A stretch of 32,000 bases of DNA from Candidatus Saccharimonadota bacterium. GTDB lineage: Bacteria; Patescibacteriota; Saccharimonadia; Saccharimonadales; UBA4665. The notes under the pieces were generated by a model, which was not told the origin of the DNA, did no database searches, and saw only the letters and a list, made by a program, of their open reading frames with translations. A program made the translations under genes and the position numbers. This document shows positions 1 to 32,000 of this stretch, one piece after another; positions within the stretch are counted from its first letter, which is position 1; each line of letters opens with the position of its first letter. The stretch covers positions 210,001 through 242,000 of the forward strand of contig CP064993.1 of NCBI GenBank assembly GCA_016699955.1, given 5' to 3'.

Positions 1-777
1 AGAGAAAAGGACAGTAGGTTCGGCCATATGCGCAGACGGTGTGGTAATGCCAGAGGCTTCAGCAAAGTCGCGGTAAAAGGCGGCCGAAACTACTTTGTAG
101 CGTGAGCCATTGATCTGCTTGTAGCCATGTACGCAAACGCCCTCTACGATCATACTCGAGACTGTTTCGATTATGCTATAGCCGCCCACGGCACTCGGTA
201 GACTACGTTCCGCATAGTCTACGGCCATCCCGCTGCCAGATATATTGTGCCAGTCTGTGTTGTAGCTGCTTAGTGCTGGCATAGTATTTTGCGGCTCAAG
301 GCAGCCGACACCTCGCCCGACTGTGGTCGACCAATCGTCACTGGCTCCGCCCACGCTCACAAACGGGTTATCTGCAAACCTTATAAGTTGCCGGCTGCCG
401 GTATCGCCGCTGCCAATTTTGGCGTCTGCCAGCGTAGCTACGCCCCAACTACTGGGATAGCAAAATGTTACGCCAACCGACTTGTCTGCGTAGCGTTTCA
501 ACCCGCTTGCACAAGCAGCTGACTCGGCAGTGTCCTGTGGGGCTGGTTTCGTCTGGGATGATGATTTATCAGGGGTGTTGTTTGTCTGGGATTGTTTATA
601 CGGCGCAGGCGCACTGCCTTTTCGAGCGCCCAATATGAAACCATAAAATAACATGCTACCGAGCAAAACCAAACCAAAGAGTACATACAGCCATTTTTTT
701 GGTAACTTTGGGGAAGGTTTTGACTCTCCGACAGATGTCGGTTCGGCTGAAACACTCTTTGTTTCTTCTTCTTTCAT
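1..777 (-). CDS. hypothetical exported/membrane-anchored protein; 3' end runs off the window (absent from the supplied ORF track)
   Basis: Hand translation of the minus strand from the ATG at 777 gives 259 sense codons with no stop down to position 1 (MKEEETKSVSAEPTSVGESKPSPKLPKKWLYVLFGLVLLGSMLFYGFILGARKG...). The product has one N-terminal hydrophobic helix, then a Ser/Thr/Gln linker and a Cys-containing globular part. A GGAGAG Shine-Dalgarno (plus-strand 784-789) lies 6 nt upstream. Track ORFs 289..522(+) and 498..755(-) are out-of-frame shadows of this gene. Confidence 0.6.
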   Translation of the reverse strand, partial: MKEEETKSVSAEPTSVGESKPSPKLPKKWLYVLFGLVLLGSMLFYGFILGARKGSAPAPYKQSQTNNTPDKSSSQTKPAPQDTAESAACASGLKRYADKSVGVTFCYPSSWGVATLADAKIGSGDTGSRQLIRFADNPFVSVGGASDDWSTTVGRGVGCLEPQNTMPALSSYNTDWHNISGSGMAVDYAERSLPSAVGGYSIIETVSSMIVEGVCVHGYKQINGSRYKVVSAAFYRDFAEASGITTPSAHMAEPTVLFS

Positions 778-890
778 CGTTTGCTCTCCATGGTTAGGTA
801 TGTTTATAGTACACTGCCAAATAAAAAATCGACAGACATAACTTTCGAGAGCTCGATTCGGTGGTGTTATAATTTAGTCGTTGCAGTTTA

Positions 891-967
891 CGGGGTGTAG
901 CGCAGCTTGGTAGCGCGCGTCGTTCGGGACGACGAGGTCGTGGGTTCAAATCCCGCCACCCCGACCA
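891..967 (+). tRNA. tRNA-Pro (anticodon CGG), CCA encoded
   Basis: A 77-nt cloverleaf folded by hand. Acceptor CGGGGTG/CACCCCG, D arm GCGC-AGCTTGGTA-GCGC, anticodon arm CGTCG-TTCGGGA-CGACG, variable AGGTC, T arm GTGGG-TTCAAAT-CCCGC, discriminator A plus CCA. Confidence 0.9.
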
Positions 968-1011
968 TTTGTTTTGTCGGGTCATTGCTATGCAGTATAA
1001 TCATTTATGAT

Positions 1012-1088
1012 CGGGGAGTGGCGCAGTCCGGTAGCGCACGCGGTTTGGGACCGCGGGGTCGCAGGTTCAAATCCTGTCTCCCCGACCA
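1012..1088 (+). tRNA. tRNA-Pro (anticodon TGG), CCA encoded
   Basis: A 77-nt cloverleaf folded by hand. Acceptor CGGGGAG/CTCCCCG, D arm GCGC-AGTCCGGTA-GCGC, anticodon arm CGCGG-TTTGGGA-CCGCG, variable GGGTC, T arm GCAGG-TTCAAAT-CCTGT, discriminator A plus CCA. It lies 44 nt downstream of the first tRNA-Pro. Confidence 0.9.
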
Positions 1089-1164
1089 GCATATTACCAC
1101 CTCTGTTTTACGGGGGTGTTTTTTATTACGTTCAAGGTGGATTGAGCGGCATCAAAACGCCGAT

Positions 1165-2205
1165 TTATGAAACGTATAAATCTTGTCCAGTAATGGGCTG
1201 TGAAAGCAGTCGTTGAAAGAATTGTAAGTCTTCTATTGTAGGTTCAGGTGTGGGATAGAGTTTTTCTGCCAGCTTGGGCGGAATGCCGTCTTCAATTACA
1301 TTAAGCATTGTAACGACTGTTTCTTTACCATTTACCCGTGTAACGGCAGGTTCATCAAACATTTTGACCGATGATTTTCGTGTAATACTTCTTATCCTAC
1401 CGTCGGCTTCCTTTACTATTTCCAGCTCTTGCTCAAATATACCGTCAAGAACACCATTAGGGTCGTAGTCCACTGGTTCAACATGTCGCTTTAGTGTTAC
1501 CCAAGTTTTACTCGGTTCACCATTTGGGTGTGAGCGGTCTAATACTCGTACTTTCAAGTCAAATTGTCCCCCCTGTACTACGTTACGCCTACGAGAATGG
1601 GCTGCAAATGTTTTTTCAGCAACTTCAACAGTATACTGTTCGCCATTAAAGTCGGACTGGGTTGCTATACCTAATTGAAAAGCGTCAGTTACGCTAAGTC
1701 CATCAGCGCCTGACTGATACTCAGGGTTTCCAGCAAATATAGCGTCGACAACAGCTTTTGCTTCCTCTTCATCAATTCTTATTTGTCCGCCGTATTCACT
1801 AGCACTTGCAGTGCTGCCGAAGTCACTGACTTCGCCTGTTCGGGGATCTACCCTCAAACCAAGACTAAAAGATTTATGGATCGTATCTTGTGGGGAAATC
1901 CAAATATTAACCATTGAAGCCCACTCACCATATCTATACCGTGCCTGAACAGTTACAGGTACTCCCGCCGCAAAGGTTGTTAGGGCAGCCAATCGTTCTG
2001 GTAATTGGGGAGCATTTGTGTCCCATTTAACGGCAAAAAGATTTTCGTCATTGATTGGCTTAATCAGCTGACCATTATTACCTCTTTCAGAGGTGGCACG
2101 GTCTAATGAACCGTGAACAATATCTAAGAAATCACGAACTTCTTTTTCGTGTTCAGCCAAAAAGTCATTGTTTGCTTCAGATGAAGCAGAACCAAGTTCA
2201 CTCAT
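1165..2205 (-). CDS. hypothetical cytoplasmic protein (orphan, no recognisable motif)
   Basis: A 346-aa uninterrupted ORF. The product is acidic and has no signal peptide or TM segment. The gene looks AT-richer than its neighbours by eye. It is convergent with the tRNA-Pro pair and is followed by the IS element. Confidence 0.55.
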   Translation of the reverse strand: MSELGSASSEANNDFLAEHEKEVRDFLDIVHGSLDRATSERGNNGQLIKPINDENLFAVKWDTNAPQLPERLAALTTFAAGVPVTVQARYRYGEWASMVNIWISPQDTIHKSFSLGLRVDPRTGEVSDFGSTASASEYGGQIRIDEEEAKAVVDAIFAGNPEYQSGADGLSVTDAFQLGIATQSDFNGEQYTVEVAEKTFAAHSRRRNVVQGGQFDLKVRVLDRSHPNGEPSKTWVTLKRHVEPVDYDPNGVLDGIFEQELEIVKEADGRIRSITRKSSVKMFDEPAVTRVNGKETVVTMLNVIEDGIPPKLAEKLYPTPEPTIEDLQFFQRLLSQPITGQDLYVS

Positions 2206-2244
2206 TATGTATATTACATACTATAGTATTTATTATATCAATAG

Positions 2245-2261
2245 CAACGACCGGAGACTAT
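2245..2261. repeat. left copy of the 17-bp direct repeat CAACGACCGGAGACTAT flanking the IS
   Basis: Exact 17/17 match to 3315..3331. It directly abuts the left inverted repeat of the IS. Confidence 0.85.
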
Positions 2262-3314
2262 ATTAACCTCCCATACATCTTGCACACTTTCATCACCTCA
2301 CTAAAGTAGAAAGGAGTGAAAGTGAGATACCGCAAGATGACAGAGAAACAATTGCTCGTGTATGGAGCACGGATTCGTTTAGGGTGGTTTCGTAAAGCCG
2401 AAGAACTCGGGAATGTTGCGGCAGCCTGCCGGTTCTACGGCATTCCTCGACGAACATATTACTACTGGCATAGTCGCTGGGTGAGTCAGGGCAAAGCCCT
2501 GACGAGCCTGTACGATATGCCTCGTACGCCAAAGAGCCACACTAATGACGCCGATGACGAGGTAGTGAGTCTCGTCGTGCAGCTTCGCCTTGGTCTTGGT
2601 TACGGCGAAAATGCTCTTGCGCATGTCCTCAGGCGGGATTACGGCGTCGCCACATCTGTGCACGGTGTCCACAACATCCTGAGCCGAGCAAAGTTACTAG
2701 AAGAGCGCAAAAAGAAGGTACGCAAAACCCGCCAGCTCAGTGACCGTGAGTATTACCCGGGCGAAGTCGGACAGATGGATGTCAAACATTGGAAGCGCAA
2801 AGGCTACCAGTATGACATCGTCGACTGTGCTACGAGGATAAAATACAAACGGATCTATCCTGGATGCGACCCTGCGACAACGGTAGATTTTCTTGAGCAT
2901 GCGGTCAGGTTCTTTGACCCAGCTTTCAGGTTCAAAGGGATTCAGACCGACAATGGCACAGAGTTCACCTACGACCATTTGCCGCAAGTGAGACCGGAAA
3001 CAGAGTGCCCGACTGTCCGGTGGCTCAGAGAACATGGGATTGAGCACCTCCGCATCCCGCCGTCATCGCCACATCTCAACGGTCGAGTCGAGCGACCGCA
3101 CGGAGTAGACAAGGATAGATACAAACGGCTAACAACGAATTCGCACACACTTGTCGAATTAAGAGAGTTTTGTAACGAAGATTGTCTCGACTACAACTTT
3201 TACCGACCGCATAGTATGCTAGACATGATGACACCGATTGAATACCTGCAAAGCTTGAAGGGTTACGAGCAGGCGACGGTGGATACTAGTGTGCTAGATG
3301 TTCGGTAGGTGGAC
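2262..3314 (+). mobile_element. IS481-like insertion sequence (1053 bp, single DDE transposase ORF)
   Basis: The imperfect terminal inverted repeats match at 20 of 27 positions: left 2262- ATTAACCTCCCATACATCTTGCACACT, right (reverse complement from 3314) GTCCACCTACCGAACATCTAGCACACT. Both begin directly next to the 17-bp direct repeat. The single ORF fills the element. Confidence 0.75.
2316..3308 (+). CDS. DDE (rve/integrase-core) transposase, IS481-family-like
   Basis: N-terminal HTH-like region (GIPRRTYYYWHSRW). Catalytic-triad context: GQMDVKHW, IQTDNGTEF, PHLNGRVERPHG. It is a single unframeshifted ORF of about 330 aa. The likely true start is the GTG at 2322 (AAGGAG at 2311-2316) or the ATG at 2337. 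Confidence 0.85.
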   Translation: MKVRYRKMTEKQLLVYGARIRLGWFRKAEELGNVAAACRFYGIPRRTYYYWHSRWVSQGKALTSLYDMPRTPKSHTNDADDEVVSLVVQLRLGLGYGENALAHVLRRDYGVATSVHGVHNILSRAKLLEERKKKVRKTRQLSDREYYPGEVGQMDVKHWKRKGYQYDIVDCATRIKYKRIYPGCDPATTVDFLEHAVRFFDPAFRFKGIQTDNGTEFTYDHLPQVRPETECPTVRWLREHGIEHLRIPPSSPHLNGRVERPHGVDKDRYKRLTTNSHTLVELREFCNEDCLDYNFYRPHSMLDMMTPIEYLQSLKGYEQATVDTSVLDVR

Positions 3315-3331
3315 CAACGACCGGAGACTAT
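3315..3331. repeat. right copy of the 17-bp direct repeat CAACGACCGGAGACTAT
   Basis: Exact match to 2245..2261. It directly abuts the right inverted repeat. Confidence 0.85.
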
Positions 3332-3359
3332 CCCCACACAGCAAGTACATAGGTTCTGA

Positions 3360-3745
3360 ATGATTAGGCGTATAATTCAGCGCATGGGTCAATGCTTAAA
3401 GGCAAGGTCTGTTCTAGAGTATGTACGCGATAAAAGCATGGGTTCATATGCTCCAACTTCGCCAGACACGATTGCAACTAGCTTAAAAAGCTGACGACGG
3501 ATGATGTACGCGAAGTTTTTGAACTAGCTATTGACTGTGGTTTTTTTAATCTCCCTCAAGAGCAAGGTGAATACCATGTGCTCGGTGCTAAAGGCAAGCG
3601 ATTCCTGAAAAAACACTGGATATTTCCGACTGGGGTGTTTAAACAGTATGCCAATGATAATCAATGGCTAACTGGTCTATTCAGCGGTTCAGTAGGGGCG
3701 ATACTCATTCTAATATTAAGGTGGGTATTTGCTGGAGAACTATGA
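3360..3745 (+). pseudogene. possible frameshifted small ORF (about 130 aa if repaired, C-terminal TM helix)
   Basis: ORF 3360..3494 (MIRRIIQRMGQCLKARSVLEYVRDKSMGSYAPTSPDTIATSLKS*) stops just after an A5 run (3485-3489). The -1 frame is open from 3482 to the TGA at 3743-3745 (LKKLTTDDVREVFELAIDCGFFNLPQEQGEYHVLGAKGKRFLKKHWIFPTGVFKQYANDNQWLTGLFSGSVGAILILILRWVFAGEL) but has no start codon of its own. One extra A would fuse the two frames. Confidence 0.35.
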
Positions 3746-3897
3746 GCAAGAAACTATTCAACCAACTGAAGGCACAGACATCACTTCCTGTACTTTGAGT
3801 TGCCGTTTATCTTTCTATCTCACATCAGTATTCTACTAGCTCCACTTAGGTAAACCGATCTCGGGGAATACTTTTGTGGGTGGGGAGTGTTGGGGTA

Positions 3898-4512
3898 CTA
3901 TTCAACGCTGGCTTTAGGCGCACCCCAGCGCTGAGCGATGACAATTTGCAATGTAAAAGCAGCCACTGAAACACCACACATCAGGGCAAAGCCTAGAGAG
4001 AGCAGCTGTGATTCTATGCTCGAGCTATGGAATCGACTTACAAACACAACAACCAGTGGCACACTCGCCGCTCCAAATTTAACCCAAAACTGGACGCGTT
4101 CGGTAAGCAAATTGCGTTTGCGAGCCGGAATTTTTTCTAGTGGCTTGTGGGCAATAATGGGCACCGTTTTTTCTGTGGCAACATGCACAACCTTGCGGGC
4201 GGATTTTGTTGCGCCCGGAATGTATTTTGCAAACACCACGTAAACGAGCAGTACAAAGACTGCGAGACCGAGCGCTACAAATATGACGGTCATAAGCAGC
4301 GAAGGCTCGAGAGGCACGGCTTCAACGGGCGGTACTTCCACGGGCTTCGGCTCAGACTTTGGAAATATAGTCTCGCCTATTTCTGAGTCAATAATCCTTG
4401 GGAGATACAGTGCGAGCAACCAAAACCACTCCATAAACAGCGTAAAATACCCTACCCCGCCAAGCACTTTTAAGACCGTCCGTTGGAACTTTTTTGGTTT
4501 TGCCATTACCAT
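3898..4512 (-). CDS. hypothetical integral membrane protein (about 4 TM helices)
   Basis: A 204-aa ORF with hydrophobic segments (GGVGYFTLFMEWFWLLALYL, LLMTVIFVALGLAVFVLLVYVVF, FGAASVPLVVVFV, LLSLGFALMCGVSVAAFTLQIVI). Its start overlaps the ymdB stop, which suggests translational coupling. Confidence 0.7.
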   Translation of the reverse strand: MVMAKPKKFQRTVLKVLGGVGYFTLFMEWFWLLALYLPRIIDSEIGETIFPKSEPKPVEVPPVEAVPLEPSLLMTVIFVALGLAVFVLLVYVVFAKYIPGATKSARKVVHVATEKTVPIIAHKPLEKIPARKRNLLTERVQFWVKFGAASVPLVVVFVSRFHSSSIESQLLSLGFALMCGVSVAAFTLQIVIAQRWGAPKASVE

Positions 4513-5300
4513 ACCTCGCGGATATGGCGAACCGACTGAGCACGGCTAGTGGCTTCATTAACCTCGATAAGTAAGGCATTGAACTGCATGCGGCCGGATG
4601 TTTCAAGCTTGTTACGAGTTTGGTAGTTGTCTCGCCAGCGGGGTATGATGCTGCCAAAAGTCACACCTAGGCTCGAATCAAGTGAGCCGCACATGCCAAT
4701 ATCGGTCATGTGTGCTGTCCCTTTTGGTAGCACCTGAGCATCCGCGGTTGGCACATGCCAGTGATCGCCAATGACGACACTCATGCGGCCATCGAGATAA
4801 TGGCCAAACACAATTTTTTCGCTACTAAAATCACCGTGAATGTTTACAACGCTCGCAACGTACGATTCGCGCGTAACGATGTTTAAAATTTCATCGATTT
4901 TTTTGAGTGGATTTTCCGTCTCAATGTCTGCCTGCTTACCGACAATACTGCCGAGAATACTAACAACTAGTACCCCGCCTTTTGACGTCTCGACCAGCTT
5001 GTAGCCAGGCCCCGGGCAGCCAACCATATTGGCTGGGCCAACGACTGGTTCGGCCGGATTTTCTAAAAATGAAGTTAAACTCAACAGATGTGGCGTATGG
5101 TTCCCGCCTGAAAATGCCTGCACACCAGCTGACTGCAAGCGCTGCATGTCTTGTGGGTTCATCCCCTTTCCGTCCGTCACATTTTCGGCCTGTGCGACTA
5201 CAAAATCTAGAGCTTCGGCGGCAATAAGACCTGGCAGTACTTTTTCAACCGCCTGCATACCCTGCTCGGCCATCACATCACCAATGTAAAGCAATTTCAT
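4506..5300 (-). CDS. ymdB: YmdB-family metallophosphoesterase (2',3'-cyclic-nucleotide phosphodiesterase-like)
   Basis: Collinear with my recollection of B. subtilis YmdB: MKLLYIGDV..., AENVTDGKG, GGNHT, VNIHGDFSSEK, GDHWHVPTAD, LPKGTAHMTDIGMCG. Confidence 0.85.
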   Translation of the reverse strand: MKLLYIGDVMAEQGMQAVEKVLPGLIAAEALDFVVAQAENVTDGKGMNPQDMQRLQSAGVQAFSGGNHTPHLLSLTSFLENPAEPVVGPANMVGCPGPGYKLVETSKGGVLVVSILGSIVGKQADIETENPLKKIDEILNIVTRESYVASVVNIHGDFSSEKIVFGHYLDGRMSVVIGDHWHVPTADAQVLPKGTAHMTDIGMCGSLDSSLGVTFGSIIPRWRDNYQTRNKLETSGRMQFNALLIEVNEATSRAQSVRHIREVW

Positions 5301-5530
5301 GGTATCAGTATTACACGTGGACTCCCAAAGTCACAACTCACTTGATAGCCCTCAGGCAATGCGCGAAAACCCCACCCCGAAGTAACGAAATGGTCAGTAT
5401 TGCATACAGTTTGCATAATATACATTATAGTGATTATTACAACTTTTTGTTGTAAAATAACAATATTGCAACCAATTGTCTTGAGGAGTATTAGTAAGAG
5501 TGGGCACAAATTTAATGTTTGGGGGGTAGC

Positions 5531-7600
5531 ATGATTAGTCAAAGAATCCAACTTGTAAAAACACAGATAGAACGTGTTAAAAAAAGGCTATACCGTCAAT
5601 CGATTCTCTTTCGGGCATTGTCCGTCTTAGTAGTTCTGGCATTGGTTATACCAATGAATATGCTAGGGCAAGTCAGGGCTGTATCAGATTTGGCTCCGCC
5701 AACTCTTGTTGCAGCGAGTATAACCTCTGGGGCTACGATGAATACCGAGAATACGACATACCAAGGCTACAATGAGCTACTAGTGAACGTCCAAGCCAAC
5801 GACGATTTATCCGGTAGCCAAGCACCCCTCATCGTATACACCTCGCCTTCCGGAAACCAGACTGCCAGCGGGGGCTCAAACGGCGTAGACGCCTCCGAGT
5901 GGATTTCGATAACAAGCTTCCCACAATACTCAGAAGCAGGCGTCTGGACGCCCACAATGTACCTAGAGGACTACTCAGGCAACAAAGTTACCTATACAGA
6001 TTCGCAGTTACAAGTTATGGGCATAAATATCGACGTAACACTGACCGGGCAAGGTGATACGACAAATCCGGAGCTCGTCAGTATCACGCGAATTGGTCCT
6101 GGGGAATTAGACGTAACCGGCTACATCCCATCTACCAATTTCACCGTGCATATGACAGATAATGTTTCAGGCTTCGGTATCCCAACGCTCACCTATACTT
6201 CTCCCTCAGGTAATCAAGTAATGGCTCCGGCCGTTTGTAATATCATGGACGGGCATACATCAACCGTTGCGGACTATGATTGCGCAGCATACTTCAACCA
6301 ATATTCGGAGACGGGCATATGGACACCTGACCTCTTTATAGCTGACGGAGCTGGCAATATAGTCCACCTGTCAAATAACGAACTACTCGCCCGTGGAATC
6401 GATGCCCGAGTATCTATTGTAGGAACAAGCGATACTACACCACCTACCTTGTCGGATGTTGATGTCACGTTTGCTAATCCTCCGGCAGATAACATACCGT
6501 TTGGGGGTGCTGTGATGACATTGACGGGAACAGTAACCGATAACCTCTCAGGTATCAACGGCACGTCATACATCGGGTACACCTCGCCGACAGGCAAAAC
6601 AGTGTACGGCTCATTGCATATTCCTGAAAATAACGGTGTATTCATTTCCGACGTTTTTTTGCCCTTGTACGCCGAAGGTGGCACTTGGCTGCCGACTATC
6701 TTCGTCCAAGACCCTGCTGGGAATCAGCGTACTTACTCAGTTAGTGACCTAGAGGCTCTTGGGTCGAACATTGCTATAACTGTGTCAAAAAATATCACAG
6801 AGAATGCCACGCCTGGCGGTACGGTAACCTCTGACTATGAAAATGACGGCGCTACATCAGCTAACCCTATCGAGGCTAGCGTCACTACACCAACAGGTGG
6901 ACCGGTATCCATCGTCATCGTACAGTCAGACGACATAAACAGCCCAACGAATAGCTACACGTTCTTTGACCGGCAACTGAATATCACGGCGCCTACCGAA
7001 ACTGTGGAGAGCCCACTGACTCTTAGTTTCACTATCGACTCGTCTGTGGTGCCTTCCGGTGAATCGGCAAGCACCTTACAAATAACCAGAAACGGCACGG
7101 TCGTATCAGAATGTACCGATCAGACGACTGCTACGCCGAACCCCTGTGTCTTCTCGCGTCAGACTCTGGGCGGAGGAGATATATTGGTCCAAATCCATTC
7201 TACGACCGCGAGTGCATGGGCGTCAGGGTTCCCAACACATACAAGCGACTACAATTTTGTTGGGTTCAGCGGCGGAACGAAAGATTACTCGAAAGTAAAT
7301 AAAGCTCAAGCAGGGCAAGTACTTTCGATAGAAATGAAAATCAAAGATGTGCCTCATGGTGTTACTGACATCTTAGCTGCCGGCGAACCGACATCCCAGC
7401 GAGTAAACTGCAGCACGCTTGCAACTATTGGCTCCCCGGAAGCTACACTATCGCCTAAGAATAGCGGCTTAGAAAGAATAGGTAAGAACAAGTTTGAGTA
7501 TGATTGGCGAACCGTTAAAAGTTGGGAAAACACGTGCCGCGTATTCAACGTTCAGCTCATAGATGGCAGCAGCCAGAAAGCACTGTTCAAGTTCCAATAA
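5531..7600 (+). CDS. secreted/anchored surface protein with three tandem ~120-aa Ig-like repeats and a Cys-containing C-terminal beta-domain
   Basis: Start placed at the ATG at 5531, with a GGGGGG run (5516-5526) upstream; the track start at 5519 is TTG. N-terminal hydrophobic anchor or signal (ALSVLVVLALVIPMNMLGQVRA). The repeats span 5687-6793 and share D-x-x-x-P-x-L ... D-(N/D)-(L/V)-SG ... YTSP(S/T)G ... (Q)YSE(A/T)G-W-(T/L)P ... D-x-(S/A)GN. The C-terminus (F-x-G-F ... N-K-A-Q-A-G ... C ... Y-D-W-R-T ... W-x-x-x-C-R ... L-x-D-G ... F-K-F) resembles a domain I recall from other secreted proteins. Confidence 0.8.
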   Translation: MISQRIQLVKTQIERVKKRLYRQSILFRALSVLVVLALVIPMNMLGQVRAVSDLAPPTLVAASITSGATMNTENTTYQGYNELLVNVQANDDLSGSQAPLIVYTSPSGNQTASGGSNGVDASEWISITSFPQYSEAGVWTPTMYLEDYSGNKVTYTDSQLQVMGINIDVTLTGQGDTTNPELVSITRIGPGELDVTGYIPSTNFTVHMTDNVSGFGIPTLTYTSPSGNQVMAPAVCNIMDGHTSTVADYDCAAYFNQYSETGIWTPDLFIADGAGNIVHLSNNELLARGIDARVSIVGTSDTTPPTLSDVDVTFANPPADNIPFGGAVMTLTGTVTDNLSGINGTSYIGYTSPTGKTVYGSLHIPENNGVFISDVFLPLYAEGGTWLPTIFVQDPAGNQRTYSVSDLEALGSNIAITVSKNITENATPGGTVTSDYENDGATSANPIEASVTTPTGGPVSIVIVQSDDINSPTNSYTFFDRQLNITAPTETVESPLTLSFTIDSSVVPSGESASTLQITRNGTVVSECTDQTTATPNPCVFSRQTLGGGDILVQIHSTTASAWASGFPTHTSDYNFVGFSGGTKDYSKVNKAQAGQVLSIEMKIKDVPHGVTDILAAGEPTSQRVNCSTLATIGSPEATLSPKNSGLERIGKNKFEYDWRTVKSWENTCRVFNVQLIDGSSQKALFKFQ

Positions 7601-7641
7601 ATACACAGATGCGGCTCAGCGTCTAACGCCAGCCGATAAAC

Positions 7642-7673
7642 ATCAGCGCCATCACCATAACGGTGGCGCTGAT
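7642..7673. terminator. hairpin between convergent genes (probable bidirectional terminator)
   Basis: ATCAGCGCCA (7642-7651) pairs perfectly with TGGCGCTGAT (7664-7673) across a 12-nt loop. It sits between the stop of 5531..7600(+) and the stop of 7714..8256(-), with T-rich sequence downstream on the plus strand. Confidence 0.6.
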
Positions 7674-7713
7674 TCATGCATACCTTTTAATACTTTTGTG
7701 TCCTTACGCACAT

Positions 7714-8256
7714 CTAACGAAGAATACGAAGGCTATCGAAGAAATCTCGCCATTCCTCATTGGTAAAGTTGACGGATGGTTTTGCAAATATAAGTGTGCC
7801 TGCTTTGTTTGCTACTGCAGATTGTCCCCCGTTTAATTCTTTGGGGCGAGTGAGAGCTACTGTCCCGAATCCTATCTGGAGCTCATCATATTCGTTGAGG
7901 GTGTTGAGCATCCTGCTGTACTGGGTTGGTACATCTGCGAATGCCCCTGGTGTAGGCTGTTCATTCAATACCACCTGTCGTCCAGTACTCGCTTGTAAGG
8001 CGTGGAGTGTCAGAACCCCGCTTTCTTTGTCGTAGCTGGTCCGATCTTTTTGCAGCTGCCACACTGTGTCTAACTTTGTTGTATCCCCTGGGTAGAAAAT
8101 AATGAAGTCAGCCTGATCGAGTATCTGTTGGCTTATAACCGTCCGACTTTCAGCCATCTGTTTAAGCACAAAGGCACCAGCAGCAACCACGATGACACTC
8201 AAGAGGAGAACTGTAAAGGTTACGACCAGGCGACGTCTCGTTTTTTTATAAGCCAT
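7714..8256 (-). CDS. small N-terminally anchored extracytoplasmic protein (partner of the upstream large exoprotein gene)
   Basis: A 180-aa ORF with basic residues followed by a TM helix (KKTRRRLVVTFTVLLLSVIVVAAGAFVL). Its ATG lies 2 nt after the stop of 8259..9947. The architecture matches 14859..15419. Confidence 0.7.
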   Translation of the reverse strand: MAYKKTRRRLVVTFTVLLLSVIVVAAGAFVLKQMAESRTVISQQILDQADFIIFYPGDTTKLDTVWQLQKDRTSYDKESGVLTLHALQASTGRQVVLNEQPTPGAFADVPTQYSRMLNTLNEYDELQIGFGTVALTRPKELNGGQSAVANKAGTLIFAKPSVNFTNEEWRDFFDSLRILR

Positions 8257-8258
8257 GC

Positions 8259-9947
8259 TTAGCGTTTGTCTATGAAAGTTACTATTGAACCTGCGCAGTT
8301 ATCGGCATTGGCCGCACAAGCAGTAGCACCACTCCATACTGTTCGAGCATTGCCAAGCACATTATAGATGGTTCCGGTACCTTCTGTCGGTTTGGTCGCC
8401 ACCGTGCGAGCATAGCCTGCTGTTGCCGAAGTGAATAGGTACGAGTTTACAGTATTTGAACCAGTGATTGCTTTGACTGCAGCCGGTCCTCCGGTTGCCA
8501 TGATTGCGTTGATTGTAGTGGTAGACGCTGCCCCGGTTGTCGCGACTATAACGCCTCCGATATTATTAAAATTTGCTGTAGTTGTGCTCTGAACAACACC
8601 CTTGGTAGCAACGAAGGTGACAATAGTACCGATGCCGATGGCGCTATTAAGCGCCACAGTAGCCTTTTCGGTCGTAGTGTATGTCCTAGTATCGTAAATC
8701 TGCGTAATGGTGTTGTTGGCACCGGTAAAACCAATATCTGCCAGACACAATATAGGGGACGTGGCAGACGGGAAAGATACGGTGGCGAGGTTCGCTGTTT
8801 CAGTTCCCGATGCAGAAAGAGCTGGCTGATTATTTGCACCTGTAAGACATAGGTGCTGGAACCTGGCTGCAACGGCGTTTGTCGTGGTAGCCGTACCTGC
8901 AGTAACTATGACTTTCCTACCGCCAGAATACGCGGTGCATCCTGTCCAAGAAACAGTTGTCGTGTTCGCCCCTACCGCAACCTTGCATGGACCATTAATT
9001 GCTGCTGTTACACCATAAATATCCCCGGGGTTTGCTCCACTGTCTGGCAGGACACCGAATAGTTGTAGTCCCAAGCCGGCAGTTGACACCATGTCTTCCC
9101 AGGTACCATTGACACAGCCTCGGATGACATTTGTACTGGTGTTATAGTACAGGCCGCCCTGGTTCGTAGTAGTGCCGCATGTAGCGGTGTCCGCGAATGT
9201 GCTGAATGAATCGAGCTGGAGCAATACTTGCGTGGTGTCAGTGGCGTTCGAGCCTATTACTACCTCACTACCGCTTGTGTCGGCACTAAGTATGGCAACA
9301 CTACCAGTAGATTGGATTTGGAAAGCCGTGGCGGAGTCTGCTTGGTTCTTCATAAGTACCGCTCCGTTATTTCCCACCGAGAATACCGTGGCACCATTTC
9401 GTTGCAAGTCCATCACACTCGCAGTTGCGCCTGTCTTATTGACACCAATGGAAGCGCTGGTGGTAGACGTGTCGCTCTGTACCCCCTGCGCAAGCTGTAC
9501 GAATTGGGCGCTTGTGAGCCCATCAACTTGGTCGGCATTGAAAGCATACGGCGAGGCGGTGAACTGTATACGCGGCGTCATTTCCGCATCTGCCCCGACT
9601 TTTACCCCCAAGTACAGCGAGTTTGTGTTGAAGTCGACGCTACCAGGCAGGCTAGTCACGCTCCCAAGAGAAACCTGAAATATTCCGTCTGCGACTGACA
9701 CGGAAGGCTGGGTCTCTGTCCACACTGCCGAACCGCCCGAGCTAACGGTGTAAATACTGAAAACAATTGAATATGCCCCATTAGTGACATTTGTCCCATC
9801 TGGGTTGGTCAGCTTACCTTGGAAATTTATCTGCTGGTTGATGGCAGCGTCGGTGTGTGGGGAGCTTAGGAAAAAGGCCATGCCGAATAGCAGGCAAACC
9901 GCCAGAAAAACCGCTCCTTTTACCGCTCTTTTTTGTATACCAAACAT
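8259..9947 (-). CDS. large secreted Thr/Gly/Ala-rich surface protein, tail-fibre-like/adhesin-like
   Basis: Signal peptide (AVFLAVCLLFGMAFFLSSPHTDA). The N-terminal module is INFQGKLTNPDGTNVTNGAYSIVFSIYTVSSGGSAVWTETQPSVSVADGIFQVSLG...LYLGVKVGADAEMTPRIQFTASPYAFNADQVDGL, a pattern I recall from tail-fibre-like surface proteins. Paired cysteines occur throughout. Confidence 0.75.
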   Translation of the reverse strand: MFGIQKRAVKGAVFLAVCLLFGMAFFLSSPHTDAAINQQINFQGKLTNPDGTNVTNGAYSIVFSIYTVSSGGSAVWTETQPSVSVADGIFQVSLGSVTSLPGSVDFNTNSLYLGVKVGADAEMTPRIQFTASPYAFNADQVDGLTSAQFVQLAQGVQSDTSTTSASIGVNKTGATASVMDLQRNGATVFSVGNNGAVLMKNQADSATAFQIQSTGSVAILSADTSGSEVVIGSNATDTTQVLLQLDSFSTFADTATCGTTTNQGGLYYNTSTNVIRGCVNGTWEDMVSTAGLGLQLFGVLPDSGANPGDIYGVTAAINGPCKVAVGANTTTVSWTGCTAYSGGRKVIVTAGTATTTNAVAARFQHLCLTGANNQPALSASGTETANLATVSFPSATSPILCLADIGFTGANNTITQIYDTRTYTTTEKATVALNSAIGIGTIVTFVATKGVVQSTTTANFNNIGGVIVATTGAASTTTINAIMATGGPAAVKAITGSNTVNSYLFTSATAGYARTVATKPTEGTGTIYNVLGNARTVWSGATACAANADNCAGSIVTFIDKR

Positions 9948-9967
9948 AAGTACAATATCCCCGTTAC

Positions 9968-9996
9968 AGTATACTCCTTACCCCTAGAGTGCTCAA
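9968..9996 (-). promoter_or_regulatory. sigma70-like promoter for 8259..9947 (TTGAGC-17-TATACT on the minus strand)
   Basis: Plus-strand GCTCAA at 9991-9996 (-35) and AGTATA at 9968-9973 (-10) with a 17-nt spacer. It lies about 20 nt upstream of the ATG at 9947. Confidence 0.5.
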
Positions 9997-10028
9997 GCTT
10001 TGCGACTTAGCTTTTTTCTCTGTAGTGT

Positions 10029-11345
10029 TTATGCTTTGCGTGGTGTTTTCCGAGCGGTGGTTCTTTTTACGGTTTTCTTCGTGCTCGCTCCCTTACGCGG
10101 AGCTGCTGTTTTCTTCTGAGAAGTTGGCTTGGTACTCGCCTTGGACGATGTCTTTTTGACCGGTTTCAAATCCTTGGTAACTTTTACTGGAATGCTGCGT
10201 GGAGCATGTGCAGTTCCTTTTTCGGCTATGTGCTTAACAATCATTTTAGCTGCGCTTTTTCTTGCTCTCGCCTTTGTGGCTTCATGGTGTGCGTAGAGTG
10301 CGGCGCCGCCCAATTTACGGGGGCGTGCAGTGCCATCAGATGTTCGCTTGAAAAAACGAAAATAAACACGCTTTCCGCGTTTGAACGGCCATCGTAAAGC
10401 CTTGGCTAGGCGCACTACCATTTTGCGATATGGTATATGTTTTAGGTGCGCCCGTTGCCACCACACGAGCAGTACGATAACCCCAAGGAAAAGTACGTCG
10501 ACAAACGGTACATACCAGAATGTTTGCTGCTTAATAAGCTCAACGTCACTACCGTCTATCCTGTACATCGTCTGCATGCGGATATGCTTGGGAAACCAGG
10601 TATGTAACACTGCTTGCACTGGGGCAGAATAGGTTGCTTTTTGCCTAGGGAACAGCAAACGCGATTCAGTGTTGACCACGGCGCGAGCGAAAAGCTGTTG
10701 GCCGTTCGTGCTGTAAAAACTTACGCTTGCTCTTGGGACAACATGGGCATTTCCGCTATTTCGAAACGTCAAATCGACGCTACGGGGCAATCCGAAAGGG
10801 CTATGCTTTGCCTGTAGTTTCTGCAGCTCAAGATTCGTACGTAGACCTTCAGCATTGACCACGAAGACACTCACTGCGACAGCTGGCCGAAAGGCAAGTG
10901 CAGCACGGGCAGCCCCCTGTTCCGTAATTACTAGATTGGCATAGTGCCCGCCAGGTGCAAGCGGCTGCGTGCCGTTCACAACAAGTTGTAATTGTACCTG
11001 TCCATGAGCCGGAATCGTCAGGTCTGTATTGGAAATCGATAACGCCTTAGCGAAGCTGCCAGTCAGCGGACTGGTCGGCACAAGTCGTGCGCTGGACTCG
11101 TCAATGGATCGAAGCTCGGCTGCAAGCCGAACAGTGGAAGCATAATTGTTAGTGATAGTCACACTTGCTTCGGTACCGGGCTTCTGGCGATTGACCGTCA
11201 GACTTATCTGCGCTGGCGAGACGGTTAAGCCTGTTTTGACGGAACCAGCCTGAGCACCTGCCCTCGATGGGCACAGCAGAAAGATTGCTCCGGCCACAAA
11301 GAGCAAACTGTACGCTATTACAGAAAGATTACGGCTTCGTATCAT
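10029..11345 (-). CDS. exported two-domain beta-sandwich-like protein with a C-terminal TM anchor and a long basic cytoplasmic tail
   Basis: Start placed at the internal ATG at 11345 (MIRSRNLSVIAYSLLFVAGAIFLLCPSRAGAQA signal). The mature N-terminus reads GLTVSPAQISLTVNRQKPGTEASVTITNN. A second domain (VDLTFRNSGNAHVVPRASVSFY...) is followed by the TM helix FVDVLFLGVIVLLVWW and a 142-aa Lys/Arg/Thr/Ala-rich tail. The architecture matches the upstream gene. Confidence 0.75.
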   Translation of the reverse strand: MIRSRNLSVIAYSLLFVAGAIFLLCPSRAGAQAGSVKTGLTVSPAQISLTVNRQKPGTEASVTITNNYASTVRLAAELRSIDESSARLVPTSPLTGSFAKALSISNTDLTIPAHGQVQLQLVVNGTQPLAPGGHYANLVITEQGAARAALAFRPAVAVSVFVVNAEGLRTNLELQKLQAKHSPFGLPRSVDLTFRNSGNAHVVPRASVSFYSTNGQQLFARAVVNTESRLLFPRQKATYSAPVQAVLHTWFPKHIRMQTMYRIDGSDVELIKQQTFWYVPFVDVLFLGVIVLLVWWQRAHLKHIPYRKMVVRLAKALRWPFKRGKRVYFRFFKRTSDGTARPRKLGGAALYAHHEATKARARKSAAKMIVKHIAEKGTAHAPRSIPVKVTKDLKPVKKTSSKASTKPTSQKKTAAPRKGASTKKTVKRTTARKTPRKA

Positions 11346-12408
11346 CTTGATGTGAGGCTTTTTTGCTACGACGAACTTTGCGCGACGTCGCACCCACGGC
11401 TCGACCGAACGAACGAAGTATAACGATAACCCCGATGATGAGCACGATGATAATAAGCAACAGGCATAGTAGCATCCGCCATGGTATGACCCAGAAGCTT
11501 AGTTCGGCCATGACAGGCGTATCGCGCTGACCGTCGTTGTAGACAGCCACAACCTTGGCGACATACCGACCCATACGGAGCTTGCTAATACCCCCCTTCC
11601 AGACGAGCTTTTGCTTTTTTGTACCATCCGGTTCTGTAACGGTTTCGTAGTGTGGGAATCCATCGTCCCACTCAGCCACAAATGTCCGCGTCGTCCCTGG
11701 GATGATGAAACCACCGTCTTTGTTTAGCGCCAACGTGGCGAGTGGAACGGTATCGCTGGAGTGCCTCTGGATAAAGACGGTACCGGTCGGTTGCACATCG
11801 GTGTTGCCAGTATTTTTCAGCTTGATAGAAACGCTAGCAGGAAGATACTCATAGGTACGCTTGCTGAGTGATACACTTTTGAGGCTGAATTGCCGGACTG
11901 CGCCAGGCCGATCGACATTAACGAGCGTGAAAACTGCGACCGAACCTGCAATAGCCGACGTACCTTTGGCAGCCTTGGGTGGGTTCTGTTGTGCGATAGT
12001 TACTGCAAAATTATAGGTAAACGCGGCGTCAGACGTTGTGTTGATATGAATACGCTGGGTGAATATCTGACCGGCCTGAAGCGTAAATGTCGGCTCTTCG
12101 AATCGTACAAGCTGCTGTATTGCCTGTGACGGATTATCACCAAGGCTGACTTGCTCGGTTGTTTCATTGACCGTAAATGGCCTCAGACCCATTTTGAGCG
12201 CCTGTGTCGTCGTATTGGTATTACGAATTTGCAGTTCAAGAACAGTATTAGTACCAGGTCGTACTGTCGTCACCAGAGGCGAAGGGCTCACTTGCAGCGA
12301 AAAACCTTGTTCCGCAGCATGAGCCGTCGCAAAATGCATTGGTACGAAAGCGCAGGCTACGACGAAGCCGACAGCGACATGACGCAAAACTTTAGATACC
12401 CTCTTCAT
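11329..12408 (-). CDS. exported two-domain beta-sandwich-like protein with a C-terminal TM anchor (DUF916/DUF3324-like architecture, by memory)
   Basis: Signal peptide (VAVGFVVACAFVPMHFATAHA). The mature N-terminus reads AEQGFSLQVSPSPLVTTVRPGTNTVLELQIRNTN. A second domain (VSIKLKNTGNTDVQPTGTVFIQ...IIPGTTRTF...MGRYVAKVVAVY...FWVIPW) is followed by the TM helix LLCLLLIIIVLIIGVIVIL and a short basic tail. Confidence 0.75.
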   Translation of the reverse strand: MKRVSKVLRHVAVGFVVACAFVPMHFATAHAAEQGFSLQVSPSPLVTTVRPGTNTVLELQIRNTNTTTQALKMGLRPFTVNETTEQVSLGDNPSQAIQQLVRFEEPTFTLQAGQIFTQRIHINTTSDAAFTYNFAVTIAQQNPPKAAKGTSAIAGSVAVFTLVNVDRPGAVRQFSLKSVSLSKRTYEYLPASVSIKLKNTGNTDVQPTGTVFIQRHSSDTVPLATLALNKDGGFIIPGTTRTFVAEWDDGFPHYETVTEPDGTKKQKLVWKGGISKLRMGRYVAKVVAVYNDGQRDTPVMAELSFWVIPWRMLLCLLLIIIVLIIGVIVILRSFGRAVGATSRKVRRSKKASHQDDTKP

Positions 12409-12451
12409 TACCCTCTATTGTACACGAGAAATAGTCCTCGCTGCTAGCCAG

Positions 12452-12486
12452 AAAAAAACGGCCGCGAGGTCTACCCTCACGGCCGT
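12452..12486 (-). terminator. strong rho-independent terminator after the 12510..13538 subunit gene
   Basis: On the minus strand, ACGGCCGTGAGG-GTAGA-CCTCGCGGCCGT forms a 12-bp stem with one G-U pair, followed by T7 (plus-strand A-run 12452-12458). It begins 24 nt after the stop codon. Confidence 0.85.
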
Positions 12487-12509
12487 AAACAGACAAAATC
12501 TAGAGCTCT

Positions 12510-13538
12510 TTAGAACAAACCTGCACCAACTACCGTGATGGTGTCAGTGTAATCTGTTGCTGGAAGCGTCAAGCTGCTGATAGCTGCGTTGTTCGTCAGA
12601 GTCAGCACGGCAGTTTGAGCCGTTCCGGTTGACGAAGCAAGCGTGCGGAGAGTCGTATCGAGACCACCACCCTTACCAGCGCTACCACCGACAAATGGTG
12701 CGGCGACAGTAACTGTGCCGGTTCCACCGACCTGTGATTGAGTCACGCCCGTGTTGTAGCCTTCAGTGCCAGCTGACAAGGTACTGTTAGAACCAGGTGT
12801 CGTAGAAGCAATAGTCGCTGAAGCTGTCGTCGAGTTCAAGCCCGTGCTGGCATCTTTTGCCCATACATACCAACCGTTCTTTGCATTGGTATTGACTGTA
12901 GCGGTACGTGGTGTCGGACTGACAGACACGCTACCGGTTGAAAGCGCACCAAGGTTATCACTGTTGCCACTGAGTGCAAAAGTGAATGAAGGAGCGACGG
13001 TAGCACTCACCACAATCTGATCATCTGCGATGGCTGCAGTAGCAAAGGAAATGGCTGTGTCGACATTGGTCTCAACCGTGCCCGAGTAGGTGCCAGCTAC
13101 ACTCGTCTCAAGCGCAGTAGTACTGTTCGTCCAGTTGAAGCAATACAATGTACCGGACACCAGCGCACCACTGGACCAAGTGACTGCTTTGCCGACAACG
13201 CCAGAGGCACTTGCACCAATAGACGGCCAAGCCGATGCTGTGGCTGGCCACGCAAGGTTGGCCGTGCTGGTAGCCCAGTCACCGGTGGTACCACTGACTG
13301 TATATGCCGTTGGAAATGTGACTGTGACAGATGTCTGACCGGCATTTGCGGCCTTGGCACAGACGGTGCCGCTTGTGAAAGTCGAAGCTTTCATGCGGTC
13401 GAAGCGTACGAGCACCTGGCTGAGGCTGGCTGCCGAGGCAGTGCTACCGAGTGCAAGCATCACAGAAGTGACAACGGCAGCTATATATAACCCTGCCAGT
13501 GTAAATGCTGCCAGCCGAACTGATTTATTCTTTTGCAT
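12510..13538 (-). CDS. secreted Thr/Ala/Gly/Ser-rich subunit-like protein, paralogous in its C-terminal domain to 13657..14700
   Basis: Start placed at the ATG at 13538 (MQKNKSVRLAAFTLAGLYIAAVVTSVMLALGSTASA signal; AAGGAAG Shine-Dalgarno upstream). The C-terminal domain reads TVAPSFTFALSGN...TNAKNGWYVWAKDASTGL...GY...PF...ATDYTDTITVVGAGLF-COOH. The gene has its own promoter and a strong terminator. Confidence 0.8.
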   Translation of the reverse strand: MQKNKSVRLAAFTLAGLYIAAVVTSVMLALGSTASAASLSQVLVRFDRMKASTFTSGTVCAKAANAGQTSVTVTFPTAYTVSGTTGDWATSTANLAWPATASAWPSIGASASGVVGKAVTWSSGALVSGTLYCFNWTNSTTALETSVAGTYSGTVETNVDTAISFATAAIADDQIVVSATVAPSFTFALSGNSDNLGALSTGSVSVSPTPRTATVNTNAKNGWYVWAKDASTGLNSTTASATIASTTPGSNSTLSAGTEGYNTGVTQSQVGGTGTVTVAAPFVGGSAGKGGGLDTTLRTLASSTGTAQTAVLTLTNNAAISSLTLPATDYTDTITVVGAGLF

Positions 13539-13579
13539 ACTAATTTCTTCCTTTATTTTTACTTGTAACATATAGAAGA

Positions 13580-13608
13580 ATTATGCACGATACACGGCAT
13601 AAGCGCAA
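13580..13608 (-). promoter_or_regulatory. sigma70-like promoter for 12510..13538 (TTGCGC-17-CATAAT on the minus strand)
   Basis: Plus-strand GCGCAA at 13603-13608 (-35) and ATTATG at 13580-13585 (-10) with a 17-nt spacer. This gives a leader of about 35 nt to the ATG at 13538. Confidence 0.5.
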
Positions 13609-13656
13609 GCACTTTGTGCGCACTGTCACAATAGTCTTAAGAGCTTATCTGAAGCG

Positions 13657-14700
13657 CTAGAAACTCATCGCAGCGACCAGCGTTATGCTGTCGCCGTAAT
13701 CTGGAGCACTCGGTGTTAGGGCTGCCGCCTTTGCCATGAGCCGTAGCGTACCGCTTCCCCCTGTGATAGGGCCTGCTGTTGCCAGCAACGGCTGCAACGA
13801 TGTTGTGACCGCACCGACATTATTCGATGTTCCGTTGAATGGCGATTGAGCCGTGAAAGGACCTCCGCCAGATTGGCTTGTAGACGTTATCTGGCCTCCG
13901 TAGCCGCTGCTCGCAACAGACAAATCCGCAGTCGCAGATGCGAGCGTGGTGTTAGCAAGCGTACTATAAAGCCCTGTATGTGTATCACGTAGGTACACCG
14001 TCCCGCCGTTATTGGCATTGGTAGTCATGCTGATGATTCCGTCTGCGCTACCATTGGTCACGGCTCCAGCGGCCAGGCTTGTAAATCCGACCGTAAATGG
14101 AGGCGTGCCTGTAAGCGTCGTGGCGAGGCTGAAGGTCACACTCGGTGCAACTGTTGACGCTGTTGCGACTGGGCCAAAAGCACTGCCAGTGGACTTGCCC
14201 TCTAGTGCCTTCACTTTGACTTTATAGGTCGTCGAGGGGGTAAGCCCAACAACCGAAAAGCCACTTGCTCCACCCCAAGCTGTGTACGTCTGATAATTAA
14301 CGATGGCTTGACTAGCCCCGATGCTGTTGTCGGTTTGTACATAAAGTGTCGTCACGAAATTATCACTGCTTACCGCAATAAGATACTTCGTATCACTCGG
14401 ATTACCGCCGGTGGCAAGCACAAGCTTAAGTCTGTCATAGTAGCTAGAAGGATTTGTAAATGTCGGTGCGGGTGGCACATTGGCGTTCACGACGCCTCGC
14501 CCGTCACTCTGCGCGCCGTACGTCGTCGAAGACTGAGCCGTTGCAGATGGTGCTCCTGTGCCAGCCTGGAGGCCATAATTGGTACTGGTCGACGTGCCAC
14601 CACCCGTACCAACATTGTACGTTTTGAGAGTGTAGTTCGTACTGCTCGGCGCCGCCGCAAATAACAGTACTGGCAGTGTAAGTCCCCAAAGCTTATGCAT
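13657..14700 (-). CDS. secreted protein: Gly/Thr-rich N-terminus, fibronectin-III-like domain, then a C-terminal domain paralogous to 12510..13538
   Basis: Short signal peptide (MHKLWGLTLPVLLFAAA). FN3-like stretch: PPAPTFTNPSSYYDRLKLVLATGGNPSDTKYLIAVSS...GLTPSTTYKVKVKALEG. C-terminal domain: TVAPSVTFSLA...TNANNGGTVYLRDTHTGL...GYG...PF...APDYGDSITLVAAMSF-COOH. Confidence 0.8.
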   Translation of the reverse strand: MHKLWGLTLPVLLFAAAPSSTNYTLKTYNVGTGGGTSTSTNYGLQAGTGAPSATAQSSTTYGAQSDGRGVVNANVPPAPTFTNPSSYYDRLKLVLATGGNPSDTKYLIAVSSDNFVTTLYVQTDNSIGASQAIVNYQTYTAWGGASGFSVVGLTPSTTYKVKVKALEGKSTGSAFGPVATASTVAPSVTFSLATTLTGTPPFTVGFTSLAAGAVTNGSADGIISMTTNANNGGTVYLRDTHTGLYSTLANTTLASATADLSVASSGYGGQITSTSQSGGGPFTAQSPFNGTSNNVGAVTTSLQPLLATAGPITGGSGTLRLMAKAAALTPSAPDYGDSITLVAAMSF

Positions 14701-14740
14701 ACATCCTAGTATAGCGCAGATGCGAAATGCGTGAAGCCCC

Positions 14741-14822
14741 CAGGCGTTAGGCGAGCGAGAGCGATGTTTTAAGAGGCGCCCCGCTTTAGAACTCGGTGCT
14801 TACGGCGAGCTCAGGTCTGGTT
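14741..14822. repeat. copy A of a ~80-nt conserved intergenic element (copy B at 27914..27990)
   Basis: Three blocks are shared with copy B in the same orientation: CAGGCGTTAGGCGAGCGA (18/18), AGAGGC[G/A]CCCCGCTT (16/17) and GCTTACG[G/C]CGAG (13/14). The spacers between blocks differ in length. Confidence 0.7.
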
Positions 14823-14858
14823 ATGCCTATTGATCTGTGTGCTGAATTTAGTGACGTT

Positions 14859-15419
14859 CTATTTCCACTGCCAGTTGGTCACGACGGCTTCCAGAGTACT
14901 CTCTAGGTCGGCTTTGTGTACCGATGAGCCACTCACGACCACTGCTGCGTAATTTGAGCCTTGAGCCCAGTACACAGCCGTTTCATATGTATCTGCTTTC
15001 GTAAAAACTAGCGCACTCGCTGGTGCGAATGGACGGGTCGAGACCGCATATACGTCCGACTGTAATCTACGCAGTTTTATCGCCGAGAGCTCTTCCAACT
15101 GCATTGTCCCGAGCGTCCCTACCGTCACCCCCAGTTGATCATCCCGTCTGAGCAAAGTAGACCCCAGCAGATATTGGCCCGTGGTCATACCCTGCGCTAC
15201 CTCGTTGCTACTGACAACTCTCAGGCTACTCGGTGCTCGAGTAATGAAATGTTCGGTTTTCCAAGTGAAAAGCTTCTCCTGACTGCCAAGAACCGCCCTG
15301 CTTTCCTCTTGATCAGTTGTGACCACCGTGGTTACCGCGGATTGATTCCACCAGATAAAACCCCCGGTGCCAATACCAAGCACAATGGCTGCCGCAATCC
15401 CAATGAGCCATTTTTTCAT
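14859..15419 (-). CDS. small N-terminally anchored extracytoplasmic protein (partner of the upstream PKD-motif protein gene)
   Basis: A 186-aa ORF with an N-terminal TM helix (WLIGIAAAIVLGIGTGGFIWW). An ATGA start/stop overlap joins it to 15416..16396. Size and architecture match 7714..8256. Confidence 0.7.
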   Translation of the reverse strand: MKKWLIGIAAAIVLGIGTGGFIWWNQSAVTTVVTTDQEESRAVLGSQEKLFTWKTEHFITRAPSSLRVVSSNEVAQGMTTGQYLLGSTLLRRDDQLGVTVGTLGTMQLEELSAIKLRRLQSDVYAVSTRPFAPASALVFTKADTYETAVYWAQGSNYAAVVVSGSSVHKADLESTLEAVVTNWQWK

Positions 15420-16396
15420 TTGCGTTTTGTGCCTTTTTTAACCGATTTGATTGTGGACTGCTCCAGTCCTGTCTCGTAGCGATGTTTCGCACGTTGATAC
15501 CCAAACCTGTACGTTACAATGAAGATAAAGTTAAAAAATATAAAGTAGGCTGCATAATACCAGCCCGCCCAATCCGTATTTGATTGAGGAAACGTGCGAA
15601 CACTACCACCTTTTGATTGATCCGGTGCATTACCCGTGTTGCTGACAACGGCGTAAATATATTCTGTGTAGCCACCCCTCGCATCTCTGACACGCAGATG
15701 GACCGGATAGGCCTTGGCTGTTCGATATGTATGTGTAAACTCATACATGCCCGCTAGGTTGATACTGTGTGACTCTGTCGTGCCATCCCCCCAGTTGAGA
15801 GCTAGCACGTAGGGGCTCTCGCCTCCGCCAATCACAACACGTATCGTCGCCTCAGTATTCGAGGAGGTAACGAAGCTGAAAGGATCCTGGGTAGTCACTG
15901 TTAGGCCACTTTCGCTCCCAGCGTTTGATGCCCCTGTTTGCTGCTCATTTGAACTCGGTTGATTGACAGAGGGAGGGAGCGGCTCCACCACAACGGCTTG
16001 GGTGAACGTAACGACCCTAGCAGCACTGTCTGGCCCAAACACACCATTGACGTTTGCCGTTCGCGCGATGAGAGTATTCTGGCCAGGACTTAGTGCAATC
16101 TGCAGACTGTATAATCCGGATGTGCAGCTTGTTGAACCTAGTATTTGTCCGTCACGCCAGACAGAGACTACTCCTGGTGGTGCGATGGATTCACATGTAC
16201 CACTTACTGTTTGCAGGGCATTTTGAAACGTCATACCGCCAGTGGGTGATGCGATAGTCGCTGCCTGTGAAGGTGCCGGGTAGGGCACCACCGCGTTGAC
16301 GTTATAATCTTCAGCAAAAACCCAGCGTGTAGAAACCGCGCCAATCATCACGACGAGCAATAGGACAAGAGCAAGATAGTGTCGTCTGTATCTCAT
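15416..16396 (-). CDS. exported protein with an Ig-like region, a PKD-like motif and a C-terminal TM anchor
   Basis: Signal peptide (LALVLLLVVMIGAVSTRWVFA). PKD-like signature: NWGDGTTESH...HTYRTAKAYPVHLRVRDARGGY. C-terminal TM helix (WAGWYYAAYFIFFNFIFIVTY) followed by a basic tail. Confidence 0.75.
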   Translation of the reverse strand: MRYRRHYLALVLLLVVMIGAVSTRWVFAEDYNVNAVVPYPAPSQAATIASPTGGMTFQNALQTVSGTCESIAPPGVVSVWRDGQILGSTSCTSGLYSLQIALSPGQNTLIARTANVNGVFGPDSAARVVTFTQAVVVEPLPPSVNQPSSNEQQTGASNAGSESGLTVTTQDPFSFVTSSNTEATIRVVIGGGESPYVLALNWGDGTTESHSINLAGMYEFTHTYRTAKAYPVHLRVRDARGGYTEYIYAVVSNTGNAPDQSKGGSVRTFPQSNTDWAGWYYAAYFIFFNFIFIVTYRFGYQRAKHRYETGLEQSTIKSVKKGTKRK

Positions 16397-16531
16397 AGTG
16401 TTTCTGTTATACCCTCAGTATAGCAGCGTTTTCGCTATGAATCGTCGAGATTTACAAGGGCTGAATCACCGAGCCTCGTTTTGAAGAAGATACTTCCAGC
16501 CAGGTCGCCCGTTGCGCTAGTGCAGCTACGA

Positions 16532-18046
16532 CTACTTCGCAAATTCGATAGCGCGGGTTTCGCGAATGACATTTACCTTGATAGTACCGGGGTAGTTCAT
16601 ACTACTTTCTATCTTTGTGGCAATGTCGCGGGCAAGGCGAATGGCCGTGAGGTCATCGATCTGCTGTGGTTTTACAAAAACACGGACTTCGCGACCAGCA
16701 CTAATAGCGTAAGACTTCTCAATACCATTAAAGCCGTTTGCTATGTTTTCAAGCTCTTTCATACGCTCAGCGAAGTTTTCGGATGAGATGTTTCGAGCGC
16801 CAGGGCGGGCGGCAGAAACAGCGTCACAGACACGCACAATCACAGCTTCTAGGCTGGTTGCTTCCATGTCGTCGTGGTGCTGCTCGGCAGCGAGCGCGAC
16901 CGCTTCTGGGGCACCATATTTGCGCAACATTTCACCGCTAATATGGTGGTGCTTGCCTTCCATTTTATGAGTCAGCGCTTTGCCTAGGTCGTGGAATAAC
17001 GTTGCGTATTTGGTTATTGCCACGTTTGCGCCGAGTTCTTCGGCAAGCATACCAGCCATGTGAGCCATTTCAGTTGAGTGTTTTAAGACATTTTGCCCAT
17101 AGCTAGTGCGGAATCTTAATTCACCTAACATATGCAGCAGTTCTTTAGGAACGCCAAGTACACCAACTTCACGAGCAGCATCTTCGCCCGCACGTAGCAC
17201 ATCTTTTTCGACATTCTTTTGAGCTTTTTCGACGACTTCTTCTATGCGACCTGGGTGAACGCGGCCATCCTTAAGCAAAAGTTCGAGCGCTTGTCGGGCA
17301 ACTTCACGACGAACTGGGTCAAAACAGCTCAGCACAATATAACCTGGTGTATCGTCGACCATAATATCGACGCCGGTTGCCTTTTGGAGCGCTTGAATAT
17401 TGCGCCCTTCCTTGCCGATAATCCGGCCTTTCATTTCCTCGTCTTCTAGTTTCACGCTCGTAAGGGTTCGCTCTGCTGTCACTTCACTGGCCATACGCTC
17501 CATGGCGGTAACTATAATCAGCCCAGCGGCATCTTCAGCATTATCTCGAGCTTCATTTTGGAGTTTTGCAACAAGTCCGAGCAAGTCATTCTTTATGTCT
17601 TTCTCAGTCATTTGCATGAGCTTTTCAGCCGCATCTGCCTTGGTAAGCTTGGCGATTTTCTCAAGCTTTTCTTGCTGCTTTAGGCGGATGTCCCGAATTT
17701 CATTTTTAAGCGCTTCTACTTCATCTTCACCCGTACGAAGTTTCTCATTCCGCTTATCGAGCTCGTCGAGCTTTTTATCGAGAGTGGTTTCACGTTGTAC
17801 AAGTCGGAGTTCAAGTTCTTTCAGTTCATTTCGACGAGTTTGTTCTTCTTTACGCGCTTCGTCGGCTACCTTACGAGCGTCTTCCCGGGCTTCATCGATA
17901 AGCTTATCCGCTTCTTTTTTTGCTTTTGACAGTTCCCTTGAGGCCTTGTCATCAGCCGCAGCTGATTTTTTTTTGCTGACATATGTGCTGCCTGAATAGC
18001 CAAGGCCAAGCCCTGCTACCACGAGCAAAATAGTAATTGGATCCAT
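16532..18046 (-). CDS. rny: ribonuclease Y
   Basis: N-terminal TM helix, then a long Lys/Glu coiled-coil region. KH motif: IGKEGRNIQALQKATGVDIMVDDTP. HD domain: TLFHDLGK...HHDD. 504 aa. Confidence 0.95.
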   Translation of the reverse strand: MDPITILLVVAGLGLGYSGSTYVSKKKSAAADDKASRELSKAKKEADKLIDEAREDARKVADEARKEEQTRRNELKELELRLVQRETTLDKKLDELDKRNEKLRTGEDEVEALKNEIRDIRLKQQEKLEKIAKLTKADAAEKLMQMTEKDIKNDLLGLVAKLQNEARDNAEDAAGLIIVTAMERMASEVTAERTLTSVKLEDEEMKGRIIGKEGRNIQALQKATGVDIMVDDTPGYIVLSCFDPVRREVARQALELLLKDGRVHPGRIEEVVEKAQKNVEKDVLRAGEDAAREVGVLGVPKELLHMLGELRFRTSYGQNVLKHSTEMAHMAGMLAEELGANVAITKYATLFHDLGKALTHKMEGKHHHISGEMLRKYGAPEAVALAAEQHHDDMEATSLEAVIVRVCDAVSAARPGARNISSENFAERMKELENIANGFNGIEKSYAISAGREVRVFVKPQQIDDLTAIRLARDIATKIESSMNYPGTIKVNVIRETRAIEFAK

Positions 18047-18184
18047 ACTTTCCCTTTCGTTCTGCTGGGTAAATCGGTAGCAATCGCTTTCACTTCTCTA
18101 GCTACGCAGTATTAACCCACCAAATTTCAACATAAATTAACAATAAGTTGGCAGTTCTAAGAAACTCCAGAATGCCTGCTTACT

Positions 18185-18214
18185 ATAATACGCGCTTCTC
18201 CAAGACAGCGTCAA
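18185..18214 (-). promoter_or_regulatory. sigma70-like promoter for rny (TTGACG-18-TATTAT on the minus strand)
   Basis: Plus-strand CGTCAA at 18209-18214 (-35) and ATAATA at 18185-18190 (-10) with an 18-nt spacer. This implies a 5' leader of about 130 nt before the rny ATG at 18046. Confidence 0.45.
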
Positions 18215-18247
18215 TGTTTGCCTAACAATCCACGCAGACTTGCTCTG

Positions 18248-18640
18248 TCACTTTTTCTGCGGGGTGATGTGGACTGGCGCACCGTAGAAAGGTAGGGCAA
18301 TGCGGTCATTTTCACCCCGGATGAGTTTTTTTACCCCTGTTTCTATCCACTTGGGATTTTGAGAGGCAATGATGGGAATATTTAGCGATTGCGCAAGGGC
18401 ATTCGCGGTAGTTAACCCAATCCGTAGCCCCGTAAAACTACCCGGTCCCTCAAAAACAACCAAACCCTGTATGTCATGCCAGCTTTTGTCATAGCCCTCC
18501 AGCAACTGTTTGATTTTTGTATGGATTGTTTCAGCTAACTCACGGTGCGCTTGCCATGACTCGTAGCCTAGCTGTGTTTCACCGTCATATAGCCCTATCT
18601 CCGCCTCAGGCTTATCGGTACGCAACGTTAGTATAGTCAC
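18248..18640 (-). CDS. tsaB: TsaB (YeaZ)-like protein, short form (about 130 aa, N-terminal half only)
   Basis: Motifs: ILTLRTDKPEAEIGLY, GLVVFEGPGSFTGLRIGLTTANALA. Start placed at the GTG at 18640, which overlaps the tsaE TGA stop (GTGA). The track's upstream extension to 18688 lies inside tsaE. Confidence 0.75.
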   Translation of the reverse strand: MTILTLRTDKPEAEIGLYDGETQLGYESWQAHRELAETIHTKIKQLLEGYDKSWHDIQGLVVFEGPGSFTGLRIGLTTANALAQSLNIPIIASQNPKWIETGVKKLIRGENDRIALPFYGAPVHITPQKK

Positions 18641-19116
18641 TGGGTATCTCCTGCAAAGATGTACTTGAGAGCTGACGGGTATTGGCACGTAATATTACGG
18701 CCCTCATGAGGACTATGATGAATGTTAATTACAATGTGATTAGGTGGTAACACTGCCTGAACTATATCACCCCACTCGACTACTACAACAAAATTTGAGT
18801 CACCCATAAACTCACGAAGCTCATCTGCAATAATGCCCGGTTCCGTTAGACGGTAAAAGTCAAAATGAACTATGGTAAATTTCGGTGCTGTATACTCGCG
18901 GCTAATGGTAAACGTTGGGCTCGATACATGGTCGCTGCTGCCTGCCCCTCGCACCAGACCGCGCGTAAAAGTAGTCTTCCCGCCACCGAGGTCACTAACG
19001 AGCTCGATCACTTCGCCCCCCTTGAGCACTGCGCCCATACGTTCGCCAAGCGCCTCAGTGTCGGCGGAGCTTGCGGACTGCGTTTGCCAGGTCTTTTCGG
19101 TAGACATATGCTCCAT
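18637..19116 (-). CDS. tsaE: tRNA t6A biosynthesis ATPase TsaE (YjeE)
   Basis: Walker A-like SDLGGGKTTFTRGL, then SPTFTISREY and HFDFYRL motifs. 156-159 aa; an alternative start is the ATG at 19107. Confidence 0.85.
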   Translation of the reverse strand: MEHMSTEKTWQTQSASSADTEALGERMGAVLKGGEVIELVSDLGGGKTTFTRGLVRGAGSSDHVSSPTFTISREYTAPKFTIVHFDFYRLTEPGIIADELREFMGDSNFVVVVEWGDIVQAVLPPNHIVINIHHSPHEGRNITCQYPSALKYIFAGDTQ

Positions 19117-19525
19117 ATCCTACCGCGCAAGCCCCCACTAGAGCAAGGACACCTGGGTGAACGGTGGTTGGGCGAAGGACAAAACTCGCTTGTTTGACTG
19201 GTGTGGTAGCTGCTACTTTTGGCTTGGCGGTCGATGATTTTACCGTCTTAGTCGACGCCGCTTTTACCTTGGTGGTTCTTGCTGCCGCAGCTTTTGTTAC
19301 CTTTAAAGCCGTTGCCGGAAGTTTTATCGGCTGGGCGATAACATTGGTTGCCGCCGGAGTTGGTTTGGTAGCCCAGTACCACGTCCCGTTCGCGAGCGCC
19401 CAAGCCTGGCCATCCGGCGCAGTGTCATATGGGTCAGACTGTGCAACAACAGTGCCCGCGCCGTCGAGCAGCGTTGCCTGCCCGCTGGTATTGCTCATGC
19501 TCAAACTTGTCTGGCTGGCATACAA
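19055..19525 (-). CDS. ORF encoding only the C-terminal part of a lamin-tail-like domain, a Lys/Thr/Ala linker and a C-terminal TM helix; possibly a 5'-truncated remnant
   Basis: LSMSNTSGQATLLDGAGTVVAQSDPYDTAPDGQAWALANGTWYWATKPTPAATN matches the last third of the LTD pattern as I remember it. There is no signal peptide. The frame is closed by a TAA at 19562-19564, and the only start candidates are the TTG at 19525 or an internal ATG. The ORF overlaps the tsaE start by about 50-60 nt. Confidence 0.4.
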   Translation of the reverse strand: MYASQTSLSMSNTSGQATLLDGAGTVVAQSDPYDTAPDGQAWALANGTWYWATKPTPAATNVIAQPIKLPATALKVTKAAAARTTKVKAASTKTVKSSTAKPKVAATTPVKQASFVLRPTTVHPGVLALVGACAVGYGAYVYRKDLANAVRKLRRH

Positions 19526-19680
19526 TACACGAAAACTCTTCGGCGCAAAAATGTTTCTTATTTACAACATTAGTTCTATCCCTTCTACGAATCGTTACAA
19601 TTCAATCGTCTACTGTTTCTTACGATTGCGGAATTACTAAACTATTATGCTTACTTGTGTCGAGCAGTATAATAGAGAGC

Positions 19681-20196
19681 ATGCTGAAACTGAGCGAAAG
19701 CCTTATAGGTCAACCCGTCATGAGCCTGCGTACAGGGCAACCAGTTGCCCGTATAACTACGGCAATTTATAACCCAAATAACCTGAAAATAGAGGGCTTT
19801 TATTGCCAGGACAAATTTAGCCGCAAAGAGTTGGTGCTTTTGTATCAAGATGTCCGCGATGTCATACCCCAAGGAGTTGTAATCAACGATCATGACGTCC
19901 TCGTGGAAGCACACGAGCTAGTGCGTCTCAAAAAAATTATGGATATTGGGTTTGAACTAATAGGCAAACAGGTGGTAACACTTAGCAAGCAGCGACTCGG
20001 TAAAGTGACCGATTTTTCAACCGAGGTTGAGACAATGTACATTCAAAAAATATATGTTTCTCGGGGAATTTTAAAAGGTCTAACTCGGGGCAATTTGGCC
20101 ATCGACCGCTCGCAAATAAACGAAATTACTGATAAAAAAATCATCGTGAATGACCTCCTCGACTCTGCCGCTGTACCAGCTGGCGCTGCTGCTTAG
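19681..20196 (+). CDS. PRC-barrel domain protein (two PRC-like halves)
   Basis: Start placed at the ATG at 19681 (MLKLSESLIGQPVMSLRTGQPVARITTAIYNPNNLKIEGFYC...). A second half reads ELIGKQVVTLSKQRLGKVTDFSTEVETMYIQKIYV. The track's N-terminal extension from 19429 overlaps the divergent gene and the promoter region. Confidence 0.7.
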   Translation: MLKLSESLIGQPVMSLRTGQPVARITTAIYNPNNLKIEGFYCQDKFSRKELVLLYQDVRDVIPQGVVINDHDVLVEAHELVRLKKIMDIGFELIGKQVVTLSKQRLGKVTDFSTEVETMYIQKIYVSRGILKGLTRGNLAIDRSQINEITDKKIIVNDLLDSAAVPAGAAA

Positions 20197-20795
20197 TCGA
20201 TGCCCTGCAATGCCGACTTTATATCTTGGTAGTTGAAACCCTGGCGGGCGAGGTACATCATGAGTTTTTGGTCATCTTGATAGCGACTAATCTTACGCTT
20301 TTTCTCAACCAAGCTGCGGAGAATTTGACGTTCGTCAGTTTCGTCATCATCTAATACTTGTTTAACAATGTCGCTGCTAACTTTCTTTTGGCTCAACTCA
20401 AGACGAAGCTTTTTGGTGCTTGTCGCTTTTAGGAGACGGCGGTTTTCAACCCAGCGACGCGCAAATTCGGCGTCGTCCACTAAACCCAGCCGCTTCAACT
20501 TTGGGAGCACAGTCCTCCCAAACTCGTCGTCATAGCCTTTCCGACGGAAATAGTCACGCAGTTCTCCCTCACTGCGCATACGCCGCGCCACGTATGCGAG
20601 CGTGAGAACATAGGCTTTATCCACCTGGGATTGTCGTTTTGCCTCTATCAACTCGGTCTGGGATAGTTCTTGTCCTGTCACATACCCTGCGCTCAGCAGC
20701 GCTTCAGAGCTCAAACTAAACGCATACTTTCCGTCGACAAAGATGGAGTATCTCCCTTCGCGTTTCACCTGAGCTTTGATGGCTGTTACTATCAT
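20193..20795 (-). CDS. recX: recombination regulator RecX
   Basis: A 200-aa helical-repeat protein with typical RecX strings (AYVLTLAYVARRMRSEGELRDYFRRKGY, LGLVDDAEFARRWVENR, MMYLARQGFNYQDIKSAL). Its stop overlaps the stop of the convergent PRC-barrel gene. Confidence 0.85.
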   Translation of the reverse strand: MIVTAIKAQVKREGRYSIFVDGKYAFSLSSEALLSAGYVTGQELSQTELIEAKRQSQVDKAYVLTLAYVARRMRSEGELRDYFRRKGYDDEFGRTVLPKLKRLGLVDDAEFARRWVENRRLLKATSTKKLRLELSQKKVSSDIVKQVLDDDETDERQILRSLVEKKRKISRYQDDQKLMMYLARQGFNYQDIKSALQGID

Positions 20796-21304
20796 GGCTT
20801 GTACATAATTTCGTAAACTTCAATCAACCCATCGGCGACTTCGGTTGTATGATTTTCCACAAGATCACGCAGCTCCAACGCGCTTATCCACCTGACATCG
20901 GCGACCTCATCAACCTGCAATTTCAGAGTTGTTTCGGCCAGTATAACTGATCTGTACAGTGTGTTGAAACGATTCAGCTTGTACCAACCTGCCTCGCGGT
21001 ACGACGGGTAGTATTGTACTTGCTCTAGTTTCGCCACAACGCCTAGTTCTTCGTACAGCTCCCGCTCGGCCGCCACTTGGTAGTCTTCCCCGCAAACAAC
21101 GTGGCCGGAAGCAGAATTGTCCCAACATCCTGGGTAAAGTTCCTTGTTAGCTTGACGTTTTTGTATCAGTATCATGCCAGACGGGTCTTCCAATACAACC
21201 CGGACAATCCGGTGGCGTAATCCCTCTTGTTGCGCTTCGCTCTTTGATGCCCGCCCGATAACAACGTCATTGTCATCGACAATGTCAATGTCATGCTCAC
21301 TCAC
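20792..21304 (-). CDS. Nudix hydrolase
   Basis: Nudix box: GHVVCGEDYQVAAERELYEELGV. 170 aa. A 4-nt overlap joins it to recX. Confidence 0.85.
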   Translation of the reverse strand: MSEHDIDIVDDNDVVIGRASKSEAQQEGLRHRIVRVVLEDPSGMILIQKRQANKELYPGCWDNSASGHVVCGEDYQVAAERELYEELGVVAKLEQVQYYPSYREAGWYKLNRFNTLYRSVILAETTLKLQVDEVADVRWISALELRDLVENHTTEVADGLIEVYEIMYKP

Positions 21305-21884
21305 GCGGCACTCCTTTATCCAATAGATCTATAAGTAACGGAAAAATGCTATACTCGTGGCTCTTCTCTAGGTTAAAATGTCCTTGACCAGGAATGACGG
21401 TGAGTGCGGCACCAAGTTTACCGGCAATATACTCGGCCTGTTTCAGCGGTACATATGGGTCGTCGTCGGAGTGCACAATAACAATCTGATTTTCAACTTT
21501 TTCCGTAATTTTCGGCCAATTATATGGCACGTCGAATAGTTTAGCATTGGCTTCCCAGTCAGTTGCAACGCTTTTACCGCATTCGTTTGTGAAAACAGAT
21601 ACGCATACGACTGATTTTAACTTGGTTGGGTTTTCCTGAGCAATCAGAAGCGCAAGGCTTGCCCCCGACGAGTGACCGATGAGTACCGTGTCTTCTGCTA
21701 GCGGAAATGGCGCGTTTTCATGAACAAAATCAAGCCACTTTCTCAGGCTCGGATGTTCGGAGTTTGGTAACTGTGGTAGCCAGACATCGTAAGCTTTGCG
21801 CTTGAGCTGAGTTTCAAGCCACCGGAACCAATTCCCCTCAGTATAACCCTCAGTGCCATGCAAAATTACTGCTTTTCTCGTCAC
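21297..21884 (-). CDS. alpha/beta serine hydrolase (YdeN/RBBP9-like)
   Basis: VILHGTEGYTEGNWFRWL, nucleophile elbow GHSSGA, and VHSDDDPYVP...GHFN. GTG start at 21884 with an AGGTGA Shine-Dalgarno. Confidence 0.75.
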   Translation of the reverse strand: MTRKAVILHGTEGYTEGNWFRWLETQLKRKAYDVWLPQLPNSEHPSLRKWLDFVHENAPFPLAEDTVLIGHSSGASLALLIAQENPTKLKSVVCVSVFTNECGKSVATDWEANAKLFDVPYNWPKITEKVENQIVIVHSDDDPYVPLKQAEYIAGKLGAALTVIPGQGHFNLEKSHEYSIFPLLIDLLDKGVPRE

Positions 21885-22057
21885 TATTTCTCACCTAACC
21901 AGCTAAGCTCAATCTTTATTGTAAGCTTAGCCGCGACCGTAACTGCTTGATTTATACCATTTTCTGTTAATGAGGAATCACTTCCTCCACCGGCGAAAAC
22001 GCGTGCGCCATTTGCTTCGCTCTGACCGTGACGTACATAAAAAACATTCGCCATGGA

Positions 22058-23095
22058 CTACTCTTTAGTGGCAGCTTCGCGGACTTTTGTAGCTATTTCG
22101 GCTTGAACTTTGGGGTTTTCCTGCAAGTATGTCTTGGCGGCTTCGCGGCCTTGGCCGATTTTTTCGCCGTTGTAGGCAAACCACGCGCCGGCTTTTTCAA
22201 CAATGTTGTGTGTAGTAGCAAGGTCAAGGATGTCGCCTGCAACCGAAATACCCTGGTTGTACATAATGTCAAATTCGGCTTCGCGGAACGGCGGGGCGAT
22301 TTTATTTTTAACAACTTTCACGCGGGCACGGTTGCCGATGACGCTATCGCCTGTTTTTATTTGGGATATGCGGCGGATGTCCATGCGCACACTGGCATAA
22401 AATTTGAGTGCATTGCCTCCGGTAGTCGTTTCTGGGTTACCGAACATCACGCCAATCTTCATGCGAATTTGGTTAATAAAGATGACTGTTGTCTTGCTGC
22501 GACTAATGACGCCTGTAAGTTTGCGGAGCGCCTGACTCATCAAACGAGCCTGGAGACCCATATGGCTATCACCCATGTCGCCTTCAATTTCAGCGCGTGG
22601 TACTAGCGCCGCAACCGAATCAACGACAATCAGATCGACAGCGTTGGAACGAACGAGTGTCTCGGTGATCTCAAGTGCTTGCTCGCCGTTATCTGGCTGG
22701 CTGAGAAGAAGATTTTCAATATCTACACCAATGCGTTTCGCGTAAGATGGGTCAAGCGCGTGCTCAGCGTCAATGAAGGCCGCTGTGCCACCACGTTTTT
22801 GGACCTCGGCTATAGCATGAAGTGTTAGCGTAGTCTTACCGCTTGATTCAGGACCGTAGACCTCAACTATGCGACCTTTTGGTATACCGCCGCCCAGTGC
22901 CAAGTCGAGCGAAAGACTGCCACTTGGCGTACACTCTACTTCAACACCATGATTTTCGCCCAGCTTCATAATCGAGCCTTTGCCGAACTGCTTCTCAATG
23001 GTCTCTAGAGCAAGCCCAAGTGCCTTTGCCTTACCCTCTCCCTGTTGTTTTGCCTCTTTTGTATTGTCGACCTTGTCGCTTGCTGCTTTTGCCAT
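22058..23095 (-). CDS. recA: recombinase RecA
   Basis: [10 protein letters not shown], Walker [23 protein letters not shown], and the L2 region [30 protein letters not shown]. Start placed at the ATG at 23095 (AGGAAGGA Shine-Dalgarno); the track start is a GTG at 23122. Confidence 0.95.
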
Positions 23096-23205
23096 TCCGT
23101 CGTCCTTCCTGTCTACAGTCACCTCGCCGGCAACCTGAAATAAATAATGTTGTACGACAGAGCCTACACCCCCCGCATTCCAAAAGCAAACTCATTTCCA
23201 TTACA

Positions 23206-23221
23206 GGAGGACAGTCCTCCC
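23206..23221. repeat. palindrome GGAGGAC-A-GTCCTCC(C) immediately downstream of the Y1 transposase gene
   Basis: Perfect 7-bp arms. The core GGAGGACAGTCCTCCC is the exact reverse complement of 23884..23899. Confidence 0.8.
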
Positions 23222-23235
23222 TAAGTGGTTTCTAC

Positions 23236-23853
23236 TCACCAACCGTTCGCAAGCTCCTTCTTAAGAATGTCTATCATCTTCTTGTTTTCTTCATAGTCCG
23301 CCATGAAATCGAGATATTCTTGCGAGCCGGGGAAAAGCTCAAGTATGCGTTCCTGGCGTAGCCATGTCTCTTGGGCTCGTTGCAAATAATACGGCAAACT
23401 TGAGTATGCGTAGTCTCGCCATTGGCGAGGATTTAGGTGAATATACCTTGTAATATGCATGAGATACGTATCGTCCGAAATCATAGTGGCTCGAAACCTC
23501 GACTCAAACAGGGAACCACTTCGGCCGTACTTCTTATTAAAGTAACGGCTATAACTTGTCATGATGCTCTGCATGAGACTTGTAAGCATTTTTGCATGCC
23601 TTTGATACACAAGCAGATGAAAGTGATTTGGCATAAGGCAATACGCTAACAAATCGACTTTATTGTAGAAATTTGGGTACGAAATACCATACGGGTCTTT
23701 CGCTTCTTCGGGAGATAAATAACGGGCAAAAAGGTTAAGAAAAGTTAGATAATCTTGCTCGTCGAGGTATATGCGGTGTCGACTATTACCGCGCGCATAT
23801 ACGTGATAATAGTTTTCAGAAGCGTCCACCCTAGTGGTATTTCTCCTTGGCAT
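23236..23853 (-). CDS. Y1 HUH tyrosine transposase, REP-associated (RAYT) / IS200-like family
   Basis: YYHVYARGNSRHRIYLDEQDY, the HUH motif in AYCLMPNHFHLLVY, YSRYFNKKYGRSGSLFESRF, and the catalytic-Tyr region ITRYIHLNP. 205 aa. Confidence 0.8.
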   Translation of the reverse strand: MPRRNTTRVDASENYYHVYARGNSRHRIYLDEQDYLTFLNLFARYLSPEEAKDPYGISYPNFYNKVDLLAYCLMPNHFHLLVYQRHAKMLTSLMQSIMTSYSRYFNKKYGRSGSLFESRFRATMISDDTYLMHITRYIHLNPRQWRDYAYSSLPYYLQRAQETWLRQERILELFPGSQEYLDFMADYEENKKMIDILKKELANGW

Positions 23854-23880
23854 AGTGTTACTATATCATATCCATATAGC

Positions 23881-23901
23881 TTGGGAGGACTGTCCTCCCA
23901 A
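23881..23901. repeat. palindrome TTGGGAGGAC-T-GTCCTCCCAA immediately upstream of the Y1 transposase gene
   Basis: Perfect 10-bp arms with the same core as 23206..23221. It lies 27 nt from the transposase ATG and about 40 nt upstream of pilB. Confidence 0.8.
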
Positions 23902-23942
23902 AGAATGGTTTGCGGTTGTGGTTTTTGGTATACTTATACGCA

Positions 23943-25766
23943 ATGCGTGTATCAGATAGTTTGGTGGAGAAGCTACTGGCGTCGACTGGAAAGTTCAGCG
24001 ACGAACAGCTTGAGTCTCTTCGCAAACAAGAAAAGAGCGAGAAGAAGCCATTGCAAGATGTGGTTGTTTCGAGCAACACGCTGAGCGAGAAGGAACTGAC
24101 GCAGCTGTATGCCGCCGAGATTGATGTTCCTTTTGTTGAATTCGTGGCTCGTGATTTGCCAAAAGAGGTGCTAGAACTCATTCCCGAACGCGTCGCTCGG
24201 CAGCACCGTGCAGTGGCATTTCAGACCGATGAAGATGGTGTCGTATTTGTGGCCATGGAGGATCCCGATGACGTCCCAGCCATTAGCTTTCTCCAGAAAC
24301 AACTTGGAAAACCAGTCCGTATCCACATCGCAACGACGACGACTGTGCAAAACGCGCTCGATGTCTACAGCGGCGACGCCAGCAACGTGGGCACGGAGAT
24401 TGAACGAGTTATCGCAATTCAGGAAAAGGACGACGGCGATGAGATTGTCGACAAAGCTGATGTGGCAGAAGATTCCCCCATTGCCCAGACGGTTAACCTC
24501 ATCATCGACTACGGTGTAAAAAACAGCGCCAGTGATATACACATTGAACCGCGTGAAAACTTTGTGGTGGTACGGTACCGAGTTGATGGTATTTTGAGGG
24601 AGGTCAATAAACTACCCCGTAAGGTACTCGGCGCCCTGGTGTCGCGCATAAAAATCCTAGCCAACCTCAAGATTGACGAACACCGTGCCCCTCAAGACGG
24701 GCGATTCAAAATAGTCGTAAGTAATCATGTCTACGCACTTCGTGTCTCTACCCTGCCTATAGTTGACGGGGAAAAGGTTGTTATGCGTATCCTCGACGAA
24801 TCAAGCAAGCCCGCCACACTAGAAGACCTTGGCTACTGGGGCAGCGCGCTTGAAGCTGTGCAACAGGCTATTGTACAGCCACACGGCATGGTACTGGTCA
24901 CCGGGCCGACCGGATCTGGCAAGTCTACCAGTCTTTTTTGTATCCTAAGTATGCTTAACAGCCCTGGGGTAAACATCAGCACGGTCGAAGACCCTGTGGA
25001 ATACCGAATATTTGGAGCCAATCAGACACAGGTGAACCCACTCGCTGGCATGACCTTTACTAGTGGCCTCCGAGCCCTGCTCCGCCAAGATCCAAACATC
25101 ATTATGGTAGGCGAGATTCGTGACGGCGAAACAGCTGACTTAGCTGTCCAAGCCGCCCTAACTGGCCACCTTGTATTCAGCACCCTCCACACTAATAACG
25201 CAGCCACTTGCCTCCCCCGCCTGCTCGATATGAAGATTGAGCCGTTTCTCATTGCCAGCACTGTCCGAATAGTTATTGGCCAGCGCCTGGTAAGAAGACT
25301 CTGTATTGATTGCCGTGAATCATACACCCCGGATGACGCGCATCTCACAAAACTCTACAAGATATTTCAGTTGAAGACCGGCGACACTATGAAGCGTTTA
25401 CGTGAGCTTGAACAATCCGCACTAGATGCAGGTATCGGCGCAACGAACCCGAGCAAATCAAATGCTGTCGACCCCGCTACCCTTTCCATGTCCACCAGCG
25501 AAATCGTACGATTGTGGCGGGCGCACGAAGATGGTTGTGATACGTGCAACCATACTGGATATCACGGCCGAATAGGCATTTATGAAGTACTTAGGAATAC
25601 CGATGAAATTCAACAGATGATTGTTACTAATTCGACAAGCGACAAGCTTCAGGAACAAGCGTTACTTGATGGCATGCTTACAATGCAAATTGACGGGCTC
25701 GTGAAAGCCTTGCGAGGGCAGACCTCAATAGAAGAAATCTTGCGTGTGACGGCAGAAAAAGCGTAA
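23943..25766 (+). CDS. pilB: type IV pilus assembly ATPase PilB (GspE family)
   Basis: N-terminal GspE-N-like domain, Walker A GPTGSGKST, Asp box, Walker B/His box (IMVGEIRD...TGHLVFSTLHTN), and a tetracysteine motif CIDC...CDTC. Start placed at the ATG at 23943 (MRVSDSLVEKLL); the track start is a TTG at 23910. Confidence 0.9.
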   Translation: MRVSDSLVEKLLASTGKFSDEQLESLRKQEKSEKKPLQDVVVSSNTLSEKELTQLYAAEIDVPFVEFVARDLPKEVLELIPERVARQHRAVAFQTDEDGVVFVAMEDPDDVPAISFLQKQLGKPVRIHIATTTTVQNALDVYSGDASNVGTEIERVIAIQEKDDGDEIVDKADVAEDSPIAQTVNLIIDYGVKNSASDIHIEPRENFVVVRYRVDGILREVNKLPRKVLGALVSRIKILANLKIDEHRAPQDGRFKIVVSNHVYALRVSTLPIVDGEKVVMRILDESSKPATLEDLGYWGSALEAVQQAIVQPHGMVLVTGPTGSGKSTSLFCILSMLNSPGVNISTVEDPVEYRIFGANQTQVNPLAGMTFTSGLRALLRQDPNIIMVGEIRDGETADLAVQAALTGHLVFSTLHTNNAATCLPRLLDMKIEPFLIASTVRIVIGQRLVRRLCIDCRESYTPDDAHLTKLYKIFQLKTGDTMKRLRELEQSALDAGIGATNPSKSNAVDPATLSMSTSEIVRLWRAHEDGCDTCNHTGYHGRIGIYEVLRNTDEIQQMIVTNSTSDKLQEQALLDGMLTMQIDGLVKALRGQTSIEEILRVTAEKA

Positions 25767-25876
25767 TAAACAAGGAAGGGGCCGTGACGAGCAAGAACTT
25801 GCTTATCTTATAAACTAGGTACGTCATAGTAGAATCTATGGTATCGGGTCGCAAGTTGCGCTACTATTTAAAGCAT

Positions 25877-27088
25877 ATGCTCTTTACCTATAAAGCTCTG
25901 CGAAAAGACAATTCCGACGTATCGGGCACTATTGAAGCCGCCGACCACGAAGCGGCTATGGCTGCGCTCGCTCGCCAAGGGCTACGCCCCCTGCTAGTCT
26001 CAGCTACCGCTACAAAAAAACGCTTTGGCTTTAATAAAAGAGTCAAAAGTAGCGATATGGTGATATTCACTCGGCAGCTGTCCACAATGATTTCTGCCGG
26101 TGTGCCAATTGCGCGAGGGCTCTCAACCCTCCAAGAAAGCGCCGACAGCGCTTACTTCCGTGAAATTCTTGGCAAAGTAACCAAAGATATTGAAGGTGGA
26201 ACACAGCTCGGCGATGCATTCGCAAAATTCCCTAATATTTTTGATGAGGTCTATGTAAACATGGTTCGGGCCGGTGAAGAAGGGGGCATACTAGACGACA
26301 TCCTGAAACGCCTCGCCGTTCAAGTTGAGCAAAACGCAAGCATAAAAAAGAAAATTAAGAGTGCCATGGCATATCCGGTAGTAATTCTGAGCATTACGGT
26401 TGTGGCTTTTTTTGGGATTATGTTTATCCTCATGCCAAAAATATCAAAAATTCTACTCGACTTGGGTGGGCCAAATGCAAAACTGCCTGTCTACACGCAG
26501 ATATTATTAGACTTGAGTCATTTCAGCCGCAAGTACGCTTACATCATGATTCCGGCTATGGTTCTGGTAGTATGGGCAATCCGGCGGTACATACGGACTC
26601 CAAAAGGAAAATATCAATTTCATTCTTTGTTACTTCGCCTACCTATCGTAAAGACTATTGTCACTAAAATAGCAATCGCACGTTTTTCCCGAACTTTCGC
26701 CTCACTCATGTCTGCCGGCGTGGGCGTGCTTGATTCGCTATCAGTTACAGGGGGCGCCATTGGCAACAAAGTTATCGAAAAGGAACTCGCCGAAGCAGCC
26801 GCCGAGGTAAAGAATGGCAAACAGCTATCTGAAGTAATCGGTCAGAGTCCACATTTTCCACGAATAGTCGCCCAAATGCTTGCGGTCGGTGAAGAAACCG
26901 GCACAACCGACACCGTACTGATAAAAGTGGCCGATTTTTACGAAGAAGAGGTTGGGAACGCTATCGATGGCCTTGCGTCAGTAATTGAACCTGTGATGAT
27001 ACTTTTCCTCGGCGCTGGGGTCGGGCTAATCGCAGCCAGTGTCATGGGGCCAATTGCCAGCATGAGTAATAACGTCGGTACTAACTAG
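25877..27088 (+). CDS. pilC: type IV pilus platform protein PilC (GspF family)
   Basis: Two GspF-type repeats (FTRQLSTMISAGVPI..., FSRTFASLMSAGVGV...) and three TM regions. Start placed at the ATG at 25877 (MLFTYKALRKDNSDVSGTIEA). Confidence 0.9.
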   Translation: MLFTYKALRKDNSDVSGTIEAADHEAAMAALARQGLRPLLVSATATKKRFGFNKRVKSSDMVIFTRQLSTMISAGVPIARGLSTLQESADSAYFREILGKVTKDIEGGTQLGDAFAKFPNIFDEVYVNMVRAGEEGGILDDILKRLAVQVEQNASIKKKIKSAMAYPVVILSITVVAFFGIMFILMPKISKILLDLGGPNAKLPVYTQILLDLSHFSRKYAYIMIPAMVLVVWAIRRYIRTPKGKYQFHSLLLRLPIVKTIVTKIAIARFSRTFASLMSAGVGVLDSLSVTGGAIGNKVIEKELAEAAAEVKNGKQLSEVIGQSPHFPRIVAQMLAVGEETGTTDTVLIKVADFYEEEVGNAIDGLASVIEPVMILFLGAGVGLIAASVMGPIASMSNNVGTN

Positions 27089-27118
27089 GCGAGTAACCAC
27101 GCGGTATAGATAAAAGAC

Positions 27119-27146
27119 TTGACGTTGTTCCGCTTACGGTTATAAT
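27119..27146 (+). promoter_or_regulatory. strong sigma70-like promoter of the major pilin gene (TTGACG-16-TATAAT)
   Basis: TTGACG at 27119-27124 and TATAAT at 27141-27146. The leader of about 60 nt contains a hairpin (CTTACGG-GCTTT-CCGTTAAG) and an AAGGAGGGTGGG Shine-Dalgarno. Confidence 0.65.
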
Positions 27147-27212
27147 CAGAGGCAGACTTACGGGCTTTCCGTTAAGCAATATAAAATCTACATATAAGGA
27201 GGGTGGGCCCCT

Positions 27213-27692
27213 ATGGTTTCACTAAAGAATAAAAAAGGCTTCACAATCGTCGAGCTTTTGATTGTGATAGTCGTCATCGGCATTTTGGCGACGCTTGTTA
27301 TTGTCACATTTACCGGTATCCAACAAAAAGGTCGAAATAGTCAACGTCAAACAGACATTAACGCAATTCAGAGCCAGGCTGAGGCTTTTTACGCGCAGCA
27401 CGGTTTTTACCCCACACTTGCTGACCTACAGATTGCAACAGCTCCTACTTTCATACAGACATATATGAAGGGTCTACCGGCAGATGCTCTTAAGGATCCG
27501 AAGGGACCGACCGTAACCATTACGGGCACTACCGACGCTGATCAATACAGCTACGTTGCAAGCGGAACTGGTTGTACTAACACAACCGCTACAACCATCA
27601 CTGCTGGTGAGCCAGTAGAGAACGGCTGTGATGCCTTTGTCGTGACGGCAACACTTGAGGGCGGAACTACCTACAGCAAGCAAAGCAACTAG
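27213..27692 (+). CDS. pilA: type IV major pilin (prepilin with a class III signal peptide)
   Basis: MVSLKNKKG/FTIVELLIVIVVIGILATLVIVTF carries the G/F cleavage site and Glu5. There is a C-terminal Cys pair (GCTNTT...ENGC). 159 aa, with a strong promoter, Shine-Dalgarno and terminator. Confidence 0.9.
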   Translation: MVSLKNKKGFTIVELLIVIVVIGILATLVIVTFTGIQQKGRNSQRQTDINAIQSQAEAFYAQHGFYPTLADLQIATAPTFIQTYMKGLPADALKDPKGPTVTITGTTDADQYSYVASGTGCTNTTATTITAGEPVENGCDAFVVTATLEGGTTYSKQSN

Positions 27693-27708
27693 CCCTGCTA
27701 CTGTGTTT

Positions 27709-27736
27709 AAAAGAGACCGTTTATTCGGTCTCTTTT
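27709..27736 (+). terminator. rho-independent terminator after the pilin gene
   Basis: AAAAGAGACCG-TTTATT-CGGTCTCTTTT forms a perfect 11-bp stem whose 3' arm ends in TTTT. It lies 17 nt after the stop. The A-run on the 5' side would let it work in both directions. Confidence 0.85.
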
Positions 27737-27913
27737 AATTAAACCGTGGCGAAATGCTGTGACGAGGTATCTTAACCCTATTCCTGTACCAAAATCGGGC
27801 CTGTTGCTAAGTACTTTTAGTGACACTGGGGTAAGAATAGCTCCTTGCCTGGCGAAGAGTGTGCCTAGCGAATCGATAATCCTGCTATAACCTAGCACCA
27901 CTGCTAGCGACAT

Positions 27914-27990
27914 CAGGCGTTAGGCGAGCGATGCGAACCCTACAGAGGCACCCCGCTTAAACACTGCGCTTACGCCGAGATCGGGTTAGG
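27914..27990. repeat. copy B of the ~80-nt conserved intergenic element (copy A at 14741..14822)
   Basis: Same three conserved blocks and same orientation as copy A. It lies in the 317-bp non-coding gap between the convergent pilin and minor-pilin genes. Confidence 0.7.
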
Positions 27991-28053
27991 GGCTACGGAG
28001 TTCATGCGCCTTTTAAGCATGTAGGCGCCGCGGGTATACTGGACGAGAAAGCA

Positions 28054-29664
28054 CTACGGCTTGGTTAACACTTCGCGCCAGCTGAGAATGGTATAGCCTC
28101 CTGTTATGGGGTAGCTCGGCGGTGGTGCATACAGCAGATTGTAATCGTAGTTGGTTTCGGTAATACGAACACCGGAGACGTAACGATTAATTGAACTATC
28201 ATAAACCGCGTCACCACATGCTCCGCGCAGGTAGTTCCAAGTCCAGTATTGCCGCGTCGCCACCGACCCGTAATACACAAACTTTTGATTCGCACCAACC
28301 CAACCACGTGTGCATCGGCTGCTGTCGGCCTTGTATCGGTCCGGCCAAGTCACAGAGCCTAGTTGCGAAAGTGTTGCTGCATTTATTTCGAAGGTAAAAG
28401 AACCCGACGCTGGTGGCGCATACGGCGCTACGATGATATCATCTTCAGCCACGAGCCCTATGGCATCTTCACCATTTTTCACAGAGTACAAAACGTCGTC
28501 TGCAATGTTTATATCAGGGCTATTTGAACTGCTCGCCAGCTGGCCGGCGGCAATCGTAACCCTTCCATGAAATGTTGGGTTTGTACGTACCCATACATTA
28601 TCCTCTACAAATATGACACCAGAGGTTGGGACTGCAATGTTCGATGCAACAGCCGTTCGCGTCAACGCACTCGTGTACGGTGTAAGTCTGTCATTTTCCG
28701 CACTAACCCTAGAGAGGTTATAGGTATTATTCGTGTTAAGCTCAACTAAATAACCCTTTGTCTTACTGAACGTACTTCCATTTCGAGGTATGTAGGCTGG
28801 CGTGCGCGTGGCAGGAACCTGACTACAGGCGTTGCCTAAACTCGCCAACGCTACGGTGGCAGGGTCACTTGCGAAGGCGGTTTTTTTCATAGTACATAGA
28901 CTGGTAGAAATCTGGTTAAAATCAATGCTTGGTTGTGGATACAGCCAGTTCGACTTATCACGAGTCGCACAGTTAGGGTTCAGCACACCAAGACTACACC
29001 AAACACCAGACTTGGATGAGCCGTCTCCACCATACTGAGGCAGAGGAACATACGTCGACCGAGCGCTACCGACAGTGTCGCTATTTGGCCCGTCCATATG
29101 AACCCCTTGGTTCGAGAACACCGGTCCGTTTGCCGCTTCAGTATCGCCAAACCAGAACTCAACATCTGCAAGGAGCGCGTAGCTCGCGAAGGACGTTGCA
29201 CCTATCTGTGCTTCTACTGTTCTCTTTATATTTGACCCCTTTGCCATCCCAATTGAGCGTACATTGACAATGGTTGACCCTGCCCCCTGAGGCTTAATCC
29301 AAAGCGTAAATGTCCCCTGGTCGGTTGCATTACTGTCTATATAGCTGTGCGCATATGGCCCATAGCCAAGTTGCGGATCTGGGGTTGCGGGGGTAGCCTG
29401 ACCGTCTTTATAATCAGTTGGGCTGTGCGCGAGATGCCAAAGATAGTAATTAACACCCGCTTCGGCGACATTAAATGACTGCTGGCTTTTTATATGGTTT
29501 CCGACTGTGGAGAAATTTGTCATAATTACTGTCAGCACCGCAGTAGATATTAATCCAATTGCAATAATAAAGCCAAGGACAGAAGGTAGTGTATAGCCAC
29601 CATGCAATGAATCCTTGCTTTGCTGAGAGCTTCCGGGTGATATGAAAGTTTCTTGTTTTTTCAT
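28054..29664 (-). CDS. large PilX-N-like pilus-associated protein (putative tip/minor component)
   Basis: The N-terminus HGGYTLPSVLGFIIAIGLISTAVLTVIMTNFSTVGNHIKSQQSFNVAEAGVNYYLWHL fits the PilX N-terminal pattern (hydrophobic helix then A-E-A-G). The extracellular part is 536 aa and Cys-rich. An ATGA overlap joins it to the upstream minor pilin gene. Confidence 0.7.
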   Translation of the reverse strand: MKKQETFISPGSSQQSKDSLHGGYTLPSVLGFIIAIGLISTAVLTVIMTNFSTVGNHIKSQQSFNVAEAGVNYYLWHLAHSPTDYKDGQATPATPDPQLGYGPYAHSYIDSNATDQGTFTLWIKPQGAGSTIVNVRSIGMAKGSNIKRTVEAQIGATSFASYALLADVEFWFGDTEAANGPVFSNQGVHMDGPNSDTVGSARSTYVPLPQYGGDGSSKSGVWCSLGVLNPNCATRDKSNWLYPQPSIDFNQISTSLCTMKKTAFASDPATVALASLGNACSQVPATRTPAYIPRNGSTFSKTKGYLVELNTNNTYNLSRVSAENDRLTPYTSALTRTAVASNIAVPTSGVIFVEDNVWVRTNPTFHGRVTIAAGQLASSSNSPDINIADDVLYSVKNGEDAIGLVAEDDIIVAPYAPPASGSFTFEINAATLSQLGSVTWPDRYKADSSRCTRGWVGANQKFVYYGSVATRQYWTWNYLRGACGDAVYDSSINRYVSGVRITETNYDYNLLYAPPPSYPITGGYTILSWREVLTKP

Positions 29665-30284
29665 AAATTTGTCTTTCTATTGCGCAGTGTGACCTGTAGT
29701 TCCATTGTTTGATCACCGCCACCTGCCGCTACAGTTTGCGTGGACATGGTTACCCGAATACCTTTTATAGATATCAAGTCGCCAATTGGCAGCGGAATAG
29801 CCGAGCCCGCTGAGCTTAAGTAGGTAAATAGTGTTCCTCCAGATGGTTGATATAAATCGTCGATAAGCGTAAAAGTTCTCATTTGTGCTGTAATCTGCGT
29901 ACCAAGGGGTGGATTGGCAGTCATTGGCGTCAAATCGGCTTTGAGTTGTTTTTTTGAGCCGGTAGTTACAACATAGTATCGCAAATGAGAAACGTACGTG
30001 TCTGACGGATAAAAATACGCGTAAACAACCAGTTCGTTCGCACCGGCCGAAACAACCTGAGTTGTGCCACGAAGGACGTTACTGACGCGACTAACCTGAT
30101 GGTCGAGGTCAGTAAAACCCGTTGCATCCTTTTGCAAGTCTAGGTAGCTGAACAAACTCGTACGGAAAAATACCATGAACGTGACGCTCAATGTGGCGAT
30201 AAGCGCTATCGTAATCATCAGCTCAACAAGTCCAAATCCGGCCTCGCTACAACGAGCTTGTGTCTGAAACTTATGGTGTGACAC
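29661..30284 (-). CDS. type IV minor pilin (prepilin-type N-terminal cleavage/methylation domain)
   Basis: Start placed at the GTG at 30284 with GGAGG 6 nt upstream. The resulting leader is (M)SHHKFQTQARCSEAG/FGLVELMITIALIATLSVTF. The track start at 30332 would give a 32-aa leader lying inside the upstream gene. Confidence 0.75.
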   Translation of the reverse strand: MSHHKFQTQARCSEAGFGLVELMITIALIATLSVTFMVFFRTSLFSYLDLQKDATGFTDLDHQVSRVSNVLRGTTQVVSAGANELVVYAYFYPSDTYVSHLRYYVVTTGSKKQLKADLTPMTANPPLGTQITAQMRTFTLIDDLYQPSGGTLFTYLSSAGSAIPLPIGDLISIKGIRVTMSTQTVAAGGGDQTMELQVTLRNRKTNL

Positions 30285-31818
30285 TGAGACCTCCGAGTGG
30301 AGTGGTTGGAAGCAAAAGACTGCCAGCTGCATTTGTAACCGTCATCTGTACGGGCGCTCCCACGGCCAGTGAGCTAAAATCATACTCACAGCTACGCTGC
30401 GTACTACTACCACTACAAGCGCTGCCTGAATATGTCGTGCTGCCTTGAGTAAATGTTATCGAAGCGCCGGTAAGATTCACGCCTTTGATTGTCACCGTCA
30501 GGTTCGCTTGACCTCCACCAGACATGCTGATACTGCCTGGCTCAACCGAGGAAACCCTTGGGAAAGCGCTGTTAGTGGTTAGCATGAGGCGTACTTTTTG
30601 CGTGTACGACACGCCTCCGTAGTCAAACATTGGACTAGGCGGATTCGTCACATCGTACTGAGGGATGGTAATTGGGCGTAGTGGATTTTCTCCACCATAG
30701 GGTACGGCTGCTGCAAGATAGTATGTCGTAGATCCAACGACGCAGCTGGTTGCTCCCGCATCTCCACAAAACGTATAGCCATTAATCGGAACAAGGTTTT
30801 GTACGCCAACCATTCCGTCAGCACCGGTCAACGGGCGTGTATCAGCAGGCGTCAGGCTGTCATAATAGTAGGCGGTGTCTGTAACGAGCGTGTACTTTTT
30901 ATACCCACCCTTCATGTACACTCTCACGTTCGGCAGAGCTGCCCCAGACGTATCGGTTGTTTCCAATATCAGGCTGTTTGACGTCCCCATTTTTGCGATA
31001 GCAAGCGTAACGTAGGAAGATTGCTGGGCAATTACCGACAACTTGGGGTACACGGGCTGGAGCGAGCCGCTCGACCCAATGGTAGTTATAGATGAATAAC
31101 CCGACTTGGTTGCCGTGACGACATAGTCGGCGGCGCTATCTGGTGGCATGCCATAAAAAATTGACGTCCCACCCGCGTCGGTCGTGTCGCCGAGATTAAC
31201 GATTGGGCTAGTCGTGCTGTTGGTGAGCGTTACAGTAGCACCGCTTACCGGTGTACCGCTCGGGTCAGTCACTGTTACAAAAATTGCTCCTGTGTTACTG
31301 GCCGTTTCAGCAACTCTGGCTGATATTTGTGTATCCACTACTGCAAGACGCGTGCCAGTCCTATCAACAACAACGACGTTCACCGTTTTATAATCGGCGG
31401 GGTTGGTGTCTAATGCTGGAGCGCCGCTTGGTGGAGGATAGTTACGACAGTACTTTTGCTTTGTCGCAATGTTTGGGTAGGATCCACAGCCGTCGTAAGC
31501 ATCATCGGCATAGTTAATCCCTGTTGTAGTAGTGTACCTCACGCCGTTTAATGTTTCCGTCTTTGTCGCCGGTAACAGTGTCGGGGCAAGAATACTCCCC
31601 CCGACAACGGCCAGGCTATCATACGGCAGAGATTTTAAGTACTCCATCTGATTTGTTGCGAGGGTAATTGCCACCGCGCGTCGTTTTGCGATAATCGTAC
31701 TCCGAACAAGTGAAATAAAAAGGCCAAAAAATGCAACAATCACCAGACTCATCACAAACAGCGACACACTGAGTTCAACCAGTGTGAAACCGGACTGACC
31801 CACCCTTTTACGCTTCAT
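30271..31818 (-). CDS. large PilV-like minor pilin with C-terminal beta-sandwich adhesin-like domains
   Basis: MKRKRVGQSG/FTLVELSVSLFVMSLVIVAF is a prepilin motif. Next comes the PilV-like ITLATNQMEYLKSLPYDSL. A CarboxypepD_reg-like stretch follows (IFVTVTDPSGTPVSGATVTLTN...DTTDAGGTSIFYGMPPDSAADYVVTATKSGYSS), then an IPT/TIG-like stretch (PRVSSVEPGSISMSGGGQANLTVTIKGVNLTGASITF). 515 aa. Confidence 0.75.
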   Translation of the reverse strand: MKRKRVGQSGFTLVELSVSLFVMSLVIVAFFGLFISLVRSTIIAKRRAVAITLATNQMEYLKSLPYDSLAVVGGSILAPTLLPATKTETLNGVRYTTTTGINYADDAYDGCGSYPNIATKQKYCRNYPPPSGAPALDTNPADYKTVNVVVVDRTGTRLAVVDTQISARVAETASNTGAIFVTVTDPSGTPVSGATVTLTNSTTSPIVNLGDTTDAGGTSIFYGMPPDSAADYVVTATKSGYSSITTIGSSGSLQPVYPKLSVIAQQSSYVTLAIAKMGTSNSLILETTDTSGAALPNVRVYMKGGYKKYTLVTDTAYYYDSLTPADTRPLTGADGMVGVQNLVPINGYTFCGDAGATSCVVGSTTYYLAAAVPYGGENPLRPITIPQYDVTNPPSPMFDYGGVSYTQKVRLMLTTNSAFPRVSSVEPGSISMSGGGQANLTVTIKGVNLTGASITFTQGSTTYSGSACSGSSTQRSCEYDFSSLAVGAPVQMTVTNAAGSLLLPTTPLGGLSVTP

Positions 31819-31897
31819 GTTCCTAGTATACCGTACTACTTACGGTTCTCAACTAGCTTATGGTATGCTTAAGTGTGTAATATAAGAAGAATGCTAG

Positions 31898-32000
31898 ATG
31901 GGCAGCATAGAAAAAACACAACTTATTCCGTATCTATTTGAGGACAAGCCGCTCTTTGGTATGGATATTGGGCATAATAATGTCCGCATCATGCAGCTAC
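31898..32000 (+). CDS. pilM: PilM-like pilus assembly protein, N-terminal fragment (continues beyond the window)
   Basis: Hand translation gives MGSIEKTQLIPYLFEDKPLFGMDIGHNNVRIMQL..., and the G-(M/L)-D-I-G-x-x-x-(V/I)-(R/K) motif is typical of the PilM N-terminus. The gene is divergent from the minor-pilin operon and is absent from the ORF track because it has no stop in the window. Confidence 0.55.
   Translation, partial: MGSIEKTQLIPYLFEDKPLFGMDIGHNNVRIMQL

Follow-up and report, generated by a model that had tools for sequence, protein, structure and literature searches.

What do eight adjoining genes on one strand of an ultrasmall Candidatus Saccharimonadota (CPR) genome, each encoding an exported or anchored protein, build at the cell surface? 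They lie in a window of 32,000 nucleotides (contig CP064993.1, positions 210,001 to 242,000), which is the whole stretch of DNA analysed here. A sequence-only reading had proposed an undescribed surface-fibre module following a chaperone-plus-subunit logic, neither a type IV pilus nor a sortase system. Our analysis supports such a module, co-conserved across relatives, and we consider it likely that the cluster encodes a divergent subtype of the Pam pilus, assembled with chaperones and without an usher. The word 'undescribed' has to be withdrawn, since the Pam pilus of CPR bacteria was described in 2026 (Troman et al., bioRxiv 10.64898/2026.03.03.709456), NCBIfam release 20 holds models for PamR (NF058578), PamT (NF058579) and the Pam pilin C domain (Pam_pilin_C, NF058581), and the first gene product of the cluster, G1, matches PamR.

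The locus and its products

The genes form a minus-strand run from 7714 to 16396. All open reading frames were found again at the coordinates below, and the earlier description of eight same-strand genes with exported or anchored products was borne out in position, strand and topology.

15416-16396, minus strand: G1, PamR-like protein, 326 aa
14859-15419, minus strand: G2, small N-anchored protein, 186 aa
14708-14735, minus strand: promoter-like site 5' of G3 (consensus scan, 9/12 matches)
13657-14700, minus strand: G3, candidate major pilin, 347 aa
12510-13571, minus strand: G4, second pilin, 353 aa
12458-12486, minus strand: strong intrinsic-terminator-like hairpin in the gap between pilin and chaperone genes (12-bp stem, T7 tail)
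11329-12408, minus strand: G5, PapD/WxLIP-like chaperone 1, 359 aa
10029-11393, minus strand: G6, chaperone 2, 454 aa
8259-9947, minus strand: G7, fibre adhesin candidate, 562 aa
7714-8256, minus strand: G8, small N-anchored protein, 180 aa

Every product carries a signal peptide or membrane anchor, and a hydropathy scan placed a hydrophobic segment at each N-terminus, that of G3 falling under the cutoff used. The absences already read from the letters held for the eight proteins: Pfam and NCBIfam searches returned no domain of an usher, secretin, sortase or ATPase, and a motif scan was negative for LPXTG, for the pilin-type class III signal and for a dual WxL motif. Outside the cluster, 7.5 kb upstream, the window contains a type IV pilus group with PilB (23910-25766), PilC (25838-27088) and an N-methyl protein (30271-31818). 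The window also encodes an IS integrase (2316-3308), and the flanks of the cluster are housekeeping genes (rny, ymdB, recA).

Kinship with the Pam pilus

In the published system, that of Candidatus Mycosynbacter amalyticus, cryo-EM showed that PamA and PamB (PDB 25PZ, 25QA), with two and three cysteine pairs respectively, polymerise by donating the linker between their domains in a donor-strand exchange; PamC and PamD serve as transmembrane-anchored PapD-like chaperones, PamR is the suggested terminator and anchor, and the genes have a conserved tail-fibre-like neighbour (Troman et al., 2026). PamB homologues were reported from 344 genomes, mostly Saccharimonadia, and the main text of the preprint mentions neither WxL nor DUF916 (Troman et al., 2026).

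Judged by its sequence, G1 is a PamR homologue. It matched NF058578 (CPR_pilus_PamR) with an E-value of 1.7e-35 and 122 bits, short of the equivalog cutoff of 300 bits, and aligned over its full length at 33% identity with PamR proteins that pass this cutoff (hhalign 100%); PamR matches recurred in 23/23 scanned members of its family. Its signal peptide is followed by YxVxAxVP, a conserved N-terminal motif resembling a beta-strand, by PKD/FnIII-like domains and by a C-terminal aromatic-rich hydrophobic anchor with a basic tail behind it, the anchor being read from the sequence and lying under the hydropathy cutoff. Its earlier label of a PKD-motif protein with a C-terminal anchor needs refining: the PKD signal (20 bits) is below Pfam thresholds, although the WGDG motif is invariant across the family. 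G2 (transmembrane segment 4-22) is joined to G1 by the 4-nt ATGA overlap noticed before. It had no informative family match in Pfam, NCBIfam or PHROG, although a weak Pfam match to Gp41_Mu was seen, and it is unrelated in sequence to G8. A family HMM found G2 in 41/65 related loci at varying positions, and no equivalent is named among the Pam parts listed by the preprint (Troman et al., 2026); it is conserved and probably an accessory.

G5 and G6 are paralogous (hhalign 99.9%), membrane-anchored, PapD-like two-domain chaperones of an usher-less system. G5 has a signal peptide, two beta-sandwich domains and a transmembrane helix at 313-331, and its AF2 model (pLDDT 90.8) reproduces the two sandwiches and the helix. 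A Foldseek search of the PDB with this model placed a WxL-bound Enterococcus faecium WxLIP first (9i25_C, E 2.4e-10), followed among other matches by 9i1y, CsuC (5d6h, 5.4e-9), CfaA, FimC, DraB and EcpB, so that the two anchored two-domain proteins singled out from the sequence do have a PapD-like fold, with WxLIP as the closest solved structure to G5. G5, which has 965 homologues, also matched the product of the gene at the chaperone position in a canonical pam locus (E 2e-10; 304 aa aligned at 25% identity), and G6 is related to chaperone-position proteins (hhalign 100%). In G6, about 140 residues rich in K, R, T and S extend beyond the helix (292-310) as a cytoplasmic tail; the start of the protein is probably Met17 (11345), which would reduce the overlap with G5 from 65 nt to 17 nt. 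Both proteins are themselves under Pfam thresholds, but WxLIP_PGBD was found in 3/42 members of the G5 family and in 12/55 of the family of G6 and the canonical chaperones, together with one PapD_N and one WxLIP_HBD match, and the gene beside PamR in canonical pam loci scores above the WxLIP_PGBD threshold. The earlier comparison with Csc/WxL clusters was apt for the chaperones; it failed for the subunits, as G3, G4 and 79 relatives gave neither a WxL nor an SCPU nor a fimbrial signal in Pfam.

At the sequence level, G3 and G4 are homologous to Pam pilins, G3 through its C-terminal domain only. G3 begins with a short signal-like stretch that is conserved in the family alignment despite its low hydropathy, and continues with an N-terminal extension (about 19-72) containing three S-T-N-Y-x-L-like repeats, an fn3-like domain (about 75-180), a conserved linker, the strand TVAPSVTFSL (about 183-192), and lastly a C-terminal beta domain of Pam type (about 185-347); it has zero cysteines, and its homologues number over 667, many of them more than 55% identical. 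Its AF2 model (pLDDT 79) is below 50 for residues 1-72 and above 85 for both beta domains, yet these first residues are conserved (0.6-0.78) though unfolded in the monomer. Structure searches with the model matched fn3 folds, which dominated to the point that no solved pilin was found for the C-terminal domain. This domain nonetheless aligned with the canonical Pam pilin C-domain in hhalign (94.1%, E 1.3e-7). G4, a two-domain Pam-like subunit with one cysteine pair and 496 family representatives, showed an end-to-end hhalign match to canonical Pam pilins over 291 columns (96.8%, E 2.2e-10), with its conserved linker SATVAPSFTFAL, the TNAxxG motif and the C-terminal motifs (its end reads ...DYTDTITVVGAGLF) in register. 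The link to pilins rests on this profile-profile comparison, for which the canonical set comprised 8 sequences; neither protein matched the curated model NF058581 (for G3, at E<=1 in the NCBIfam search) or the canonical-pilin HMM that we built, and 2/79 G4-family members reached NF058581 weakly. The two had been called paralogous secreted subunits, which is correct for the C-terminal ~170 residues (34% identity, E 4e-11, hhalign 99.5%) and not for the N-terminal domains, which differ.

G7 combines an N-terminal anchor or signal and a conserved N-terminal domain (about 31-150; family conservation 0.66-0.78) with a hypervariable C-terminal part of about 400 aa (0.18-0.35) containing 9 cysteines. 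No pilin module was found in it, and PDB and PHROG searches gave no match. Its N-terminal domain resembles in sequence that of the mosaic adhesive trimer (MAT) fibres of Bdellovibrio (PMC10769870; Bdello_MAT_N, NCBIfam NF053851; E 2e-6). As in that system, the base is conserved, the distal part hypervariable and the producer a bacterium living on other bacteria. However, G7 scored 27.7 bits against a cutoff of 60 and is encoded in a pilus operon. G8 (transmembrane segment 10-28) begins 2 nt past G7 and had no family match in Pfam, NCBIfam or PHROG; as it was seen 3' of G3 in only 4/43 loci, its place in the system is uncertain.

The 158-nt gap between G2 and G3 contains the promoter-like site just upstream of G3, which is weak evidence because such sites are no commoner in the region than in shuffled sequence. 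The hairpin behind G4 (9 G-C pairs in its stem; RNAfold -25.5 kcal/mol) is probably an attenuator setting a high pilin-to-chaperone ratio, and a hairpin with a T-run was found within 160 nt of the last pilin gene in 19/50 related loci, a raw frequency without matched control. Given both elements, pilin transcripts should outnumber chaperone transcripts, and since G3 is also the best-conserved gene it is likely the major pilin.

Conservation and competing readings

The sequence-only reading had suggested checking whether the genes keep company and order in related genomes. The order pilin(s)-chaperones-fibre was retained in 35/43 informative loci, with two chaperones in 41/43 and G7 3' of the chaperones in 36/43, while a PamR-type gene lay upstream in 22/53 and was absent beside the module in over half of the related loci. 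This order is shared by dozens of species-level CPR genomes, and the clustering is therefore not due to chance. We give almost no credence to a prophage-derived or tail-fibre module, for which one might cite the tail-fibre-like G7, the Gp41_Mu match of G2 and the integrase: the synteny, the housekeeping flanks, the lack of phage structural and replication genes and the absence of a relevant PHROG match for all nine proteins tested effectively refute it, along with mere adjacency.

It is harder to dismiss, though still unlikely, that the cluster is simply orthologous to one segment of the published operon, with G1-G3/G4-G5/G6 corresponding to PamR-PamB-PamC of M. amalyticus, and so no subtype of its own. 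The QHN/WP numbering (QHN43268-43274) implies the order PamC-PamB-PamR-PamD-PamE-PamA-PamT, which reversed gives R-B-C as in the window; PamB (38.7 kDa) is close in size to G3 and G4, and its distribution and tail-fibre-like neighbour also fit. The cluster shares with the Pam pilus a CPR host, Sec-exported components, a C-terminally anchored PamR-family protein, a pair of paralogous PapD-like chaperones, each anchored by a C-terminal transmembrane helix, two-domain pilins with a conserved linker and homologous C-terminal domain, and the lack of usher, secretin and ATPase. Unlike it, however, the cluster lacks the tip pilin PamT and any subunit of the PamA or PamE type, its gene order is other, the window annotation places no ATP synthase genes close by, and the small anchored G2 is extra. 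G1 lies well under the equivalog score, G3 and G4 miss the pilin-domain model, G3 has an fn3-like N-terminal domain with a long disordered extension, and the cysteine counts (0 in G3, 2 in G4) depart from the three pairs of PamB. Moreover, a scan of GTDB representatives for the G3 pattern did not retrieve M. amalyticus, and contig L043 carries a canonical and a cluster-type module side by side, which makes them paralogous subtypes. Less probable again is a non-filamentous complex in which WxLIP-like proteins hold G3 and G4 as mono- or oligomeric adhesins. In WxL/Csc clusters of Lactobacillales and Enterococcus, WxLIP is a DUF916-DUF3324-TM protein (PMC10599100; PDB 9i25, 9i1y) which, like G5 and G6, has two Ig-like domains and a C-terminal helix and is encoded beside secreted beta-rich partners in a monoderm-type envelope; the insertion of a WxLIP beta-hairpin into the partner is predicted, and neither WxLIP nor these clusters are known to form fibres. 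The top match of G5, the recurrent WxLIP_PGBD and the missing tip pilin agree with this, but G3 and G4 have no WxL domain or motif, no LPXTG protein is present, the subunits are homologous to pilins that polymerise and conserve the linker donated in PamA and PamB, and a PamR-type terminator gene is there. The chaperone systems of CsuC, CfaA, FimC, DraB and EcpB share the PapD-like fold and, presumably, donor-strand complementation and exchange; in contrast to them, the cluster involves no outer membrane or its usher, no Fimbrial or SCPU signature, tethered chaperones and two-domain pilins.

A proposed assembly scheme

For a divergent Pam-type pilus, we propose a scheme in which all components would be exported by Sec. 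G5 and G6, tethered to the cytoplasmic membrane by their C-terminal helix, would cap freshly exported G3 and G4 at their C-terminal domain, an incomplete Ig-like fold. By analogy, the subunits would then polymerise via donor-strand exchange, the conserved linker TVAPSxTFxL filling a groove in the neighbouring subunit; the unfolded extension of G3 may do likewise. As to subunit order, the N-terminal strand of G1 would insert into the last subunit, so that growth stops and the fibre is anchored in the membrane, with G2 as accessory. G7, with its conserved base and hypervariable tip, would be a fibre encoded alongside the pilus and a likely determinant of host specificity.

In summary, the cluster is most likely a widespread, divergent version of the Pam system, having a subunit type of its own and a fibre adhesin that varies. 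Extrapolating from work on M. amalyticus, it probably serves these bacteria as a host-attachment pilus.

An eight-gene cluster related to Pam pili

Eight contiguous genes, designated G1 (most upstream) to G8 (last), occupy window positions 7714-16396 of a Candidatus Saccharibacteria MAG (locus tags IPL85_01145, 01155 and 01165 lie within the window). Our ORF calls recovered all eight, on the minus strand and at exactly the coordinates that the sequence-only reading had described:

15416-16396, minus strand: G1, relative of the pilus protein PamR
14859-15419, minus strand: G2, putative accessory protein
13657-14700, minus strand: G3, putative pilin
12510-13571, minus strand: G4, putative pilin
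11329-12408, minus strand: G5, membrane-held chaperone
10029-11393, minus strand: G6, membrane-held chaperone
8259-9947, minus strand: G7, candidate host-specificity fibre
7714-8256, minus strand: G8, no informative family match

We verified the 4-nt overlap of G1 and G2, found a spacing of 2 nt between G7 and G8, and detected a hydrophobic N-terminal segment in all eight products, in agreement with the claim that each bears a signal or an anchor. The absences listed in that reading were borne out as well: a motif scan of the eight proteins found no LPXTG or class III signal, and a Pfam/NCBIfam scan found no usher, secretin, sortase or ATPase domain in them. The motifs and domains of type IV and sortase pili are absent from all eight, and neither the dual WxL motif in these proteins (motif scan) nor further pilin or other cluster paralogues elsewhere in the window were found. 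G2, like G8, gave no informative family match, and a kinship between the two was rejected (hhalign 1.5%).

The system to which the cluster is related was identified because G1 matches the NCBIfam model NF058578 ('CPR_pilus_PamR'; E 1.7e-35, model positions 37-288 of 297), which then led to the literature. Cryo-EM of the filaments of Ca. Mycosynbacter amalyticus has revealed two pilins, PamA and PamB, that polymerise by donor-strand exchange of a linker (Troman et al., bioRxiv 2026). Pam pilins consist of an N-terminal beta-sandwich, the linker that is donated as a strand, and a truncated Ig-like domain at the C-terminus. The pam operon further encodes PamE, the single-domain tip pilin PamT, the PapD/FimC-like chaperones PamC and PamD, which carry a C-terminal TM helix, and PamR. 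The last of these is RbmA-like, starts with a strand, ends in a TM helix, and is proposed to terminate the fibre and anchor it. In this system, which is described as confined to the CPR, the operon is regularly flanked by a tail-fibre-like gene and by genes of the ATP synthase (same preprint). The surface-fibre function proposed for our cluster was therefore essentially right, whereas its description as an 'undescribed' system does not hold, this kind of system having been described in 2026.

G1 is 33% identical over its full length to a true PamR equivalog (hhalign 100%), and all 23 G1-family members scanned match the PamR model, nine distant ones exceeding 300 bits. Its own score is 122 bits against the 300-bit equivalog cutoff, so that G1 is no equivalog by the NCBI cutoff. 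The PKD motif previously seen in G1 does give a signal in Pfam, but a sub-threshold one, and the anchor was read from an aromatic-rich hydrophobic stretch at the C-terminus that lies under the hydropathy cutoff. As canonical reference loci we used the surroundings of two bona fide PamR genes (L001 and L003), where the neighbours of PamR strongly match NF058579 (PamT) and NF058581 (Pam pilin C domain) and the gene adjoining PamR matches the Pfam domain WxLIP_PGBD above threshold (36.8 vs 27.3 bits).

Chaperones, putative pilins and a candidate fibre

G5 and G6 are PapD/FimC-like chaperones that a C-terminal TM helix, present in both, retains at the membrane, as in PamC and PamD. They are paralogues (hhalign), and both are related to the chaperone-position gene of a canonical pam locus (G5 with 25% identity over 304 residues, E 2e-10; G6 with E 8e-4). 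The AlphaFold2 monomer of G5 (pLDDT 90.8) has two domains of the beta-sandwich type followed by a long helix at the C-terminus, and its top PDB match is the Enterococcus faecium WxLIP, the anchored DUF916-DUF3324-TM protein (PF06030, PF11797) of WxL/Csc clusters, bound to a WxL protein (9i25_C, E 2.4e-10), followed by CsuC, CfaA, FimC, DraB and EcpB. Neither G5 nor G6 itself significantly matches any Pfam family, the WxLIP domains included; among relatives, WxLIP_PGBD was found in 3 of 42 members of the G5 family and 12 of 55 of the G6/canonical-chaperone family, and WxLIP_HBD in one of the latter 55. The analogy with WxL/DUF916 clusters drawn in the sequence-only reading is supported for the chaperones by the fold and by Pfam matches of relatives, but fails for the subunits, which match no WxL family. 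After its TM helix G6 carries a basic cytoplasmic tail of ~140 residues (about 311-454; window 10029-10500) made up largely of K, R, T, S and A; the length of this tail differs among relatives, G6-type proteins ranging from 230 to about 500 aa.

Among the subunits, G4 aligns with the canonical Pam pilins across both domains (hhalign 96.8%, E 2e-10, 291 columns, full length; the canonical set comprised only 8 sequences), with the linker (DQIVVSATVAPSFTFAL vs NQIVLNATVPPNLTFC), the TNAxxG motif and the extreme C-terminus all in register. At E<=1 neither G4 nor G3 matches NF058581 (cutoff 55 bits), which is touched by only 2 of 79 scanned G4-family representatives (best E 1.6e-5). Because so few members of this large family (496 representatives at 50% identity) touch the curated model, sequence comparison places the G4 family beside the curated Pam pilins, as their sister family and a remote homologue. 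No M. amalyticus accession occurred among the clusters of G4-family representatives that we screened by size and cysteine count. Four proteins from other genomes (P0345, 1641 aa; P0349, 1113 aa; P0361, 936 aa; P0356, 784 aa) bear a G4-like pilin module at the extreme C-terminus and could, by analogy with 'large WxL' proteins or two-domain tip adhesins, be adhesins incorporated into the pilus.

The proposed paralogy of G3 and G4 proved true of their C-terminal halves but not of the remainder. The G3 C-terminal domain matches the canonical Pam pilin profile (hhalign 94.1%), and in the G3 model two all-beta domains are connected by a conserved strand: residues 1-72 are unfolded though conserved, and are followed by an fn3-like domain, in contrast to the nine-strand sandwich described for Pam pilins, and by a confident all-beta C-terminal domain. 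The mature N-terminus (residues 19-72) contains three S-T-N-Y-x-L-like repeats (STNYTLK, STNYGLQ and STTYGAQ), conserved family-wide yet predicted to be disordered in the monomer, for which a role as donor strand, glycosylation tract or docking peptide is possible. Neither G3, G4 nor the 79 G4 relatives match the Fimbrial, SCPU or WxL families of Pfam, and an assignment of the subunits to any of these was rejected on that ground; PamT (NF058579) found no match among nine proteins scanned.

Residues 32-100 of G7 weakly match the N-terminal domain of the Bdellovibrio mosaic adhesive trimer (MAT) fibres (NF053851; 27.7 bits against a cutoff of 60 bits, E 2e-6; PMC10769870). Across loci the N-terminus of G7 is conserved and its C-terminus hypervariable, giving it a conserved base and a variable tip, as would be expected of a MAT-like fibre; it is a candidate host-specificity fibre. 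G7 contains no pilin module and was rejected as a tip pilin.

Conservation and genomic setting of the locus

Scanning the genomes of species-level representatives with the G3 alignment yielded 69 loci, from Saccharibacteria, Moranbacteria, Andersenbacteria, Amesbacteria and others, nearly all labelled as CPR, in which features were then counted with family HMMs. Searches with G3 and G5 returned 667 and 965 clusters at 90% identity, respectively.

Features of the cluster in related loci (downstream counts refer to loci with at least 7 kb downstream of G3, upstream counts to loci with at least 3 kb upstream)
G4: 41 of 43 (downstream)
Two chaperone genes: 41 of 43 (downstream)
G7: 36 of 43 (downstream)
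Strict order pilin(s)-chaperones-fibre: 35 of 43 (downstream)
PamR-type gene upstream of G3: 22 of 53 (upstream)
G2 anywhere in the locus: 41 of 65 (all loci)

G8 is rarely detectable among these loci. The pilus-type operon that the cluster forms is real and coherent, and its conservation is wide; chaperone fold, homologies, protein topology and synteny are established for it here. Labels outside the CPR (Bdellovibrionales, Gammaproteobacteria, Bacillota) occur among L035-L041, L045, L046, L049, L058, L062, L064, L066 and L068; on these MAG records they look more like errors of binning or labelling of CPR bins than like true occurrences beyond the CPR. Some loci contain two G4-type pilin genes, and others two G5-type chaperones and one G6-type (L033, L036, L051, L056, L059, L061; L035, L038, L041, L042, L046, L052, L062, L071); in some of them the G2 homologue follows the chaperones instead of preceding G3.

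The cluster lies between the genes of RNase Y (rny, 16532-18046) and YmdB (ymdB, 4506-5300), as it does in its closest relatives L006 and L008; in L010 and L016 rny adjoins ymdB and the cluster is downstream of ymdB. Because its position relative to these genes differs between relatives, the module seems to have been relocated as one unit. Within it, G4 is separated from G5 by a hairpin that strongly resembles a terminator (-25.5 kcal/mol, T7 tail). In an uncontrolled count, 19 of 50 related loci have a comparable hairpin behind their last pilin gene, which would fit an attenuation step that divides the subunit genes from those for assembly. Ahead of G3 lies a weak promoter-like site. The surroundings contain the following:

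2316-3308, plus strand: IS-type transposase (rve integrase core and HTH domains), ~4.4 kb downstream of the cluster
5519-7600, plus strand: convergent gene for a 693-aa exported protein with a C-terminal PxKF domain (NF038114, 1.2e-18), DUF7743 and repeated Ig-like segments
23910-25766: PilB-like ATPase (T2SSE and MshEN)
25838-27088: PilC-like platform (T2SSF)
28054-29664 and 29661-30332: two unannotated ORFs beside the type IV pilus genes
30271-31818: 515-aa protein with an N-terminal methylation motif and a CarboxypepD_reg domain

The 693-aa protein has no homologue in any related locus and was rejected as a part of the system. The type IV pilus gene set (23910-31818) is separate from the cluster, 7.5 kb upstream of it, so that genes for two distinct kinds of filament occur in this genome within a 25-kb stretch. 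No ATP synthase genes were found among ten large flanking ORFs scanned.

Proposed assembly mechanism and biological meaning

An usher-less, chaperone-assisted pilus built by donor-strand exchange is, in our judgement, the probable mechanism class. Sec would export all components, the membrane-tethered chaperones G5 and G6 would cap the pilins, the conserved linker strand would join the pilins, with G3 probably the major subunit, into a polymer, G1 would terminate and anchor the fibre, and G7 may act as host-specificity fibre. Polymerisation, the identity of the donated strand, subunit order and host attachment are proposed here by analogy with the M. amalyticus structures. Chaperone-usher pili, which combine an outer-membrane usher and a periplasmic chaperone with Fimbrial- or SCPU-type pilins, have only the chaperone fold in common with the cluster, which lacks an usher and any pilin-family match and whose chaperones are membrane-anchored.

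Less probably, the locus is a plain orthologue of the PamR-PamB-PamC segment. Several of its parts are homologous to Pam parts, and it would work as a Pam pilus does. It nevertheless falls short of the curated models for the Pam pilin domain, for PamR equivalogs (by score) and for the tip pilin PamT. Peculiar to it are the fn3-like N-terminal domain and the N-terminal extension of G3, G2, and the lack of ATP synthase genes among the flanking ORFs scanned. Moreover, L043, a record labelled Limnocylindrales probably through faulty binning, contains all of a canonical module at 41-5335 (two pilins, a chaperone, a third pilin and PamR) and, 4.6 kb away on the same strand, a G3-type module at 9965-12763; because both sit on one contig, they are paralogous systems and not orthologous replacements. 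The locus is thus probably a divergent relative of the Pam pilus. A non-filamentous, WxL-like surface complex is unlikely: it would agree with the architecture and top fold match of G5, but WxL/Csc clusters encode small and large WxL-domain proteins, often together with an LPXTG protein, and no WxL-domain match or LPXTG motif was found here. Derivation of the module from a phage was rejected, since no relevant PHROG matches support it.

More tentatively, and with the balance somewhat against it, the segment from G3 to G7 may represent another class of donor-strand pilus in the CPR, separate from the first and more widespread than it, having its own major pilin (fn3 with a conserved N-terminal extension that may donate a strand in addition to the linker or in its place), a small anchored accessory of its own (G2) and a hypervariable MAT-like host-range fibre, with chaperones that are true homologues of Firmicutes WxLIP. 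If so, Pam pili and WxL/Csc clusters would both descend from one ancient pathway by which single-membrane bacteria assemble surface structures with chaperones but no usher, and strand-complementation chemistry would be predicted in WxL clusters too. The WxLIP-chaperone link may be a modest new point, because the main text of the preprint mentions neither WxL nor DUF916, and it would tie the CPR system to adhesion clusters of lactobacilli and enterococci that are themselves not well understood, suggesting a shared mechanism. Pam pili were linked to host contact in one species, and only in 2026.

The CPR/Patescibacteria cultivated so far all depend on attachment to another microbe for their way of life, and to our knowledge little has been established about how a host is found and then held. 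The locus type described here is widespread in Saccharibacteria and several other CPR lineages, and since the curated Pam pilin model misses it, current annotation would call its pilins 'hypothetical'. Its pilus genes are coupled to a fibre whose hypervariable tip makes it a concrete candidate for a determinant of host range.

Follow-up and report, generated by a model that had tools for sequence, protein, structure and literature searches.

The Pam pilus of Ca. Mycosynbacter amalyticus was first described by Troman et al. (2026, bioRxiv 10.64898/2026.03.03.709456). [quoted passage not shown] The gene order in M. amalyticus is pamC-pamB-pamR-pamD-pamE-pamA-pamT. An incomplete C-terminal Ig-like domain that is completed by donor-strand exchange, as in the clients of chaperone-usher systems, was shown for the Pam pilins in the same preprint. 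A second described group is the DUF916-DUF3324 proteins, renamed WxLIP, of the WxL/Csc clusters of Enterococcus, Listeria and Lactiplantibacillus, which consist of DUF916/PGBD, DUF3324/HBD and a membrane helix (PDB 9i1y, 9i25) and carry the hallmark NQIDKxxxYFDLK near the N-terminus (PMC10599100). The partners of WxLIP are WxL-domain proteins, and the role proposed for it is stabilisation, peptidoglycan anchoring and host binding, not filament polymerisation.

We analysed a window of 32,000 nt from a Candidatus Saccharimonadota genome (contig CP064993.1), in which two adjacent genes on the minus strand, here called A and B, lie just downstream of two pilin genes. We consider it likely that A and B are Sec-exported, C-terminally membrane-anchored two-domain chaperones of PapD-like/WxLIP-like type that belong to the class of PamC and PamD, an assignment made by topology, fold and gene context. 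The observation itself is real, but systems of the Pam type had already been described.

Gene A (NCBI IPL85_01145; 11329..12408, minus strand) encodes the A-type membrane-anchored two-domain putative chaperone of 359 aa (39 kDa); its ORF starts with ATG and has AGAGGG upstream. Gene B (IPL85_01140; 10029..11345, minus strand) encodes its B-type paralogue. The ORF of B spans 10029-11393 on the minus strand from a GTG, and the ATG at 11345 gives a protein of 438 aa beginning MIRSRN; the NCBI annotation of B is 422 aa and truncates the signal peptide. Counted from ATG 11345, gene B overlaps the stop of gene A by exactly 17 nt, the value that the first-pass annotation had given as approximate. The N-terminal motifs quoted in that annotation are found at residues 35-65 of A and 39-67 of B. 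The same annotation had called the two genes a duplicated pair, and their likeness is indeed beyond chance: BLASTP aligned A and B at 23% identity across the entire ectodomain (E 1e-6), and a profile-profile comparison of the two families by hhalign gave a probability of 99.8% (E 1.2e-28, 277 columns). A and B are paralogues, homologous along the whole ectodomain.

Both proteins begin with a signal peptide with a basic n-region, a hydrophobic core and an AxA-like site, at residues 1-31 in A (MKRVSKVLRHVAVGFVVACAFVPMHFATAHA/AE) and 1-33 in B (MIRSRNLSVIAYSLLFVAGAIFLLCPSRAGAQA/GS). The AF2 model of A (pLDDT 90.2, pTM 0.75) has a signal-peptide helix at residues 2-21, two all-beta domains at residues 38-165 (domain 1, taken as residues 36-165, nt 11914-12303) and at residues 174-307 (domain 2, nt 11488-11889), and a long C-terminal helix at residues 310-351. 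The membrane helix of A (residues 310-331, nt 11416-11481) is preceded by the juxtamembrane motif FWVIPW and followed by a basic tail of 28 aa. The B ectodomain also has two domains, with PGGHY and NSGNAHVVPR motifs; B further has an FWYVPF motif, and hydropathy places its membrane helix at about residues 281-296 (nt 10458-10505). Hydropathy detected one C-terminal membrane segment in each protein. An architecture of a second beta-rich domain and then a single membrane helix near the C-terminus had been proposed for both proteins. It is borne out for A by the AF2 model and hydropathy; B has the single helix but not its position near the C-terminus, since the helix is followed by a B-type-specific cytoplasmic tail of 144 aa (10032..10463, minus strand), which is of low complexity (pI 12) and contains 44 Lys/Arg vs. 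4 Asp/Glu. Signal peptide, single C-terminal helix and basic tail were found together in 120/120 A-type, 19/20 B-type and 25/28 T-type homologues, and the C-terminal membrane helix is kept in 164 of the 168 homologues examined. The median tail length is 162 aa in the B-type proteins (about 44 K/R), compared to 25 aa in the A-type and 15 aa in the T-type. In the A alignment, R62 is invariant and a conserved alternating G-strand occupies residues 155-165.

The gene order of the cluster is PamR-like gene, u186, P1, P2, A, B and F, all on the minus strand. The first gene (15416..16396) encodes a PamR-like protein (326 aa) that combines a PKD-like region with a membrane segment at the C-terminal end. 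It is followed by u186 (14859..15419), a small N-terminally anchored protein of 186 aa whose position between the PamR-like gene and P1 is kept in 27 loci. Pilin P2 (12510..13571) is a 353-aa protein composed of a signal peptide, an N-terminal beta-sandwich domain, a linker strand with the invariant alternating residues D184, I186, V188, A190, V192, F196 and F198, and a C-terminal domain ending in YTDTITVVGAGLF. Pilin P1 (13657..14700; 347 aa) is paralogous to P2 over the linker and the C-terminal domain, where they are 34% identical; the two have the conserved C-terminal domain and the invariant alternating linker in common. In the AF2 model of P2 (mean pLDDT 59), the N-terminal domain is confident and the linker and C-terminal domain are not. 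The low confidence of the C-terminal domain is compatible with a need for a donated strand, but could simply reflect the shallow alignment, in which all sequences are at least 63% identical. Only generic Ig matches such as BslA and YcnI were found with this model in the PDB, and they are uninformative on a groove or a WxL-like fold. A WxL or SCPU-type identity of the pilin C-terminal domain was considered and dropped, as it had no Pfam matches and no sequence matches in the PDB copies searched, which lack 25PZ and 25QA. Immediately 3' of B lies gene F (8259..9947), encoding a fibre-like secreted protein of 562 aa (57 kDa) whose residues 32-100 match NCBIfam Bdello_MAT_N (E 2e-6). F follows B in 26 loci. 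Its equivalence to PamA was also dropped: no match of F to the pilin C-terminal domain profile was found, its N-terminus is MAT-fibre-like and its length is highly variable. The last gene of the same-strand run (7714..8256) encodes a small N-terminally anchored protein of 180 aa, with a similar ORF in only two related loci. No usher family was detected by Pfam among the 27 ORFs of the window that were scanned, and Rfam and tRNA scans of the cluster found nothing.

The terminator noted previously downstream of the subunit gene is real. An intrinsic-terminator-like hairpin with a 12-bp stem (9 GC pairs) followed by T7 lies at 12458..12486 (minus strand; dG -30.8 kcal/mol, z -3.6), between the stop of P2 at 12510 and the start of A. 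Similar hairpins were found in about 12 of the 75 related loci, that is, the element is not conserved, and a role as a conserved attenuator was dropped as a general feature for that reason.

Homologues of A number 965, all from CPR/Saccharibacteria where named, and relatives are encoded in 482 GTDB species genomes; the family comprises 8,441 representatives at 50% identity. At least three subtypes (A, B and T) can be distinguished, each tied to a particular pilin type. We read the gene order in 79 Saccharibacteria loci, a set that does not include M. amalyticus, and counted the co-occurrence of B, P1 and F in the 60 well-flanked ones. An A-type gene directly follows the two-domain pilin P2 in 75/79 loci, and a PamR-like gene is present in 64/79. 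P1 is present in 27/27 loci with B-type genes and absent from all 33 loci without B; B, P1 and F occur together in 26 of the 60 well-flanked loci, and 33 lack all three. B-type genes were found only where the second pilin and the fibre-like gene are also present. The T subtype abuts a single-domain pilin without the linker (33/33).

The structure search placed A close to both groups of described proteins. The best match of the A model in the PDB (Foldseek) was WxLIP of Enterococcus faecium (9i25_C and 9i1y; E 1e-9, TM 0.34/0.45), which in 9i25_C is in complex with a WxL protein. Next came CsuC, CfaA, YadV, FimC, Caf1M and DraB with E-values of 1e-8 to 1e-6, for example CsuC (5d6h) at E 1.6e-8 and Caf1M (1p5u) at E 3.6e-6, with target-normalised TM-scores of 0.49-0.56. 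The matched chaperone structures include subunit complexes (CsuC-CsuA/B, CfaA-CfaB, FimC-FimH/FimA and Caf1M-Caf1). The TM-scores for A are modest (0.3-0.56) with large rmsd, and generic tandem Ig/ASH proteins (CEP192, ciliary central-pair proteins and RbmA) match the model at similar scores. The A model is thus matched both by Ig-like chaperones (CsuC, CfaA, FimC and Caf1M) and by the Csc-type protein WxLIP. The two-domain Ig-like fold is shared with PapD, FimC, Caf1M, CsuC and CfaA (Foldseek E 1e-8 to 1e-6), and, as in chaperone-usher systems, the chaperone gene adjoins the pilin genes and the proposed mode of action is ATP-independent. Unlike the soluble chaperones of those systems, A and B are anchored by a membrane helix and would function with no usher and no outer membrane. 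Compared to chaperone-usher subunits, P1 and P2 have an extra N-terminal domain, and the proposed donor is the internal linker instead of an N-terminal extension.

Sequence profiles gave a fainter picture. No chaperone model was matched by A or B in the Pfam and NCBIfam scans, and no Pfam model reached threshold; among A, B and 40 A-type relatives, no NCBIfam chaperone-type model and no Pam model except PamR was found. PF06030 (WxLIP_PGBD, formerly DUF916) was the commonest Pfam match in the B/T branch (59/136 representatives, all sub-threshold) and second to fn3_5 among the A-type relatives (14/46 and 10/40 members, all below the gathering score). Relatives checked singly scored 16-25 bits against a gathering score of 27.3, and A and B themselves did not match PF06030 in Pfam. 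No match to DUF3324/WxLIP_HBD was found in A, B or the 222 family members scanned, nor to PapD_N (PF00345) or PapD_C (PF02753) in A, B or 222 relatives. The top PDB sequence match of the family profiles was EfmWxLIP1 (E 0.04 and 0.4), which is not significant alone. Sequence-profile support for DUF916 likeness is weaker than the structural support. The proposal that A and B resemble DUF916-DUF3324 (CscA-type) proteins can be retained for fold, architecture and the recurrent sub-threshold PF06030 signal, but strict membership in DUF916/DUF3324 or the PapD families is not supported by the profiles: DUF916 was detected only in relatives and below the gathering score, and DUF3324 and PapD_N were not detected.

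The closeness to WxLIP allows another explanation, which we regard as unlikely: A and B would be static adaptors or anchors of the WxLIP type, stoichiometrically bound to P1, P2 and F, that fasten these proteins, or the base of the filament, to membrane and cell wall, much as DUF916-DUF3324 proteins have been proposed to hold WxL proteins on Gram-positive surfaces. The top structural match is a WxLIP bound to a WxL protein, and no Pfam family turns up more often in the B/T branch than DUF916. WxLIP has the same architecture, built from a signal peptide, two perpendicular Ig-like domains, a membrane helix and a basic tail (PMC10599100), and the same size (337-365 aa). Both belong to monoderm-type envelopes and to clusters of similar logic, in which one membrane-helix protein stands beside at least two secreted proteins with a common C-terminal domain; for WxLIP, binding to such partners through beta-strand insertion is predicted or shown. 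The long cytoplasmic tail of B has no obvious need in a transient chaperone. However, no neighbour has a WxL domain: no Pfam match to WxL was found in any neighbour or in the pilin families, nor any PDB sequence match to WxL chains. The NQIDKxxxYFDLK hallmark is absent from the A and B translations, which have FSLQVSPSPLVTTVRPG (A) and GLTVSPAQISLTVNRQKPG (B) at the corresponding place, and the family differs from WxLIP in having neither a Pfam gathering-score match nor DUF3324. The partners here are two-domain pilins with a donor-like linker, in contrast to WxL-domain proteins, and an invariant linker of this kind is typical of polymerising subunits. The cluster also has a candidate anchor of its own in the PamR-like protein. 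The strong terminator between the pilin gene and A fits an excess of pilin over a catalytic factor, although the hairpin is not conserved.

A further reading makes A and B independent Ig-like proteins of the cell surface, either adhesins or envelope spacers, which would have no assembly role and lie next to the pilins only as members of a shared surface regulon. Adhesins often carry tandem Ig-like ectodomains on a membrane helix, the family shows weak matches to fn3_5, CARDB and FixG_C, and Foldseek also matched the generic tandem Ig proteins. Nevertheless, we consider this reading very improbable: the A-family ectodomain is strongly conserved (55% mean column identity, 40 invariant columns), unlike that of host-facing adhesins, the gene order with the pilins is strict and subtype-specific across 79 genomes, and the best structural matches are subunit-binding chaperones and WxLIP.

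Most likely, the two pilins encoded just upstream are the clients of A and B, which would be chaperones that work without an usher. The suggestion in the first-pass annotation that they are an assembly or anchoring factor is supported, as a putative role, by the fold of A, the pilin genes directly upstream, the strict co-occurrence and the PamR-like gene, and the preprint independently interprets the equivalent proteins PamC and PamD in this way. According to the mechanism that we propose, P2 and P1 would cross the membrane via Sec with a C-terminal Ig-like domain one strand short. The tethered chaperone would then take hold of this domain by placing one of its own beta-strands in the open groove; the G-strand of domain 1, which is conserved and reads GSVAVFTLVNV in A and AVAVSVFVVN in B, is the likely one. 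In PapD, the G1 strand is the donor and the cleft residues Arg8 and Lys112 anchor the subunit C-terminus. Captured in this way, the pilin would remain folded and be retained at the membrane surface until the invariant alternating linker of the next pilin displaces the chaperone strand by donor-strand exchange, so that the filament could grow without ATP and without an outer-membrane usher. The PamR-like protein would anchor the filament base. The co-occurrence pattern suggests a division of labour between the two paralogues: A probably serves P2 and B probably serves P1, and B possibly also docks the downstream fibre-like protein F.

These chaperone candidates have much in common with PamC and PamD: occurrence in CPR/Saccharimonadia, a signal peptide, a C-terminal membrane helix and, between them, two beta-sandwich domains with a predicted PapD/FimC-like fold. 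Each system has a pair of paralogous chaperones, candidate ones here, and two-domain pilins with a conserved linker strand, and neither has an usher gene; the PamR-like protein is the candidate counterpart of the membrane-anchored PamR. The order PamR-like, P2, A mirrors pamR-pamB-pamC, and this synteny suggests that A corresponds to PamC. The arrangement differs in that the two chaperone genes are adjacent and overlapping here. Relative to B, A has an extra beta-hairpin at residues 253-269; in the preprint, by contrast, an extra hairpin is assigned to PamD. NF058578 (CPR_pilus_PamR) aligns with the PamR-like ORF from position 37 to 288 of its 297 (E 1.7e-35), but the score of 122 bits falls far below the curated cut-off of 300; the PamR-like genes at related loci score 119-171 bits. 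P1 and P2 did not match the NCBIfam pilin C-domain model NF058581 (CPR_Pam_pilin_C), to which the single-domain pilin of another locus (L060) matched weakly (E 0.002). With both pilins outside the model and PamR sub-threshold, this locus can be no more than a divergent relative of the system in M. amalyticus. The present analysis adds two things to the preprint, namely a link to WxLIP and the polybasic cytoplasmic tail of roughly 144 residues, which is specific to B-type proteins and is not mentioned for the Pam chaperones in 10.64898/2026.03.03.709456.

Through its likeness to WxLIP (DUF916), which is structural and, weakly, also in sequence, the system is connected with the WxL/Csc surface clusters of lactobacilli, enterococci and Listeria, which are uncharacterised. 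As a tentative extension, the A, B and T types of CPR and the WxLIP/CscA proteins of Firmicutes, all in bacteria without an outer membrane, might form one ancient family of membrane-tethered strand-inserting chaperones. If this is true, the long-enigmatic WxL/Csc clusters and the Pam pili would be evolutionary cousins that use the same usher-less principle of capture and hand-over. Just as tentatively, the conserved polybasic tail (about 150 aa) of the B type might connect the assembly of one pilin or fibre class with something in the cytoplasm, for example the nucleoid, the ribosomes or acidic lipids. We know of no pilus chaperone with a transmembrane link of this kind. Attachment to host bacteria is the way of life of Saccharibacteria and other CPR bacteria, and surface filaments are central to it for this reason. 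The Pam pilus has so far been described from one organism, and the logic of a tethered chaperone is very widespread (482 GTDB species). The linkage between chaperone subtype and pilin type yields concrete, testable chaperone-client pairs.

Translation of the ORFs confirmed two overlapping minus-strand genes, A (11329-12408, 359 aa) and B (10029-11345, 438 aa from ATG 11345, MIRSRN...). Where B starts is ambiguous within 11297-11393 (minus strand): its ORF can be extended upstream to a GTG at 11393, and the NCBI product (locus tags in the region IPL85_01140/45/50, on a 1.21-Mb contig of a Candidatus Saccharibacteria MAG) is a 422-aa protein from GTG at 11297. In the NCBI call the signal peptide lacks its n-region and some of its hydrophobic core; translated from ATG 11345, it is canonical. 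With this start the overlap at the A stop codon is exactly 17 nt, in line with the ∼17 nt of the first-pass annotation; such an overlap suggests translational coupling. The N-terminal motifs quoted in that annotation were found in both proteins. BLASTP aligned A and B across the ectodomain (23% identity, E 1e-6) and comparison of the A-family and B-family profiles gave a probability of 99.8% (E 1.2e-28, 277 columns); judged by these alignments, A and B are true paralogues.

In both A and B a signal peptide is present, and a basic segment follows the single C-terminal hydrophobic helix. The single helix was as anticipated; its placement near the C-terminus did not hold for B, in which 144 residues lie beyond it. 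This B tail (window 10032-10463, minus strand) has 44 Lys/Arg vs. 4 Asp/Glu and a pI of 12. The feature was kept in 19/20 B-type homologues (median length 162 aa, with about 44 K/R). A-type and T-type chaperones lack a long tail (25 aa and 15 aa, respectively), T being a third, shorter subtype of related genomes. We know of no comparable cytoplasmic tail in pilus chaperones.

Both genes are within a same-strand run of eight, all on the minus strand. The first (15416-16396) is PamR-like, matching NCBIfam CPR_pilus_PamR at E 1.7e-35 and 122 bits vs. a cut-off of 300. It is followed by a 186-aa small anchored protein (14859-15419), kept between the PamR-like gene and pilin P1 in 27 loci, and by pilins P1 (13657-14700) and P2 (12510-13571). 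Directly after B are a secreted fibre-like protein F (8259-9947, 562 aa) and, at the downstream end of the cluster, a 180-aa small anchored protein (7714-8256). The 186-aa and 180-aa proteins each have one N-terminal membrane segment and gave no family match. The terminator placed after the upstream subunit gene proved to be real and is the strongest of the region (12486-12458, 12-bp stem, T7, z -3.6).

Other features were recorded in the window. A 693-aa secreted or anchored protein with internally repeated Ig-like modules (5519-7600, plus strand; DUF7743 match, E 1.7e-6) adjoins the cluster on the opposite strand. A type IV pilus gene set at 23910-31818, 7.5 kb from the Pam-like cluster, includes a PilB-type ATPase (23910-25766), PilC (25838-27088), a pilin with an N-methylation motif (27213-27692) and a large pilin-like protein (30271-31818, minus strand); two different filament systems are therefore encoded close together. 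An rve-family integrase (transposase gene; 2316-3308, plus strand), an IS200-like Y1 transposase (23236-23853, minus strand) and two tRNA-Pro genes (891-1088) are also present.

P1 and P2 are paralogous in the linker and C-terminal half (34% identity). They alone carry the pilin C-terminal domain within the window, so that two pilins face the two chaperone candidates. P2 is highly conserved for a surface filament subunit (60-88% identity in the top 120 homologues, 83 invariant columns), with an invariant alternating stretch between its two domains (D184, I186, V188, A190, V192, F196, F198) and an invariant C-terminus (...DYxDTxTxxGAGLF). AlphaFold folded only the N-terminal domain of P2; the linker and C-terminal domain stayed below pLDDT 50, the latter not confidently folded, and a fold search with the model was uninformative. 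F is Gly/Thr/Ala-rich, and its residues 32-100 match the N-domain of a Bdellovibrio mosaic-adhesive-trimer fibre (NF053851, E 2e-6). Its gene encodes between about 520 and about 1,940 aa in related loci and is present only where B and P1 are present; F is probably the "tail fibre-like protein" named in the Pam preprint.

An AlphaFold2 model of A built from 40 homologues was confident (pLDDT 90.2, pTM 0.75) and contained, after a signal helix, two all-beta domains (38-165, 174-307) and a long helix (310-351). In Foldseek against the PDB, WxLIP of Enterococcus faecium ranked first (9i25_C, in complex with a long WxL protein, and 9i1y; E about 1e-9), followed by the chaperone-usher chaperones CsuC, CfaA, YadV, FimC, Caf1M and DraB (E 1e-8 to 1e-6), many solved in complex with their own subunits. 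CEP192 SPD-2/ASH domains, ciliary central-pair proteins and RbmA were also matched. The set is coherent, since ASH and MSP domains are usually classed as PapD-like in fold; TM-scores were modest (0.3-0.56), and the same list shows how readily tandem Ig folds match each other. WxLIP is the new name of the DUF916-DUF3324 protein found in WxL/Csc clusters; it has a signal peptide, a membrane helix and two Ig-like domains set perpendicular to each other, and one of its beta-hairpins is predicted to insert into the WxL partner (PMC10599100). The DUF916-DUF3324 (CscA-type) architecture named in the first-pass annotation was accurate, as WxLIP has the same layout and is the top fold match. That match also speaks for the main rival, in which A and B are WxLIP-like static adaptors or anchors, a reading that we consider unlikely.

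The family is large: 965 homologues of A were detected, none with a meaningful annotation, and an A relative is encoded in 482 GTDB species representatives. Among 1.84 billion proteins, the B-branch profile found 8,441 cluster representatives at E ≤ 1e-3 and 1,014 at E ≤ 1e-30. Neither A nor B reached any threshold in Pfam or NCBIfam. PF06030 (WxLIP_PGBD, formerly DUF916) ranked first by frequency in the B/T branch (14/46 members, best E 1.3e-5) and second after fn3_5 in the A family (10/40), and matched 59/136 cluster representatives (best E 1.5e-6). Those of the matches that were inspected individually spanned nearly the full profile over domain 1 at 16-25 bits, below the 27.3-bit cut-off. 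EfmWxLIP1 was the top PDB sequence match for each of the two branch profiles (E 0.04 and 0.4), which alone is not significant and agrees with the fold result. DUF3324, PapD_N and PapD_C gave no match in A, B or the relatives scanned. Of the proposed profile relationships, DUF916 was borne out in relatives at sub-threshold scores only, and DUF3324 and PapD_N were not. Domain 1 is probably remotely homologous to DUF916, short of family membership.

P2 is followed by an A-type gene in 75/79 Saccharibacteria loci. In the 60 loci flanked by 3.5 kb or more on each side, B, P1 and F occurred together in 26 and were jointly absent in 33; 29 of these 33 have T, of about 290 aa, at a distance of a few kilobases. 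T is next to, and overlaps, a convergent gene of about 187 aa in 33/33 loci, whose product aligns to the P1/P2 C-terminal domain, lacks the N-terminal domain and linker, as expected of a tip pilin, and looks PamT-like. At one of these loci T, which has a short tail, lies at 6238-7113 (plus strand) and the single-domain pilin gene at 7107-7667 (minus strand). T was seen in genomes without B, P1 and F. Profile comparisons (B-T, E 2.5e-29; A-B, E 8e-26; A-T, E 1e-11) place B between the A and T subtypes. The pattern of co-occurrence points to A serving P2 and B serving P1, perhaps F too. A role unrelated to pilins is, given this linkage, very improbable.

Cryo-EM structures of thin filaments of Ca. 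Mycosynbacter amalyticus, which polymerise via donor-strand exchange, were described in a June 2026 preprint (10.64898/2026.03.03.709456). Further products of the Pam operon are PamE, the single-domain tip pilin PamT, the RbmA-like PamR, which has a membrane helix, and the predicted chaperones PamC and PamD (FimC/PapD-homologous fold, C-terminal transmembrane helix); the authors proposed that membrane-anchored chaperones assemble the pilus usher-less, and WxL or DUF916 is not mentioned (10.64898/2026.03.03.709456). The order PamR-like, P2, A mirrors pamR-pamB-pamC, and T beside a single-domain pilin resembles the PamD-PamT pairing. P1 and P2 did not match the NCBIfam model of the Pam pilin C-domain, and the PamR match stays below its cut-off, so the locus is a divergent relative and not a close copy. 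An extra hairpin is found here in A (residues 253-269), PamC-like by synteny, whereas the preprint puts it in PamD, in mild conflict with that assignment. Orthology of A and B to PamC/PamD is suggested by architecture and synteny, and the two are best explained as chaperones of this class. The reading first proposed for this pair, a pilus-chaperone-like assembly or anchoring factor, was essentially right, given the fold matches, the gene linkage and the Pam class.

By analogy with the chaperone-usher paradigm and the preprint, A and B would remain tethered by their C-terminal helix after Sec export and would capture the presumably strand-deficient pilin C-terminal domain through beta-strand complementation. 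The linker of the next subunit would then displace the chaperone strand, and the pilin would be handed over. As a candidate donor, domain 1 offers its conserved alternating G-strand; a long loop comes before this strand, as it does in PapD-like chaperones.

A system of this kind is already described in the Pam preprint. Three aspects appear to go beyond it: the proteins are tied to WxLIP/DUF916 by structure and, weakly, by sequence; a polybasic cytoplasmic tail of about 150 residues is specific to the B type; and there are three chaperone subtypes, each strictly linked to a pilin type.

What the first reader, a model, noticed from the sequence alone, without database searches (positions are those of the whole stretch)
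12510..14700. Two adjacent paralogous subunit-like proteins ending in Y-x-D-x-I-T-h-V-x-A-x-x-F-COOH; one is expressed like a major structural subunit
The last ~170 residues of the two proteins align motif by motif:
- TVAPS(F/V)TF(A/S)L
- TNA(K/N)NG
- D(A/T)(S/H)TGL
- GY, then PF
- (T/P)DY(T/G)D(T/S)IT(V/L)V(G/A)A..F at the very C-terminus

The alternating hydrophobic terminal strand ending in an aromatic residue recalls the final strand of SCPU/chaperone-usher-type subunits and the C-terminal motif position of WxL domains.

The N-terminal halves differ. One carries an FN3-like domain behind a Gly/Thr-rich region.

The 12510 gene has its own TTGCGC-17-CATAAT promoter, a good Shine-Dalgarno, and a 12-bp-stem/T7 terminator. 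That is the classic set-up of an abundant major subunit upstream of lower-abundance assembly genes.
Basis: partly seen in the sequence, partly recalled or inferred. Interest (0 to 1): 0.7.

Follow-up and report, generated by a model that had tools for sequence, protein, structure and literature searches.

The report
Pam-type pilus operon of Saccharibacteria

Summary
The last ~160-175 residues of the two minus-strand proteins (A, 12510-13538; B, 13657-14700) are homologous: BLASTP E=6e-14, family profile comparison E=2.5e-21. The N-terminal halves are unrelated; B's is weakly FN3-like.

The window comes from a Candidatus Saccharibacteria MAG. The genes sit in a conserved cluster: R326, s186, B, A, C359, D454, fib562.
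- R326 matches NCBIfam "CPR pilus PamR" (E=1.7e-35; 21 of 21 orthologues match).
- A few A-family and B-family members match the NCBIfam Pam pilin and PamT models. A and B themselves do not.
- C359 models confidently (pLDDT 91.5) as two Ig-like domains plus a C-terminal transmembrane helix. Its best structural matches are Enterococcus WxLIP, then chaperone-usher chaperones.

This fits the Pam pilus of Ca. Mycosynbacter amalyticus (bioRxiv 10.64898/2026.03.03.709456), which is built from donor-strand-exchange pilins with membrane-anchored chaperones and no usher.

A has a promoter conserved across relatives and a terminator type seen only after A genes, as expected for a major subunit. B, D454 and the fibre gene co-occur perfectly (26 loci with all three, 29 with none).

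Verdict: a divergent new member of a known kind. Polymerisation was not tested here, and A's C-terminal domain could not be modelled.

The parts
12510..13538 (-). Gene A: major pilin candidate (PamB-like). 342 aa from the ATG at 13538. Signal peptide, roughly residues 1-36; beta-sandwich N-terminal domain with two conserved Cys; linker; C-terminal 'Pam' domain ending in F-COOH.
   Evidence: ORF. More than 1,300 homologues, all unannotated, and 738 cluster representatives at 50% identity. AF2 N-terminal domain is confident; the C-terminal domain is not. Present in all 79 related loci. 3 of 118 family members hit NCBIfam NF058581, Pam pilin.
12975..13022 (-). A linker DQIVVSATVAPSFTFA: candidate donor strand between the two domains.
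   Evidence: The A/B similarity starts here. D173, V181 and F185 are nearly invariant across 118 diverse family members. The preprint says the linker is the donated strand. Coordinates checked.
12513..12554 (-). A C-terminal strand DYTDTITVVGAGLF-COOH.
   Evidence: D329 and Y330 are invariant; D332, T335, A339, G340 and F342 are nearly invariant in alignment A3. Coordinates checked.
13657..14700 (-). Gene B: accessory, possibly tip, pilin (PamT-like C-terminal domain). 347 aa. Short signal peptide, three S-x-N-Y-x-L / Gly-rich repeats, FN3-like domain, linker GPVATASTVAPSVTFSL (14125-14175), Pam C-terminal domain ending DYGDSITLVAAMSF (13660-13701).
   Evidence: 2 of 33 orthologues hit NCBIfam NF058579, PamT (E=2.2e-8). 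Present in 36 of 79 loci, always with D454 and fib562 where the flanks are complete.
13580..13608 (-). Promoter-like TTGCGC-17-CATAAT upstream of A.
   Evidence: Sequence read. A positionally conserved CTTGC...CATAAT/CATACT box is seen in about a dozen orthologous loci by eye. Below the threshold of the generic scan.
13547..13553 (-). Shine-Dalgarno AAGGAAG, 8 nt before the ATG at 13538.
   Evidence: Sequence read.
12451..12486 (-). Intrinsic terminator after A: 12-pair stem, loop of 5, seven T.
   Evidence: Under one uniform criterion, terminator-like hairpins follow A genes in 16 of 82 cases, against 0 of 85 for C, 0 of 37 for B and 0 of 53 for R.
11329..12408 (-). C359: membrane-anchored chaperone candidate (PamC-like / WxLIP-like). 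Signal peptide, two Ig-like domains, transmembrane helix 310-351, basic tail. The conserved strand AIAGSVAVFTLVNVD (11911-11955) follows a flexible loop and is a candidate G1-like donor strand.
   Evidence: AF2 pLDDT 91.5. Foldseek: WxLIP 9i25_C at 5.5e-10, then CsuC, CfaA, FimC, PapD, SafB at 1e-8 to 2e-6. 20 of 61 family members give weak PF06030 hits. Follows A in 69 of 79 loci.
10029..11393 (-). D454: second chaperone paralogue (PamD-like) with a long Lys/Arg-rich cytoplasmic tail. The likely start is the ATG at 11345.
   Evidence: hhalign of C against D: Prob 99.7%, E=8.6e-26. BLASTP E=1e-6. Co-occurs only with B.
15416..16396 (-). R326: PamR-like anchor/terminator protein. Signal peptide, mature N-terminus EDYNVNAVVPYPAP (16271-16312), PKD/FN3-like domains, C-terminal transmembrane helix.
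   Evidence: NCBIfam NF058578 E=1.7e-35, 122 bits against a curated cut-off of 300. 21 of 21 orthologues hit, best 3.2e-75. The N-terminal consensus D-S-Y-D-V-S-A-T-V-P-A-P resembles the pilin linker.
14859..15419 (-). s186: small N-terminally membrane-anchored protein, translationally coupled to R326. Role unknown.
   Evidence: Conserved in 28 of 79 loci between R and B or A. No family hit. Unrelated to the pilin C-terminal domain.
8259..9947 (-). fib562: secreted tail-fibre-like protein, last conserved gene of the full-type cluster.
   Evidence: NCBIfam Bdello_MAT_N E=2e-6, below cut-off. Co-occurs perfectly with B and D. The preprint notes a 'tail fibre-like protein' central to pam neighbourhoods.
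14708..14735 (-). Promoter-like TTCACG-16-TATACT ending 8 nt before B's ATG.
   Evidence: Generic scan. Not tested further.

Best explanation
The locus is a divergent Pam-type pilus operon of a Saccharibacterium.

Proposed mechanism:
- A and B are Sec-exported pilins. Each has a variable N-terminal beta-sandwich domain: a 9-11-strand sandwich with a probable disulfide in A, and an FN3-like domain behind S-x-N-Y-x-L repeats in B.
- Each also has a shared C-terminal domain that is an incomplete Ig-like fold.
- The conserved strand just before that domain ([S/A]-A-T-V-x-P-S-x-T-F) is donated into the groove of the neighbouring subunit's C-terminal domain (donor-strand exchange), giving a linear filament.
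- Before assembly the groove is held by membrane-anchored chaperones with a PapD/WxLIP-like fold. By co-occurrence, C359 serves A and D454 serves B. No usher is involved.
- R326 (PamR) ends the filament and ties it to the membrane. It would do so by inserting its linker-like mature N-terminus into the last pilin.
- A is the major subunit. It has its own conserved promoter, a good SD and a terminator or attenuator before the chaperone genes.
- B, D454 and the fibre protein form an optional module, probably for the tip or for adhesion.

What is shown here: the homology of the A and B C-terminal domains, the operon composition and its conservation, the PamR match, the chaperone fold, and the expression signals.

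What is inferred, from the published M. amalyticus cryo-EM work and from motif conservation: strand exchange, subunit order, and the chaperone pairings.
For: - C-terminal domain homology.
- Source organism and family size: Saccharibacteria MAG, a large unannotated family.
- PamR: E=1.7e-35 for the window protein and 21 of 21 orthologues, up to 3.2e-75.
- NCBIfam Pam pilin model hit by 3 of 118 A-family members, and the PamT model by 2 of 33 B-family members.
- C359 model: pLDDT 91.5, two Ig-like domains plus a C-terminal TM helix. Foldseek top hits are WxLIP and chaperone-usher chaperones. C and D are paralogues.
- Of the 18 invariant or nearly invariant positions of the diverse A family, 17 lie in the linker and C-terminal domain. 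The preprint reports the same pattern for PamA and PamB.
- The mature N-terminus of the R family mimics the linker motif, matching the preprint's PamR capping model.
- Synteny R-s186-B-A-C-D-fibre, or R-A-C(-C), in 79 species. B, D and the fibre co-occur with Fisher p=2.8e-16.
- Terminator enrichment after A only, and a conserved promoter.
- The A N-terminal domain is a confident beta-sandwich with invariant C60 and C133.
Against: - A and B themselves match no Pam model in NCBIfam even at E<=10. The link runs through a few family members and through the neighbouring genes.
- PamR scores below the curated cut-off (122 against 300 bits).
- The M. amalyticus PamA, PamB, PamC and PamD sequences or structures could not be reached, so orthology is unassigned.
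- The AF2 model of A's linker and C-terminal domain is unusable: pLDDT is below 50 for residues 170-252. The truncated-Ig fold of this domain is therefore not shown here.
- No multimer prediction was possible.
- Gene order and pilin set differ from M. amalyticus: no CTD-only PamT, no 55-kDa PamA, and no ATP-synthase neighbours.
- Only about 20% of A orthologues have a clear terminator.
Confidence: 0.8

Rival explanations
1. A WxL-like, non-filamentous surface complex. A and B would be monomeric surface proteins whose incomplete C-terminal domain is completed and held at the membrane by the WxLIP-like proteins C359 and D454, as proposed for WxL/WxLIP in Firmicutes. There would be no polymerisation.
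For: - The best structural match of C359 is WxLIP from E. faecium, including the entry bound to a long WxL protein.
- 20 of 61 C-family members give weak PF06030 (WxLIP_PGBD) hits.
- Polymerisation was not tested here.
Against: - There is no WxL Pfam hit and no PDB sequence hit for A, B, their families or a C-terminal-domain-only profile.
- The conserved linker motif, also mimicked by the N-terminus of PamR, is hard to explain without subunit-to-subunit donation.
- PamR, Pam pilin and PamT model hits tie the cluster to a system whose filaments were solved by cryo-EM.
Confidence: 0.1
2. Unrelated secreted adhesins or S-layer-type proteins that merely share a C-terminal cell-surface anchoring domain. 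The neighbours would be unrelated Ig-fold surface proteins.
For: - The Thr/Ser/Ala/Gly-rich composition is typical of surface proteins.
- There are no significant fold matches for A beyond generic Ig-like sandwiches.
- Variable N-terminal domains on a common C-terminal module are typical of anchoring domains. Some long proteins carry the A-like region at their C-terminus.
Against: - The A-C pairing is strict (69 of 79 loci), as is the B-D pairing.
- C359 has a chaperone-type fold with a conserved G1-like strand.
- PamR is in the cluster.
Confidence: 0.07
3. Type IV or sortase-dependent pilins.
For: The window also carries type IV pilus genes: PilB, PilC and N-methyl prepilins.
Against: - A and B have ordinary Sec signal peptides and no N-terminal methylation motif.
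- They end in F-COOH with no LPXTG motif or hydrophobic tail.
- No sortase gene lies in the cluster.
Confidence: 0.01

Closest known systems
Pam pilus of Candidatus Mycosynbacter amalyticus (PamA/B/E/T pilins, PamC/D chaperones, PamR anchor; bioRxiv 10.64898/2026.03.03.709456; NCBIfam NF058578, NF058579, NF058581)
   Same: - Same class, Saccharimonadia.
- A PamR homologue lies in the cluster.
- Secreted pilins with a variable beta-sandwich N-terminal domain, a conserved linker and a conserved C-terminal domain.
- Two paralogous chaperone-like proteins with a C-terminal TM helix, and no usher.
- A tail-fibre-like gene in the neighbourhood.
- Conservation is concentrated in the linker and C-terminal domain.
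   Different: - A and B are too divergent to hit the NCBIfam pilin models.
- There are only two pilin paralogues here.
- The PamT-like one (B) carries an FN3-like domain and N-terminal repeats instead of being a single domain.
- The gene order is R-s186-B-A-C-D, whereas the accession numbering of the M. amalyticus proteins suggests C-B-R-D-E-A-T (my inference).
- There is an extra small membrane protein, s186.
- The operon lies next to rny, with ymdB a few genes further on, rather than next to ATP synthase genes.
WxL / WxLIP (DUF916-DUF3324) surface protein clusters of Enterococcus, Lactobacillus and Listeria (PMC10599100; PDB 9i1y, 9i25)
   Same: C359 has the WxLIP architecture (signal peptide, two Ig-like domains, C-terminal TM helix), and WxLIP is its best Foldseek match. 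[quoted passage not shown] That is the same principle in a bacterium without an outer membrane.
   Different: - A and B show no detectable WxL domain or WxL motifs.
- There is no LPXTG partner gene.
- WxL proteins are not known to polymerise.
- The sequence signal to PF06030 is only sub-threshold.
Classical and archaic chaperone-usher pili (Pap, Fim, Csu, CFA/I)
   Same: - The two-domain PapD-like chaperone fold.
- Subunits ending in an alternating hydrophobic strand with a C-terminal aromatic residue.
- A major-subunit gene with its own promoter and terminator ahead of the assembly genes.
   Different: - No outer membrane and no usher.
- The chaperones are membrane-anchored.
- The pilins have two domains, and in Pam pili the donor strand is an internal linker rather than an N-terminal extension.
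- No Fimbrial, SCPU or PapD Pfam matches.

Membership tests
Pam pilus system (CPR) | A PamR (RbmA-like, membrane-anchored) gene in the cluster | tested here: met
   R326 hits NF058578 at E=1.7e-35, 122 bits, below the curated 300-bit equivalog cut-off. 21 of 21 orthologues hit, best 3.2e-75.
Pam pilus system (CPR) | Pilins recognised by Pam pilin sequence models or homologous to PamA/PamB | tested here: inconclusive
   A and B have no hit even at E<=10. 3 of 118 A-family members hit NF058581 (1.6e-5), and 2 of 33 B-family members hit NF058579, PamT (2.2e-8).
Pam pilus system (CPR) | Pilin architecture: signal peptide, beta-sandwich N-terminal domain, linker strand, truncated Ig-like C-terminal domain | tested here: inconclusive
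   The signal peptide and N-terminal beta-sandwich are confident (pLDDT 75-90). The linker and C-terminal domain are modelled below pLDDT 50. The conservation pattern fits.
Pam pilus system (CPR) | PapD/FimC-like chaperones carrying a C-terminal transmembrane helix; no usher | tested here: met
   C359 model and Foldseek matches. D454 is homologous to C359. No usher-like gene is in the window.
Pam pilus system (CPR) | Assembly by donor-strand exchange into a filament | not testable with these tools
This needs AF-multimer/AF3 or an experiment.
Pam pilus system (CPR) | Restricted to CPR, mainly Saccharimonadia | tested here: met
   100% match to a Ca. Saccharibacteria MAG. Nearly all of the 79 related loci are titled Saccharibacteria, Saccharimonadales/Saccharimonadia or Patescibacteria. 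A few carry other titles: Nevskiaceae, Pristimantibacillus, Bacillota, Parcubacteria and plain 'bacterium'.
Classical chaperone-usher pili | Outer-membrane usher and periplasmic, soluble PapD-family chaperone | tested here: not met
   No usher is present, and the chaperone-like proteins are TM-anchored. PapD_N/C is absent from the 25 families listed, of 59 that matched, for the C family.
Classical chaperone-usher pili | Fimbrial or SCPU pilin domain | tested here: not met
   No such Pfam family appears for A or B, among the 25 of 42 families listed for 118 A-family members, or among all 10 families returned for the 32 C-terminal-domain-only sequences.
WxL domain proteins | WxL domain (Pfam WxL family) with two Trp-x-Leu motifs | tested here: not met
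   No WxL hit in Pfam scans at E<=1 to 10. The C-terminal-domain profile finds no PDB chain, although a WxL-containing entry (9i25) is in the fold library. A has GWYVW only, and B has no Trp there.
WxLIP (DUF916-DUF3324-TM) | Two Ig-like domains plus a C-terminal TM helix, matching PF06030/PF11797 | tested here: inconclusive
   The architecture and the top Foldseek hit fit. PF06030 hits are only sub-threshold, in 20 of 61 members, best E=0.0014. There is no PDB sequence hit.
Type IV pilins | N-terminal methylation motif / class III signal peptide | tested here: not met
   Absent from A and B. Present in other genes of the window.
Sortase-assembled pilins | C-terminal LPXTG sorting signal and a sortase gene | tested here: not met
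   Both proteins end ...VGAGLF and ...VAAMSF with no sorting signal. No sortase gene was found.

The most novel reading that the evidence does not exclude
The membrane-anchored Pam chaperones (C359 and D454, PamC/D-like) would be true homologues of the Firmicute WxL-interacting proteins (DUF916-DUF3324). The Pam pilin C-terminal domain would be the counterpart of the WxL domain. Pam pili and WxL surface complexes would then be two branches of one 'membrane-anchored chaperone plus strand-complemented subunit' superfamily in bacteria without an outer membrane.

This link is not made in the Pam preprint. It would predict either that WxL proteins can polymerise or that Pam pili arose from a non-polymeric WxL-like ancestor.
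Probability: 0.3. Interest if true: 0.65.

Novelty: new member of a known kind. Interest (0 to 1): 0.38.

Why it matters
Pam pili are a newly recognised filament class, reported in 2026, that ultrasmall parasitic CPR bacteria appear to use to reach their hosts.

- **Wider distribution.** This locus shows that a sequence-divergent branch, invisible to the current NCBIfam pilin models, is widespread in Saccharimonadia. It has 738 cluster representatives at 50% identity and at least 79 species loci.
[quoted passage not shown] These give concrete candidates for tip or adhesin components and for chaperone-pilin specificity.
- **Sequence support for the capping model.** The linker motif is shared with the mature N-terminus of PamR.
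- **Link to Gram-positive systems.** The chaperones resemble WxLIP of Gram-positive bacteria.

None of this changes the mechanism already proposed in the literature.

Tried and rejected
**Reaching M. amalyticus PamA/B/C/D for direct orthology failed.**
- PDB sequence searches with A, B and the profiles A1, A4 and A6 found no Pam entry.
- Foldseek of the A model against the PDB gave only generic Ig-like hits with E>1e-3.
- The single genome-contig scan returned 79 Saccharimonadia loci but not Mycosynbacter.
- A molecular-weight guess (38.7 kDa) followed by cluster look-up found only unnamed metagenome proteins.

**The A structure model was only partly usable.** The linker and C-terminal domain have pLDDT below 50 with an alignment of close homologues. 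Both prediction jobs were then spent, so the more diverse alignment A3 could not be tried.

**Searches that led nowhere.**
- Alignment A3 was too diverse for the search for related loci.
- tblastn of C359 against plasmids, meant to fetch WxLIP sequences, found nothing useful.
- The first strict terminator criterion undercounted because A-T pairs at the stem base consumed the T-run. It was replaced by the criterion.

**Hypotheses rejected.**
- WxL, SCPU and Fimbrial membership for the subunits.
- s186 as a CTD-only PamT.
- s186 and s180 as paralogues.
- Type IV and sortase pilins.
Full report
**1. The observation**

All genes of interest lie on the minus strand. In transcription order they are:
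- R326 (16396-15416)
- s186 (15419-14859)
- B (14700-13657, 347 aa)
- A (13571 or 13538 to 12510)
- C359 (12408-11329)
- D454 (11393-10029)
- fib562 (9947-8259)
- s180 (8256-7714)

BLASTP of A against B gives a single strong alignment over the last ~170 residues: 34% identity, E=6e-14.

I extracted orthologue families from 79 related loci. The profile-profile comparison of the C-terminal parts gives Prob 99.4%, E=2.5e-21 over 159 columns. The tool's own hhalign on full-length alignments gives Prob 98.7%, E=2e-16. The N-terminal halves are unrelated (Prob 0.6%).

B's N-terminal half is weakly FN3-like. Pfam fn3 scores E=0.0056, below the cut-off. The B-family profile hits only FN3 domains in the PDB, best E=0.0046.

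The expression signals are there:
- The terminator at 12486-12451 has 12 pairs, 9 of them G-C, and seven T.
- TTGCGC-17-CATAAT lies at 13608-13580, and AAGGAAG lies 8 nt before the ATG at 13538.
- The real start of A is most likely 13538 (342 aa), as in most homologues.

**2. What it is**

A is 100% identical to a hypothetical protein of a Candidatus Saccharibacteria MAG. The family is large and unannotated. There are more than 1,300 hits among the scored candidates. In the exhaustive search there are 738 representatives of 50%-identity clusters, 266 of them below 1e-30.

The gene two positions upstream of B, R326, matches NCBIfam NF058578, "pilus system RbmA-like protein PamR", at E=1.7e-35. 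That led to a 2026 preprint, bioRxiv 10.64898/2026.03.03.709456. The authors solved filaments of Ca. Mycosynbacter amalyticus by cryo-EM. They found two-domain pilins, PamA and PamB: a beta-sandwich N-terminal domain, a linker strand, and a truncated Ig-like C-terminal domain that accepts the neighbour's linker. The operon also encodes:
- PamE and PamT pilins
- PamC and PamD, chaperones like PapD/FimC but with a C-terminal transmembrane helix
- PamR, proposed to cap the filament with its N-terminal strand and anchor it

I tested this identification with the tools.

- **PamR.** All 21 R326 orthologues scanned match the PamR model, best 3.2e-75.
- **Pilin models.** 3 of 118 diverse A-family members match NF058581, "Pam pilus system pilin subunit", at 1.6e-5. 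2 of 33 B orthologues match NF058579, "PamT", at 2.2e-8. A and B themselves match nothing.
- **Chaperone fold.** C359 modelled with pLDDT 91.5 as a signal peptide, two beta-sandwich domains and a long C-terminal helix. Its Foldseek matches are WxLIP of Enterococcus faecium (9i25_C, 5.5e-10; 9i1y) and then the chaperone-usher chaperones CsuC, CfaA, FimC, PapD and SafB at 1e-8 to 2e-6.
- **Second chaperone.** D454 is a paralogue of C359 (hhalign Prob 99.7%, E=8.6e-26).
- **No usher.** No usher-like gene exists in the window.
- **A's N-terminal domain.** It is a confident 9-11-strand beta-sandwich with two Cys that are invariant among close homologues.
- **A's C-terminal domain.** The linker and C-terminal domain were modelled below pLDDT 50. 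The fold of the shared domain is therefore not shown here, and the fold search for A returned only generic Ig-like hits.

**3. Comparative anatomy**

One scan of species-representative genomes returned 79 loci, nearly all titled as Saccharibacteria, Saccharimonadia or Patescibacteria MAGs. Gene content falls into two formats:
- a full cluster, R-s186-B-A-C-D-fibre
- a reduced cluster, R-A-C, often with a second C copy

A is followed by a C-type gene in 69 of 79 loci. Among the 55 loci with complete flanks, B, D454 and fib562 are all present in 26 and all absent in 29 (Fisher p=2.8e-16). This argues that C359 serves A and D454 serves B. It parallels the PamB:PamC and PamT:PamD pairs predicted in the preprint (Fig. 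S8 legend).

Only the A and B classes carry the shared C-terminal domain in the window and in all the loci.

Across 118 diverse A-family members, 17 of the 18 invariant or nearly invariant positions lie in the linker and C-terminal domain: D173, V181, F185, TNA..G...W, L234, S236 and DY.D..T...AG.F. The preprint reports the same pattern for PamA and PamB.

The mature N-terminus of the R family has the consensus D-S-Y-D-V-S-A-T-V-P-A-P, and EDYNVNAVVPYPAP in the window. It resembles the pilin linkers IVVSATVAPSFTF (A) and ASTVAPSVTF (B). That is what the capping model would predict. The hhalign signal for this short stretch is not significant on its own (P=0.029).

In C359 the most conserved stretch, GSVAVFTL, follows a flexible loop at the end of domain 1. 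By position it corresponds to the G1 donor strand of PapD-like chaperones. This is an inference.

**4. Expression**

I applied one uniform hairpin-plus-T-run criterion to all loci. Terminator-like structures follow 16 of 82 A-type genes. They follow 0 of 85 C, 0 of 37 B, 0 of 53 R and 0 of 29 fibre genes, and 2 of 30 D genes. A looser energy-based criterion gives 36 of 71.

A -35/-10 box of the form CTTGC-17-CATAAT/CATACT sits about 60-70 nt before the A start in about a dozen of the aligned loci that I picked out by eye, including distant ones.

So the [quoted passage not shown] reading has comparative support, although the terminator is not universal. In M. amalyticus the two major pilins are the 2nd and 9th most abundant proteins.

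**5. Comparison with known families**

The locus works like, and is best filed as, a divergent member of the Pam pilus system.

It is not a classical chaperone-usher system. There is no usher, the chaperones are membrane-anchored, and there are no Fimbrial, SCPU or PapD Pfam matches.

The subunits are not WxL-domain proteins by any sequence test available.

WxLIP (DUF916-DUF3324-TM) is the top structural match of C359. 20 of 61 C-family members give sub-threshold PF06030 hits. [quoted passage not shown] The Pam preprint does not mention WxL or DUF916. A common origin of the two systems is therefore the most novel reading left open, at about 0.3 probability.

Type IV and sortase pilins are excluded by the termini of A and B.

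**6. Limits**

- I could not obtain the M. amalyticus sequences or the structures 25PZ and 25QA, so orthology (A~PamB, B~PamT, C~PamC, D~PamD) rests on size, architecture, co-occurrence and weak model hits.
- Strand exchange, subunit order and the chaperone pairings are inferred, not shown.
- The A C-terminal domain model failed, and two fold libraries were unavailable.

**7. Verdict**

The system has been known since 2026, so this is a new and divergent member of a known kind. Interest is moderate to low (0.38). The value added lies in three things: the two cluster formats, the link between the PamR N-terminus and the pilin linker, and the WxLIP lead.

Noticed in passing
window 8259-9947 (-): A 562-aa secreted protein whose N-terminus weakly matches the Bdellovibrio 'mosaic adhesive trimer' fibre family (NF053851, E=2e-6, below cut-off). 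It co-occurs perfectly with B and D454 in 55 complete loci. It may be the adhesive tip or a separate prey-binding fibre.
   Followed up: partly
window 16532-18046 (rny) and 4506-5300 (ymdB): The pilus cluster lies downstream of RNase Y, with YmdB a few genes further on. The same layout is seen in L002 and L004. In L008 rny and ymdB are adjacent and the cluster follows them. This looks like an insertion between two genes that, from my own knowledge, are usually neighbours in Firmicutes. The ATP-synthase neighbourhood stressed in the preprint is absent here.
   Followed up: partly
window 14500-14649 (-), B residues 18-66: Three conserved S-(S/T)-x-N-Y-x-L ... G-x-G-G repeats lie directly after B's signal peptide. 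A linker-like VVNANVPPAPTF follows, before the FN3-like domain. Function unknown. They could be extra donor-type strands or a binding site for the fibre.
   Followed up: no
loci L045, L053, L055-L058, L064-L066, L068, L070, L072, L078 (about 20-40 nt upstream of A-type starts): A recurrent CATAAGCA / AAGCATAA motif sits in the 5' leader of A orthologues. The window and its closest relatives have GTAAAA(A)TAAAGGAA instead. It may be a leader element for stability or regulation.
   Followed up: no
loci L002, L011, L016, L042, L048, L051, L056, L059 and others; window ~12417-12422: Right after the terminator hairpin downstream of A there is often a TATAC(T)-like -10 box. The window has TACAAT. 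This suggests the chaperone gene has its own promoter and does not rely on read-through.
   Followed up: no
L030 13430-18485, L017 12395-17212, L018 12327-17511: In reduced-type loci a conserved string of genes follows A-C, of about 234, 460, 220-245, 199 and 290-313 aa. They have no significant Pfam match; the only hit, DUF4992, is below its cut-off. They could be further, unrecognised pilus components.
   Followed up: partly
proteins P0284, P0287, P0291, P0300 and P0345, P0363, P0369, P0371, P0378, P0389: Some long proteins (770-1641 aa) carry the whole A-like region at their C-terminus. Others carry only the A-type N-terminal domain at their N-terminus. The two pilin domains are therefore shuffled independently.
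   Followed up: no
window 23910-27692 (+) and 28054-31818 (-): A type IV pilus gene set: PilB-like ATPase, PilC-like platform, and three proteins with N-terminal methylation motifs, one of 515 aa with a CarboxypepD_reg domain. The organism has both filament systems.
   Followed up: partly
window 2316-3308 (+) and 23236-23853 (-): Two transposase genes: an rve-type integrase with an HTH domain, and an IS200-like Y1 transposase.
   Followed up: no
window 5519-7600 (+): A 693-aa secreted repeat protein with DUF7743 and a C-terminal PxKF domain (NF038114, E=1.2e-18). It is convergent with the end of the pilus cluster.
   Followed up: no
L012, L025, L077, L033: Contigs carrying this Saccharimonadia-type cluster are titled Nevskiaceae, Pristimantibacillus, Bacillota or Parcubacteria. 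Mis-binned MAG contigs are more likely than horizontal transfer.
   Followed up: no
window 14708-14735 (-): A promoter-like TTCACG-16-TATACT ends only 8 nt before B's ATG. B may be translated from a very short or absent leader.
   Followed up: no
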